Shown one piece after another: positions 1 to 64,000 of a stretch of DNA of 64,000 nucleotides (positions within the stretch are counted from its first letter, which is position 1; every line of letters begins with the position of its first letter). The translations under genes were made by a program, and so were the position numbers. Below the pieces are notes generated by a model, which was not told the DNA's origin, did not search any database, and worked only from the letters and a program-made list of their open reading frames with translations. The DNA is from an uncultured Candidatus Binatia bacterium (GTDB lineage: Bacteria; Desulfobacterota; Binatia; UBA9968; JAJDTQ01), in assembly GCA_965242525.1 (NCBI GenBank), contig OZ251459.1:3072001-3136000 (forward strand). Reading direction: 5' to 3'.

Positions 1-1
1 T

Positions 2-442
2 TATCCGCCCGTGGAGGCTTTCGAGAGGCTGTCGCAATACGCGAACGAACGCGGCGCTCCGGAGGGGCGACCCTATTTCAGCATGGACGGACAGGCCCCC
101 CTGTCCGGTTCCCGGTGGGCGCGGCTACGGGCAAAGTTCACCTGCGACGTAGGGGTAACGAATGTGTGGCGCGAACCGCAACTCAGCGGCTCGGAACGAA
201 TCCAGGGAACGAGGAACGGCATGAAGTACAAGTTCAGCAGCCTGCACGGCAGCCAGAAGCCGTTGAAGTTCATGGAACTCATCATCCGTGCGACGACGGA
301 TGAAGGCGACGTCGTGTGGGAGCCCTTCGGCGGATTGTGCCCGGGAGCAGTGGTTTCCCATCGTCTCGGACGTCGATACCACGCCGCGGAGATTATCCCC
401 GAATTCTACGCCGCAGCAGTAGAAAGGCTGGCCTCGTCATGA
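2..442 (+). CDS. DNA methyltransferase (N4C/N6A type), C-terminal part; 5' end outside window
   Basis: Frame is open from position 2 (YPPVEAFERL...). It ends with HGSQKPLKFMELIIRATTDEGDVVWEPFGG...AAEI, the H-x-x-Q-K-P plus SAM-binding motif I arrangement of beta-class amino-methyltransferases. Confidence 0.85.
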   Translation, partial: YPPVEAFERLSQYANERGAPEGRPYFSMDGQAPLSGSRWARLRAKFTCDVGVTNVWREPQLSGSERIQGTRNGMKYKFSSLHGSQKPLKFMELIIRATTDEGDVVWEPFGGLCPGAVVSHRLGRRYHAAEIIPEFYAAAVERLASS

Positions 443-775
443 ATGACGAGGTTGCTTCGTCCGGCCCGCGCCGGGAGCCGCTTTCCGCGGACGATGAGCA
501 TTATCAACTTCGGACGATTGGCGCGTACCGGAATGATGGACTCGTATGTACAGAAGCTCAACGAGGTCCAACTATGCGGTATCAAGACGGACTATTGGCG
601 GCAGTTCCTGAAAGCGTTCCAGGAGAGCACCACGGATGCGGAAGCTCGCGCCGCCCTCGAACGGCTGAATCGACGGGTGCATCAGACGACCGATGTCGCT
701 TCCCCAAAGGCCCAATCTGCGTTGACGATCATAGACCAACTCGAACGCCTGCTCGATCTGCCGGAGGACCTTTGA
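439..775 (+). pseudogene. MTase partner gene (putative nuclease), apparently internally deleted and frameshifted near 505-514
   Basis: ATG at 439 overlaps the MTase stop (ATGA) and reads MNDEVASSGPRREPLSADDEHYQLR. A different frame carries a protein-like C-terminus (NFGRLARTGMMDSYVQKLNEVQLCGIKTDYWRQFLKAFQE...) to TGA 775. The nuclease identity is inferred from context. Confidence 0.5.
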
Positions 776-789
776 CCCGGTCCGCTACA

Positions 790-923
790 GGAAACCCTGA
801 ACAATCGGGACAGGGGGAATAAGCGCGTCCTTCGACTCCGCTTCGCTACGCTCAGGACGAACGGAGACAGGAGGGTCAGGATGAGGGAATCCGTCCTGGA
901 TGTCTCGATTGTTCAGAGGTTCC
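790..923. mobile_element. MITE-like element (copy A) with ~23-bp imperfect terminal inverted repeats and an internal REP-like palindrome
   Basis: Left end GGAAACCCTGAACAATCGGGACA and right end TGTCTCGATTGTTCAGAGGTTCC are near reverse complements. Related copies at 2216, 31436, 31803 and 54265. Confidence 0.7.
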
Positions 924-939
924 TTTCGTAAGAATGGAT

Positions 940-1015
940 GGATTCCCGCTTTCGCGGGAATGACGGGGGCAGGCGTCTGCGGGAATGACGAGGCAGGCGC
1001 CTGCGGGAATGACGG
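940..1015. repeat. REP-like palindromic repeats (ATTCCCGCTTTCGCGGGAATGAC family), three tandem or partial units
   Basis: GCGGGAATGACG occurs three times; the first unit is the hairpin TTCCCGC-TTTC-GCGGGAA. Confidence 0.75.
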
Positions 1016-1027
1016 CAAGGCGTTCCC

Positions 1028-2023
1028 TCAGTCCGCCTCGGCCCGCTGGGTGCGGCCCATGAGGTCGCGCACAGCCTGCATGGGGTCCTTGTCCTCGTAC
1101 AGCACCCGGTACATCTGGTCCACGATGGGCATCTCGACTCCGAAACGCCGGGCGAGGCCGTGGACCGTCCGCGTGTTGCGGACGCCTTCGGCCACCATCC
1201 GGGTCCCGGCCACCACGTCCGCAAGACGGCTTCCCCGCCCGAGCTCGAAACCGACTTGGCGGTTGCGGCTCAGGCGGCCGGTGCAGGTCAGCACCAGGTC
1301 GCCCAGGCCCGGGAGGCCGGACAGGGTGACCGGGTCGGCGCCCATCTTCACGGCGAGCCGGGTCATCTCGGTCAGGCCTCGGGTAACCAGGGCGGCGCGG
1401 GCGTTGTGCCCCAGGTCCAGGCCGTCGCTGACGCCCGCGGCGATGGCGATGACGTTCTTGATCACGCCGCCCATCTGCACCCCCAGCACGTCCGTGGAGG
1501 TATAGACCCGCAACTCCGGGCAGCCGAGGCTCCGTTGCACGCTCCGCGCCACGCCGGGGTCGGCGCTGGCCGCGGTAAGGGCCGCGGGCAGCCCCTTGGC
1601 AACCTCCAGGGCGAAGGTCGGCCCGGACAGGAACGCGTACCGCCGGCCGCGGCCCAGGACCTCCGCCAGGACCTCGCCCATGGTCTTCAGGGTCGCCTCC
1701 TCCAGGCCCTTGGAGCCGCAGGCCACGGTGGCCTCCCGCGCGGCGAACGGCGCCGCCCTGCCCATCACCCCGCGCAGGAAGTGCGACGGCGTCACGCAGA
1801 CGAGCAGCTCTCGACCGGAAACCGCGGTCTCCAGCGAACGGGTGACCTGAAGGTGCGCGGGCAGCTTGACGCCGGGCAGATAGGTTGCGTTCTCGCCGGT
1901 CTCGCGTATGCGCGCGAACGTTTCCTCGGAGTTGCACCACAGGGCGACGTCAGCGTGCTTCCTGCACAGCAGCACCGCCAGGGCCGTGCCCCACCCGCCT
2001 GCGCCTATGACGCCGATGGACAT
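1028..2023 (-). CDS. gpsA: NAD(P)H-dependent glycerol-3-phosphate dehydrogenase
   Basis: GAGGWGTALA Rossmann motif; LSGPTFA, KNVIAIAAG and GLGDLVLTCTGRLSRN motifs. Confidence 0.97.
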   Translation of the reverse strand: MSIGVIGAGGWGTALAVLLCRKHADVALWCNSEETFARIRETGENATYLPGVKLPAHLQVTRSLETAVSGRELLVCVTPSHFLRGVMGRAAPFAAREATVACGSKGLEEATLKTMGEVLAEVLGRGRRYAFLSGPTFALEVAKGLPAALTAASADPGVARSVQRSLGCPELRVYTSTDVLGVQMGGVIKNVIAIAAGVSDGLDLGHNARAALVTRGLTEMTRLAVKMGADPVTLSGLPGLGDLVLTCTGRLSRNRQVGFELGRGSRLADVVAGTRMVAEGVRNTRTVHGLARRFGVEMPIVDQMYRVLYEDKDPMQAVRDLMGRTQRAEAD

Positions 2024-2045
2024 CCAGGAATCCCGGCCGGCGGAC

Positions 2046-2130
2046 GGCCCCTGCCCTCACCCCCAACCCTTCTGCCGGAGGGAGAGCGCGTCCTTCGACT
2101 TCGCTTCGCTACGCTCAGGACGAACGGGGA
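2046..2130. repeat. REP-like repeats (CCCTCACCCCCAACCCT-type and GCGCGTCCTTCGAC...GCTCAGGACGAACGG-type)
   Basis: Same GCGCGTCCTTCGACT(T/C)CGCTTCGCTACGCTCAGGACGAACGG unit as at 823-864; it lies inverted relative to the copy at 2275-2316. Confidence 0.7.
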
Positions 2131-2215
2131 TGGGATCCCACCGCTCTTTCCCGTCCTTCATTGGCGTCAACGGGGGTAACCACGTGCAACCCATGTTCCC
2201 GGTCCAACCTGTAAA

Positions 2216-2362
2216 GGGACATCTGAACAATCGAGACATCCGGGATGGATTCCCTTACCCTGACCCTCCTGTCCCCGTTCGTCCTGAGCGTAGCGAAGCG
2301 AAGTCGAAGGACGCGCTTTTTATGGGGAGAAGCACATCGAGCCGGAATGGAACAGAGGTTCC
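2216..2362. mobile_element. MITE-like element (copy B, inverted, one end degenerate)
   Basis: Begins GGGACATCTGAACAATCGAGACA, contains the inverted REP unit, and ends CAGAGGTTCC. Confidence 0.6.
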
Positions 2363-2401
2363 TAAACCATGTCCGGCTTGCACAGCCCGTCCGCTGTCCG
2401 T

Positions 2402-4837
<2,436 letters not shown>

Positions 4838-4915
4838 GGACGGGGACTCGGCGATGGCAAAGGAGGCGCGTCGGCAACGGACCGACAGGAGGGAGGAAGC
4901 GACACGGGCGAAGGT

Positions 4916-7522
<2,607 letters not shown>

Positions 7523-8779
7523 TCATCCGTCGCAGACTTCCGGGCGTTGCTCGATGTATTCGAGCAGGGCCTCTGCGGCCCATTGATGGCCGGCGGGGCT
7601 CCAGTGGCCGTCGTGGGGCCAGTGGGCGTCCGTGAGCTTGGCGCCCTGGCGGAGGATGTAGTCGGCTTGGTCGATGACGGGAATGCCGAGAGTCGCGGCC
7701 ATTTCGCTCATTCGCTCGAACAGGGAAGTTCCGGGGTTCTTCAGCGTGTGTGTCGCCAGGATGACCAGCGCAGCGCCGTCCCGGTCGGCGCGCCGCTGGA
7801 ACTGCTCCAGCGCGAAGCGGGTGTATTGCAGGGCGTCCTCGTAAAAGGGAGGCAGGTCCCTTCGAGAGAAGCCTCGCTCCATGTCGGCCAAACTGGCGGG
7901 CCGCCATCCTTCGAACATCGCAGCATAGCCGGGGTGCTGCCTCAGAACCTCCTGTTTCCGGAAGAACCGGTGTCGTGTGTCACGAGGAGGAACCAACGCC
8001 TTCTTCAACGCGTTCTTCTTGGCGGACAACCAGAGGGCAAACCGTGAATGGGCCATCGCCTCCCTTCCGGCGAGGGCGGTCCCCGATGGCTGGGGCCAGA
8101 AACCCTCTGGGAGCTGGTCCTGGGGGTAGGCCCATGCCAGTTCCAACTCCCCGTCCGGGCGCTTTCTCACCATGGGCTCCCAGCCCCATCCCCAGCTCCC
8201 TGCTGCCCACTTCAGTGCCCTCAGAAGCCGCGTGTTGTTGCCGAAATCATTGTCGACGAAGACCAGCACGAGCAGTTTGGGACGGAAGCGTCGGGCATAT
8301 TCGTCGTAGAACGGCAGTTGCTGGACTTGGCCGGTATTTCCCACCCCGAAGGCCGAGGTCGTGACTTCCATTCGGGGCAACCGGGCAGCGGCGAGTTCTT
8401 CGAGGCGAACCTGGACCTTGCGGTGGATGGGGACCTCCATCGCCTCCACGAAGGAGTCGCCGATGACGGAGACGTGGCAGGTTGCTGCGGCGCGTTCGGG
8501 GCTCGGGGGCTCCCGGTCGAGGAAGCCCAAGCTGTTGGTGCGGGAGACGTTCCAGAAGTCGAGTTCGTTGGTATGGCGTATCTCCGTGTTCGGCGGTCTG
8601 AGATAGCCTACGTTCGGGACGAACACCAAGGGGCGGCTCGGTCCCATGAACGGCACGGTCAGACGAAGCCAGGCTTCTCCGGCCAACCCCACCAGCGCGG
8701 CGCCTGCGACCAACAGAAGCACGTTCCATCCGATGAGGCGCAGCGCACGACGGAACCCGGCCATTGACGAAGATACCAC
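7523..8779 (-). CDS. Membrane-anchored SGNH/GDSL-family hydrolase or acyltransferase (AlgJ/AlgX-like), copy 1
   Basis: N-terminal TM helix, block I VIGDSF, G..N.G..QQ, VDND, and C-terminal D-x-H (HDGHWSPAGH). Confidence 0.8.
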   Translation of the reverse strand: MVSSSMAGFRRALRLIGWNVLLLVAGAALVGLAGEAWLRLTVPFMGPSRPLVFVPNVGYLRPPNTEIRHTNELDFWNVSRTNSLGFLDREPPSPERAAATCHVSVIGDSFVEAMEVPIHRKVQVRLEELAAARLPRMEVTTSAFGVGNTGQVQQLPFYDEYARRFRPKLLVLVFVDNDFGNNTRLLRALKWAAGSWGWGWEPMVRKRPDGELELAWAYPQDQLPEGFWPQPSGTALAGREAMAHSRFALWLSAKKNALKKALVPPRDTRHRFFRKQEVLRQHPGYAAMFEGWRPASLADMERGFSRRDLPPFYEDALQYTRFALEQFQRRADRDGAALVILATHTLKNPGTSLFERMSEMAATLGIPVIDQADYILRQGAKLTDAHWPHDGHWSPAGHQWAAEALLEYIEQRPEVCDG

Positions 8780-8814
8780 GGCGTCCCGCCTGCCTCAAGC
8801 CGCGCCCGAGGCGG

Positions 8815-10068
8815 TCACCCGTCGCAGACTTCCGGGCGTTGCTCGATGTATTCGAGCAGGGCCTCTGCGGCCCATTGGTGGCCGGCGGGGTTCCAGTGGT
8901 AGTCGTGGGGCCATCGGGCGTCCGAGAGCCTGGCGCCCTGCCGGAGAATGTAGTCGGCCTGGTCGATGACGGGAATGCCGAGAGTTGCGGCCATTTCGCT
9001 CATTCGCTCGAATATGCGGGTTCCGGGGGTCTTCAGCGTGTGTGTCCCCAGGATGACCAGCGCGGCGCCGTCCCGGTCGGCGCGCTGCTGGAACTGCTCC
9101 AGCGCGAAGCGGGTGTATTGCAGGGCGTCCTCGAAAAAGGGAGGCAGGTCCCTTCGAGAGAGAGCCAGATTCACGTCGGTCCAAGTGGCAGGCTGCCATC
9201 CTTCGAACATCGCAGCATAGCCGGGCTGCCGCATCAGAGCCTCCCGTTTCCGGGAGAACCGGTGTCGTGCGCTGGAAGAAGGAGGAGGAGGAAGAAACGC
9301 GTTCTTCTTGACGGACAACCAGAGGGCAAACCATGAATGGGCCATCGCCCTCCTTCCGGCGAGGGCGGCCCCCGATGGTTGGGACCAGAAACCCTCTGGA
9401 AGCTGGTCCTGGGGGGAGGACCATGCCAGTTCCAACTCCCCGTCCGGGCGCTTTCCCACCATGGGCTCCCAAGGACGTTTTCGGCTCCCTGGCAATGAAC
9501 CCAACGATCTCAGAAGCGGCGCGTTGTTGAAGAAATCATTGCCAACGAAGACCAGCACGAGCAGTTTGGGATGCAGCCGCCGGGCATATTGGTCGTAGAA
9601 CGGCAGTTGCTGGACTTGGCCGGTATTTTCCAACCCGAAGGCCGAAGTCGTGACGTCCAGGTGGGGCAAGCGGTTGGCGGCGAGTTCTTCGAGGCGAACC
9701 TGGAGCTTTCGATCGATGGGGACCGACAGCGCCTCCACGAAGGAGTCGCCGATGACGGAGACGTGGCAGGTTGCTGCGGCGCGTTCGGGGCTCGGGGGTT
9801 CCCGGTCGAGGAAGCCCAGGCTGTTGGTGCGGGAGACGGTCCAGTAGTCGTGTCCGTTGGTATGGCGTATCTCCGTGTTCGGCGGTCTGAGATAGCCTAC
9901 GTTCGGGACGAACTCCAGGGGTGGGCTCGATTTCAGGAACGGCACGGTCAGGCGAAGCCAGGCTTCTCCGGCCAACCCCACCAGCGCGACGCCTGCGACC
10001 AACAGAAGCACGTTCCATCCAATGAGGCGCAGCGCACGGCGGAACCCGGCCATCAACGAAGATACCAC
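8815..10068 (-). CDS. SGNH/GDSL-family hydrolase or acyltransferase, copy 2
   Basis: Same motifs (VIGDSF, VGND, HDYHWNPAGH). Confidence 0.8.
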   Translation of the reverse strand: MVSSLMAGFRRALRLIGWNVLLLVAGVALVGLAGEAWLRLTVPFLKSSPPLEFVPNVGYLRPPNTEIRHTNGHDYWTVSRTNSLGFLDREPPSPERAAATCHVSVIGDSFVEALSVPIDRKLQVRLEELAANRLPHLDVTTSAFGLENTGQVQQLPFYDQYARRLHPKLLVLVFVGNDFFNNAPLLRSLGSLPGSRKRPWEPMVGKRPDGELELAWSSPQDQLPEGFWSQPSGAALAGRRAMAHSWFALWLSVKKNAFLPPPPSSSARHRFSRKREALMRQPGYAAMFEGWQPATWTDVNLALSRRDLPPFFEDALQYTRFALEQFQQRADRDGAALVILGTHTLKTPGTRIFERMSEMAATLGIPVIDQADYILRQGARLSDARWPHDYHWNPAGHQWAAEALLEYIEQRPEVCDG

Positions 10069-10103
10069 GGCGTCCCGCCTGCATCAAGCCGTGTCCGGGG
10101 CGG

Positions 10104-11354
10104 TCACCCGTCGCAGACTTCCGGGCGTTGCTCGATATATTCGAGCAGGGCCTCTGCGGCCCATTGGTGGCCGGCGGGGTTCCAGTGGTAGTCGTGGGGC
10201 CACCAGGCGTCCGAGAGCTCGGCGCCCTGCCGGAGGATGTAGTCGGCCTGGCCGACGACGGGAATATCGAGGGCCGCGGCCATTTCGCTCATTCGCTCGA
10301 ATATGCGGGTTCCGGGGGTCCCCAGCGTGTGTGTCGCCAGGATGACCAGCGCGGCGCCGTCCCGGTCGGCGCGCTGCTGGAACTGCTCCAGCGCGAAGCG
10401 GGTGTATTGCAGGGCGTCCTCGTAAAAGGGAGGCAGATCCCTTCGAGAGAAGGCTCGCTCCATGTCGGCCCAACCGGCAGGCCGCCATCCTTCGAACATC
10501 GCAGCATAGCCGGGCTGCCGCATCAGAGCCTCCCGTTTCCGGGAGAACCGGTGTCGTGCGTTGGAAGAAGGAGGAGGAAACAACGCGTTCTTCTTGGCGG
10601 ACAACCAGAGGGCAAACCGTGAATGGGCCATGGCCTTCCTTCCGGCGAGGGCGGCCCCCGATGGTTGAGGCCAGAAACCCTCTGGGAGCTGGTCCTGGGG
10701 GTAGGCCCATGCCAGTTCCAACTCCCCGTCCGGGCGCTTTCTCACCGTGGGCTCCAAACCCCATCCTCGGCTCCATTCTGTCCACTGCAGTGCCCTCAGA
10801 AGCGGCGTGTTGTTGTCGAAATCATTGTCGACGAAGACCAGCACGAGCAGTTTGGGACGGAGCCGTCGGGCATATTCGTCGTAGAACGGCAGTTGCTGGA
10901 CTTGGCCGGTATTCCTCAACCCGAAGGCCGAGGTCGTGACGTCCAGGCGGGGCAACCGGCTGGCGGCGAGTTCTTCGAGGCGAACCTGGAGCTTTTGATC
11001 GATGGGGACCTCCATCGCCTCCACGAAGGAGTCGCCGATGACGGAGACGTGGCAGGTTGCTGCGGCGCGTTCGGGGCTCGGGGGTTCCCGGTCGAGGAAG
11101 CCCAGGCTGTTGGTGCGGGAGACGTTCCAGTAGTCGAGTCCGTTGGTATGGCGTATCTCCGTGTTCGGCGGTCTGAGATAGCCTACGTTCGGGACGAACT
11201 CCAGGGGTCGGCTCGATGCGATGAACGGCACGGTCAGTCGAAGCCGGGCTTCTCCGGCCAACCCCACCAGCGCGGCGCCCGCGACCATGATGAGCGCATT
11301 CCATCCGATGAGGCGCAGCGCGCGGCGGAACCCGGCCATTGACGAAGATACCAC
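10104..11354 (-). CDS. SGNH/GDSL-family hydrolase or acyltransferase, copy 3
   Basis: Same motifs (VIGDSF, VDND, HDYHWNPAGH). Confidence 0.8.
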   Translation of the reverse strand: MVSSSMAGFRRALRLIGWNALIMVAGAALVGLAGEARLRLTVPFIASSRPLEFVPNVGYLRPPNTEIRHTNGLDYWNVSRTNSLGFLDREPPSPERAAATCHVSVIGDSFVEAMEVPIDQKLQVRLEELAASRLPRLDVTTSAFGLRNTGQVQQLPFYDEYARRLRPKLLVLVFVDNDFDNNTPLLRALQWTEWSRGWGLEPTVRKRPDGELELAWAYPQDQLPEGFWPQPSGAALAGRKAMAHSRFALWLSAKKNALFPPPSSNARHRFSRKREALMRQPGYAAMFEGWRPAGWADMERAFSRRDLPPFYEDALQYTRFALEQFQQRADRDGAALVILATHTLGTPGTRIFERMSEMAAALDIPVVGQADYILRQGAELSDAWWPHDYHWNPAGHQWAAEALLEYIEQRPEVCDG

Positions 11355-11389
11355 GGCGTCCCGCCTGCCTCAAGCCGCGCCCGGGGCGG

Positions 11390-12646
11390 TCACCCGTCGC
11401 AGACTTCCGGGCGTTGCTCGATGTATTCGAGCAGGGCCTCTGCGGCCCATTGATGGCCGGCGGGGCTCCAGTGGCCGTCGTGGGGCCAGTGAGCGTCCGT
11501 GAGCCTGGCGCTCTGGCGGAGGATGTAGTCGGCCTGGTCGATGACGGGAATGCCGAGAGTCGCGGCCATTTCGCTCATTCGCTCGAACAGGGGAGTTCCG
11601 GGGTTCTTCAGCGTGTATGTCGCCAGGATGACCAGCGCGGCGCCGTCCCGGTCGGCGCGCTGCCGGAACTGCTCCAGCGCGAAGCGGGTGTATTGCAGGG
11701 CGTCCTCGTAAAAGGGAGGCAGGTCCCTTCGAGAGAAGCCTCGCTCCATGTCGGCCAAACTGGTGGGCCGCCATCCTTCGAACATCGCAGCATAGCCGGG
11801 GTGCTGCCTCAGAACCTCCCGTTTCCGGAAGAACCGGTGTCGTGTGTCACGAGGAGGAACCAACGCCTTCTTCAACGCGTTCTTCTTGGCGGACAACCAG
11901 AGGGCAAACCGTGAATGGGCCATCGCCTCCCTTCCGGCGAGGGCGGTCCCCGATGGTTGAGGCCAGAAACCCTCTGGAATCTGGTCCTCGAGGAAAGCCC
12001 ATGCCAGTTCCAACTCCCCGTCCGGGCGTTTTCTCACCATGGGCTCCAAACCCCATCCCCAGCTCCATTTTGCCCACTGCAGTGCCCTCAGAAGCGGCGT
12101 GTTGTTGCCGAAATCATTGTCGACGAAGACCAGCACGAGCAGTTTGGGACGGAAGCGTCGGGCATATTCGTCGTAGAACGGCAGTTGCTGGACTTGGCCG
12201 GTATTTCCCACCCCGAAGGCCGAAGTCGTGACCTCCGTTCGGGGCAACCGGGCAGCGGCGAGTTCTTCGAGGCGAACATGGAGCTTGCGGTGGATGGGGA
12301 CCTCTCGCGCCTCCACGAAGGAGTCACCGATGACGGCGACGTGGCAGGTTGCTGCGGCGCGTTCGGGGCTCGGGGGTTCCCGGTCGAGGAAGCCCAGGCT
12401 GTTGGTGCGGGAGACGGTCCAGAAGTCGAGTTCGTTGGTATGGCGTATCTCCGTGTTCGGCGGCCTGAGATGGCCTACGTTCGGGACGAACACCAAGGGT
12501 GGACTCGATTTCATGAACGGCACGGTCAGACGAAGCCAGGCTTCTCCGGCCAACCCCACCAGCGCAGCGCCCGCGACCATGATGAGCGCATTCCATCCGA
12601 TGAGGCGCAGCGCACGACGGAACCCGGCCATTGACGAAGATACCAC
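11390..12646 (-). CDS. SGNH/GDSL-family hydrolase or acyltransferase, copy 4
   Basis: Same motifs (VIGDSF, VDND, HDGHWSPAGH). Confidence 0.8.
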   Translation of the reverse strand: MVSSSMAGFRRALRLIGWNALIMVAGAALVGLAGEAWLRLTVPFMKSSPPLVFVPNVGHLRPPNTEIRHTNELDFWTVSRTNSLGFLDREPPSPERAAATCHVAVIGDSFVEAREVPIHRKLHVRLEELAAARLPRTEVTTSAFGVGNTGQVQQLPFYDEYARRFRPKLLVLVFVDNDFGNNTPLLRALQWAKWSWGWGLEPMVRKRPDGELELAWAFLEDQIPEGFWPQPSGTALAGREAMAHSRFALWLSAKKNALKKALVPPRDTRHRFFRKREVLRQHPGYAAMFEGWRPTSLADMERGFSRRDLPPFYEDALQYTRFALEQFRQRADRDGAALVILATYTLKNPGTPLFERMSEMAATLGIPVIDQADYILRQSARLTDAHWPHDGHWSPAGHQWAAEALLEYIEQRPEVCDG

Positions 12647-12681
12647 GGCGTCCCGCCTGCCTCAAGCCGCGCCCGGGGCGG

Positions 12682-14010
12682 TCATCCGTCGCAGACTTCC
12701 GGGCGTTGCTCGATGTATTCGAGCAGGGCCTCTGCGGCCCATTGGTGGCCGGCGGGGCTCCAGTGGCCGTCGTGGGGCCAGTGGGCGTCCGTGAGCTTGG
12801 CGCCCTGGCGGAGGATGTAGTCGGCCTGGTCGATGACGGGAATGCCGAGAGTCGCGGCCATTTCGCTCATTCGCTCGAACAGGGGAGTTCCGGGGGTCTT
12901 CAGCGTGTGTGTCGCCAGGATGACCAGCGCAGCGCCGTCCCGGTCGGCGCGCTGCCGGAACTGCTCCAGCGCGAAGCGGGTGTATTGCAAGGCGTCCTCG
13001 TAAAAGGGAGGCAGGTCCCTTCGAGAGAAGCCTCCCACCACGTCGCCCCAACTGGTAGGCCGCCATCCTTCGAACATCGCAACATAGCCGGCAGCATAGC
13101 CGGGCTGCCGCATCAAAGCCTCCCGTTTCCGGGAGAACCGATGTGGCGCGTTGGAAGGAGGAGGAGGAAACAACGCCTTCTTCTTGGCGGACAACCAGAG
13201 GGCAAACCACGAATGGGCCATCGTCTTCCTTCCGGCGAGGGCGGTCCCCGATGGTTGGGGCCAGAAACCCTCTGGAATCTGGTCCTTGGGGAAAGCCCAT
13301 GCCAGTTCCAACTCCCCGTCCGGGCGCTTTCTCACCATGGGCTCCCAAGGACCTTTTCGGCCCCCTGGCAATAAACCCAACGATCTCAGAAGCGGCGTGT
13401 TGTTGCGGAAATCATTGTCGACGAAGACCAGCACGAGCAGTTTGGGACGGAGCCGCCGGGCATATTGGTCGTAGAACGGCAGTTGCTGGACTTGGCCGGT
13501 ATTTCCCATCCCGAAGGCCGAAGTCGTGACTTCCATGCGGGGCAACCGGGCAGTGGCGAGTTCTTCGAGGCGAACATGGAGCTTGTCCTCGTTGGGGACG
13601 TCCGGCGCCTCCACGAAGGAGTCGCCGATGACGGCGACGTGGCAGGTTGCTGCGGCGCGTTCGGGGCTCGGGGGTTCACGGTCGAGGAAGCCCAGGCTGT
13701 TGGTGCGGGAGACGGTCCAGAAGTCGTGTCCGTTGGTATGGCGTACCTCCGTGTTCGGCGGTCTGAGATAGCCTGCGTTCGGGACGAACTCCAGGGGTTT
13801 GCTCGATTTCAGGAACGGCACGGTCAGGCGAAGCCAGGCTTCTCCGGCCAACCCCACCAGCGCGGCACCCGCGACCAACAGAAGCACGTTCCAGCCGATG
13901 AGGCGCAACGCACGGCGGAACCGGCTACCGGGGGGAGTTGCAAGTGTGCAGCCGCGGTCCGAAAGCGTCAGCGGCGCCGGTTCGTTCAGAGGTCCATCTT
14001 TGCTGACCAT
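12682..14010 (-). CDS. SGNH/GDSL-family hydrolase or acyltransferase, copy 5 (distinct N-terminus; start uncertain)
   Basis: Same motifs. The likely ATG at 14010 (MVSKDGPL...) overlaps the end of the upstream gene. Confidence 0.75.
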   Translation of the reverse strand: MVSKDGPLNEPAPLTLSDRGCTLATPPGSRFRRALRLIGWNVLLLVAGAALVGLAGEAWLRLTVPFLKSSKPLEFVPNAGYLRPPNTEVRHTNGHDFWTVSRTNSLGFLDREPPSPERAAATCHVAVIGDSFVEAPDVPNEDKLHVRLEELATARLPRMEVTTSAFGMGNTGQVQQLPFYDQYARRLRPKLLVLVFVDNDFRNNTPLLRSLGLLPGGRKGPWEPMVRKRPDGELELAWAFPKDQIPEGFWPQPSGTALAGRKTMAHSWFALWLSAKKKALFPPPPSNAPHRFSRKREALMRQPGYAAGYVAMFEGWRPTSWGDVVGGFSRRDLPPFYEDALQYTRFALEQFRQRADRDGAALVILATHTLKTPGTPLFERMSEMAATLGIPVIDQADYILRQGAKLTDAHWPHDGHWSPAGHQWAAEALLEYIEQRPEVCDG

Positions 14011-16064
14011 TGGCGTCGGTATGGGGTTCTGTTCTGTCCCATCCTGATGCGGGAGACAGGATAACCGGGGAGTGGAACGACAGCGACGCACTTCCCTTCG
14101 AATAGCACGGAGTGCGCGACGAGCGGGATGAAGGGATTGTCCGAGCCGTACCGTTCGTATTGTCGGGGCAGGTCCTTCGGGTCTTCCGGAGTCACGTCCA
14201 CGAAGATCCCCTGTCCCGATTCCAGATCCTCCCGGACGCAGGGTTCCCTGACGAAGGTCAGGGTGTCATCACCGAGATAGACATCGAAGTAGGAGCGCGC
14301 CGCCGGGTCTCCGGCGGACACTGCCCTTTGGTAGGCGGCCCGGTACCACTCCAGGAAATCGGCGATACCCGACGAATCATGCAGGAACACCTGTTGGTTC
14401 CGGGGTGTGAGCAGGGCGTCGCTCTCCACGCGGTCGGGGGTGACGATGAAGTCCGCGGCGCGGGCAGCGGCTTCCATGTCGGAGAGGCGTACCAGGACGC
14501 TTCCGGCCAAGTGGAGCTTCCAACGGTTCAGCGGGGACCATTCCGGATTCATGGACTCGATGACCAGGACCGTCTTGCCCCGGGTGGTTTCGCGGATGGC
14601 TCCGAGTTCGGCCATGGCGGTCCGTTGGGTCTCGGCCGCATGGGCGTCGAGGCCCCATCGTTGATCCATCCGGAAGGCGGATGCCGCGAAGGCGAGCAGG
14701 GCCGCGGCGGCAAAGGCGGCTACCGGACGAGCCCCCCATCGCTCGCGGACGTACAGCAGGAGCAGCGAGTAGAACACCAGCGGGACGCCCACGTAGAACA
14801 ATGCCTCGTGGTTGTGGTGTGCGGAATTGTTGCGCATGGGCAGGGCCCAGAAGAACCCGGACAGAGCAAGGACAGCCAGCAGGAAGCGCTGCCGCCCTTC
14901 CAGCAGCGGCCCTGCAAGGCGAGCGAGGGCCGCTGCTGCTCCCACGGCCATGAGCAACGCCAGGATGGATGACGACAACAGCGGCCCGAGAGGCCCCGAG
15001 GGTAAAGGAGGGGGCCCCGGGTCCCAACGGAAAGACTGGAACCACCCTGCCGGACCGCTTGCCTGGTCGGTGAGCAGGAACGGAACGGAGGCCACGCTGA
15101 CGCGAAAGAACTGCTGGCGCAGGAAACGCCGCCACCACTCCACGGGGGCGAAGTCCCCCTCCAGTCCGGTGCGCATGAGCATGGACTGGAACGACGGCAG
15201 TTCGGTCACCGGCGTCTCGCCTCCGAAGGCGGCGTACTCGCTGGCAAAGTTGAAGCTCAGGACGGCCGCGCCGAACAGCAGCGCGGCCAAGCCCAGGGCG
15301 GTGTAGCGGCTGCGCAGCACTGCGGCTGCGACGAAACGCGCACAGGGCCGGAGCGCAGTTCCGTGCTTCCAGGCCCGGAAGGCTTCCCGGGCCAAGCCCA
15401 GGAGGATGAAGGGAAGCAGGAAGGCGTACACGTGCCAGCCCAGCAGCAGCGCAACGAAGGTCTTGGCCAGCAACTGCCGGAACCGTCCCTCCTGCACGAA
15501 CACCACCATGCCGTGGAAGGCCAGCATGACCGCGAACAGGTCCACGCTGGCCTCGGTGGTGACCGCGTCGCCGTAGAACAGCATGTAGTAGGAAGAGAAG
15601 GCCATGAGGGTGGCGGCCAGTGCGATCCAGGGGCGGGAGGTGATGCGCGCGAGGGAGTGGAAAGCGAGGACCGCGGCGGCGCTGAACAGGAGGAGCATGA
15701 GGATTCGTGCGGTGAGGATCTTTGCGGAGAGGTCGTTTCCGAAGGGGAGGATGGCGAGTTTGAGGAGTGCGTAACCGCCGACGGGAAAGCGGCTGTACAT
15801 GTCGTAGGTCGGGGAGCCGCTTGATCCCTGGTGCCGCGCCTGGAACAACCGGAAACCGTGGTCGGGGGACAGGTTCTCGGCGATGGCCAAGCTTTTCAGG
15901 GACGTGTGAGTATGGAAGCCGGGACGGTACAAGTATCCATTGTCCACGTTGCACAGGAACAACGTGGACAACGCGAGCAGCAGCAACAGCAGGGGAAGCG
16001 TTGGGGCCGGAAATCTGGGGAGGGGGGGGGGGGGGGGCTTGGCATGTTCCAAATTCGATCTCAT
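13986..16064 (-). CDS. Multi-pass membrane protein, GT-C (ArnT/PMT-like) glycosyltransferase-like, with a soluble C-terminal domain
   Basis: About 10-12 hydrophobic helices, a periplasmic loop after TM1 (YSRFPVGG), and a C-terminal soluble domain with two Cys (FDVYLGDDTLTFVREPC...CVAVVPLPGYP). The topology is typical of GT-C enzymes. Confidence 0.6.
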   Translation of the reverse strand: MRSNLEHAKPPPPPLPRFPAPTLPLLLLLLALSTLFLCNVDNGYLYRPGFHTHTSLKSLAIAENLSPDHGFRLFQARHQGSSGSPTYDMYSRFPVGGYALLKLAILPFGNDLSAKILTARILMLLLFSAAAVLAFHSLARITSRPWIALAATLMAFSSYYMLFYGDAVTTEASVDLFAVMLAFHGMVVFVQEGRFRQLLAKTFVALLLGWHVYAFLLPFILLGLAREAFRAWKHGTALRPCARFVAAAVLRSRYTALGLAALLFGAAVLSFNFASEYAAFGGETPVTELPSFQSMLMRTGLEGDFAPVEWWRRFLRQQFFRVSVASVPFLLTDQASGPAGWFQSFRWDPGPPPLPSGPLGPLLSSSILALLMAVGAAAALARLAGPLLEGRQRFLLAVLALSGFFWALPMRNNSAHHNHEALFYVGVPLVFYSLLLLYVRERWGARPVAAFAAAALLAFAASAFRMDQRWGLDAHAAETQRTAMAELGAIRETTRGKTVLVIESMNPEWSPLNRWKLHLAGSVLVRLSDMEAAARAADFIVTPDRVESDALLTPRNQQVFLHDSSGIADFLEWYRAAYQRAVSAGDPAARSYFDVYLGDDTLTFVREPCVREDLESGQGIFVDVTPEDPKDLPRQYERYGSDNPFIPLVAHSVLFEGKCVAVVPLPGYPVSRIRMGQNRTPYRRQWSAKMDL
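16022..16037 (-). repeat. C16 homopolymer (G16 on + strand) near the start of the GT-like gene
   Basis: Sixteen consecutive G on +, encoding PPPPP(L) in frame. Confidence 0.9.
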
Positions 16065-16169
16065 CTTCCTGCGAGATCATACAACCCGACAGACTGTTTG
16101 GCAAACTTGAGAATTGTCCATTTGCGGAGCGGACAGAGACAAGGAGAGGCAGGACGCCAGGGAACCCGT

Positions 16170-17390
16170 TCAGCCCGGAGGCGCGGCGCCGTCCCTGCGG
16201 GGGTCGGCCACGAACAGGGCGAGGTTGACCGTTCCCAACGCCAGGACCCCCGCCAGCGCCTGCCACGCCACCGCATAGGAGCCGGTGACGTCCACCACGT
16301 AGCCGAACAGGGGCGTTCCCACCACCGTGCACAGGGCGTTGACGGTGATCATCAGGCCCAGGGCCTTTCCGGTCCTGGACTCTCCGGCGATCTCGCCGAT
16401 GAGGGAATAGGACACGCCCTGGTAACCGATCATGGCGAACCCGCCGAGAAAGGTCAGCGGCGCCAGCACCCAGGGCGAGACCCCGCGGTCGAGGACGCTC
16501 AGCACGGCGCACAGGAGCACCGAGATGACGCCGATGAGCACCAGCACCGCCTTGCGCCGGCCCCGGTACAGCCGGTCGCTGACCGTGCCCCAGCTCACGC
16601 GCCCGAGGACCGCGCCGCCCTGGACGATGGAGAGCCATTGGCTCGCGTGGACCGTGGAGAACGCGAGCCTTTCCTTGAGGAACAACGGCAGGTAGGTGAG
16701 CAGCGACATCTGCCCGATGAGCAGCAAGCCGGTGCCGCCGCTCACCGCCAGCACCCCCTTGACGGGGAAGCGCCGTCGTCCCGCGCCGCCGGAACGGACT
16801 TCGTCGGTGGAGGCCGGCTCGTGGGGCTCGCGCCACAGGAGGCAGAACACCAAGCCGAACAGCACGTTGACCGCTCCCACCCCCGCCAGGGTCGCGCGCC
16901 AGCCGAAGACCGCCGCAAGCGGCGCCAGGAGCGCGGTCAGCACCCCGCCCGCGGGCACCCCGGTCTGCTTGACCCCCATGGCGGTGGCGCGCAGGCGCCG
17001 GTGGAACCACAGCAGCACCCCCTTGGTGGAGGAAGGGTTGAGGAAGCTGTAGCCGATGCCGGTCAGGAGGAACCAGGCGAAGGCCCAACCGAAGGACTGC
17101 GCGGAAGAAGCGAAGACGACCGCGACCCCGGTGAACACGTGGCCGATCAAGGCCGTCCGCCGCACTCCCAGGGAGTCCCCCAGCCATCCCGCGGCGAACG
17201 AGAAACCGGCCATGCCGATGTAGAAGGCGGTGAAGAACAGCCCCACCTGGGCGCGGGTGAGTCCCAGCTCGTGCTGGTAGAAGGGCGCGAATGTATTGAT
17301 GCCGTACTGGGCCGCGGCCCCGATGACGTGGGTCATGCTGACCAGGGCCAGGATGCCGAGGAGTAGAGCCATGACGTCGGGGGCGCCCAT
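16170..17390 (-). CDS. MFS transporter
   Basis: About 12 TM helices; motif A-like AGWLGDSLGVRR and WGTVSDRLYRGRRK. Confidence 0.9.
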   Translation of the reverse strand: MGAPDVMALLLGILALVSMTHVIGAAAQYGINTFAPFYQHELGLTRAQVGLFFTAFYIGMAGFSFAAGWLGDSLGVRRTALIGHVFTGVAVVFASSAQSFGWAFAWFLLTGIGYSFLNPSSTKGVLLWFHRRLRATAMGVKQTGVPAGGVLTALLAPLAAVFGWRATLAGVGAVNVLFGLVFCLLWREPHEPASTDEVRSGGAGRRRFPVKGVLAVSGGTGLLLIGQMSLLTYLPLFLKERLAFSTVHASQWLSIVQGGAVLGRVSWGTVSDRLYRGRRKAVLVLIGVISVLLCAVLSVLDRGVSPWVLAPLTFLGGFAMIGYQGVSYSLIGEIAGESRTGKALGLMITVNALCTVVGTPLFGYVVDVTGSYAVAWQALAGVLALGTVNLALFVADPRRDGAAPPG

Positions 17391-17426
17391 GCCGCGGCGC
17401 GCCTCTGGCGCGGCAGCCGGTCCGGG

Positions 17427-17885
17427 CTATCCCTTCGCAGACCCCAGTTCCGCCGCGGCCCGCAGCGCCAGCAGGTAGCTCTGGGGGCCGAACCCCGCTA
17501 CCTGTCCCGCGGCGACGTCCGCGATCAGGGAGGTCCTGCGGAACTCCTCGCGCCGGTGGACGTTGGAGAGGTGGACCTCGACCACCGGCAGCCCGCTCGC
17601 GGCCAGGGCGTCCCGCAGCGCGACGCTCGTGTGGGTGTATGCGCCGGCGTTGACGACCAGCGCGCGGAACCCGCGGGGGCGGGCTTCCTGGACCCAGGTC
17701 ACCAACTCCCCTTCATGGTTGGACTGGCGCGCCTCGACCTCGACCCCCAACTCTTCGGCCAGGACCCGCAGGCGGGCGTCGATGTCCGCAAGGGTATCGC
17801 GTCCGTAGATGTCGGGCTCCCGTGAGCCGAGCAGGTTCAGGTTCGGTCCGTGCAGGACCAGTATCCTGGTATCGGGCATGGTCAC
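17427..17885 (-). CDS. aroQ: Type II 3-dehydroquinate dehydratase
   Basis: [35 protein letters not shown] and [11 protein letters not shown]. Confidence 0.97.
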
Positions 17886-17973
17886 ACGTCCCGGAGGAAG
17901 CCCCGGTCCGCCCGGGAACGGCTTCCCCCTCGCTGCGTCCGCATACCCGGAGAGGCTCCCGGCGTCAAGGACG

Positions 17974-19047
17974 TCACGCCAGGCTCCGCACGATCTCGTC
18001 TGCCGAGAACCATTGGAAGCGGGTGCTGCCGATGCCTTCGCACAGCACGAACCGGATCTTGCCGGCGTGCGACTTCTTGTCCAGGGCCATGCCCGCCACC
18101 AGGTCCTCCGGAGCCACGTCGTCCGGCAGCCGCCACGGCAGACCCGCCCTCCGCACCAGCCCCTCGATACGCCCCAGGTCCTCCGCGCTGCACAGTCCCC
18201 GGCCGGCCGAAAGGGCCGCCGCCCGGACCATGCCGATGGCCACCGCCTCGCCGTGGAGGAAGCGCTCGTAGCCGGTGAAGGACTCCAGCGCGTGGCCGAT
18301 GGTGTGGCCGAAGTTGAGGATGGCGCGGCGGTCGTCCTCCCGCTCGTCCTGCTCCACCACCGCGGCCTTGATGCGGCACGACGCGGCCACCGCGGTCTCC
18401 ACCGCGGCCGAGTCCCTGCGCAGCAGCGCGTCCATCTCGTCTTCCAGGAAGCCGAAGAACGCGGCGTCCTCGATGACGCCGTGCTTGATGACCTCCGCCA
18501 TGCCCGCGGCGAACTCGCGCCGGGGCAGGGTGCGCAGGGTCTTCGGGTCGATGACCACGAGCCGCGGCTGGTGGAACGCGCCGATGAGGTTCTTGCCCCG
18601 ACGGTGGTTCACCGCGGTCTTGCCCCCCACGCTGGCGTCCACCTGGGCCAGCAGGGTGGTGGGGACCTGCACGTAGCCGATGCCGCGGAGGAACGTGGCC
18701 GCGGCGAACCCGGCCACGTCGCCGACCACCCCCCCGCCCAAGGCCACCAGGGTCGCGCTCCGGTCGAAGCGCCGCTCCACCAGCGCGTCGTAGATCCGCC
18801 CCAGGGACTCGGTGTCCTTGTGCGGCTCGCCTTCCGGGATCAGCACCGACGCGGTCTCGTAGCCGGCCTCGCGGAGGGAGTCCTGCGCCTCTTCCAGGTA
18901 GAGGTCGGCCACCTGCGGGTTCGACACGACGGCGACGCAGCCCGCCATCCCCCGGGCCTTCATGGCCTCGCCCAGGCGGGAGAGCAGCCCTTCGCCGATG
19001 TGGATCGGATACGAGCGCTGCCCCAGGTTGACGGTTACGGTCTGCAT
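17974..19047 (-). CDS. aroB: 3-dehydroquinate synthase
   Basis: Starts [15 protein letters not shown]; [35 protein letters not shown] and HGEAVAIG. Confidence 0.97.
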
Positions 19048-19589
19048 AGCCGCTGCCGGATGCGCCGGACCACCTGTTCCACGGTCAGGCGGTCCGTGTC
19101 CACCGCAAGGTGGGCTTCGGCGTAGATCCTTTCCCGCTGCGCCGAAAGCTCCTCGATGCGACCGAGCCGGTCCTCGCCCCGGAGCAGCGGCCGGTGGTCC
19201 GCGGACCCGGCCCGGCGCAGGACGGTGCGGGGCGAGACCTTCAACCAGATCAACAGGCTGCGCTCCTTGAGCAGCCTCAGGTTGTCGGGGTCCACCACCG
19301 CCCCTCCGCCCAGGGCGATGACCTGCCCGGCGCCGTCCAGGACCTGCCCCAGGGCCGCCTTCTCGCATTCCCGGAACCGACCCTCCCCGCGCCGGTCGAA
19401 GATCTCCCGGACCGGGAGTCCTTCGCGCTCCTCGACCACCGCGTCCAGGTCCACGAACGACCAGTCGAGCTCCCGGGCGAGCTTTCGGCCGACCGCGGTC
19501 TTGCCCGCGGCCATGAAGCCCGTCAGCGCGATGTTTCCGTGATCCGGCAGGGGGTCAGAGGCTCTTGATCTGGTCGAGGTAACCGTCAT
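19035..19589 (-). CDS. aroK: Shikimate kinase
   Basis: GFMAAGKT P-loop, DLD, GEGRFR, LGGGAV and RPLL. Confidence 0.95.
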   Translation of the reverse strand: MTVTSTRSRASDPLPDHGNIALTGFMAAGKTAVGRKLARELDWSFVDLDAVVEEREGLPVREIFDRRGEGRFRECEKAALGQVLDGAGQVIALGGGAVVDPDNLRLLKERSLLIWLKVSPRTVLRRAGSADHRPLLRGEDRLGRIEELSAQRERIYAEAHLAVDTDRLTVEQVVRRIRQRLCRP

Positions 19590-20751
19590 AGTTGCGGCTG
19601 GTCTCGGCCAGCGAGTCCCCGCCGAACTTCTCCAGGAACGCCCGCGCGAGCTCGAAGGAGACGATGGCCTCCCCGATGACCGCGGCCGCGGGGGCCGAGC
19701 ACACGTCGGACCGCTCCACCGACGCGTCCTCGGGCTCCTTGGTGTCGAGGTTCACCGACCGGAGCGGGCTCATGAGCGTGGATATGGGCTTCATCGCCAC
19801 CCGCACCACCAGCGGCGCGCCGGTGGTCATGCCGCCTTCCAGGCCTCCCGCGTTGTTGCTGCCGCGGAAGAAGTCGGTGGGCTGCATACGCGGCTTGCCG
19901 TCGGAGATCATATGCCGGGGGTCGTAGAAGATCTCGTCGTGCACTTCCGAGCCCCGCCGCCTCGCCATGTCGAACCCGCGGCCGACCTCCACCCCCTTCA
20001 TGGCCTGGATGCTCATGAGGCCCTGGGCCAGCCTGCCGTCGAGCTTCCGGTCCCAGTGCACGTGGCTCCCCAGGCCCGGCGGCACGCCGGTGGCCACCAC
20101 CTCGAAGACCCCGCCCAGAGTGTCTCCCCGTTTCTTGCACTCGTCGATGAGCGCGATGGCCTCCTTCTCGGCTTTCGGGTCCGCCATGCGCACCGGGGAG
20201 TCCTCGGCCAGCTCGAAGATCTCGTCGTAGCTCTTGCCCTCCACGTCCGACTCGACCCCGCCGAGGGAGCGCAGGTAACCCCTCACCTTCACCGAGAACG
20301 GCTCGATCAACTGCTTGCAGAACGATCCCGCCGCCACCCGCGACACGGTCTCCCGGGCGCTGGCCCGCTCCAGCACGTTGCGGATGTCCGAATGGCCGTA
20401 CTTGAAGACGCCGGTGAGGTCCGCGTGGCCCGGACGCGGCTTCTTGACCGCGATGGCCTGCCCCGCGTCCTCCGCGTAGGGGGACATCTTCTTCGTCCAG
20501 TTCTTCCAGTCGCGGTTGTCGATGCCGAAGGTCACCGGCGAGCCGAGGGTCTTGCCCCATCGCAGACCGGACCGCACCTGCACCTCGTCCTTCTCGATGA
20601 GCATCCGGCCGCCCCGTCCGTACCCCTGCTGGCGCCGCCACAGGTCGTGGTTGACCTTCTCGACGTCGATGTCGAACCCCGCGGGCACCCCTTCGATGAT
20701 GGTGGTGAGGCAGGGGCCGTGGGACTCGCCTGCGGTGAAATAGCGCAACAT
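19555..20751 (-). CDS. aroC: Chorismate synthase
   Basis: TAGESHG, RPGHAD, ERASARET, NNAGGLEGG and ERSDVC. Confidence 0.98.
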   Translation of the reverse strand: MLRYFTAGESHGPCLTTIIEGVPAGFDIDVEKVNHDLWRRQQGYGRGGRMLIEKDEVQVRSGLRWGKTLGSPVTFGIDNRDWKNWTKKMSPYAEDAGQAIAVKKPRPGHADLTGVFKYGHSDIRNVLERASARETVSRVAAGSFCKQLIEPFSVKVRGYLRSLGGVESDVEGKSYDEIFELAEDSPVRMADPKAEKEAIALIDECKKRGDTLGGVFEVVATGVPPGLGSHVHWDRKLDGRLAQGLMSIQAMKGVEVGRGFDMARRRGSEVHDEIFYDPRHMISDGKPRMQPTDFFRGSNNAGGLEGGMTTGAPLVVRVAMKPISTLMSPLRSVNLDTKEPEDASVERSDVCSAPAAAVIGEAIVSFELARAFLEKFGGDSLAETSRNYDGYLDQIKSL

Positions 20752-20820
20752 GCTTCCGATTCTAGCCCAAATCCCCGGCCCCGGCCAACGGACCGTAGCA
20801 CCGGGCGCCTGTCCGGTTCG

Positions 20821-21981
20821 TCATCCTCCCTCGAACGCCGCGTTGACGATGGCGCGGATATCGTAATCGCAACGGAGCGCGTGAGCGGCCAGGACGCGGC
20901 CTCGGTCCAGGTCCATGAGAACGCGCAAGCAGCCGCCGCCCATCATCCATGCGTCGTTCTTCACCGGGATCCTGCGCTTGTCGAACCAGAAGAACTTTCC
21001 GTATTTGCGGGAGTAGGAGTGTCCGGTCGGAACCGCATCGGCGACCGCGCTTCTCAGGTAGTCGCCGATGCATCCCTCGGCCTCGAACTGCTCGGCGATC
21101 CTCACGCCCAAACGCAGCCAATCCATTCGATGCGCATAGAACTTGCCCGAGGTCTCGGGGAAACCCTCCCGGTCGGCCAGGAACATCGACGGATGCCTCA
21201 ATCCGGCGTCGTCCGCCATCGCCTTGCCCGCAAATTCCCCCAATCCTTCCGGCGCTACCGAGGAAAGAACCGCACCCACCGCGTACGCGTTGGCGGGGTT
21301 GTAGTAGAACTCCTTTCTCCCGGGCCTTGCGTTGCCAAGGCGCAGGAGCGCGTCGATGATCGGCCTCCCCCGGGCCACTCCCTTGAAAAGATCTCCGCGG
21401 GCGCTCGTCTCCCGGGGGAGCACGACCTTGTCTCCGCTCGACATGTCGAGAGCGTCGCCGATTCTCACGTCGCCGTAGAACGAGTTGTCGAGTCCGGGTA
21501 CGTACTTTCCGATCCGGTCGTCCAACGAGTCGATGCGGCCGCCGCAGTAGGCCTTGCCCACCAGCCAGGACGTAATGCTTTTCGCCATCGAATTGCCCCA
21601 GACCCGGGCGTCCTCGGGCAAATCCTCCCGACGCCAGTCGTACCTGATCCCCTCCCCGTCATAGTAGAGGATGCTGACGATGGACGAACCGGCAATCGCT
21701 CCCCGCATTTGCCGCGGCAGCGCGGTCCGTCTATCCACCAGCGTCCTCGGCTTGCCGGCAGGCCGGATCTCCAAGGCGGCCAGGGAGAACGGCTGCCCGT
21801 CGTCCTGCAAGAGACGCAAGCGGTTTTCGAGCACCTGTTCCAGGATTGCGGGGCTGGCGCCTCTCACGTCGATTATCTGCGCCGACGCCCCCGGGCCGCA
21901 CAGGACGCAAGCGGCGAACGCGACGATGCAAACCCGGATCATGGGGAGGAGGGCGGCGCCACGGCGCCAATTCGAGACCAT
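20821..21981 (-). CDS. Secreted serine hydrolase, beta-lactamase/AmpC-like fold
   Basis: Signal-peptide-like segment, S-x-x-K (SMAKS), LDMSSG and Y-x-x-x-N (FYYNPAN). Confidence 0.8.
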   Translation of the reverse strand: MVSNWRRGAALLPMIRVCIVAFAACVLCGPGASAQIIDVRGASPAILEQVLENRLRLLQDDGQPFSLAALEIRPAGKPRTLVDRRTALPRQMRGAIAGSSIVSILYYDGEGIRYDWRREDLPEDARVWGNSMAKSITSWLVGKAYCGGRIDSLDDRIGKYVPGLDNSFYGDVRIGDALDMSSGDKVVLPRETSARGDLFKGVARGRPIIDALLRLGNARPGRKEFYYNPANAYAVGAVLSSVAPEGLGEFAGKAMADDAGLRHPSMFLADREGFPETSGKFYAHRMDWLRLGVRIAEQFEAEGCIGDYLRSAVADAVPTGHSYSRKYGKFFWFDKRRIPVKNDAWMMGGGCLRVLMDLDRGRVLAAHALRCDYDIRAIVNAAFEGG

Positions 21982-22023
21982 GGCAAGGACTTCCGACGGG
22001 TCGCCGCGACGGCAGGGGACCGG

Positions 22024-22434
22024 TCAGCGCCGGCCCGCGGCCTCGAGTCGCAGGACGGCCCTTTGCAGGGCGGCCCTGGCCGCGGCCAGCCGGTCCTCGT
22101 CCGCCTGGCCGCCCTCGTCGAGGGCGCGTTCGGCCCTGGCCTTGGCGTCTTCGGCCCTGGTGGTGTCGATCTCGTGGGGGAACTCCGCGGCGTTGGCCAG
22201 CACGGTCACCACGTTGTCGAGCACCTCGGCGTACCCTCCGGTCACGGTGACCACCGCGGCGGCGCCGGACTTCCGGTAGCCGAGCTGGCCGATCTCCAGC
22301 GTGGTCATCAGCGCAGCGTGGTCGGGCAGGATGCCGAGTTGGCCGAGGGGGCCGGGCGCCGTCAACTCGTCCACCTGCTCTTCGAGCACGAGGCGGACCG
22401 GCGTCACCACCTTCAGTGATATGCTGTCGGCCAT
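22024..22434 (-). CDS. atpC: ATP synthase epsilon subunit
   Basis: VVTP...GQLGILPDHA, GGYAEV; position in the operon. Confidence 0.96.
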   Translation of the reverse strand: MADSISLKVVTPVRLVLEEQVDELTAPGPLGQLGILPDHAALMTTLEIGQLGYRKSGAAAVVTVTGGYAEVLDNVVTVLANAAEFPHEIDTTRAEDAKARAERALDEGGQADEDRLAAARAALQRAVLRLEAAGRR

Positions 22435-22437
22435 GAC

Positions 22438-26252
<3,815 letters not shown>

Positions 26253-26279
26253 TGCTCGCTCCTTGAACTTCGTGTCCGG

Positions 26280-26816
26280 TTAGTAGGACCGTTCGATGCT
26301 CTGCCTGAGGCTCTGAAGCTGGGTGCGCACGCTCCCGTCATAGACCTTGCCGCCGACCTCGACGATGACCCCGCCGATGATGGCCGGGTCCACCACTTCC
26401 GTGAGCATGGCGGTCTTGCCGCTCATCCGGCCCACCACCGCGGCAAGGCTTTCGCGCCGCTCCTCGCCCAGGGGCTCGGACACCACCACCTTGGCGTTGA
26501 CCCGGCCCCGGGCGTGGTCCAGCAGGCCGTGGTAGTGGCGCGCCATGGAGGACAGCCCGTCCAGCCGGTCCCGGGTCACCAGCAGGGAAAGGAAGTTCCG
26601 GGTGAGGTCCGAGAGCTCCATGCGCGCAGCCAACTCGGCGACGATGCTCCGGCGGCGCTCCTGGCTGAAGGCCGGGTTCCCCAGCACGCTCTTGAGGTCG
26701 GGATGCCGGCACACTTCGAGACAGCGGTCGATCTCCGCGCCGACCGCTTCCTCGCGGCCCGCGGCCAACTCGAAGACGGCTTTTGCGTAACGGCGGCTCA
26801 GTGTTCCTTCGATCAT
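26280..26816 (-). CDS. atpH: ATP synthase delta subunit
   Basis: RRYAKAVF, VDPAIIGG and DGSV. Confidence 0.95.
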   Translation of the reverse strand: MIEGTLSRRYAKAVFELAAGREEAVGAEIDRCLEVCRHPDLKSVLGNPAFSQERRRSIVAELAARMELSDLTRNFLSLLVTRDRLDGLSSMARHYHGLLDHARGRVNAKVVVSEPLGEERRESLAAVVGRMSGKTAMLTEVVDPAIIGGVIVEVGGKVYDGSVRTQLQSLRQSIERSY

Positions 26817-26849
26817 GGGTGGTCAACCGGGCTCTCGACCTCGCGCGGG

Positions 26850-27392
26850 TCAGAGCTCCCGTATCTGCCGTGAGAAGTCCTCGACCATGCGGTCCTGGTC
26901 CGGAGCCGCCAGGTGCTGCCGGATCACTCGCGCCGCGGCTTCCTGGGCCAACGACGCGATCTCCCCGCGGATCTGCTGGCGCGCCATCTTGACTTCCTGC
27001 TCGGCCAGGAAGTCGGCGTCGGCTTTCAGCTTGGCCGCCGACTCTTCCGCTTCGGCCGCGATCCGGACCCGTTCGCGCTCGCCCTCGGCCCTCAGCCCGT
27101 CGCGTATCCGGGCGCATTCCTCGTCGAGGACGTCCAGCAGTTCCCGGTACTTCCTGACGTGCCCCGCGGCGTCCTCCCGGGCCTGGTGCGCGGTCGCCAC
27201 CGCCTCCACCAGCGCCTCGCGGCGCTGCTTCAGGTACTGCCTGAGCGGCGGAAGACCGAAACGCTTGACCAGGTAGGCGAAGATGAGGAAGTTGATGAGC
27301 GGGAACAACAGGTCCGCGATGGAAGACGCATGGGCTCCGTCCCCGGTAGCGGCCCACGCAGTGGAAACCGTCAGGCAGGCCAACGCGCTCAT
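26850..27392 (-). CDS. atpF: ATP synthase F0 subunit b
   Basis: LINFLIF TM segment followed by a charged coiled coil; position in the operon. Confidence 0.9.
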   Translation of the reverse strand: MSALACLTVSTAWAATGDGAHASSIADLLFPLINFLIFAYLVKRFGLPPLRQYLKQRREALVEAVATAHQAREDAAGHVRKYRELLDVLDEECARIRDGLRAEGERERVRIAAEAEESAAKLKADADFLAEQEVKMARQQIRGEIASLAQEAAARVIRQHLAAPDQDRMVEDFSRQIREL

Positions 27393-27817
27393 GCCAGCTT
27401 CCGGCCCAGCACCTTCTCCGCCATCTGGCGGGCGAGGGTCTCTGCGTCCTGAGCGGCGACGCCCCGGGCGGCCTCCAGTTCCCTGCGGACTTCTTCGCGC
27501 ATCTCCTGGATCCTTCGGGCCGCGTCCTCACGGCCCTGGGAGACGACCGCGTTGCGGGCCTTGAGCGCTTCCTCCCGGATCTCGCTCCTGATCGTTTCCC
27601 CTTCGGCGCGCGCGGTGGCGATGGCGGCGTCGTATCGGGCCTGCAACTCCTTGCCTTCCTCCATCATGGAACGGGCTTCGGCGTGGGTCCCCACGGTCCT
27701 GCGCTCGCGTTCCGCCATCAGCCGCCCGACCGGGCCGAAGAGGACCCGGCGCAAGATGCTCCACAGGACCAGGAACAGGGCAATTTGCACCACCAGGGAA
27801 AAATCTATGCTGATCAT
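27389..27817 (-). CDS. atpF: ATP synthase F0 subunit b'
   Basis: MISIDFSLVVQIALFLVLWSILRRVLFGPV then coiled coil; second b-type subunit. Confidence 0.9.
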   Translation of the reverse strand: MISIDFSLVVQIALFLVLWSILRRVLFGPVGRLMAERERRTVGTHAEARSMMEEGKELQARYDAAIATARAEGETIRSEIREEALKARNAVVSQGREDAARRIQEMREEVRRELEAARGVAAQDAETLARQMAEKVLGRKLA

Positions 27818-27909
27818 CGATGGCTACGAGTTCGGTGCTTGCGACGCCTGGACCTGACCGCAGGCCCGCGTCAGCGGAAATTCGGAGACAGCGTAGAAAC
27901 GCGGACACC

Positions 27910-27939
27910 TGTATAACATCGGACCCGACTCCTTGTCAA
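27910..27939 (-). promoter_or_regulatory. Candidate sigma70 promoter for the atp operon
   Basis: Minus strand TTGACA-N18-TATACA with TG just upstream of the -10. Confidence 0.35.
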
Positions 27940-28079
27940 AAGAGGGGCGCGGAATAGTACCTGGCCTCGGTCCGCCATCCCCGCGAAAGCATGTCCTCGC
28001 GGAAGCGGGGGCGGGAATCCGGAAGCCCCGAATCAGGTGGTGGATTGGATCAGGACGCTCACATGGGGTATATGCCGGT

Positions 28080-29507
28080 ATGGTTTCGGCATTGCCGGGA
28101 AGGGCGCCGCTCTTCCTGTTCGTGGCGGCGCTCCTGCTGGCGGCCTTCGCCGCCGGGCTGTATGTCGCTCGGTACAAGGTCTTTCCCTACGGTATCCTGT
28201 CTTCCGCCAGGAAAACTTTCCTGGCGGCGAACGAGGCCAGGGTTACTGCACCCTTCCAGAGACTACGGTGGGTGGATATCCCTCCCGACCAAGTGGCGGA
28301 CCGGCGCTTCGAGTTCATCGGCAGCGACCGCTTGACCGATCCGATACTGGTTCCGGGAGGGCGGGGGTACTTCCGGGAGCACTGTCCGGGCCACGTGGGC
28401 TGTCTGGCGGTGGAGTACGCCGGCCGGGGCGAAGTCCGGCATGCCTGGCCGTACCGCCCCGAGGAGTTGGAGAAATGGCTGGAGAAGGAGGAGTTCACCA
28501 GGGATTTCCCGTACGAGCACGCAATCGGGTTCTCCTTCATCAAGCATGCGCACTTTAAGGGAATATCGAAATACGCCAATGGGGACCTGCTGGCGGTCTT
28601 CCACTTCGGACCTCATAGCCACCCTTCCGGTGGCGGGGTGGCGCGCATCGACCGGAGCGGCAAGCCGGTGTGGTACCGTCCGGACTACAGCCACCATCGA
28701 CCGCACCTGACCGATGATGAAGTCCTTCTGGTTCCGGGCCTGCGGCTCGACAAGCCCAGGGAGACCGCGCTCGCATCGCGACGGCACATCCTCCGAACCG
28801 GCATACCTCGTCCGCAATCGTTTCACGACACCGTGAACGTAATCGACCCGGGAGGGAGGATGATAGAAGAGATTCCCGTCTTCGACGCCATACGGAATTC
28901 TACCTATGCCCCGCTCTTGCGCTTCTCGGATCCTTACGACTTGACGCATCTCAATTCCGTCCATCGGCTAGGAAAAGACACGGGAGGGGGGGGGGGGCTC
29001 GAACCTGGAGACCTCGTGGTGTCCTTCAGAAGCCTGCACGCGTTCGCCATACTGGACCACCGGGACCATCGGTTGAAGCGCCTGATGCGCGGCAGTTTCT
29101 TCAAGCAACACGACGTCCTGCATTTCAAAGGCTCCCGGTTCCTCATGCTGGACAACCAGGGCGCCCGAAACGCGGCCGGCGGCTCGTTCATATCACGGCT
29201 GCTGATGGTGGACACGACAAGCGGCGAGGAGACCACGATCTTCCCGAACCACAGAACTCCCGCCCACTTGCGAAAACTGTACACCGACGAAGCAGGCGGA
29301 CTTGACATTTCCCCGGACCGCAGCAGGGCCATCGTCACGATTAGCGCTGCGGGCAAGGCAGTGGAGGTCCGTATCGCCGATGGCGCGGTGCTGGTAGTGT
29401 TCGATTCGATCCACGACGTGTCGCAATCGGAGGAGTTTCCGGAGGAACGAGCCACCCGGGCGGGACGGAGGTGGTTCCAGAGCATCCGCTATAGCGGTGA
29501 CGGATGA
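28080..29507 (+). CDS. Arylsulfotransferase (ASST)-like beta-propeller protein with N-terminal membrane anchor
   Basis: TM helix; YSHH, THLNSV, VVSFRSLH, KQHD and LDNQG motifs resemble the arylsulfotransferase family. Start ATG 28080 is inferred. Confidence 0.75.
   Translation: MVSALPGRAPLFLFVAALLLAAFAAGLYVARYKVFPYGILSSARKTFLAANEARVTAPFQRLRWVDIPPDQVADRRFEFIGSDRLTDPILVPGGRGYFREHCPGHVGCLAVEYAGRGEVRHAWPYRPEELEKWLEKEEFTRDFPYEHAIGFSFIKHAHFKGISKYANGDLLAVFHFGPHSHPSGGGVARIDRSGKPVWYRPDYSHHRPHLTDDEVLLVPGLRLDKPRETALASRRHILRTGIPRPQSFHDTVNVIDPGGRMIEEIPVFDAIRNSTYAPLLRFSDPYDLTHLNSVHRLGKDTGGGGGLEPGDLVVSFRSLHAFAILDHRDHRLKRLMRGSFFKQHDVLHFKGSRFLMLDNQGARNAAGGSFISRLLMVDTTSGEETTIFPNHRTPAHLRKLYTDEAGGLDISPDRSRAIVTISAAGKAVEVRIADGAVLVVFDSIHDVSQSEEFPEERATRAGRRWFQSIRYSGDG
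28986..28997 (+). repeat. G12 homopolymer inside the ASST-like gene
   Basis: Twelve consecutive G encoding GGGG in frame. Confidence 0.85.
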
Positions 29508-29548
29508 TGGTAAGGCGGGATGGATGCAGCGCGTCCCTGAAGTTGCGG

Positions 29549-30412
29549 CTAACCGTTCCCCATCATCACGTTCGTGATGCGCTCCAGGTCGTCCTGGGAA
29601 TAGTATTCGATCTCCAGCTTGCCCTTGTGGTCGCTGGCCCGGTGCGTGAGCCGGACCCGGGTGCCGAGCCGGCGCTGCAACGTCTCCACCAGGCTCGACA
29701 GGTCCGGGTCCAGCCGGTCTTCGTTCCTGGTCCGCTTTCCCCTCTTGAGCCGCTTGACCAGGGCCTCGGCCTCCCGGGTCGAGAGCCCCTTGCCCATGAC
29801 TTCGCGCGCGGCCGCGGCCAACGCCGAGCGGTCTTCGAGTCCCAGCAGGGCCCGCACCTGGCCCGCGGCCAGCTCGCCGCGGCTCACGTGACCCTTGACC
29901 TCGTCGGGCAGGGACAGGAGCCGGAGCGAGTTGGCCACCGCAGAACGGCTCCTGCCGACCTTCTCGGACACCTGCTCCTGGGTCAGTTCGAACCGTTCCT
30001 GTAGCTGCGCGAACGCCTCCGCTTCTTCGATGGGGTTCAGGTCCTCGCGTTGGAGGTTTTCGACCAGGGCCAGCAGCAACGAGTTCGGGTCGGCCGTCTC
30101 GTGGATGACGATGGGGACTTCCGAGAGCCCCAACCTGCGAGCCGCCCGCAGCCGGCGTTCGCCCGCGATCAGCTCGTAGCCGCCGGCTCTGGTGCGGACT
30201 ACCAGGGGTTGCAGCATTCCGCTGGCCTCGATGGAATCGGCCAGCTCGTTGATCTTGTGTTCGTCGAATACCCGCCGCGGCTGGTTCGGGTTGGGAACGA
30301 TCAACGAGGGATGGACCGTGGTGGGCGGATCGTCCGGTCGGCGGTCCTGGACCAGCGGCTCGCCTTTGGGAAGCAGGGCGTCAAGACCCCGACCCAATCT
30401 ATTCTTCTGCAT
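29549..30412 (-). CDS. parB: Chromosome partitioning protein ParB
   Basis: LGRGLDALL, NPNQPR, AGERRLRAA and ENLQREDLNPIEEA. Confidence 0.97.
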   Translation of the reverse strand: MQKNRLGRGLDALLPKGEPLVQDRRPDDPPTTVHPSLIVPNPNQPRRVFDEHKINELADSIEASGMLQPLVVRTRAGGYELIAGERRLRAARRLGLSEVPIVIHETADPNSLLLALVENLQREDLNPIEEAEAFAQLQERFELTQEQVSEKVGRSRSAVANSLRLLSLPDEVKGHVSRGELAAGQVRALLGLEDRSALAAAAREVMGKGLSTREAEALVKRLKRGKRTRNEDRLDPDLSSLVETLQRRLGTRVRLTHRASDHKGKLEIEYYSQDDLERITNVMMGNG

Positions 30413-31181
30413 GTCTCGACTCCTTTCGACTCACCACTTCGGCAGCGAGACTCAGGTAACTCTGTGCTCCCGCGGAACGGGCGTCGTAGAGCAGCGCCGG
30501 CTTTCCGTGGCTGGGGCTTTCGCTCAGGCGAACGTTCCGAGGGATGACGGTCTCGAAGACGTGGTCGGGAAAATGGCTGCGGACGTCCTGAGCCACCTGG
30601 GCGGAAAGGTTGCTGCGTCCATCATACATGCACAGGACCACGCCTTCGAGCTTCAAGCCCCGGTTGTAGGTGGCCTGAACGCGCTTCATGGTGTCCAGTA
30701 CGGTGCTGAGGCCTTCGAGGGCGTAATACTCACACTGGACGGGCACCAGCAGCGAATCCGCGGCTACCAGGGCGTTGAGCGTGAGCAGCCCCACCGAAGG
30801 CGGACAATCCAGCAGTATGTAGTCGAACCGGTATCGGACCGTCTCCAGGGCGTGGCTGAGCCGTTCGGTGCGGTTCTCCATGTCGATCATCTGGATCTCG
30901 GCGCTGACCAGGTCGCGGGTGGCCGGCAGCATGAAGAGCCGCGCCATCTCTGTCGCGCACAGCGCTTCGGTGACGAAACAGTTGTCGAGCATCACGTCGT
31001 AGATGCTTTTGTTGAGGAACTCCCGATCAACGCCGAACCCCGTCGTGCTGTTGCCCTGCGGGTCCATGTCCACGATCAGGGTCCTCTTCGCGGCAACGGC
31101 CAGGGATGCGCCGAGGTTCACCGCAGTGGTGGTCTTCCCGACCCCTCCCTTCTGGTTGGCTATGGCGATGATTTTACCCAA
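30399..31181 (-). CDS. parA: Chromosome partitioning ATPase ParA/Soj
   Basis: NQKGGVGKTT, DMDPQGN, DCPPS and PRNVRLSESPSHG. Confidence 0.98.
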   Translation of the reverse strand: MGKIIAIANQKGGVGKTTTAVNLGASLAVAAKRTLIVDMDPQGNSTTGFGVDREFLNKSIYDVMLDNCFVTEALCATEMARLFMLPATRDLVSAEIQMIDMENRTERLSHALETVRYRFDYILLDCPPSVGLLTLNALVAADSLLVPVQCEYYALEGLSTVLDTMKRVQATYNRGLKLEGVVLCMYDGRSNLSAQVAQDVRSHFPDHVFETVIPRNVRLSESPSHGKPALLYDARSAGAQSYLSLAAEVVSRKESRHAEE

Positions 31182-31260
31182 AAATCGTTACAACTCAATG
31201 AGTTATGCAACAGTCCACCGTTTGTTTTGTAGCACGCGCCGGCTTGGAAGGGAAGCTCCG

Positions 31261-31276
31261 TGTTTCACGTGAAACC
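31261..31276. promoter_or_regulatory. parS site
   Basis: TGTTTCACGTGAAACC, 15/16 match to TGTTTCACGTGAAACA, 80 bp upstream of parA. Confidence 0.9.
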
Positions 31277-31309
31277 ACCCACAAACCGAAAAAGCAAAAA
31301 CCAAGCAAA

Positions 31310-32123
31310 GGAAACCCTGAAGAATCGGGACAGGGGGACATTATGGATTCCCGCTTTCGCGGGAATGACGAGGTATGGGCGTCTGCGGAGCAATGACGGC
31401 GTGTTCCCTTTCGCTCCCCTTTTCCTCCTACCTTAGGAACATCCGAACAATCGAGACATCTGGGATGGATTCCCGATTCCCTCACCCTGACGCCCCTATT
31501 CCCGTTCGTCCTGAGCGTAGCGAAGCGAAGTCGAAGGACGCTCTCATGCCCTCTGCCCGATTGTTCAGAGGTTCCCTTACCCACACAAAAGCCGGAAGAT
31601 CCCGTAAATCAAAGGTCTGTCATTCCCCTGCTTCCACGGGTCCTTCTCTGGCAGGCAGTAAGCCGAGAGGCAGGCGTCGCGGATGCCCACCTCGCATTCC
31701 CGCAGATGCCCACTCCCCGCCATTCCCGCGAAAGCGGGAATCCACTATCGCAGAGTGCCATAGGTCTGCTCGCAAGGATGCAAACACAGGGAATTTTCAT
31801 AAGGAACCTCCGAAGAATCGGGACAAGGGGAATGAGCGCGTCCTTCGACTCCGCTACGCTACGCTCAGGACGAACGGGATAGGAGCGTCAGGATGCGGGT
31901 ACCGGGAATCCATCCCGGATGTCTCGAATCTCCGGATTCCCGCTTTCGCGGGAATGACGGCATGAGGTTTCGCGGGAATGACGGGGCTGGCGTCCGCGGG
32001 AACCCTGAAACCGATCCCCATTCGTCCTGAGCATAGCGTAGCAAACTCGACCCTGCTCGTCGTGAGCGTAGCGAAGTCCTCCGTTCGTCCTGAGCGTAGC
32101 GTAGCGAAGTCGAAGGACGCGCT
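31310..32123. repeat. Dense cluster of REP-like palindromes and MITE-like copies between parA and rsmG
   Basis: Half-MITE at 31310, full MITE 31436-31575, truncated MITE from 31803, TTCCCGC..GCGGGAA hairpins at ~31347, ~31721 and ~31936, and inverted GCTCAGGACGAAC-type units at 32020-32122. Confidence 0.85.
31436..31575. mobile_element. MITE-like element (copy C) flanked by a CTTA direct repeat
   Basis: CTTA-GGAACATCCGAACAATCGAGACA ... TGCCCGATTGTTCAGAGGTTCC-CTTA. Confidence 0.7.
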
Positions 32124-32822
32124 TCAGACGTTCCATGTCTCACTCCAAGACCGCGGCGCCGCCTTCCGGAAGGTCAGCAACGTCCGGCGCTCGCGCCCGA
32201 AAGGGAGTTCGAGGTCGATCTTTCTTCCCTCGGAAAGCCCATACCCTGCAAGACACCCTCGGAGTTCATCCAGCACCGCGGTCCCCTTGGGGCCGTGCAT
32301 GACGATGGACGTCCCGTCCGGCGCCAGGAGCTTTCCGCTGGCCTCCAGGAACCCGCGAATATCGGAAAACCCGCGGGTAATGGTCTCCTGCATGGCCGGT
32401 AACGAGTCCCCAGGCAAGCTCTCCATCCGACCCTCGACCACATGGGCGTTGGTCAGACCGAGTTCTCGAACCACGTGCCTCAGAAAGGTGGCGCGCTTTC
32501 GACGCGGCTCCAGCAGATACACGGGCTTCTCGGGCAACATGATGTTGATGGGGATTCCCGGAAATCCGGCGCCGCTGCCGACGTCCAGAAGCCTGCCGCC
32601 ACGGCTCAGCAAAGGGACGACGGAAAGGGAGTCGATGAAGTGCAGGCGCAAGACGAGCTCCCGGTCGCGGATGGCGGTGAGGTTCAGGCGCACGCTCCAG
32701 AACGAAAGCATCGACAGGTAGCGGGAGAATGCGCGGGTATGACGTGGAGACAGTTCGAGACCGAAGGACTTGGCGCCCTCTACCAGGAGTCGTTCGTTCT
32801 TGGCGGAGTCCGTATCAGTCAC
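32124..32822 (-). CDS. rsmG: 16S rRNA m7G527 methyltransferase
   Basis: LNLTAI, HFIDSL and LDVGSGAGFPGIP. Confidence 0.95.
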   Translation of the reverse strand: MTDTDSAKNERLLVEGAKSFGLELSPRHTRAFSRYLSMLSFWSVRLNLTAIRDRELVLRLHFIDSLSVVPLLSRGGRLLDVGSGAGFPGIPINIMLPEKPVYLLEPRRKRATFLRHVVRELGLTNAHVVEGRMESLPGDSLPAMQETITRGFSDIRGFLEASGKLLAPDGTSIVMHGPKGTAVLDELRGCLAGYGLSEGRKIDLELPFGRERRTLLTFRKAAPRSWSETWNV

Positions 32823-32887
32823 AGGTGGCGGCGCTCTTTGGGTGCGGTGCGCTACGGGAGCATCCGCGGATGGCGGTCCCGTCTGGA

Positions 32888-34777
32888 TCAGCCGGCCTTC
32901 GTCTTGTAGAGGTAAAGGGAAAGCACCGAGATGGCCGCGGGAGTGACGCCCGAAATCCTGTAAGCCTGCCCCAGGGAACGCGGGCGCACGCGGGTCAGCT
33001 TATCGCTGATTTCGCGTGAGAGCCCGTTGATCTTGCGGTAATCCATGTCTTCGGGAAGCACCACGTTCTCCATCTTCTGGAAACGCTTGAGGCCCTGGGC
33101 CTGCCGGTCCACGTAACCGCTGTATTTGATCGAAACCTCCGCCTGCAGGGCCGCGTCGGACGGAACCTCGGCCAGCTCGGGGCGGAAAGTCGCCAGATCC
33201 CGGAACGCGACCTCTGGACGGCGAAGCAACTGCGCCAACGAAGAGATGTTCCGTATGGGCGCCGTTCCCATGTCGCGTAGCTCGGTCTGCACCCGATGCG
33301 AGGGATGGATGCGGACGGTCTCCAGCTTTTCGCTCACTTCGGCAATGAGAGCCTGCTTCCTGGCGGTCCGTGCGCGCGCCTGCGGCGTGGCGAGGCCGAT
33401 CCGGCCGCCCAACTCCGTCAGCCGCAGGTCGGCGTTGTCCTCCCTGAGCAGCAATCGGTACTCGGCGCGGGAGGTAAACATCCGGTAAGGCTCACCGTCG
33501 GTCCCCTTGGTAACGAGGTCGTCGATGAGGACACCGATGTATGCCTGGTCACGGGAAAGGATCAGCGGGTCTTCCCCTCTGAGGCTGAGGACCGCGTTGA
33601 TGGCCGCCACGAGACCCTGGCTCGCGGCCTCTTCGTATCCTGTCGTGCCGTTTATCTGGCCTGCCAGGTAAAGGCTGCCCATGGCCTTGGTTTCCAGGGT
33701 CGGCTTCAGTTGGGTCGGCTCCACGTAGTCGTACTCGATGGCATAGCCGGGCCTCATGATCTCGGCGTCTTCCAGTCCTTCGATGCTGTGGACCATTTCC
33801 GCCTGGACATCGAGCGGAAGGCTGGTGGAGATGCCGTTCGGATAGACTTCCACCGTGTCGTAGCCCTCCGGTTCGAGGAAGATCTGGTGCCTTTGCTTGT
33901 CGGCAAAGCGTACCACCTTGTCCTCGATGGAAGGGCAATAGCGCGGCCCGCGGCTCTTGATGACCCCGGAGTACATGGGCGAACGATGGATCGCGGCCCG
34001 GATGATGTCGTGGGTCGCAGGGTTGGTGTAAGTGACGTGGCAAGGGATCTGCTCCTGCTCGATCCTCTCCGTGCCGAAAGAGAACGGGACGGGCGTCTCG
34101 TCCCCATACTGGACCGCCAGCTTCGAATAGTCGATGGTGTGGGCATTGAGACGGGGACAGGTGCCGGTCTTGAGCCGGCCGAGCCGCAGCCCCAGAGCAC
34201 TCAAGGACCCGCTCAAGCCTTGAGCGGCGAAATCCCCTGCCCGGCCCGCGGAATAGTTGCGGTCGCCCACGTGGATGACTCCCTGAAGGAAAGTCCCGGT
34301 GGTCAAAATGGTCTTCCTTGCCTCGAATACTTCTCCTATCTGGGATTCCACTCCTACGACGTGGCCGTCGCGACACAGGAGCGCTTCCACGCTGGCCTGC
34401 TTGAGGGTCAGCCCCTCGCAGTTCTCCAGCACCCGCTTCATCCGCCGGCGGTAGAGGGCCTTGTCGGCCTGGGCCCTGGAAGCCCTGACCGCTGGCCCTT
34501 TCTTGGTGTTCAACACGCGGAACTGGATGCCGGTCTCGTCGATACCTCGCGCCATCTCGCCGCCAAGGGCGTCGATTTCCTTGACGAGATGCCCCTTGCC
34601 GATTCCGCCAATGGCGGGATTGCACGACATCTGTCCGATATGGTCGAGGTTCAAGGTCAACATCAACGTATCGAAACCCATCCGGGCGGCCGCCAGGGAG
34701 GCTTCGATACCCGCGTGCCCGGCCCCGACCACGATGACGTCGTAGATCCTGCCTTGTCCCTTGGCTGATTGTTTCAC
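32888..34777 (-). CDS. mnmG: tRNA uridine 5-carboxymethylaminomethyl modification enzyme MnmG/GidA
   Basis: [42 protein letters not shown] and [11 protein letters not shown]. Confidence 0.99.
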
Positions 34778-34785
34778 GTGAAACT
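34770..34785. promoter_or_regulatory. parS site overlapping the mnmG start codon
   Basis: TGTTTCACGTGAAACT, 15/16 match to the parS consensus. Confidence 0.85.
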
Positions 34786-34818
34786 CCTCGATCTATTCGA
34801 GCAGAGATCCTGCCAACG

Positions 34819-36186
34819 CTATTTCCCGATGCAGAACTGCGAGAAGATGCGTTCGAGAACATCGTCGTTGGTTACGGCGCCGATGATCTCCGCGAGATTG
34901 TCACGCGCCTCCTGCAGGTCCACCGCCACGATGTCGGGCGGCATACCCTGCTCCATTGCGCGTTGGACCTCGGACAGGCTGGACCTTGCCCGTTCCAGAG
35001 CGGCCTTATGGCGGACGTTGGTCACAACGATTTCGGATTCCTTCGAGGAATCGAGAAAGCAGTCGCGCAAAGCCGTCCTCAACTCGTCCAGCCCCTGGTT
35101 GGTCAGCGCAGACACCCTCACCTGCTTCAGGTGGGGCAACGTCTCGGACACCTCCGCGGGCGTAAGCCTTTGTCCCAGGTCCGACTTGTTGACGACCGCG
35201 AGCCCCTGCCTGTCCCCTACCCTTTGCATCACCTGCGTATCTTCAGGGGTGAGAGGCGCCGACCCGTCCAGCACCAGCAGGCAACCCTCGCTCTCTTCGA
35301 GCTTTTCAAGGGTCACGTCGATGCCGATCTGCTCCACGCCCTCCGTCCCCCCTCGAATGCCCGCGGTGTCCCACAGGACCACGGGCAACCCGTCGAGGCT
35401 CACGGTCTCCTCGATGAAGTCCCGGGTGGTGCCGGGCGTCGCCGTGACAATGGCGCGGTCCACCCCCAGCAAAGCGTTCATCAGGCTCGACTTGCCGACG
35501 TTCGGACGCCCGACGATGCACACGCGAACCCCCTCCCGGATCAGTCGCCCCCACTCGTAGCTGTCGATCAGAGCCGATATCCTGTCCACTACCCCTGCGA
35601 CTTTCCCCGCCAACGCCGCTTGCTGGAGGAGCTCGATCTCCTCTTCCGGGAAGTCGATGGCGGCTTCCACTTGCACGAGGGTATCGACCAACTGTTCCCG
35701 CAGCGCGCGCACCTCCTGCGACAACCCGCCTTCCATCTGGCCCAACGCCACCCCCGCGGCCTTGTCCGTGCGCGACCGGATCAGGTCCAACACCGCCTCG
35801 GCCTGGGTCAAGTCCAATCGCCCGTTCAGGAACGCCCTCTTCGTGAACTCCCCGGGATCCGCGTGCCGCGCCCCGCGGGCCAGCACCAGACCCAGCACCT
35901 GCCGAACCACGTAAGGGCCTCCGTGGCAATGGATCTCGACGGTGTCCTCGCCCGTGTAACTCCTCGGCTGCCGCAGGAACGCGAACATCACTTCGTCCAC
36001 CACCGCCCCCCGGTCCGGGTCCCTGACCCTCCCGTAATACAACCGGTGGGACTCCCAACCCAGGTCCTTGCGAACGAGTACCTCCCTTCCGATACGCTCG
36101 GCGTCCGGACCGCTCAGGCGCACCAGGGCCACCCCACCCTCCCCCGGGGGCGTGGCCACCGCTGCTATGGTGTCCGCACGGTACAC
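34819..36186 (-). CDS. mnmE: tRNA modification GTPase MnmE/TrmE
   Basis: DTIAAVATP, PRSYTGED, GRPNVGKSS, GTTRD, DTAG, NKSD and C-terminal FCIGK. Confidence 0.99.
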   Translation of the reverse strand: MYRADTIAAVATPPGEGGVALVRLSGPDAERIGREVLVRKDLGWESHRLYYGRVRDPDRGAVVDEVMFAFLRQPRSYTGEDTVEIHCHGGPYVVRQVLGLVLARGARHADPGEFTKRAFLNGRLDLTQAEAVLDLIRSRTDKAAGVALGQMEGGLSQEVRALREQLVDTLVQVEAAIDFPEEEIELLQQAALAGKVAGVVDRISALIDSYEWGRLIREGVRVCIVGRPNVGKSSLMNALLGVDRAIVTATPGTTRDFIEETVSLDGLPVVLWDTAGIRGGTEGVEQIGIDVTLEKLEESEGCLLVLDGSAPLTPEDTQVMQRVGDRQGLAVVNKSDLGQRLTPAEVSETLPHLKQVRVSALTNQGLDELRTALRDCFLDSSKESEIVVTNVRHKAALERARSSLSEVQRAMEQGMPPDIVAVDLQEARDNLAEIIGAVTNDDVLERIFSQFCIGK

Positions 36187-36318
36187 AACGGGTCCTCCGG
36201 CTGCCGCACGCCGCGGTTATGTCCCATATACCCCATCTCGCCCGTAGCACAAGCACATGGACCGCGCCTTCGTTCGCCTCCCCCGAAAAACTGTGTTAGA
36301 CATGGACCTCGAACCGCC

Positions 36319-37380
36319 ATGAACCGAACCACCGACGACCTCCGAATCGAAGACCCGCGTCCCTTGGTCCCAGCAATGATTTTGGTGGACGAAGAACTGC
36401 CGATTACGGAACGGGCCACCGAAACGGTCACCAAGGCCCGGCGCGAAATCGACGACATCATCAGCGGCCGCGACCAACGGCTCCTGGTCATCGCCGGTCC
36501 CTGCTCCATACACGATTCGAAGGCGGCCCTGGAGTACGCGGGCCGCCTGAAGCGCGAATCCGACCGACTTGCCGACGACCTTCTCGTCATCATGCGCGTC
36601 TATTTCGAGAAGCCGCGCACAACCGTGGGCTGGAAGGGCCTCATCAACGACCCGAACCTCGACGGCAGCTTCAACATCAACAAGGGGTTGCGGCTCGCCC
36701 GGGGCCTGTTGCTCGACTTGGCGAACATGGGGTTGGCCGCGGGGTCCGAGTTCCTGGACACCATCACACCACAGTTCACCGCGGACTTGGTGTCCTGGGG
36801 CGCCATTGGCGCGCGCACCTCGGAGAGCCAGGTGCACAGGGAACTGGCCTCCGGGTTGTCCATGCCCGTCGGGTTCAAGAACGGCACCGGGGGTTCCATC
36901 CAGATCGCCATCGACGGGGTGCGCGCCGCATGCCATCCGCACCACTTCCTCGGGGTCACCAAGCAGGGAATCGCGGCGATCATCTCCACGTCGGGGAACG
37001 AGAGCTGCCACGTGATCCTGCGAGGTTCGGTCAAGGGTCCGAACTACCAACGGACCGTCGTCGATGAAACCGCGCAGACCCTGCGCGACGCCAACCTGCC
37101 GGACCGCGTGCTGGTGGATTGCAGCCACGGGAACAGCCAGAAGGACTACCGGCGCCAGCCCGAAGTGGCCCGGGAGGTGTGCGCGCAGGTCGCCGAGGGT
37201 TCCGGCAACATCTGCGGCGTCATGATGGAGAGCCACCTCGTGGCCGGTCGCCAGGACATCACTCCCGACACCCCCCTGACCTACGGCCAGAGCGTCACCG
37301 ACGCCTGCATCGACTGGGAGACCACCGTTCCCACCCTCCAGGCCCTCGCCCGCGCCTCGCACCAGAGAAACGGTTCCTGA
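36319..37380 (+). CDS. aroF: Class I 3-deoxy-7-phosphoheptulonate (DAHP) synthase
   Basis: GPCSIHD, RVYFEKPRTTVGWKG, IGARTSESQ, DCSHGNS and YGQSVTDAC. Confidence 0.96.
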   Translation: MNRTTDDLRIEDPRPLVPAMILVDEELPITERATETVTKARREIDDIISGRDQRLLVIAGPCSIHDSKAALEYAGRLKRESDRLADDLLVIMRVYFEKPRTTVGWKGLINDPNLDGSFNINKGLRLARGLLLDLANMGLAAGSEFLDTITPQFTADLVSWGAIGARTSESQVHRELASGLSMPVGFKNGTGGSIQIAIDGVRAACHPHHFLGVTKQGIAAIISTSGNESCHVILRGSVKGPNYQRTVVDETAQTLRDANLPDRVLVDCSHGNSQKDYRRQPEVAREVCAQVAEGSGNICGVMMESHLVAGRQDITPDTPLTYGQSVTDACIDWETTVPTLQALARASHQRNGS

Positions 37381-37446
37381 AGGCAGGTCAGCCGTCCCCG
37401 GACAGCGGCGCATCCGGCGCCGCTCGTGTGCAGCAGTCGCGATCCC

Positions 37447-37773
37447 ATGGAACCTCCCGTCGCAACCTCCCGCTTCATCGCCATAAGGGACGAAGACAGG
37501 TGGACGGTCACGGTCTCCGTCTTTCCTCCCGAACCGGACCCGGAATCCGAGCACCGGGACTACCGCTGCCGGATCGAAATGACGGGACTTCCCGCACCCG
37601 TCTATTCCCACGGGATCGATTCCCTGCAAGCCTTGAGCCTGTCGTTTTCCTTTCTCTACCGGGAACTTCGACGACTGGAGCGTTCCGGATGGAAGCTCAC
37701 CCTCGATGGAGAGACGGAAATGACGCCCTCCCTGCTTTCGTCCTATCTCGGAGCGGTCCAGGAGCATCGCTGA
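37447..37773 (+). CDS. Small hypothetical protein (DUF6968-like)
   Basis: YRCRIEMTG...HGIDSLQAL motif; family assignment from memory. Confidence 0.55.
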   Translation: MEPPVATSRFIAIRDEDRWTVTVSVFPPEPDPESEHRDYRCRIEMTGLPAPVYSHGIDSLQALSLSFSFLYRELRRLERSGWKLTLDGETEMTPSLLSSYLGAVQEHR

Positions 37774-37862
37774 GGCGGTCCGCGGGTCGGACCCGTCCCC
37801 ATATATTGTTCAGTCTTCCGTTCCTCTATTTTGTCTTTCCACGGATTTTTCGGCCTAAGAGG

Positions 37863-37892
37863 TTGACAATGTCGGATTCCATAAAGAATAAT
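37863..37892 (+). promoter_or_regulatory. Candidate sigma70 promoter for the XRE-IrrE/PIN pair
   Basis: TTGACA-N18-AATAAT in an AT-rich intergenic stretch; the palindrome GACAATGTC overlaps the -35. Confidence 0.4.
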
Positions 37893-37937
37893 CTGACACA
37901 ATATACGCGGAATTACGGGCTGGAAGGAGCGAACCAT

Positions 37938-39116
37938 ATGTCCCAAGGGGGAAGTGCTGCCCCTGACGTCGGCCGGCGGTTGCGCATTGCGCGTGAAACT
38001 GCCGGCATCACGCAGGCGCGCGCCGCGGCTACTATCGACGTGGCGCGGACGACGCTGGTGGCCATGGAAAAGGGGCAGCGTGCCGTTCGCGCCGCTGAAC
38101 TTCTGCCGCTGGCCCGACTGTACGGCACGTCGGTCAACTCGCTGCTGCGTCGGGAATCGGTGTACGTGGACCTCCTGCCGCGCTTTCGGAAACTCCCCGA
38201 CTGCAAGGACGAAGCGGCCGCCCGGGCGGCCCGGCTGCTGGCAGACCTGGTTCGGGCCGAAGTCGAACTCGAAAACCTGCTCGGCGTCACGCCTTCCCGG
38301 AACTATCCTCCACAACGACCCCTCATGCCCGGCGACGTGCGCGCCCAGGCCGAACAGGACGCCACCGAGCTCCGCCACAGGCTGGGGCTGGGCTTGGCCC
38401 CGGTCCGTGACCTGACCAGCCTGCTGGAACTCGACCTGGGCGTCCGCATTTACGTGCGGCCCCTCGACGCCCGCGTGTCCGGGCTGTTCGCGTACGACGA
38501 GCACGTTGGCGCCTCCATACTGCTCAACGCCGCCCATCCGCGTGAACGTCGGACGCAAAGCGCGGCGCATGAACTCGGTCACCTGGTTGCAAGCCGACAC
38601 TCCCCTGACGTGCAGTACCGGGACGGCCGGGAAAACTCCCGTGAAGAGCGCTACGCCAACGCCTTTGGACGGGCCTTCCTGACGCCGGGGCGGACGGTCA
38701 TGCAGCGTTTCCGGGAGGTCACGCAAGGGTCAACGCATCTCACGCGGCGGCACGTCGTCCTGCTTGCGCACGCCTTCGGCGTCTCGCGGGAGGCCATCGT
38801 TCGGCGGATCGAAGAGTTGGACTTGACGAAACCGGGGACTTGGGACTGGTTCCAGACGAACGGCGGAATCAAGGACGAACAGGCGCGCCAGGTTCTCGGC
38901 GACTTGGCGGGTGTAGATACGGACAAAGCCGAAGCAAGGCGTCCCACGACGCTCCGCTTGAGCCTGCTGGCCGCGGAAGCATGGCGGCGGGAACTGCTCA
39001 GCGAAGGGCAACTCGCCCGTCTCCTGCATCTCGACCGCGTGGAGTTGCGGGAGATGTTGGACGACGTCGAGGATGAAGGGGTTGACGCGGATGGCGCGCC
39101 AAAGCTGCCTGGATGA
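37938..39116 (+). CDS. XRE-family HTH fused to an ImmA/IrrE (M78-like) metallopeptidase
   Basis: AAGGAG RBS; HTH (GRRLRIARETAGITQ...VARTTLVAMEKG); HExxH (AAHELGH) followed by ERYANAF. Confidence 0.9.
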   Translation: MSQGGSAAPDVGRRLRIARETAGITQARAAATIDVARTTLVAMEKGQRAVRAAELLPLARLYGTSVNSLLRRESVYVDLLPRFRKLPDCKDEAAARAARLLADLVRAEVELENLLGVTPSRNYPPQRPLMPGDVRAQAEQDATELRHRLGLGLAPVRDLTSLLELDLGVRIYVRPLDARVSGLFAYDEHVGASILLNAAHPRERRTQSAAHELGHLVASRHSPDVQYRDGRENSREERYANAFGRAFLTPGRTVMQRFREVTQGSTHLTRRHVVLLAHAFGVSREAIVRRIEELDLTKPGTWDWFQTNGGIKDEQARQVLGDLAGVDTDKAEARRPTTLRLSLLAAEAWRRELLSEGQLARLLHLDRVELREMLDDVEDEGVDADGAPKLPG

Positions 39117-39708
39117 TCCCACCGTTCCCGTTGTCGCGGACACGAGCGTCGTCATCAACCTCAACGCCAGCGGATACGCCCCGGCAATCCTGGAAGCGCT
39201 CCCCAACTCGTTTCTCGTGGTTTCAGAGGTGGAACGCGAGCTTCGGGAAGACCGGCAGACAGGCCGGAACGACGCCGTTGCGCTCGCCCAATGGGTTGAT
39301 TCGGGCCGGGCCGAAGTCGTGCGCCTCGGGGAACGCGGAATGGAGCGTTTCTACGACCTCGTTTCCGGTGCGGCCGCCCAGACGCTGGACGATGGCGAAG
39401 CGGCAACCATCGCCCATGCGCTGGAAACGGAACCCCCCGCCATCCCTCTCATCGACGAGCGTAAGGCAAACCGGATCTGTGCGGAGCGCTTTGCGGCGCT
39501 TGTAACGGGAAGTACGGTTGACCTGCTTGCCCAAGGCGACGTCCGGACAGCCCTTGGACCAGAGCGCCTCGCCGAGGCGGTCTTCAACGCGCTGCGCCAC
39601 GGACGTATGCGCGTTCTACCGCGCCATCTGGAATGGGTCGTGGACCTCATGGGTCCCGAACGGGCCAGACAATGCAAGTCCCTTCCGCGGTCGGTCCGCT
39701 CCGGTTGA
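39091..39708 (+). CDS. PIN-domain protein
   Basis: VADTSVVINL, V..E, LDDGEAATIA and IDERKA acidic PIN motifs; overlaps the upstream gene. Confidence 0.8.
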   Translation: MARQSCLDDPTVPVVADTSVVINLNASGYAPAILEALPNSFLVVSEVERELREDRQTGRNDAVALAQWVDSGRAEVVRLGERGMERFYDLVSGAAAQTLDDGEAATIAHALETEPPAIPLIDERKANRICAERFAALVTGSTVDLLAQGDVRTALGPERLAEAVFNALRHGRMRVLPRHLEWVVDLMGPERARQCKSLPRSVRSG

Positions 39709-39910
39709 CCTTGGGGCCCGCGGCGCCGGTCAGAGGTCGTCCAGGAGTGGGCGATCAGCCGTTCCAACGCGGCTCGACGTCTTTCACGCCCTACCGTCAT
39801 GGCGTGGCCTTACCATGAAATCTGGACGTGGTCCGTCCAGATTTCATGGTTGTCCCTACCGAAGGACCATTGGATCCATCCCGGCCTGGTCTCCCTCTCC
39901 CTTCAGGAAA

Positions 39911-39986
39911 GCGCGTCCTTCGACTTCGCTACGCTACGCTCAGGATGAACGGGGGACTTCGCTGCGCTGCGCTCAGGACGAACGGA
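39911..39986. repeat. Two REP-like units
   Basis: GCGCGTCCTTCGACTTCGCTACGCTACGCTCAGGATGAACGG followed by a second GCTCAGGACGAACGG. Confidence 0.75.
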
Positions 39987-40064
39987 GAATTGTCGTTCAG
40001 GGCTTCCCGGAGGACGAGCGCCGGGTCAACCCCGGTCCGGCGGACGACTCCCGTTCGCCGGGCG

Positions 40065-41555
40065 TCAGCCGGACGTTCCCCGCAGGCGCGCCGCAATGGT
40101 GGTGAACTGCTCCAACGCGGCTTGCAGGTCGTCGGCGACCTCCGCAGCGATGACCTCGGGCGGCGGCAGGGAGTCGGCGTCGGTCAGGCCCTCGTCCTTG
40201 ATCCAGAACAGGTCGAGGCTCAGCTTGTCGCGCTTCAGCAGGTCGTCGTAGTCGTAGCAGCGCCAGCGGCCGCCCGGTTCGTCCTCGCTCCACGTGGGGA
40301 CGCGCTCGTGCAGGCGGCCCGGCTTGTAGCAGGCGATGAACTCGTCGAAGTCCGCGCGCCGGATGGGCTTCTGCTTGAGCGTGAAATGGCGGTTGGTGCG
40401 CAGGTCATAGACCCACAGCCGGTCCGTCCAGGCATCGGCGCGGCCCTCCTTCTTGTCGAAGAAGATCACGTTGGCCTTGACCCCCGGCGAGTACCAGATG
40501 CCCGTGGGCAGCCGCAGCAGCGTATGGACGCGGCACTTCTCCAGCAGGTTGCGGCGCACCTTCTCGCCCGCCCCGCCCTCGAACAGCACGTTGTCCGGCG
40601 CCACCACCGCGGCCCGCCCGTCAATCTTCAACAGGGTGTAGATGTGCTGCACGAAGTTGAGTTGCTTGTTGCTGGTGGAGGTCCAGAAGTCCTCGCGGAG
40701 CACCACCTGGTCTTCCTTCTCGGTGTCGCCCTCCTCGTTCACGAACAACAGGCTCTGCTTCTTGCCGAAGGGGGGATTGGCGAGGACCATGGAGTATTCG
40801 CGGCGCCACGGCGCGGCCAGGCTGTCGTGCCCGGTGTGGACCACCACCTTGTCGCCGCCGATGTTGTGCAGATAGACGTTCATGGCGCACATGCGGCCCA
40901 CCTTTGGGGAAAGCTCCATGCCCTCCACGAGCCCTTCCTGCAACGCACGGAGCTCGTCCGCGTCCAGCCGGTCCCCGTGATGGTCGAGCACGTGCCGATA
41001 GGCGTTGCAGAGAAAGCCGCCGGTCCCGGCCGCGGGGTCGCAGATGCGGTCGTCCGGGGTCGGTTGCATCACCTCGCACATGGCCTCGATCACCGGCCGG
41101 GGGGTGAAATACTGCCCCGCGCCGCGTGACGACTCCTGGGCCGAGCGGGACAGCAGTTCCTCGTAGATCGTGCCCTTCACGTCCACCGGCAGCGACAGCC
41201 AGTCCACCCGGTCGAGCAGGTTGACGATGAGCTGCTTGAGCAGCGCGGGGTTGTGGATCTCGCAGCGCGCCCCCTTGAAGACCGCGCCAAGCATCCCCGG
41301 CTCGGAGGCGAGCTTTTCCAGGCTCCTGCGGTACTGGTCCTCCAACGCGGCGCCGTCCAGTCGCAGCAGCGCTTGCCAGCCAAGCTCCGCGGGCACCAGC
41401 GGCGCGCGCTCGTAGGGCGGCGCCGTCAACTGGTCCGCCATCTTGAGGAACAGCAGCAGGGTCAGTTGCTCGACGTACTCGAAACAGGACAGCCCGGCGT
41501 CCTGCAAGACGCCGGCGTAGCTCCAGGCCCGCTTGCCGATCTGCGAAGCATCCAT
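40065..41555 (-). CDS. hsdM: Type I restriction-modification methyltransferase subunit
   Basis: GQYFTPR, DPAAGTGGF, ANPPFG and VLFEGG. Confidence 0.95.
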   Translation of the reverse strand: MDASQIGKRAWSYAGVLQDAGLSCFEYVEQLTLLLFLKMADQLTAPPYERAPLVPAELGWQALLRLDGAALEDQYRRSLEKLASEPGMLGAVFKGARCEIHNPALLKQLIVNLLDRVDWLSLPVDVKGTIYEELLSRSAQESSRGAGQYFTPRPVIEAMCEVMQPTPDDRICDPAAGTGGFLCNAYRHVLDHHGDRLDADELRALQEGLVEGMELSPKVGRMCAMNVYLHNIGGDKVVVHTGHDSLAAPWRREYSMVLANPPFGKKQSLLFVNEEGDTEKEDQVVLREDFWTSTSNKQLNFVQHIYTLLKIDGRAAVVAPDNVLFEGGAGEKVRRNLLEKCRVHTLLRLPTGIWYSPGVKANVIFFDKKEGRADAWTDRLWVYDLRTNRHFTLKQKPIRRADFDEFIACYKPGRLHERVPTWSEDEPGGRWRCYDYDDLLKRDKLSLDLFWIKDEGLTDADSLPPPEVIAAEVADDLQAALEQFTTIAARLRGTSG

Positions 41556-41568
41556 GAACGGGCGTGCG

Positions 41569-41708
41569 CTATATGGTGACGGTCAGCGGATGGCCGACGA
41601 GACGCCGATCCACCGTGAGGAGCTTGAGGCCCTCTTCCTGGGCCTGGACCAGGAGGAGTTCGTCGAACGGGTCCTTGTGAGATGGAAGGTGTCAAGAAGA
41701 ATGCGCAC
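41569..41708 (-). pseudogene. VapC/PIN toxin remnant with a large internal deletion
   Basis: GTG 41708 reads MRILLDT. A shifted frame reads HLPSHKDPFDELLLVQAQEEGLKLLTVDRRLVGHPLTVTI*, the H-x-DPFD..L..QA..E...L.T.D C-terminal motif of VapC. The middle of the gene is absent. Confidence 0.8.
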
Positions 41709-41719
41709 AGGTTACGCAC

Positions 41720-41998
41720 CTATTCGTCATCGTCGAGTCCCAGCACTTGACGGCTGAACGCAGGATTTTCGAAATCTGCCATCCATGCTTCCACTTCCTC
41801 CGGCGAGGCGTCCTCGATACCGAGGCGCCGGCGTGCCGCCTCCAGCCTGTCGAAGTCGATGCCGCCACGCTTGCGATAGCGGACGAGCTCCACGTCCGGT
41901 TCGCCGTTCCGGGTGATGACCACTCGTTCGCCTCTCCGGGCGGCGCTGACGAGTTCGGACAGGCGCGCTTTCGCTTCGCTCAGGGCAAGCTCCATCAT
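41720..41998 (-). CDS. Phd/YefM-family antitoxin
   Basis: AGGAGG RBS; LSEAKARLSELVSAARRGERVVITRNGEP. Confidence 0.9.
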   Translation of the reverse strand: MMELALSEAKARLSELVSAARRGERVVITRNGEPDVELVRYRKRGGIDFDRLEAARRRLGIEDASPEEVEAWMADFENPAFSRQVLGLDDDE

Positions 41999-42253
41999 CG
42001 GTCCTCCTGACGCACGGTGGGTCTGTTTCCCTACTATGCTCCCTATCGAGTCCACTGGCAAGACTGCGCCTCCGGCCAGCGACGGCCGGTCCCGGTCCCG
42101 GCGTCATCTCGCCGTTGATGAACCCGATCCGATCCGTTCCTTGCCCTGGAAGCGCCTGTCCGGTAGGCTCATGTTCGTGACCTCCCGGTCGTCCGGGACG
42201 GCCGCGCTACCACCCTCTGGCGGTCATGGCCCCGTACTTCGAGGAGACCCGTC

Positions 42254-42499
42254 ATGCCCAACGCCTTCGACTATGCTTCCCTTTCCCTCGGCATCCTCAT
42301 CCTGGGCTTCCTCTGGAAGTTCCAGAGAGACGTCCACCGGGACATCGCCGATGTTCACCGAGACATCGCCGGGGTCCACCGGGACATCGCAGGGGTTCAT
42401 CGGGACATCGCCGACCTCCGGGAAAGGATGGCCCGGCTCGAAGGACTGTTCGAAGGGTTCACAAGGTCAACCCCTCAGCAGACCCAATCATCCCCATAG
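42254..42499 (+). CDS. Small TM plus coiled-coil protein, four-heptad variant
   Basis: GAGGAG RBS; hydrophobic helix, then (VHRDIA[D/G])x4 and LRERMARLEG. Confidence 0.75.
   Translation: MPNAFDYASLSLGILILGFLWKFQRDVHRDIADVHRDIAGVHRDIAGVHRDIADLRERMARLEGLFEGFTRSTPQQTQSSP
42332..42415 (+). repeat. Four 21-bp in-frame tandem repeats
   Basis: GT(C/T)CA(C/T)CG(G/A)GACATCGC(C/A)G.. repeated four times. Confidence 0.9.
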
Positions 42500-42509
42500 G
42501 AGACTTGCC

Positions 42510-42689
42510 ATGCCCAACGCCTTCGACTACGCTTCCCTGTCTCTCGGCATCCTCATCCTGGGCTTCCTCTGGAAGTTCCAGAGAGACGTTCACCGGGACA
42601 TCGCCGACCTTCGGGAAAGGATGGCTCGCCTCGAAGGACTGTTCGAAGGGTTCACAAGGTCAACCCCTCAGCAGCCCCAATCATCCTGA
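42510..42689 (+). CDS. Small TM plus coiled-coil protein, one-heptad variant (tandem paralogue)
   Basis: AGGAG RBS; near-identical to 42254-42499 but with a single VHRDIAD unit. Confidence 0.75.
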   Translation: MPNAFDYASLSLGILILGFLWKFQRDVHRDIADLRERMARLEGLFEGFTRSTPQQPQSS

Positions 42690-42798
42690 CTCGCGAAATA
42701 CCGTCTGCCACGCCCACGACCCTGTCCGAACCGGATCGGCCCGAGACGTGACCGAAGCGGTATGGGTGATCTGAAGCCGTAGCGCACGGGCCGCCTGT

Positions 42799-44343
42799 TC
42801 ACTTCCGGCCGCGGCGTGAGGCTGCGCGCTTTCGCTTTGCGCCAGCGGCTTCCTGTACACGCGCCTTCCGCTCCGCGGCGATACGTTTCAGCAGTTCCGA
42901 CGCCGGCTCGTCGTCCGGGTCCTGGGGCACAAGCTTGCCGGTGAAAGCATGCTTCAAGATGGATTGGCGGAGGGCTTGGGCGGACTGAAGTTTGGCATCG
43001 ATGTCGGCTTCGAGTTGGTCTATGGCGGAGAGTTGAGCTTGGACGGCTGTGACGATGGCTTCCTGCTCAGTAAGAGGTGCCAATGGAATCAGGCATGGAG
43101 CAATATGTGGATTGTTAATCTGTGGGACATTCGAGCCATCGCTCAGCTTTGCAAGATCCAACCCTTGAAACCACTGCCACAAATACCTTGAGATTTCTGA
43201 AGCAGGAATCAGCGCCATAATGTTGAGGTCACAGGCCGCAGGGAAAGCAAGGAGGCGTTTCTTGTTGGTCTTTATGGCGCCTCCCCGCTTAGGAAAGATG
43301 ATCGCACCTCGCGGAAACAGTTTCAAATTCAGTTTCTCTGCCAAATTGGACTGCATACGCAAACCACCATCAGCCATCCAGCACTTGTTTAGAGGGTTGT
43401 TCATGTCATTAACGCGAAACCAAACTACGGTTCCCAACTCATCTGAGATCGCTGGAATACCTTTGGGAGTCTGCCCACTTCTGATTTCACCAAGTTGATC
43501 CACAGTCGCCCAACACCATCCCTCCGGCAACATCGGCAGACTCGTCGTATCCGGCGCAACCGGCTCCTTGTACTTCGCCTTCCAGTTCTTCGGCGGCACC
43601 TTGTCCTTTTCCTCGAACTTGCGGAGCTGGTCTTGCTCCCAACGACGGCGGCGTTCGACGAGGATGCGCTTGAGCAATTCGTCGGCAGGCTCGACATCCG
43701 GGTGTTGCTCGCGCCATTCGGCGGTGAGGGATCCTTCCACCGCCGCCTTCAGTATCGAGGCGCGGTAGAGTTTCAGCCTGTCCCGCGCCCGCTCCAATGC
43801 CGCGATGCCAGTGTTGAGGTCGGAAAAGAGTTCATCAAGCGTATCAGTAATACGGATCTGCTCCGCGCCTGATGCGACGGGGACAGCGATTTGTTTGATT
43901 TTCGAGAATGGCAATGAAGGTAGAGTGGTTGCATGAGCATAATGCGAGAAATCCACCGTACATAGCCAATAGTATAACCATTCGCTGAGTATGCCGTTTT
44001 CAGGAATAGCGACAGCGATATGACTCACAACGTACATGGGCCGCTGCAAAACCGCTCGTTGGTTCAACAAAGTTGACGCGCCGCTTTTTGTGAACAGCAC
44101 TGAAGCGGCAGGGAACAATCGGAGGTCTTTCGCCACGTTTTCGGCCAAGTGATCCTTCGTATCCGCAAGCCTCATCACCGTCCCCAAACGCCCCATATCC
44201 TGTACGCGAACAAACGGCGGTCCAGATTCCGCAAAACTTTCCTTCCGTTGAGGGGCCGGATTACCGGCAAGCAGATTCGCCAGGTCGTCAAAAGACGCCC
44301 AGCACCATCCCGGCGACAAAGGCCTTCCCGTCGCACCGCTCAC
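42799..44343 (-). CDS. hsdS: Type I restriction-modification specificity subunit
   Basis: Two P.GW(C)W-initiated TRDs of visibly lower GC; conserved EQ..I, LKAAVEG and AFTGKLVPQDP..EPASELL regions. GTG start at 44343 is inferred. Confidence 0.92.
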   Translation of the reverse strand: MSGATGRPLSPGWCWASFDDLANLLAGNPAPQRKESFAESGPPFVRVQDMGRLGTVMRLADTKDHLAENVAKDLRLFPAASVLFTKSGASTLLNQRAVLQRPMYVVSHIAVAIPENGILSEWLYYWLCTVDFSHYAHATTLPSLPFSKIKQIAVPVASGAEQIRITDTLDELFSDLNTGIAALERARDRLKLYRASILKAAVEGSLTAEWREQHPDVEPADELLKRILVERRRRWEQDQLRKFEEKDKVPPKNWKAKYKEPVAPDTTSLPMLPEGWCWATVDQLGEIRSGQTPKGIPAISDELGTVVWFRVNDMNNPLNKCWMADGGLRMQSNLAEKLNLKLFPRGAIIFPKRGGAIKTNKKRLLAFPAACDLNIMALIPASEISRYLWQWFQGLDLAKLSDGSNVPQINNPHIAPCLIPLAPLTEQEAIVTAVQAQLSAIDQLEADIDAKLQSAQALRQSILKHAFTGKLVPQDPDDEPASELLKRIAAERKARVQEAAGAKRKRAASRRGRK

Positions 44344-44347
44344 GCCC

Positions 44348-44695
44348 TCAATCCTTCCCTTCCTTTTGCCGGAGTTCGTAGAGCGTGACACCGCTTCCCT
44401 CCCGTCTTGCTTCAAGCCAGCGCTTTAGTGAGGCCGGGCTCTCCCGCGACGGCCCTCCGGCCAACAGACCCTCTACGCCGATGTCTTCGTCCAGGTCTTC
44501 CCAGTGAATGTGCTGGCTCGCAGCGTGCAGTTTCCAGTTGGCCCTTTCCACTGCCGTCGCATGGAGAAGCCTCGGATACCAGACCAGCGGAACGGATATT
44601 CTGCGGCCATCGGCAAGCTCGGCCGTCAGCGCCTCATCGGTTACGTTGATATGAGTGGCCGCGGGCACTTCCAGTTCAACCGTCGAAATACTCAT
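44348..44695 (-). CDS. DUF2442-family protein (putative antitoxin)
   Basis: LADGRRISVPLVWYPRL...IHWEDLDEDIGVEGLL. Confidence 0.85.
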   Translation of the reverse strand: MSISTVELEVPAATHINVTDEALTAELADGRRISVPLVWYPRLLHATAVERANWKLHAASQHIHWEDLDEDIGVEGLLAGGPSRESPASLKRWLEARREGSGVTLYELRQKEGKD

Positions 44696-44912
44696 GCCAA
44701 GCCTCCGTGAATTCAGATTGATACCGTTCGATTATTCTCTGGACATGGCGAAGTTCCACTCTTCCAAAGTTGCCGCTTTTCTGTAGTGCTACGGGGTTGA
44801 GCCAGAACTTCGCAAAACTCCTATCGTTTTGTACGTGTATGTGCGGTGGTTCGTTTCGGTCACCTGAGACGAAGTAAAAGCGATACTTGCCGTCTCTCAG
44901 TAACGTGGGCAT
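44676..44912 (-). CDS. DUF4160-family protein (putative toxin)
   Basis: MPTLLRDGKYRFYF..D..EPPHIHV....AKFWL...EAWHEYF. Confidence 0.88.
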   Translation of the reverse strand: MPTLLRDGKYRFYFVSGDRNEPPHIHVQNDRSFAKFWLNPVALQKSGNFGRVELRHVQRIIERYQSEFTEAWHEYFDG

Positions 44913-44915
44913 GCT

Positions 44916-45404
44916 TCATCCTCGTTTGATCCTGATTGCCACGGTCTCCTGAGCGTCATGGAGAATGCCACCGCCGATTCGGTTTCGCTCAGGCTCATCG
45001 CTCCACGGGTTCAGCATCTCGACCCCCGTGGCGCTGAAGTCGGCCTCGTTGCGGGTGACGAGGATGAGGCGGTGGCGGAGGGCGGTGGCGGCGATGAGGC
45101 CGTCGATGACGGGCAGGTTCCCGTGCCGGGCCACGAGCCGGCCCCACTCGTCTGCGACGTCCCGGTCCACCGGCAGGATCCGATCCTCGAACCAGGCCGG
45201 CAGTTCCATTTGGAGCCACGCGGCAATCCGGGCGCGGCGACGGCCGGCTCCGAGCTTCTGGACTCCCTTGCGGACTTCGCCCATGGTCAGGGCGCTGATG
45301 AACAGGGCTTCCGGGGCCGCTGCGTCGAACCATGCGGAAACCCGGGGCGACGGTTTCGGCTTGACCAACTCCGACAGCGCGCAGGTATCGATCAGGTAGT
45401 TCAC
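44916..45404 (-). CDS. vapC: VapC/PIN toxin
   Basis: YLIDTCALSEL, ISALTMGEV and DGLIAATAL...LVTRN..DF. Confidence 0.92.
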   Translation of the reverse strand: MNYLIDTCALSELVKPKPSPRVSAWFDAAAPEALFISALTMGEVRKGVQKLGAGRRRARIAAWLQMELPAWFEDRILPVDRDVADEWGRLVARHGNLPVIDGLIAATALRHRLILVTRNEADFSATGVEMLNPWSDEPERNRIGGGILHDAQETVAIRIKRG

Positions 45405-45649
45405 AGATCGAGGTCCCGCGGCAGCGACCGGTCGCGTTCCAGGTCCAACTCGACCCCCGCCAGCGGGGACGACCGCAGGAACTCCCTCAGCGAGGGTTTC
45501 GGGCGCCTCAGACGGTCGTAGGCGTCCGCGGACAGGATGATGGCCTCCCTGCGCCCGCGAACGGTGATGGCCTGCGGACCTTCCTGCACGGCGTCGCGCA
45601 CCAACTCGCTGAAACGCGCCTTGGCTCTCTGTAGTTGCCAGCTTTGCAT
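45401..45649 (-). CDS. Phd/YefM-family antitoxin
   Basis: WQLQRAKARFSELV...GPQAITVRG; 4-bp overlap with vapC. Confidence 0.9.
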   Translation of the reverse strand: MQSWQLQRAKARFSELVRDAVQEGPQAITVRGRREAIILSADAYDRLRRPKPSLREFLRSSPLAGVELDLERDRSLPRDLDL

Positions 45650-45735
45650 GACGGACTCCTCTCCAGGCTCATCCTGACCACTCTGACCAGACAGAATACC
45701 CTATCCTGCAGAAAACGCAACGGTACGCCCGAACA

Positions 45736-45764
45736 TTGACCCTACAGCTACCGGACGCTATCCT
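45736..45764 (+). promoter_or_regulatory. Sigma70 promoter, probably giving a leaderless transcript
   Basis: TTGACC-N17-TATCCT, with the ATG 7 nt downstream and no SD sequence. Confidence 0.5.
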
Positions 45765-45771
45765 GATGCCC

Positions 45772-46089
45772 ATGAAATCGGTGGACCTCAAGCTGTTGTC
45801 CGGTCGGCTGAACGAGTGCCTGCGCTTGGCAGCGTCGGGAGAAACGATCCGGGTCACGGATCGAGACCGGGTTGTCGCGGAAATCGGCCCTCCACGAGAA
45901 GCGGGAAGCCCCTTCCTGGCGGACGCAATGCTTGCAGAATCGGTGCGCAAAGGCTGGTTGACGCTCCCGGTTTCATCCACTGAGGAGGCCCCTCCCACAT
46001 CGAAACCCGTAGCGCCTCTACGCGACCTTCTGGCGGAACTGGAAGACGACCGGGGCGATATGCCTCTGCTCGACCTGCAAGGTCGCTGA
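45772..46089 (+). CDS. Phd-like antitoxin with no downstream toxin gene
   Basis: MKSVDLKLLSGRLNECLRLAASGETIRVTDRDRVVAEIGPP. Confidence 0.8.
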   Translation: MKSVDLKLLSGRLNECLRLAASGETIRVTDRDRVVAEIGPPREAGSPFLADAMLAESVRKGWLTLPVSSTEEAPPTSKPVAPLRDLLAELEDDRGDMPLLDLQGR

Positions 46090-46103
46090 CCGCCCTCCCC
46101 GAC

Positions 46104-48944
46104 CTACGCCGCCAGCCGCTTGTTCAACTCCGCCAGCAACGGCCGGAGCGCGTCGCCGAACAGGGCGTGGGCACGGCCCAGGCTTCCCTGCTGGCCGAAC
46201 CAGCCGGTCTCGAAGTCTGCGGGTTCGATGGCGAGGCTGGAAGCGATGTGCGCGGCCATGCGGTCCAGCCACTCGCGCTGCTCGGGCGTGAACGTTTTGT
46301 CCGCGTCCCGTTCCGCAAGCCATGCGCGGTAGCGCTCCCACGACTGTTCGCGGTAGGGCGTGAGGGTGAAGCTCGGCAGCATCGCGCCGCGCACGAGGTT
46401 CACCAGGTCGGCGGTCATCTCCCCGCCGCCGCCTTCGACCCTGGCGGGTTCAGCGGCCTCGAAGGCGCGCCAGAGCTGGACCGGCGTGGCCGAGAGCGGC
46501 GGGCGGGCCAGGGCGTCCCGCAAACGGCGCAAGTCGTCGAGGGACAGCCTGAGCGGTCGCGCGCCGGCGTAGATGGCCTGGACCGCGGTCAACTCGTCCT
46601 TGTGTTCCTCGATCCAGGCGCGGAAATCCTCCACCTTCGCCCGCGCCTTCTCCACCGCGGAGGCGTCGAAGCCGGAATAGAGCGCCTCGTCGATGGTGTG
46701 GCGGTCCACGGTCTGTTCGTTCTGCCGGCGGATCTCCAGGATACGATGGCGGAAGGCCGGTTTCAGGAACGGGGTCACGGCCTCGCGGGAAAGCCGCCGC
46801 CCCGCCTCTTCGACCTGTTCTTCGGTGGGAGGGTCGCTGCCGAAGCGCTCTTTCGCGGCCTCGATCCGGACGTCGGGGTCGCAGGCGTCGAGCAGGTCCC
46901 GGGCCAGGTCGGGAAACGACCTGCCGCCGGCAAGCTCTTTCAACTCCGCAAGCCGGGCCGGCGTGAAGTCCCGTTGCAGGCGGGCGAGCCGGCCGGCGAG
47001 GGTGACCAGGGCGTCGGGGTCGAGGCCGCCCTGCGCCACGTAGTTCAGCAACTGTTCGAGGGACTTGGACGGCTGGCGGTTGAAGCTGCGGGAATCGGTC
47101 TTGTCCCGCTCGCACACGCCCACCGCGTCCACCACGATGAAGCGGTCCTTGCCCCTGGCGCTGGGGCTGACCGTGCGCAGCTTGTCGGGCGAGATGACCC
47201 GCACGCCGCGGCCCTTCATCTGCTCGAAGAAGCTCGCGGACCTGACGTTGCGCATGAAGAAGACGCATTCGATGGGCTTTACGTCGGCGCCGGTGGAGAT
47301 CATGTCCACGGTGACGGCAATGCGCGGATGGAAGCTGTTGCGGAAGTTCGCCAGGAGCTCGTCCGGCGTCAGGCCGGAGGTCTTCACCCACTCCGCGGCC
47401 TCCACGTGGGCCCCGTCCCCTCCCGGGGCCGTCTTCGTGACCCGGGTGTAGCCGGTGCGGTAGGTGATCTTCCGGCAGAACTCGTTGCCCTCGGCGAACT
47501 CCTCGCGCGCCAGCCGGACGATGTCGTCGGCGTGGGAATCGTCCTTGGCGAAGACGAGGGTCTTGGGCGCCTCGCCGCGTCCGGGGAACGCCTCCGGCAG
47601 GACCTTGTCACGGAACTGCCGCAGCACGGTGCGGATCTGGCTCTCGGAGACCACGTCCCGGTCCAGGTCGTCGGCCGTGTAGGTGAAGTCGTCATCCAGC
47701 CGCTTCAGCCGCTCGGCGCGGGTCAGCTTGTCGCGCACGTCCACGAAGACATCTTCTCCGCCGGCCTCGATGGTCGCGCCCTCATCGGTGACCCGGGTGC
47801 GGATGCGGTAAACTTCGAAATCCACGTTGACCCCGTCCACCACCGCCTGGTCGTGACCGTACTGCATGATCAGGTTCTGGTTGAAGAAGCCCACGGTCTT
47901 GCCGGTCGGCGTGGCGGTGAGGCCCACCAGGAAGGCGTCGAAATACAGCAGCACCTGGCTCCACAGGTCGTAGATGGACCGGTGGCACTCGTCCACCACG
48001 ATGAAGTCGAAGAACTCCGGCGGGAGGGCGGCGTTGTACTCCACCCGGGGCGGCTCGCCCCGCCACGGCCTGGCCGAATCGAAGGCCGATCCCTCCTCGT
48101 TGCCGGCGTCGTACTCGGCCTCGCCCTCGAGCATCGAATAGAGCCGCTGGATGGTGGTGACCACCACCTTGGCCGCGGGGTTGACGGAGTTGGAGACGAG
48201 CCGCTGGACCGTGTACAGCTCCGGGAACTTGCGGGAGTCGTCCGGCGGCTGGAAGTTGGCGAACTCGTCGTAGGTCTGGCGGCCCAGGTTGCTGCGGTCC
48301 ACCAGGAACAGGATGCGCCCGGCCCCGCCGTGCTTCAGCAGTCGATAGACGGCGTTGACCGCGGTGAAGGTCTTGCCGGAGCCGGTGGCCATCTGGATCA
48401 GGGCGCGCTGGCGGCCGCGCCCCAGGGAGGCTTCGAGGTTGCGGATGGCCCGGGCCTGTGCGGTCCACAGGCGGGCTTCGTCCAGTTCCGGCAGGTTCCT
48501 CAGCCGTGCCCGCAGCGTTTCGGGCTGCCCCAGCCAATCCGCCAGCGTCTCCGGCCTGGGGAAGCCGAACACCGGCCGGCTGCGGGGCGTGGGGTCGCGG
48601 AGGTTGGTGAAGTACGTCACCGCGCCGTTGGACTCGAACAGGTACGGCAAGGGGCGGTCGTGGACCGAGAGGTCCTCGGGCACGCCCTGGGCGTACTTCG
48701 CCGACTGCGCCTCCACCCCGGTGAGCGCGCCCTCGGCCTTGGCCTCGATGACGCCGGCGACCGAACGGTTGACGAAGAGCGCGTAGTCCGCGAAGCCGAA
48801 CCCGGACCGCAGGGAGAACTCGCGCACCGCGACCCCGCGGCCCGCGCTCAGGTCGATCTCCCCGCGGTCCTGCACGCGCCAGCCCGCGGCCTCCAGCCGG
48901 GCGTCGATCTCGCGCCGCGCGAGCCTTTCGGGCGTATCCGTCAT
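46104..48944 (-). CDS. hsdR: Type I restriction endonuclease subunit R (EcoEI-like)
   Basis: ADYAL...IEAK nuclease motif, [20 protein letters not shown] and [11 protein letters not shown] 48944 overlaps the upstream stop. Confidence 0.95.
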
Positions 48945-51019
48945 CCCGGAGCTTCGGGGCCGGCGGCGCGGGTCCGGTCCTCCTCCAGCAGCGGCTTCAG
49001 GCCCTCCCAATCGGTCACCGGCAGGGAGCAGGTGAAGTTCCGGCACACATAGACCGTCGGCTTGCCGTCCACCTGCGATTTCCCCGCGAGCAACGGGGAG
49101 ACCTCCTCCAGGCGGGCGTCCGGGCTCACCCATTGCAGGGTCTTGTTGGGCAGGTAGCTGTCCCGGACCTGCTGCACCAGTCGGCGCGCGTCCGGGTCGT
49201 CCTTCTCCGCCACCATGACGATCTCGTGGGGCTTCGACAGGTGGAAGTCCAGCGCCCCGAGCATGGTGGCCAGGCCGAAGGGCTCCCGCGCCATGCCGTC
49301 GTAGTGGAGGCGCAGGGTCTTCTCCGCGCGCTCCAGCAGGTCCGGTTGCCCGGTGTAGTGGTGGAGCCGCAACAGGACCAGGGCCGCCACCGAGTTGCCC
49401 GAAGGGATGGAACTGTCGAATCCGGGCTTGGTGCGGCTGATGAGCTGCTCGTGGGACTTGCCCGTGTAGAAGAACCCGCCGTTCTCTTCGTCCCAGAACT
49501 CCTCCACCATGGTCCGGGCCAGAGCCGCGGACCGGTCCAGCAGGCGGGCTTCGGACGTGGCCTCGAACAGGTCCAGCATGCCTGCGATGAGGAACGAGTA
49601 GTCGTCCAGGTAGCCGAGCAGCTTGGCCTGGCCGTCCTTGAAGGTGTGGAGCAGCAGGCCGTCGTCGAACATGCGCGTGAAGATGAAATCGACGGTCCCG
49701 GTTCCCGCCTCGCGGATTCGGGCGTCCCCGGTGACGGCGTAGGCCGCGGCGACCCCCGACAGCATCAGGCCGTTCCAGGACACGATGACCTTCTCGTCGC
49801 GAAAGGGCTTGACCCGCTTCTCCCGCTCGGCGAAGAGCCGCGCCCGGGACTCGGCCAGGACCGCGGCCACCGCCTCCGGTTCCTTGCCGAAGTACTTGGC
49901 CGCCTGCTCGGTGTCCAGGATCGGATGCAGTATGTTCCTGCCCTCGAAGTTGCCGAGGTCGGTGACGTCATAGACCCGGCAGAAGACGTCCGCGCGCTCC
50001 TTGCCGAGCACTTCCAGGACTTCCTCCGGGGTCCACACGAAGAACTTTCCCTCGTCCCCTTCGCTGTCCGCGTCCTGGGCGGAGTAGAACCCCCCCTCCG
50101 GCTGGTGCATCTCGCGGAGCACGTACTCCAGGGTCTCCCGGACGATGCGCTTGAAGAACGGGTCCCCGGTGATCCGGTACGCCTCGGCATAGACCTGCGC
50201 CAACTGGCCGTTGTCGTAGAGCATCTTCTCGAAGTGGGGCACGAGCCACTTGTCGTCCACGGAATAGCGGTGGAACCCGCCCCCGAGCTGGTCGTACATG
50301 CCCCCCTGGGCCATCTTCCGAAGCGTCTCGGTGACCATCTCCAGGTGCCGCGGGTTTCCCGACAGCCGGTAGGAGCGCAGGAACAGGTTATAGACCCCGG
50401 CGTTGGGGAACTTGGGCGCCCTGCCGAAGCCGCCGTGGGTCGCGTCGTAGGCCGGCGCCAGTCCTTCGGCCCCGCGGGTGACGACGCCCAAATCCATGGC
50501 TTGGGCCGTTTCCCTGAGCACGCTCATGCGGTCCAGCGCGCCCACGATCTGGTCCACGTTCCGGGCCACGTCCTGGGGCTTGGTCCGGTAGGCTTCCACC
50601 ACCGCCTTCAGCACCCGCGGGAAGCCGGGCATGCCGTGACGGTCTTCAGGCGGGTAGTAGGTGCCGCCGAAGAAAGGCTTTCCCTCGGGGGTCAGGAACA
50701 CGGTCATGGGCCAGCCGCCCCGCTTGGTCAGCATCTGCACCGCGTTCATGTAGATCTCGTCCAGGTCCGGGCGTTCCTCCCGATCGACCTTGATGCTGAC
50801 GAAGTTCTCGTTCATCAACGCGGCGATGGCCTCGTCCTCGAAAGACTCGGTCTCCATCACGTGGCACCAGTGGCAGGCCGAGTAGCCGATGCTCAGGAGG
50901 ATCGGCTTGTCTTCCGCCCGCGCCCTGGCAAAGGCGTCCTCGCCCCACGGGTACCAGTCCACCGGGTTGTGGGCGTGTTGCAGCAGGTAGGGGCTGGTCT
51001 CCCCGGACAATCGGTTCAT
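48941..51019 (-). CDS. Thioredoxin-domain protein, YyaL/SSP411 (DUF255) family
   Basis: [44 protein letters not shown] and [11 protein letters not shown]. Confidence 0.95.
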
Positions 51020-51078
51020 GGCATGGCTCCGTGTTGCGGCCCCGGCCCGGTCCGCGGCGGCGGGCTCCCGACCGGGCG

Positions 51079-51489
51079 TCAGTATTTGCGGATGACCGCG
51101 ACCACCACGCCGCGGACCTCCACCTCCCCTTCCTCGCACACCACCGGGTCGAGCCGTCCGCCCGCGCTCCGGAGCGCCACTTTCCCGGCCTCGCGGTGGA
51201 AACGCTTGACCATGACCTCGCCCCGGACCGCCGCCACCACCGTGTCGCCCTCCCGCGCTTCCGCGGCGGCCTGGACCAGGACGAAGTCGCCATCGCAAAC
51301 CTGCTCCTCCGCCAGGGCGCCGCCCCTGACGCGGAACGCGGACGTGCCGGGACGCCGCGCCAAGTCCCCGGGGACGCCCGGGGCGTCGTCCGCCTCCACC
51401 GGCTCCAGGGGCGCGCCGGCAGACGCCGCGTCCCGCAGCCGCGACTCGCGCCCACGATCCTGTCCATCCACCGTGTCCGGCTCGGCCAT
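51079..51489 (-). CDS. LexA/UmuD-like S24 peptidase-domain protein lacking the HTH and the catalytic Ser
   Basis: SAGAPL (Ala-Gly site), FRVRGGAL in place of RVxGDSM, DGDFVLV, GDTVVA and VKRF. Confidence 0.75.
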
Positions 51490-51562
51490 GGGACCATACT
51501 AACAGCCTGCCGGACCGATGCCACCCTCGACCGCGTGGGCCGCGGCCCCGACCGCGGCGGCG

Positions 51563-54217
51563 TCATCGGGTCCGCGGCGCGCCCTGGCCCGCGGGCGCCC
51601 CGAACCTCCGGACGAAGACCTCGCACAGGAACAGCAGCGCCGCGGCCATCATCGTATAGGCGCGCAGCGGCTCGGTGGAGACCACGCGCCGTCCCGCGGG
51701 CCCCTGCGCCCGGCCTTCCGGGTCGAAGTTGACCTCGCCTCCGGTGGCGTCGGCCAGGGACGCCAGGAGCTCCCGGTTGAAACGCTCCCTGGGCGCTTCC
51801 GCGGCCGGGGCGCGGGCAAGCGTGTAGCCCAGGGGAGGGTAGCGGACGGCCCCGCCGGACCGTTCCTCGGTGACCTCGATACGGTACGCTCCCGGCCCCG
51901 CCGCGGGGAACTCCGCCCGGTGGCGGCCGGGGGCCAGGCGCCGCATGACGCCGGAGCCGTCCGCGCCCGGTCCCTCGAAAGCGAACCTCAAGGCGCCATC
52001 CCGGACCTCGTGCCAGACATGGAAATCCACCGCGATGCCGCGGCCCGAGGGGTTGATCCGGACCTCGTGCGCCGGCGCCGGGTCCGGCCTCGGGGCGAGC
52101 CAGTCGAGCATCCGGGACCAGAAGGCGTCCACCCCGTCCCACCGGAGCCACGCCCGGGTCCAGCCGCCGTGGAAGTCCGCCATGAACGCCGCGGCCCTTC
52201 CCTTGCCGTAGCGCCAGGAGGCCACCAGCGGACCCTCGCCGCGGCCCGGGTCGCCGCCCGCGGAAACGTCCGTCACCGCGCCGGGCTTGGTGGGCGCGCG
52301 CACCAAGCCCGTGAGCATCGGGAACGAGCGCTCGGGGAAGTCCTCGAAGATCCGCGTCTGCGCGGTCAGGACCGGCCGGTAGCTCGGCTGGTCGGGGCCC
52401 GGATCGTCGGGTTTGGGGCGGGTCGGTTTCTCCTTCAACTCGCTCAGCACGATCCGCGGCAGCGACGACGCGTCGTAGGTGTGGTGGAAGGCGCCGCCGC
52501 CGCGCCGGGCCACGCGCCGGAGCAGGGCGGTATTGGCCTTGTCCCCGATGGCCACCGCGGAGACCGTGGCCTTGAGGTCCCTTCTCATGGCCGCCACCGC
52601 TTCGAGGGTGTCCCCGTCGCTGCCGCCGGTCTCGCCGTCGCTCAGGACCACCACGTGCTTGCGGTTGGCCGTGCTGCGTCCGAGCATCTCCCCGGTCAGG
52701 AGCAGCGCCGGGTGGAGACGGGTCTTGCCCCCCGGCTTGAGCCTGTCCACCCGGGCCGCAAGCGCGGGACCGAGGGTCTCGACGCGCTCCAACGGCGACA
52801 CCTCGAACGGCGACGCGTCGAACCCCACCACCCCCAACTCGTCCTGTGCATGCAGGGCCTTCTCCACCTCCTTCGCCGCCTTCCTGGCGTGGACCAGCCG
52901 ATGGTCCAGGCGCATGCTGCCGGACTTGTCGATGACGAGCACCACGGCCCGGGTCTCCCGCGGTTTCCGCGGCCGCTCCCGGAGCTCCACAGGGAGGACT
53001 TCCGCGAGGGCGGAGCCGCGATAGCCGCCGGGCGTGAAACTGCCGCCCGCGCCCAGCATGAGGAACGCGCCTCCGTCCGCGGCATGACGCCGGACCGCTT
53101 CCGGGTAGCCTTCCGGCAGGCGCCCGCGGGGGACGTCGTTGAATATGACTGCGGCGAAGTCCTGCGGCGCCGGCAGCGGCCCGGCGGGACCCACCGACGC
53201 CAAATCGAACCCCTGCCGCTCCATCACCGATTCCAGGTAGCGCCCCTGTTCCTTCCGACCGTTCACCAGGAGCACCCGCGCCCCGGCCTCGACGCTGATC
53301 CAGGCCACCGCCCGGTTGTCGTGGTCGAAACGGTCCAGCCCCGCGGTCTCCGGCGCGAACTCCACCGCGAAAGGCGTGAGCCCGTCCCGGACCAGTGACG
53401 CCTCCAGGTCGTGGAGCCGGTAACCGGGCGCCGCGGTCGCCTCCACCTCGCGCAGGCGCCGCCCCCCTCGGGTCAGGACGAGCCGGCCCGCCACCGGCCG
53501 GTCGTTCGCGTTGTGGAGCATGACCCGGAGCCGGACCGTTTCGCCCTTCCGGCCGGCATGGGGCGCGAGGACCCTCTCCACCGAGACGTTGGCCGCCGCG
53601 GTCCCTCCCGCGGGGATCATGGGGTGCACCGTCAGCCCCGCCGCGGCCAGCCGTCCGCGCTGCCCTTCCACGCGCCCCCGGGTCTCCCAACCGTCGGTGA
53701 AGAGATGGACCGGCCCGGTCACGGACGGGTCCGCGAGCAGCGCGGCGAACAACTGCGAAAGGTCGGTCTCACCGGTCACGAGACCGTCCGTGGGCTCTTC
53801 CCCCCGCAGCCACCCGGACCAGTCCTCGACCTCTCTGGCGGCGCCGGCGAACACGAAGAACCGGTCCTTTCCCGAACCGGTGACCCGACCCCGGGCCGCT
53901 CGTTCCATCCACGCGCGCACGGACGGTTGCACGCTGTCCGAGAGGTCGAAGGCGAACACGACGCCCTCCGGCTCATCTTCCCGGTAATCCTCGGTGACTT
54001 TCTGCGGCTGGGCGAGACTGGCGGCCAGCAGCACGACCACCATGGTCCGCAGCGCCACCGCAACACGGGAGCCCCGACGCCAGCGCCGCCAGAAGAACGG
54101 CGCCACCGCGGTCAGCCACAACCATTCGGGCGCGACGAACCCGACCCCGGAAAAGAGCGGCGCCGCCTGATTCCAGAGGAAACCCTGGACTCCATCAAAT
54201 CCTCTGCCGAACTCCAT
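51563..54217 (-). CDS. vWA-domain membrane protein with a GATase-like domain (MoxR-associated)
   Basis: MIDAS-like DLSDS and DKSGS, TDG and SDG motifs; N- and C-terminal TM segments. Confidence 0.85.
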   Translation of the reverse strand: MEFGRGFDGVQGFLWNQAAPLFSGVGFVAPEWLWLTAVAPFFWRRWRRGSRVAVALRTMVVVLLAASLAQPQKVTEDYREDEPEGVVFAFDLSDSVQPSVRAWMERAARGRVTGSGKDRFFVFAGAAREVEDWSGWLRGEEPTDGLVTGETDLSQLFAALLADPSVTGPVHLFTDGWETRGRVEGQRGRLAAAGLTVHPMIPAGGTAAANVSVERVLAPHAGRKGETVRLRVMLHNANDRPVAGRLVLTRGGRRLREVEATAAPGYRLHDLEASLVRDGLTPFAVEFAPETAGLDRFDHDNRAVAWISVEAGARVLLVNGRKEQGRYLESVMERQGFDLASVGPAGPLPAPQDFAAVIFNDVPRGRLPEGYPEAVRRHAADGGAFLMLGAGGSFTPGGYRGSALAEVLPVELRERPRKPRETRAVVLVIDKSGSMRLDHRLVHARKAAKEVEKALHAQDELGVVGFDASPFEVSPLERVETLGPALAARVDRLKPGGKTRLHPALLLTGEMLGRSTANRKHVVVLSDGETGGSDGDTLEAVAAMRRDLKATVSAVAIGDKANTALLRRVARRGGGAFHHTYDASSLPRIVLSELKEKPTRPKPDDPGPDQPSYRPVLTAQTRIFEDFPERSFPMLTGLVRAPTKPGAVTDVSAGGDPGRGEGPLVASWRYGKGRAAAFMADFHGGWTRAWLRWDGVDAFWSRMLDWLAPRPDPAPAHEVRINPSGRGIAVDFHVWHEVRDGALRFAFEGPGADGSGVMRRLAPGRHRAEFPAAGPGAYRIEVTEERSGGAVRYPPLGYTLARAPAAEAPRERFNRELLASLADATGGEVNFDPEGRAQGPAGRRVVSTEPLRAYTMMAAALLFLCEVFVRRFGAPAGQGAPRTR

Positions 54218-54264
54218 TCCTATCCAAAAACTCCCGGAATCCCGCTTATGCAGAGGTCTCTATC

Positions 54265-54463
54265 GGAACCTCTGAACAATCGGGACAGGGGGCATGAGCG
54301 CGTCCTTCGACTTCGCTTCGCTACGCTCAGGACGAACGGATATAAGGGTCAGGGTGAAGGAATCCATCCCGGATGTCTCGATTGTTCAGATGTTCCCATA
54401 AGGAACTCCGAACAATTACCCCCGTTCGTCCTGAGCGTAGCGTAGCGAAGTCGAAGGACGCGC
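54265..54463. mobile_element. MITE-like element (copy E, ~54265-54396) plus an adjacent half copy with an inverted REP unit
   Basis: GGAACCTCTGAACAATCGGGACA ... TGTCTCGATTGTTCAGATGTTCC, then GGAACTCCGAACAA and an inverted REP at 54422-54463. Confidence 0.7.
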
Positions 54464-56386
54464 TTCGGACGGCCGGTCATTCACCGGGCTGCCTTCACGC
54501 GGACCTCGGCGCGGCGCGAGACCGGCCCCGCGCCCGCGAGCGCCCCTCGGCCCGGGCCATCCATCGAGCAGCCGCTCCAGCAGCAGCAACAGGAAAGCCG
54601 CCAGCGCTCCGTAGCGCCAGAGCCTCCGGTAACCTTGCCCTTCCTCGACGTCGGATGCCGCAGCCTTCGCCCCTTCGAGCGCCAGGGGCCGGGTATGCAG
54701 CAGGTCCGCTTCCTCGCGCCCCTCGAAGTTCACGCCCACCAGCCGCCTGCGGCTCCCTTGCCCGATTGCGTAGATTCCCTGGAACAGCACCGGCGCGGCG
54801 GCGGTCGAGGCGCCGGCGGGCAGGGAGCGGTTTTTGCCATCCGGAACGGCGTCCTCGAGGTTGCGCGAGGCTCCGGCGGGCGGGCTGCTGCGCTTTTCCG
54901 GCGCGTGCAGCGGCCCCGCGGCCAAGCCCAGGACGTCGCCGGTGGAGGCGTTCATCCCGGTGACTCCCTCCCGCAGCCAGCCCAGGAGGTTCAACGTCAG
55001 GATGGACATGGGCAGGTTCCGGCGCCCCATGAACGGGAGCGGGTCGAAGCCGAGCACCGCATAGCGAAACCCGCCGCGCTCGAAGGCCGCGGCCAGTGTC
55101 CCCGCGGGACTCTCGATGACCGGCGCGCCGCCCCCCGGTTCCAGGGGCCGCCCGTACTGCGGTCGCAGGAGCGCCAAGTTGACGTACCGGGTCCAGGCGT
55201 GGGGTTCCTTCCAACCGGACACGGACGGGGCCGCCACCGGCTCTCGAAGGGACGCCAGGGGGTTGCCCTCCGGCGGCAGGATGAAGAGGGCGTGGGCCGC
55301 GGGCAGGGCCGCGGGCGAAGAGAGATGGAATACCTCGACGGACCCGGGCGCGCCGGGGCCGCGTCCGTAGGCGTCCGGCTCGACCACCTCCAGGTCCAGC
55401 CCGGGGACCTGCCGCAGGGTCGCCAGCGCATCGGGGCGCGACGACACCCCCAGAACCCGAAGCCGGCCGGTCCCAGGCGGAACCGCGAACCGGCGGTCGT
55501 CCAGGGCCAGGGCGTCGCCGCCCCGGTCCATGTCGAGCCGGGCTTCGTAATACCGCGCCTCCCGCACCTCCTCGAACACCACCGCGGCCTTCCCGCCCGC
55601 GGGTGCTCGCACTTGCTTCCGGGCGAGCGGACGGGAGCCGCCCGTCAACACCACGGCGACGCTGCGCGGACGCGCGCCGTAGTTGGTCACCTCGACCCGG
55701 GCCGAGAGGACGCCGGACCCCAGGGAGCGCCGGTACAGGTCGAGGGACGTGACCCCGAGGTTGTCCGCGGGTCGGCCCACGGAAACCGCGTGGACCACGG
55801 GGTCGCTTCCCCGTATGGGCCGGTCCGTGACGAAGTACACGCGCCGGTAACCCTTGGCGGCTGCGAGTCGCCGGAGTCTCGGGACGTCGTCCCGTCCCCC
55901 GTCCCCCAGGTCATAAGGGACCATCCCTTCCAGCCGCTCCCGCGCTTGGTCCGCGGAGAGGTCCGACCCGACTGCGCGGCCCCAGGGGACCGCGGCGTAG
56001 AGGTCCACCCGGGTTCCCGCGGGCAGCCCCGCCAGGATCTTTCGGGCTTCCGCTTGGGCGAGGGCGAAGCGGCTTCGCCCCTGCTCGACGGCCTGCATGC
56101 TCGCCGAGTTGTCCAGCACCATGCCCACGGGGCCGCTCGACTGAACGGGAACCACGGGGTCGGCCGACGAAGCGGCCAGCAACGCGAGCATGCACGCCTG
56201 GAGCAGGAACAGGAGGGGCGCCCTCAGCCTGCGCCGGGAAACCCGCTCCGGAGCGTCCGCGCAGGCGCGCAGGACCGACAGGCTCGAGAACATATGGCGT
56301 CTCGGTCTGCGCCCCACGAGGTACGGGACCGCAAGCAGCGGCACGAGGCCCAAAGCGTACAGGGCCGCGGGGTTCAGGAACTCCAT
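54416..56386 (-). CDS. BatA-like N-terminal plus vWA-domain protein
   Basis: MEFLNPAAL...FSSL BatA-type N-terminus, LDNSASM MIDAS and a C-terminal LW..L TM segment. Confidence 0.85.
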   Translation of the reverse strand: MEFLNPAALYALGLVPLLAVPYLVGRRPRRHMFSSLSVLRACADAPERVSRRRLRAPLLFLLQACMLALLAASSADPVVPVQSSGPVGMVLDNSASMQAVEQGRSRFALAQAEARKILAGLPAGTRVDLYAAVPWGRAVGSDLSADQARERLEGMVPYDLGDGGRDDVPRLRRLAAAKGYRRVYFVTDRPIRGSDPVVHAVSVGRPADNLGVTSLDLYRRSLGSGVLSARVEVTNYGARPRSVAVVLTGGSRPLARKQVRAPAGGKAAVVFEEVREARYYEARLDMDRGGDALALDDRRFAVPPGTGRLRVLGVSSRPDALATLRQVPGLDLEVVEPDAYGRGPGAPGSVEVFHLSSPAALPAAHALFILPPEGNPLASLREPVAAPSVSGWKEPHAWTRYVNLALLRPQYGRPLEPGGGAPVIESPAGTLAAAFERGGFRYAVLGFDPLPFMGRRNLPMSILTLNLLGWLREGVTGMNASTGDVLGLAAGPLHAPEKRSSPPAGASRNLEDAVPDGKNRSLPAGASTAAAPVLFQGIYAIGQGSRRRLVGVNFEGREEADLLHTRPLALEGAKAAASDVEEGQGYRRLWRYGALAAFLLLLLERLLDGWPGPRGARGRGAGLAPRRGPREGSPVNDRPSEARPSTSLRYAQDERG

Positions 56387-56452
56387 GACTGCTCGAAGAC
56401 TACATCGCCCCGGAACCGGGGACGATGGTGGGCCTGGTTCAGGAACTCCATG

Positions 56453-57361
56453 CTACTCGAAGACGCCCATGGCCGTCAGGACTCCGATGATGTCGTCGGT
56501 CGTGTTCCGTTCGGCCACGTAGAGCGCCGCGTCGATGCCCCGGCCGCGGCAAGCGTCCGCCAGCTCCCTGATGCGTTGGTCCAACGCTTCCCGATACCGG
56601 CGGCGCGCGCCCTCGTTCCATTGGAGGGGCATCTCCTCCCCGGTCTCGCTGTCCTGCACCACGAGCGCGCCTTCGGCAAAGGGCGGGTCCATCTCCGCGG
56701 CGCCCAGGACCTGGAGCGCGGCCACGTCGAACCCGGCCGCCCGGAGCATCCCGAAGCCCCGTTGGCAGTCCTCCGGGTCCATCAGGAAGTCGGAGACGAC
56801 CACCGCCTTGCCGGGACGGTCGATGCTCCGAAGATGGCGTCCGATGGCCGCGGGCAGGTTCAACGGGCCCTCGGGTGCGAACCCGTTGACGAAGGCGAGC
56901 GCGTCCATGATGCTGCGGCGGCCGCGGAACAGGGGCGACGCGAGCGCACGGGCGGCGTCCTGCAGGAAGTGGAAGCGGACGCCGTCGCCGTTGGCCAGGA
57001 CCGCGTAGGCCAGGGCCAGGGCCACGTGGCGCGCCGGGGTGAACTTCTCCGCCTGCGAGGGGAACCGCATGGAGCCGCTGGCGTCCACGAAGAGGTGTAC
57101 GGAGAGGTCCGCCTCCTCGTGGAACACCTTGACGTAGAGCCGGTCGGTGCGCGCCAGCAGGCCCCAGTCGAGATACCGGAGGTCGTCCCCCGGCGCGTAC
57201 TTCCGGTAATCGGCAAACTCCAGGCCCGCGCCCCGGCGCGCCCCGGTATGCCGCCCCGGCCGATGACCCGGCATCCGCCTGCGCGCCGCCCGCAGCCTCA
57301 TGCCTTCGAGACGGGCGAGCAGTTCGGGAGTGAAAGGGGCCGGCAGCATCTCCGGTTGCAC
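56453..57361 (-). CDS. DUF58 domain protein
   Basis: EFADYRKYAPGDDLRYLDW, VDASGSM and VVSDF. Confidence 0.93.
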   Translation of the reverse strand: MQPEMLPAPFTPELLARLEGMRLRAARRRMPGHRPGRHTGARRGAGLEFADYRKYAPGDDLRYLDWGLLARTDRLYVKVFHEEADLSVHLFVDASGSMRFPSQAEKFTPARHVALALAYAVLANGDGVRFHFLQDAARALASPLFRGRRSIMDALAFVNGFAPEGPLNLPAAIGRHLRSIDRPGKAVVVSDFLMDPEDCQRGFGMLRAAGFDVAALQVLGAAEMDPPFAEGALVVQDSETGEEMPLQWNEGARRRYREALDQRIRELADACRGRGIDAALYVAERNTTDDIIGVLTAMGVFE

Positions 57362-57422
57362 AGGGTATCACGGGACAGGCCCCGCGGAAGCGGTGACCGG
57401 CTCGTATCCCTTCATTTCCAGT

Positions 57423-58406
<984 letters not shown>

Positions 58407-58409
58407 GCG

Positions 58410-59672
58410 TCACTCGATCAGGTCCCTGTATTCCAACGGCAGCCGCTGTATCTCCGCCGCCAGCCCGGGAGGCCGCCGGGGCGGCAGCGGCGCGTTGGCG
58501 AACGGGACCGCCGCGTCCCCGCCCGAACCCGGCGCAACGCCCCGGGGGGCGCCTACGGCCGGCGCTCTCGGCAGCATGACCGTGACGAAACGCGCTCCTT
58601 CCGGCCCGTCCTCGCCGCCCCTGCCGGGCGGATGGAACCGGTCCGGCTGCCTTCCCTGCGCGCCGCCCCGGCCTGCCGAGACGCTGCCGCCGCCCCCTGG
58701 GCCGCCCGCTCCCTTCGCGGTCGGCTCCCGTGCCCGCGAAGGCGGCTCCGTCCCGGCCCCCCGGCCCGGGCCGCGCACGCCGGAAACCCGCGGACCCGGC
58801 GAACCTCCCGTGCCGCGGACTCCGTGTCCCCGTTCGCCGCCCTTTCCGGGCGTGTGAGCCGCGGCGCCGGGGCCGCCTGCCTGCCCGGACGCTACGGCCG
58901 CGGCGCTTGAGCCGCCTGCTTGCCCAGACGCCACGGCCGCGGCGCCCCGTACACCCGCGGGAACCTGCCCTTGCGCCCCTTGGCCTTCACCGCCGCCCCC
59001 GCGCACCAGACCGCTCGCCTGCCCGTCAACCGTACCCTCGCCGAACCCGCCTTCCACTCTACGCCACAGGCCAAGCGCGCCGGCCTTCACGCTCCAGGCG
59101 AGACCCTGCAACCGGAACTGTGCCGAACCCTCCTCCGCGGCGGCGGTGGAGTCGGGCGTGGACCGCACCGGACCTCCCAGCGACAGGTGGACCAGCACCG
59201 CCAATGCGCCGCAGGCCAACAACGAACCCATGACGCCGCGCCGCGCCCGGTAGGGGAAGTCCCTGCCCGGCTCGACGCCGCGGCTCAGAGCCGAAACCTG
59301 TTCCCGCAACCGGGTGACGAAAGCGGGATGCGCCCCCGCCCGGTCCAGGGTCGTCCAGGTGAGGAAACGGTCTTCGGCCCCCATGCGCTCGTCGAGCAGG
59401 CGGGCCGCCTCATGGGAAGACGGCCGCGCGAGACCGGGGTGGAGCAACGCCGCCAGGGCTGCGGCGCCGACCCCGGCCAGGACGAACACCACCGGCGCAG
59501 GCCCGGCAAGCTCCCGGGCAACGAGCGCGGCGCACACGTAGGCGACCACGCCCACGGGCGGAAGCACCGCCAGGAGACGGTCCCATACCCGGTGACGGCG
59601 CAGACGCCGACGCAGCCGTTGGACCATCCGTTCCGGTGACGACGCCGTGTCCCGTGGAGGGAGCCTGCCCAT
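58410..59672 (-). CDS. Membrane protein with a Gly/Ala-rich low-complexity tail (first gene of the MoxR cluster)
   Basis: Two TM segments, AARLLDER....DRF motif, a 13-aa tandem duplication ([11 protein letters not shown]) and C-terminal LPLEYRDL. Confidence 0.7.
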
Positions 59673-59925
59673 GTGGGTCACTATAACAGCAGGCGTGCAG
59701 CGTCAGGAAGCATCTCAGATCCACCACCAACGATGAGTGGCTGGTGTAGGCGAGAGTTGGCGACACAAGCGGCTGAAGGCAGCCCGTCTGTCCCCAGCAG
59801 GCTACCCAATCCTGCCTCACCACACCCTGCAACACACCCGCTTTACCCGGATGGACTCCGCCCGCCCTGTCCCAAACTTTGTTGACGAACCCATGGGATC
59901 CTGATAGTTGCTCTCCGTCAACGGT

Positions 59926-60170
59926 CACCGTTGTCCGGTCAACGGACGCATAAGGTTGAAAATCTCCATATACGACAAGGAGTTACACGGAGAAAGGGGT
60001 GGTGTCGATTTGAACGCGGATTGCCGTTCCGGGTATGTTTCGAGGAGACCCTTCTACAGGTCCTGTCCGTCTCCGCTTTCGAGAAAATCCAACTGAATCA
60101 ATTGGTTACAGAAACAACACCCCTTCAAAACTCCCGATTCCGTCGTATTGCCACCCGCTATGAGAAACTG
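59926..60170 (+). mobile_element. Fused IS remnants (IS4-like end and C-terminal fragment; IS5-like C-terminal fragment)
   Basis: CACCGTTGTCCGGTCAAC looks like an IS terminus. TLLQVLSVSAFEKIQLNQL resembles IS4-family transposase C-termini and FRRIATRYEK is a typical IS5-family (IS427-group) motif. No DDE core is present. Confidence 0.65.
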
Positions 60171-60258
60171 TATCATAGACAAGTTGCCTTGTGTTCCGAT
60201 TTCGCTCACGGCCACGGTTCGGGTTGCGTGAATTGCAAAAGGGGCATCGGAGGCGGCA

Positions 60259-62202
60259 ATGGCACGTCCATATGCGGGAGAGATGGCAAGGCTGGCCGAA
60301 ACGTTCGATTGGGCAGCAACGGCCGACCTTAAGCCTCTATGTCAAGCTCTCCGCACCAGCGGACTTTCACCGCTTCGCGCCATTGGCTCCGGCGGTTCCC
60401 TAACCGGCGCCCATGCGCTGGCCAGTCTACACCAACGCTACACCGGCCAGATCGCCGCGGTCGCCACGCCCTTGGAAGCGGTCGGTGTTCCGCTCACCTC
60501 CACCGTCGCTACTTGGCTGCTAAGCGCCGGTGGCGGCAACGCCGACATCCTGACAGCGGCAAAGGCGTTGATCCTTCGCGAGCCGCGTCAGATCGGTGTC
60601 CTTTGCGGTCGAGAGACTAGCCCACTGGCCGAACTGTGCCGTCAGCACCCGTTTGTCGATCTGCTGCTCTACCCCCCGCTCGCTGGCAAGGATGGCTTCC
60701 TCGCTACCAACTCGCTCCTCGGTTTTGTTGCCCTTCTTACGCGAGCCTACGCGGCTGAGTTCGATTCAAATGCCGATTGGCAAGACGCGGTCGCCTGCCT
60801 GAATCCACTGCTCTCGGATACCGCTGCTTCTTTGGAGACGTGGAAGGCGGCCACGATGCCGCTCTGGACACGGTCCACCACGCTCGTTCTTCATGGCCCC
60901 TCCACGCGGATCGGGGCGATCGATCTGGAGTCGAAGTTCACGGAAGCCGCGATCGGACAAGTTCAGATCACCGACTACCGCAATTTCGCCCACGGCCGGC
61001 ATCACTGGCTCGCCAAGCGAAGCGAGACGAGCGCCGTGCTCGCCTTCGTCACCGACGCGGACCGCGCGCTCGCCGAGCTAACCCTCGACCTGATCCCAGC
61101 CGACGTTCCACAAGCGCGTGTCGTGTTCAATGGCGGACCGAGCGCAGTAGCACTTGCTTCACTGCTCGCGGCACTGAGGATCACAGGATGGGCCGGGCAC
61201 ATCAATGGTATCGACCCTGGACGCCCTGGTGTCCCCGAGTTTGGGCGCAGGCTCTACAACCTACGAATCCCACGCCCCCGACGCGCTGCAGGGCGGCCGC
61301 GCCTCACACCGCGAGAGGCGGCCGCAATCGCCCGGAAAGCGGAGGTCGCCCCGGACAGCCTCGCCACCTTGAGCGAACTCGGCCGCTGGCGCGATATGCT
61401 CGCGGCTTTTCTCAACCGTTTGCGCGATGCTTGTTTTGCCGGCGTCGTTCTCGACTATGATGGCACGCTGGTCGACACCCGACATCGGTTCGAGCCAGCA
61501 AATCAGAAAGTGGTCTCCGAACTTGCCCGCCTCGCCGGAGCGGGTGCTTACATCGGGATTGCAACCGGTCGAGGCAAATCGGTTCGATGCTACCTTCAGA
61601 AACACCTCCCTCGCGCGCTCTGGCATCTCGTTCTTGTTGGCTACTACAACGGCGCGGAGGTCGCACTGCTCGAAGACGACGGCGCTCCGGATGGATCCCA
61701 GAATGTCGGAGCCGCCCTTCGCCCACTCGCTGATGCCTTGCGCCGTCAGCCGGATCTCTCCCAATGCACGCGCCAGGAAGATCGCCCCTTCCAGATCACT
61801 CTTGAGGCCACCCGTGTCATACCCGTGAGGCGGATTTGGGATCTCACCCGCCAAGTCACCCTTACGACCGGTGTCCATGACGTTACTGTCACGCACTCTA
61901 GCCATTCGGTTGACGTCATGGCGGCCGGGGTGTCCAAGTTGAACGTCGTTCGGCGGCTACGTGAGAAGGTCGGCGACGAGCCTATCCTCACAATCGGTGA
62001 CTGCGGACGTTGGCCAGGAAACGACTATGAGCTGCTCAGCGAACCCTTTGCACTCGGGGTCGACGAGATCAGCGCCGATCCTGTGACCTGCTGGCATCTC
62101 GGCAAGCCAGGCCAACGTGGTCCGACGGTCACTCTTGAGTATATCTCTGCACTGGAAGCGCAAGGTGGTCGGTTGAGATTCTTGGCGGGGTCGTTGCAAT
62201 GA
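60259..62202 (+). CDS. Fusion of tandem SIS (sugar-phosphate isomerase-like) domains and a Cof-type HAD phosphatase
   Basis: SIS motifs IGSGGS, LSAGG.NAD, ESKFTE and NFAHGRH. HAD motifs I DYDGTL, II ATGR, III SK and IV GD....GND. GGAGG RBS. Confidence 0.85.
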   Translation: MARPYAGEMARLAETFDWAATADLKPLCQALRTSGLSPLRAIGSGGSLTGAHALASLHQRYTGQIAAVATPLEAVGVPLTSTVATWLLSAGGGNADILTAAKALILREPRQIGVLCGRETSPLAELCRQHPFVDLLLYPPLAGKDGFLATNSLLGFVALLTRAYAAEFDSNADWQDAVACLNPLLSDTAASLETWKAATMPLWTRSTTLVLHGPSTRIGAIDLESKFTEAAIGQVQITDYRNFAHGRHHWLAKRSETSAVLAFVTDADRALAELTLDLIPADVPQARVVFNGGPSAVALASLLAALRITGWAGHINGIDPGRPGVPEFGRRLYNLRIPRPRRAAGRPRLTPREAAAIARKAEVAPDSLATLSELGRWRDMLAAFLNRLRDACFAGVVLDYDGTLVDTRHRFEPANQKVVSELARLAGAGAYIGIATGRGKSVRCYLQKHLPRALWHLVLVGYYNGAEVALLEDDGAPDGSQNVGAALRPLADALRRQPDLSQCTRQEDRPFQITLEATRVIPVRRIWDLTRQVTLTTGVHDVTVTHSSHSVDVMAAGVSKLNVVRRLREKVGDEPILTIGDCGRWPGNDYELLSEPFALGVDEISADPVTCWHLGKPGQRGPTVTLEYISALEAQGGRLRFLAGSLQ

Positions 62203-63347
62203 ACCAGGACCTCGGGCTTAAAGTACTCAGTCAGATCATGAAGTGGACCGACGACCTCGCACGCCAAGAGTTCCAGTGGCTGAGACTGATGGCGCGTCTC
62301 AAATACGATGGCTATCGCGATTTTCAAGCGGGTATGCGTTTCATCGAAAGCTTAGTGACCTGGCTTCAGCAGTTCGAACAGCCGCAGGAAAGGGAGACAG
62401 CCTATGCCTTCGTGCGCCACTCCCTTGTTTACATCGGCCCCAGTGAGATGCAGCGACTCGTCGAGCAGTTCTACCCACGCACCGTCCGAGATCGCATCGT
62501 TCACATGGTGGCAACCGAGTGCCAGATTCAGCCTTATCGAGTGCTCGCAGACCCGGACGCCCAAGCGGCGGAGAAACGCTTGCGCCGCCAGACCTTGTTC
62601 ATGGGTTTAAGTGAAGGAGCGCACGTCGACATTCTCCGTCGTATGAACTCGGGCTTGCTTAGCAACGAACAATTCGTCCAGGGCACACAGGTAGATACCG
62701 ACAAGTGGAAAGATCTGCTTGATCATCTTCGCAAGGATCTCGACGTTCAAAACGGACGGTTCCGTCTCGTCTATCTGATTGACGACTTCGCTGGCACCGG
62801 AACCTCGTTTCTCCGTTGCGATAAAAATAAGACGGAGTGGAAAGGTAAGCTCCTCCGCTTCAAAGACTCAGTTGAGCACGCTAATGGTGTGCTCGGTGGT
62901 GACAAGCTGTTTGAGGACGATTGGGTGCTTTGCATCCATCACTACGTGGCATCACAGGCTGCCAGGAACGCCATCGAGAAGCGTCTTGAAGAGGCGAAGG
63001 CGAGCGGGGCCTTTCAGGAAGATTGGGCTCAGGCTATGCGAGCTTCATTCGGACTGGTCCTTCCTCCCGACCTGCCGATCAATGCGGTTCCTGGACATCC
63101 TGACGACTTCGTCAAGCTGACTCAAATCTACTACGACCCCAAAATTCGCACGAAACACACCGACATTGGCGGCGTGCCTCACCTTGGTCTCGGCTATGGC
63201 GGCTGCGCACTTCCTCTCGTACTCGAACACAATACCCCGAACAACGCGGTTGCCCTGCTTTGGGCCGAGACCGACGGCGGAGATCGAGATGGCACTCTCG
63301 CGCCAGCCATGCGCCCGCTTTTCCGTCGCCGCCACCGGCATGTCTGA
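62199..63347 (+). CDS. Phosphoribosyltransferase-like protein (PRTase-CE-like)
   Basis: PRPP-binding-loop motif YLIDDFAGTGTS; C-terminal LGYG.C.LPLV..HNTPNN...LLW...PLF.R; ATGA overlap with the upstream gene. Confidence 0.75.
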   Translation: MNQDLGLKVLSQIMKWTDDLARQEFQWLRLMARLKYDGYRDFQAGMRFIESLVTWLQQFEQPQERETAYAFVRHSLVYIGPSEMQRLVEQFYPRTVRDRIVHMVATECQIQPYRVLADPDAQAAEKRLRRQTLFMGLSEGAHVDILRRMNSGLLSNEQFVQGTQVDTDKWKDLLDHLRKDLDVQNGRFRLVYLIDDFAGTGTSFLRCDKNKTEWKGKLLRFKDSVEHANGVLGGDKLFEDDWVLCIHHYVASQAARNAIEKRLEEAKASGAFQEDWAQAMRASFGLVLPPDLPINAVPGHPDDFVKLTQIYYDPKIRTKHTDIGGVPHLGLGYGGCALPLVLEHNTPNNAVALLWAETDGGDRDGTLAPAMRPLFRRRHRHV

Positions 63348-63359
63348 GAGACATACTAC

Positions 63360-64000
63360 ATGGCAAACCCCTTCGAAAAGCGAGCAACCGAATATCTCCG
63401 AGATGATGAGGCATTCCTCGCCGTAGTCACTCCGGAGCCGCTTGTCACCTTTTTCCAGAAGCCGGCGAAACAAGGCTGCCTCTACGACCGTTTGGTGATG
63501 GTCATCGGTACTCCAGGTAGCGGAAAGACAACCCTCGCGAGGCTCTTCCAGTTTACGAGCTTGAATACTCTGCTACTCAATCGCGACAGCACCAACTACA
63601 AGCCGCTGCTTCATACGCTGACAACCTGCGGAGCGATTGACAACGAGCGCCCAAAACTCGTAGGCGAGCGCATTCCACTCGAGGCCGAATACCGGGATTT
63701 TTGGGAATTCCCTTACCCGGAAGAGCTCAAAACAAAGCTGATGATTGCACTGCTGCAGGCCCGTACCGTACTAGCTTGGCTCCGAAACATTCAGACCTCC
63801 GGTAGGCAGCTTGACCAAATCGAGATCGTGCCGCGTACCGACGCCAACGCCGCACTCAAGGCCATCGGCGGTGAAGCGGGACAGGATCTGCATCATCGCG
63901 CCCGTGAAGTCGAGCTTGCTATCTACAAGATCTCGGCCGCACTCGTGCCGCCAGTCATTCAAGACATTCCCATAGAGGCAGTTTCTGCCTACCGACCGTT
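63360..64000 (+). CDS. P-loop ATPase (ORC/CDC6-like STAND type), 3' end outside window; absent from the ORF track
   Basis: Manual translation gives MANPFEKRATEYLRDDEAFL...VMVIGTPGSGKTTLARLF (Walker A); no stop was seen to 64000. Confidence 0.85.
   Translation, partial: MANPFEKRATEYLRDDEAFLAVVTPEPLVTFFQKPAKQGCLYDRLVMVIGTPGSGKTTLARLFQFTSLNTLLLNRDSTNYKPLLHTLTTCGAIDNERPKLVGERIPLEAEYRDFWEFPYPEELKTKLMIALLQARTVLAWLRNIQTSGRQLDQIEIVPRTDANAALKAIGGEAGQDLHHRAREVELAIYKISAALVPPVIQDIPIEAVSAYRP

Follow-up and report, generated by a model that had tools for sequence, protein, structure and literature searches.

A mobile five-gene cassette joins a PRTase-CE candidate effector, an ORC/Cdc6-like ATPase and a CARF6 protein to sugar-phosphate enzymes

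What could a sugar-isomerase fold fused to a phosphatase be doing beside a phosphoribosyltransferase-like protein and an ATPase? Such a trio of genes closes the 64,000-nucleotide stretch of DNA analysed here (the window), which comes from an uncultured Candidatus Binatia bacterium. An earlier note, made from the sequence alone, had taken the trio for an anti-phage-type system. The cassette context, the families of the PRTase and the ATPase and the placement outside sugar operons favour that idea, but the gene number, the identity of the sensor and the STAND label given to the ATPase do not stand. On balance, we consider it probable that the locus is a five-gene defence-type cassette, in which dedicated sugar-phosphate enzymes deal with what an ATPase/CARF-controlled, PRPP-consuming effector makes.

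The three genes of the window lie on the forward strand. Gene 1 (60259-62202, 647 aa) encodes a double-SIS domain of the GlmS/FrlB/NagB-II-like kind fused to a HAD-IIB phosphatase (SIS-HAD), gene 2 (62199-63347, 382 aa) encodes PRTase-CE, a retron-type phosphoribosyltransferase-like candidate effector, and gene 3 (63360-64000) runs off the window after the N-terminal 213 aa of an ORC/Cdc6-like AAA+ ATPase. Their tight packing, remarked on in the earlier note, is borne out by the ORFs and by direct reading: genes 1 and 2 overlap by an ATGA at 62199-62202, and a gap of 12 nt (63348-63359) separates genes 2 and 3. These three genes are real, but the unit does not end with them. Retrieved from the genome as locus L002 (window position = L002 position + 57999), gene 3 extends to 636 aa (L002 5361-7271) and is followed, beyond the window, by gene 4, encoding a CARF6-type protein (L002 7273-8388), whose ATG lies 1 nt past the gene 3 stop, and by gene 5, encoding a PfkB kinase (L002 8385-9473), whose start again overlaps its neighbour through an ATGA. 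The five genes form one translationally coupled operon.

For gene 1, neither Pfam nor NCBIfam gives an SIS match, and its profile matches (3knz, 3fkj, 3c3j) are weak. In its AlphaFold model (pLDDT 87.3), Foldseek aligns residues 1 to ~360 with the double-SIS domains of isomerases (GlmS, NagB-II, Lmo0035) at E ~1e-12, with TMt 0.69-0.74 against 2aml, 7kqa, 1moq and 2zj3; as predicted by this model, the fold is that of a double-SIS protein. GSGG 43-46, E229 and H245 are invariant in 18 homologues, and the E-x15-H spacing equals that of E. coli GlmS and FrlB; in GlmS, these E and H residues are catalytic. By hhalign, the similarity to FrlB (E 0.045) and to GlmS (E 0.55) is not significant. The C-terminal part scores 34.1 bits against Hydrolase_3 (PF08282, cut-off 20.9). 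In the same 18 homologues, the DYDGT residues D399, D401, G402 and T403 are invariant, as are K560, D581 and D589, and T436 is kept in at least 90%; profile and four HAD motifs together predict a HAD-IIB (Cof-type) phosphatase. The SIS-SIS-HAD fusion proposed earlier is thus confirmed by the Foldseek matches and the Hydrolase_3 score. Some RefSeq records label this protein 'sucrose-6-phosphate hydrolase'.

Gene 2 matches PF24390 (PRTase-CE) with 59.8 bits (cut-off 27) over residues 54-377, and also the PADLOC PRTase_III-A models. The DD..GTG loop of the earlier note is genuine: D195, D196, G201 and T202 of the PRPP-binding loop are invariant in 18 sequences, and so is G332-x14-P347-N348-N349. 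The motif of the retron-associated PRTase effectors of cluster 67_3, Gx14PNNxP, lacks its last P here (PNNAVA) and has it shifted by one position in a second gene order of the cassette (PNNAIP). In VIA-align, type I PRTases fill the top 12 rows (Z 7.3-8.5 over 114-161 aligned residues), and Foldseek finds no match at E <= 1e-3; we assign the type I PRTase fold, presumed in the earlier note, with moderate confidence. The protein has 1947 homologues, the best 120 of which all carry PF24390.

The full-length gene 3 protein scores 42.5 bits against PF24389 (ORC-CDC6-like, cut-off 27). Invariant in 20 homologues are the N-terminal NPF..RA.E, Walker A G50, P52, G53, G55, K56 and T57, and Walker B D238 and D239, features of a predicted ORC/Cdc6-like AAA+ ATPase with intact Walker A and B. 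The NPF-starting Walker A ATPase seen at the window's edge therefore holds up, its start and Walker A residues being invariant. So do both family names (PF24390, PF24389) in its proposed pairing of PRTase-CE with an ORC/CDC6-like STAND ATPase, but not the word STAND, to which only sub-threshold matches correspond (nSTAND3, 15.7 vs 27.2 bits).

Gene 4 matches the PADLOC model PDLC01916 at E 4.7e-128 (residues 28-377 of a 390-aa ORF) and PDLC01910 at E 3.6e-91. By this one PADLOC model family it would belong to the CARF6 group; it has no Pfam and no PDB sequence match, and Atlas yielded unnamed clusters only. Lying outside the window and invisible to the earlier note, it is the likely ligand sensor of the system. 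Gene 5 matches PF00294 (PfkB) with 44.9 bits (cut-off 25.8). It keeps the motifs GGxCGN and DxxGxGD (the PfkB consensus being DTxGxGD), with G34, G35, D247, G250, G252 and D253 showing at most one exception in 19 sequences. Its best NCBIfam match, ribose-1-phosphate kinase, reaches 28.9 bits vs a cut-off of 330, and its similarity to FrlD is weak (E 0.04). The kinase completes the sugar-phosphate enzyme set. Catalytic motifs are retained in every cassette enzyme across sets of 18-20 homologues that are 28-86% identical.

In the Binatia genome, the cassette is a low-GC insertion of ~7.8 kb. As the earlier note had sensed, the composition of the genes (GC 0.54-0.66) falls below that of the backbone upstream (0.67-0.80). 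The MoxR orthologue and MltG stand 9.3 kb apart here vs 1.4-2.0 kb in 6 same-order genomes, relatives in which the island is missing from the equivalent site. The left edge of the island is a spacer of 577 nt (59682-60258, no strand assigned) with intermediate GC (0.57-0.63) and no intact gene. It had been described as IS debris, a description that is not confirmed: the spacer, including the ORF at 59931-60332, has no Pfam match, nor any tblastn match in plasmids, and only a 126-nt piece (59925-60050) recurs in the genome, 83% identical to a segment adjoining another island that carries an IS630-like transposase ORF. We take an in-frame spacer peptide, RRIATRYEKL, to resemble the C-termini of IS5-family transposases. 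A sigma-70-like site is present at 60148-60176, but sites of this kind are no more numerous than expected by chance.

Does the cassette hold together elsewhere? Of 31 genome loci representing at least eight phyla, 26 have all five genes; among the remaining five, four are truncated at contig ends and one has decayed. In metagenome loci anchored on SIS-HAD, the PRTase gene comes next wherever more than 300 nt lie downstream (75/75), and where the downstream sequence reaches 5.3 kb or more, the five genes are complete in 43 of 44 loci. The trio of PRTase-CE, ORC-CDC6-like ATPase and CARF6 is present in every complete locus, and cassette proteins are strongly conserved, being 66-81% identical across phyla. 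The spread is patchy: among 123 genomes of the order, 3 have this PRTase type, the sole same-genus copy sitting at a different site, and among the phylum's 401 genomes PF24390 passes its cut-off in 9. In addition, the cassette is found on 20 plasmids, 9 of them conjugative, and is Tn-type cargo in two; it adjoins TniA-like, TniB and TniQ genes on a Shinella plasmid and TniA-like and TniB genes on an Agrobacterium plasmid. The cassette is horizontally mobile, here an inserted island, and its genes are co-inherited.

Most copies are chromosomal islands beside phage-defence genes. SIR2 is adjacent at one locus and Shedu lies near the cassette at another; one locus is flanked by McrBC, Mrr and an integrase, another by an integrase and AbiEii; type I and III R-M plus HEC-01 occur among 87 flank ORFs scanned as a set out of 200. 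These are raw counts taken without a random-locus control and do not show enrichment. The defence neighbourhood expected earlier is real insofar as McrBC, Mrr, AbiEii, R-M and SIR2 adjoin the cassette. There is no conserved flank, each Pfam family occurring in at most 3 of the 87 ORFs, and at locus L019 sugar-acid kinase and aldolase genes adjoin the cassette. Homologues lie outside conserved sugar-catabolic operons, as an anti-phage reading had supposed: they are always within the cassette, in mobile DNA and beside defence genes.

How might the cassette work? Which protein senses what, which acceptor is used, which way the sugar-phosphate steps run and that the cassette protects at all are as we infer them. 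The AAA+ ATPase and the stand-alone CARF6 nucleotide-ligand sensor would hold the PRTase off until an invader-derived cue appears. We put no name to this cue because none of the known CARF-ligand synthases is encoded in the operon and no Cas10 is found in the genome, which is 98.96% complete (TIGR02578, 24.8 bits vs a cut-off of 170; TIGR02577, no match). Once active, the PRTase would transfer phosphoribosyl from PRPP to a nitrogen acceptor and use up PRPP, a loss that would starve nucleotide synthesis and halt the invader or the cell. SIS::HAD and PfkB would work on the phosphoribosyl/ribulosamine-phosphate product as kinase, Amadori-type deglycase/isomerase and phosphatase, and these helpers may reset or detoxify what the PRTase makes.

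Parts of this scheme have relatives. Genes 2, 3 and 4 match all three members of a catalogue set, PRTase-CE (PF24390), ORC-CDC6-like (PF24389) and CARF6 (PDLC01910/01916), which are database families that have neither a system name nor a tested function; PADLOC and NCBIfam give no system name for genes 2-4. The families are said to go back to Makarova in 2020 and to Burroughs and Aravind in 2020. Comparative papers that are the source of the families, and that possibly describe the cassette, lie outside the literature covered, in which we found no experimental work on it. A homologous effector is that of type III-A retrons: according to the accessible part of the report on Retron-Eco11, activation is accompanied by ~50% PRPP loss and abortive infection, and the PRPP loop and Gx14PNN are common to that effector and gene 2 (PMC12746101). 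The control differs, however. In the retrons it lies with msDNA, whereas AAA+ ATPase and CARF control is proposed here; the retrons have an adjacent RT and ncRNA, but the island has no RT ORF, its five genes all belonging to other families; the C-terminal winged helix of Eco11 is missing from gene 2, and the sugar-phosphate enzymes are extra. One PRTase-CE homologue is itself paired with an RT, retron-type (L163). ShosTA, likened here by the description in the accessible part of its report, also uses a PRTase-type toxin that disturbs purine metabolism in phage defence, but consists of two genes only, for the toxin and for an antitoxin that binds DNA, unlike the five-gene cassette (PMC11961720).

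A second reading, possible but clearly less likely, makes PRTase-CE a base-modifying toxin that phosphoribosylates nucleobases of DNA, nucleotides or RNA with PRPP, while accessory erasers protect self. The eraser would be a NADAR N-glycosidase in some versions and, here, PfkB with the double-SIS deglycase::HAD, acting after Amadori rearrangement; in sister versions, DNA methylases would mark self; CARF and ATPase would gate the attack, and PRPP loss would be a by-product. Just as tentatively, PRTase-CE could be a new class of nucleic-acid or nucleotide base phosphoribosyltransferase, the PRPP-driven counterpart of DarT, which uses NAD+. What speaks for this reading is the company that PRTase-CE keeps. 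In the second gene order, 11 loci have NADAR adjoining the cassette (PF08719, E 2e-25; TIGR02464 above cut-off); NADAR also opens the operon on a Burkholderia plasmid and in L164, and in 3 metagenome loci it stands 3' of gene 5. At L160, the gene for PRTase-CE is embedded in a type I R-M operon and adjoins a NADAR::HsdS fusion, and L162 encodes a single 1570-aa protein made of PRTase-CE, NADAR, DUF1156 and an N6-adenine methylase. The recurrent NADAR/DNA-methylase fusions and the FrlB/GlmS-like SIS motif, with its retained E-x15-H pair, suggest N-phosphoribosyl adducts that are erased. The FrlB deglycase, which acts on fructoselysine 6-phosphate, is partnered by the PfkB-family kinase FrlD (fructoselysine 6-kinase) in the annotated E. 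coli frl operon, a pairing of PfkB kinase and double-SIS protein that the cassette repeats; the SIS domain of gene 1, however, is fused to HAD and belongs to a conflict cassette that has no transporter or regulator. As far as the accessible parts of the sources go, NADARs reverse guanine ADP-ribosylation in DNA and serve as antitoxins to ribosyl-transferring toxins in DarT1-NADAR and YarT-YbiA, where the donor is NAD+ instead of the PRPP that would serve here (PMC11125620; PMC11543638), and the Eco11 effector bears a DNA-binding winged helix (PMC12746101). Yet the adduct is hypothetical; the source genome has no match to NADAR (PF08719); the sequence similarity of genes 1 and 5 to FrlB, GlmS and FrlD is not significant or weak, as given above; and Eco11 metabolomics, in the part of the report accessible, recorded a change in PRPP only (PMC12746101).

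We find it rather unlikely that PfkB, SIS, HAD and PRTase form a regulated pathway to an antiviral analogue or a CARF second messenger, with ATPase and CARF as regulators. The operon does combine four enzymes predicted to act on small molecules, their active sites intact, with a CARF protein that has no known synthase nearby, and kinase, isomerase and phosphatase resemble routes to sugar-nucleotide precursors, such as the GmhA/HldE/GmhB logic. However, a core of PRTase and ATPase, with or without CARF, exists without SIS-HAD and PfkB (L161), so the sugar enzymes look accessory, and PRTase-CE is a toxic effector in retrons; both points count against such a pathway. Somewhat less likely again is an addiction or exclusion module that stabilises its plasmid or transposon carrier or excludes rival elements, and is not anti-phage. 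The 20 plasmids and the adjoining Tni genes would fit it, as would the viral data: none of 50,697 phage records carries or matches the cassette, a count uninformative on the target, and 2.9 million viral contigs hold 1 locus. But most copies are chromosomal and beside phage-defence genes, and this reading is compatible with the main one. It is very improbable that the operon serves the ordinary catabolism or salvage of an amino-sugar, an Amadori compound or ribose: the PfkB kinase, FrlB/NagB-II-like SIS and sugar-phosphate phosphatase are a trio typical of such routes, and the RefSeq 'hydrolase' label agrees, but the unit has no transporter or sugar regulator, its enzymes are always joined to PRTase-CE, ATPase and CARF, and its flanks are unconserved, in mobile and defence settings.

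If the defence-type cassette is protective, it would be a CARF-gated immune system without a known signal synthase, whose effector hits the PRPP node and which has a repair/reset module of sugar-phosphate enzymes built in. We know of no described parallel to such a module in defence systems. The cassette is widespread, its PRTase being found across many phyla, on plasmids and beside transposition genes. The association of PRTase-CE with NADAR and DNA methylases also offers a concrete lead to the action of retron type III-A effectors.

The three genes at the window end open a conserved, mobile five-gene operon that encodes an intact effector of the PRTase type together with an AAA+ ATPase and a CARF-family protein; three further domains of its products are sugar-phosphate enzymes. 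Gene 1 (double-SIS::HAD-IIB; 60259-62202, + strand, 647 aa), gene 2 (PRTase-CE; 62199-63347, +, 382 aa) and gene 3 (ORC/Cdc6-like ATPase; +, from 63360 through the window end) are co-directional open reading frames, and both junctions described in the earlier note, an ATGA overlap and a gap of 12 nt, were verified directly in the sequence. In the fetched DNA that continues past the window (L002; window coordinates are obtained by adding 57999), gene 3 is complete at 5361-7271 and encodes 636 aa. The earlier note was right about these three genes but not about the size of the unit: the downstream DNA adds gene 4 (CARF6-type; L002 7273-8388, 371 aa), which starts 1 nt after the gene 3 stop, and gene 5 (PfkB kinase; L002 8385-9473, 362 aa), whose start overlaps the gene 4 stop by ATGA. 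The reported drop in GC content is also real (0.54-0.66 over genes 1-3 against 0.67-0.80 upstream), and the low-GC stretch runs from about L002 1500 to 9500. The "IS debris" placed before gene 1 is not confirmed, as we found there no Pfam family and no tblastn match in plasmids.

The five genes travel together. When a single genome was scanned for each species, 31 loci emerged, spread over Gamma- and Alphaproteobacteria, Acidobacteriota, Myxococcota, Planctomycetota, Chlamydiae, Chloroflexota and Entotheonella, and tblastn with the five proteins detected all of them in 26 (counting L012, L028 and L030, which are interrupted or fragmentary). Among the incomplete loci, L011, L014, L021 and L033 are truncated by contig ends and L006 has no gene 5 and an incomplete gene 4. 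A metagenome scan was anchored on SIS-HAD and limited to the 80 best among at least 568 relatives. Where more than 300 nt of downstream sequence was available (75 loci), the PRTase gene always lies next to SIS-HAD; where at least 5.3 kb was available (44 loci), 43 have all five genes, and the exception, L123, shows genes 1-3 only, despite 8 kb of downstream DNA. At E <= 1e-3 the PRTase itself finds 1947 homologues; PF24390 is present in every one of the top 120, whose identity is 72-100%.

Two gene orders occur, 1-2-3-4-5 as in the window and 2-3-4-1-5, the latter mostly alphaproteobacterial and 29-46% identical. Loci of the second order are followed by a convergent NADAR gene in 11 cases and by an HTH-like gene in 8. 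Among the best 80 metagenome loci, three carry a NADAR gene as well and one is arranged 1-5-2-3-4. A PIN_12 gene (PF16289, E 1e-23) stands directly upstream of the cassette in three second-order loci (L015 8641-9774, L014 and L016). Decayed or interrupted copies were seen at L012, L006, L028, L030 and L123; at L012, some 3.4 kb (10651-14062) interrupt the PRTase gene after about residue 217.

The SIS-HAD fusion, the PRTase-like protein and the ORC/CDC6-like P-loop ATPase that the earlier note had read are all borne out by profile or structure searches. The C-terminal part of gene 1 is a HAD-IIB phosphatase, with Hydrolase_3 above its Pfam cut-off (the Cof and HAD-IIB subfamily matches fall below theirs), and D399, D401, G402, T403, K560, D581 and D589 are invariant among 18 homologues of 28-80% identity. 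Residues 1-380 have no Pfam match. In the AlphaFold model (pLDDT 87.3), this N-terminal part resembles double-SIS isomerase domains (Foldseek E about 1e-12, TMt about 0.7), the matches being the GlmS isomerase domain, NagB-II, Lmo0035 and putative phosphosugar isomerases; PDB sequences gave weak matches to the gene 1 profile (3knz, 3fkj, 3c3j). E229 and H245 are invariant and keep the E-x15-H spacing of E. coli GlmS and FrlB. Their GlmS counterparts, with Met1 counted, are E489 and H505, which we take to be its catalytic Glu and His. Profile-to-sequence comparison of gene 1 with E. coli FrlB and GlmS (hhalign) gave no significant similarity.

Gene 3 matches the ORC-CDC6-like family PF24389 at 42.5 bits against a cut-off of 27, and its Walker A and B motifs are invariant among homologues. 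Gene 4 matches the PADLOC CARF6 models (E 4.7e-128 and 3.6e-91), has no Pfam family and finds only unnamed clusters in the ESM Atlas. PDB sequence searches with the ATPase and with the CARF profile returned chance-level rows only. Gene 5 is a divergent PfkB kinase (PF00294, 44.9 bits), whose GG and DxxGxGD motifs are conserved with at most one exception; its nearest named NCBIfam relatives are far under their cut-offs, its PDB rows are weak ketohexokinase matches, and its similarity to E. coli FrlD is weak (E 0.04). No known signal synthase for the CARF protein was found in the operon, and no Cas10 above cut-off in the source genome.

Gene 2 is a PRTase-CE protein (PF24390, 59.8 bits against a cut-off of 27). 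Its model (pLDDT 76.7) had no Foldseek match in the PDB at E <= 1e-3, and a PDB sequence search with the PRTase profile gave no matches; in VIA-align, type I PRTases fill all of the 12 top rows (Z 7.3-8.5). A predicted complex of ATPase residues 1-610 with the PRTase scored 0.29 (mark 0.32). Gene 2 is also matched by the PADLOC PRTase_III-A models, which belong to type III-A retrons (passages in PMC13712802). D195, D196, G201, T202 and G332-x14-P347-N348-N349 are invariant, the last being the Gx14PNNxP motif given for retron PRTases in parts of PMC12746101, without the final P. According to the same passages, the homologous effector of Retron-Eco11 requires its catalytic site, is triggered by phage helicases, cuts PRPP by about half and confers abortive infection (PMC12746101).

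The cassette is mobile and is an insertion at this site. Twenty plasmids carry the PRTase and nine of them are conjugative; TniA-like and TniB genes lie upstream of the cassette on a Shinella plasmid (together with TniQ) and on an Agrobacterium plasmid, both with recombinases nearby, and on a Rathayibacter plasmid a SIR2 gene adjoins it. Phage records gave no match to the cassette, and the CARF protein occurs in only one of 2.9 million viral contigs. The distance from the MoxR orthologue (66-74% identity) to MltG is 1.4-2.0 kb in six genomes of the same order and 9.3 kb here, so that about 7.8 kb was inserted between a 423-aa gene (58410-59681) and MltG. Within the order, this PRTase type is limited to 3 of 123 genomes, and the sole same-genus copy is at another site. 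The island ends show no convincing flanking direct or inverted repeats and no tRNA, and promoter-like and terminator-like sites do not outnumber those in shuffled sequence.

Several further observations concern the surroundings. A MoxR/DUF58/Bat-type operon (54416-58406, - strand) lies upstream of the island; the six genomes with MoxR beside MltG belong to other families of the order, and twelve same-genus genomes yielded only 53-54% MoxR paralogues. In the same genome, where the window is G000:C1:3072001-3136000, a second island (L035, G000:C1:1485625-1488750) contains the N-terminus of a DUF1156 methylase, a protein of the AbiJ_NTD4/DUF7014 type and an ORF for an IS630-like transposase, and a 126-nt segment, 83% identical, is common to it and to window positions 59925-60050, just upstream of gene 1. 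One and the same peptide ending, STSLRYAQDERG, recurs in unrelated - strand ORFs (window 54416-54460 and L002 11592-12020), which points to a short repeat dispersed through intergenic DNA of the source genome.

Homologues lying in sugar-catabolic operons, which the earlier note had set against defence, are not the rule: no sugar-catabolic enzyme is among the 25 Pfam families listed for 87 flank ORFs (at least 140 aa, no more than 6 kb away from the cassette, at the 12 genome loci of the first order; the other 113 of the 200 flank ORFs at the 31 loci belong to second-order loci). One locus, L019, does speak against defence, with a sugar-acid kinase and an aldolase upstream of the cassette. No Pfam family recurs in more than three of the 87 ORFs. 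PADLOC models matching them at E <= 1e-10 include components of type I and type III R-M systems as well as HEC-01 and Hma, which we take as context and not as enrichment because the counts have no random-locus control.

In a sample of the phylum, PF24390 exceeds its cut-off in 9 of 401 genomes, and seven regions were fetched. L166 holds the five-gene cassette with integrase and AbiEii adjoining; L164 has NADAR-1-2-3-4 beside McrBC, Mrr and an integrase; L161 pairs PRTase-CE with an ORC-CDC6-like ATPase, L163 pairs it with a reverse transcriptase, and L165 is a short contig. At L160 (G450:C12:120000-137000, ORFs 5999-14215), two genes are inserted in a type I R-M operon, whose order is HsdM, PRTase-CE (PF24390, E 5e-57), a NADAR::HsdS fusion and HsdR. 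At L162 (G149:C4:22700-39600), ORF 7929-12641 encodes 1570 aa with PRTase-CE, NADAR, DUF1156 and a D12-class N6-adenine DNA methylase.

How could such a machinery operate? We envision that the ATPase and the CARF protein would gate the PRTase, that the PRTase would consume PRPP, and that the PfkB kinase and the SIS and HAD parts may process the phosphoribosyl product. A bolder and rather unlikely alternative is that the effector decorates bases with N-phosphoribosyl adducts, to be removed again by the accessory enzymes. Such a scheme would fit the FrlB/GlmS-type motif of gene 1 and the recurrent linkage of PRTase-CE with NADAR and with DNA methylases or specificity subunits, the methylase link being drawn from L160 and L162 only; NADAR is described, in passages of PMC11125620, as an N-glycosidase with an antitoxin role that takes ADP-ribose off guanine in DNA. 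The three core families (PRTase-CE, ORC-CDC6-like and CARF6) are already catalogued in Pfam and PADLOC. We found no named system or experiment for the cassette in PADLOC, NCBIfam or the searched literature, and no mention of the PRTase or ORC in Kaur 2020; two comparative-genomics papers (Makarova 2020, Burroughs and Aravind 2020) may describe it. The cassette is a real, widespread system, and its function is putative.
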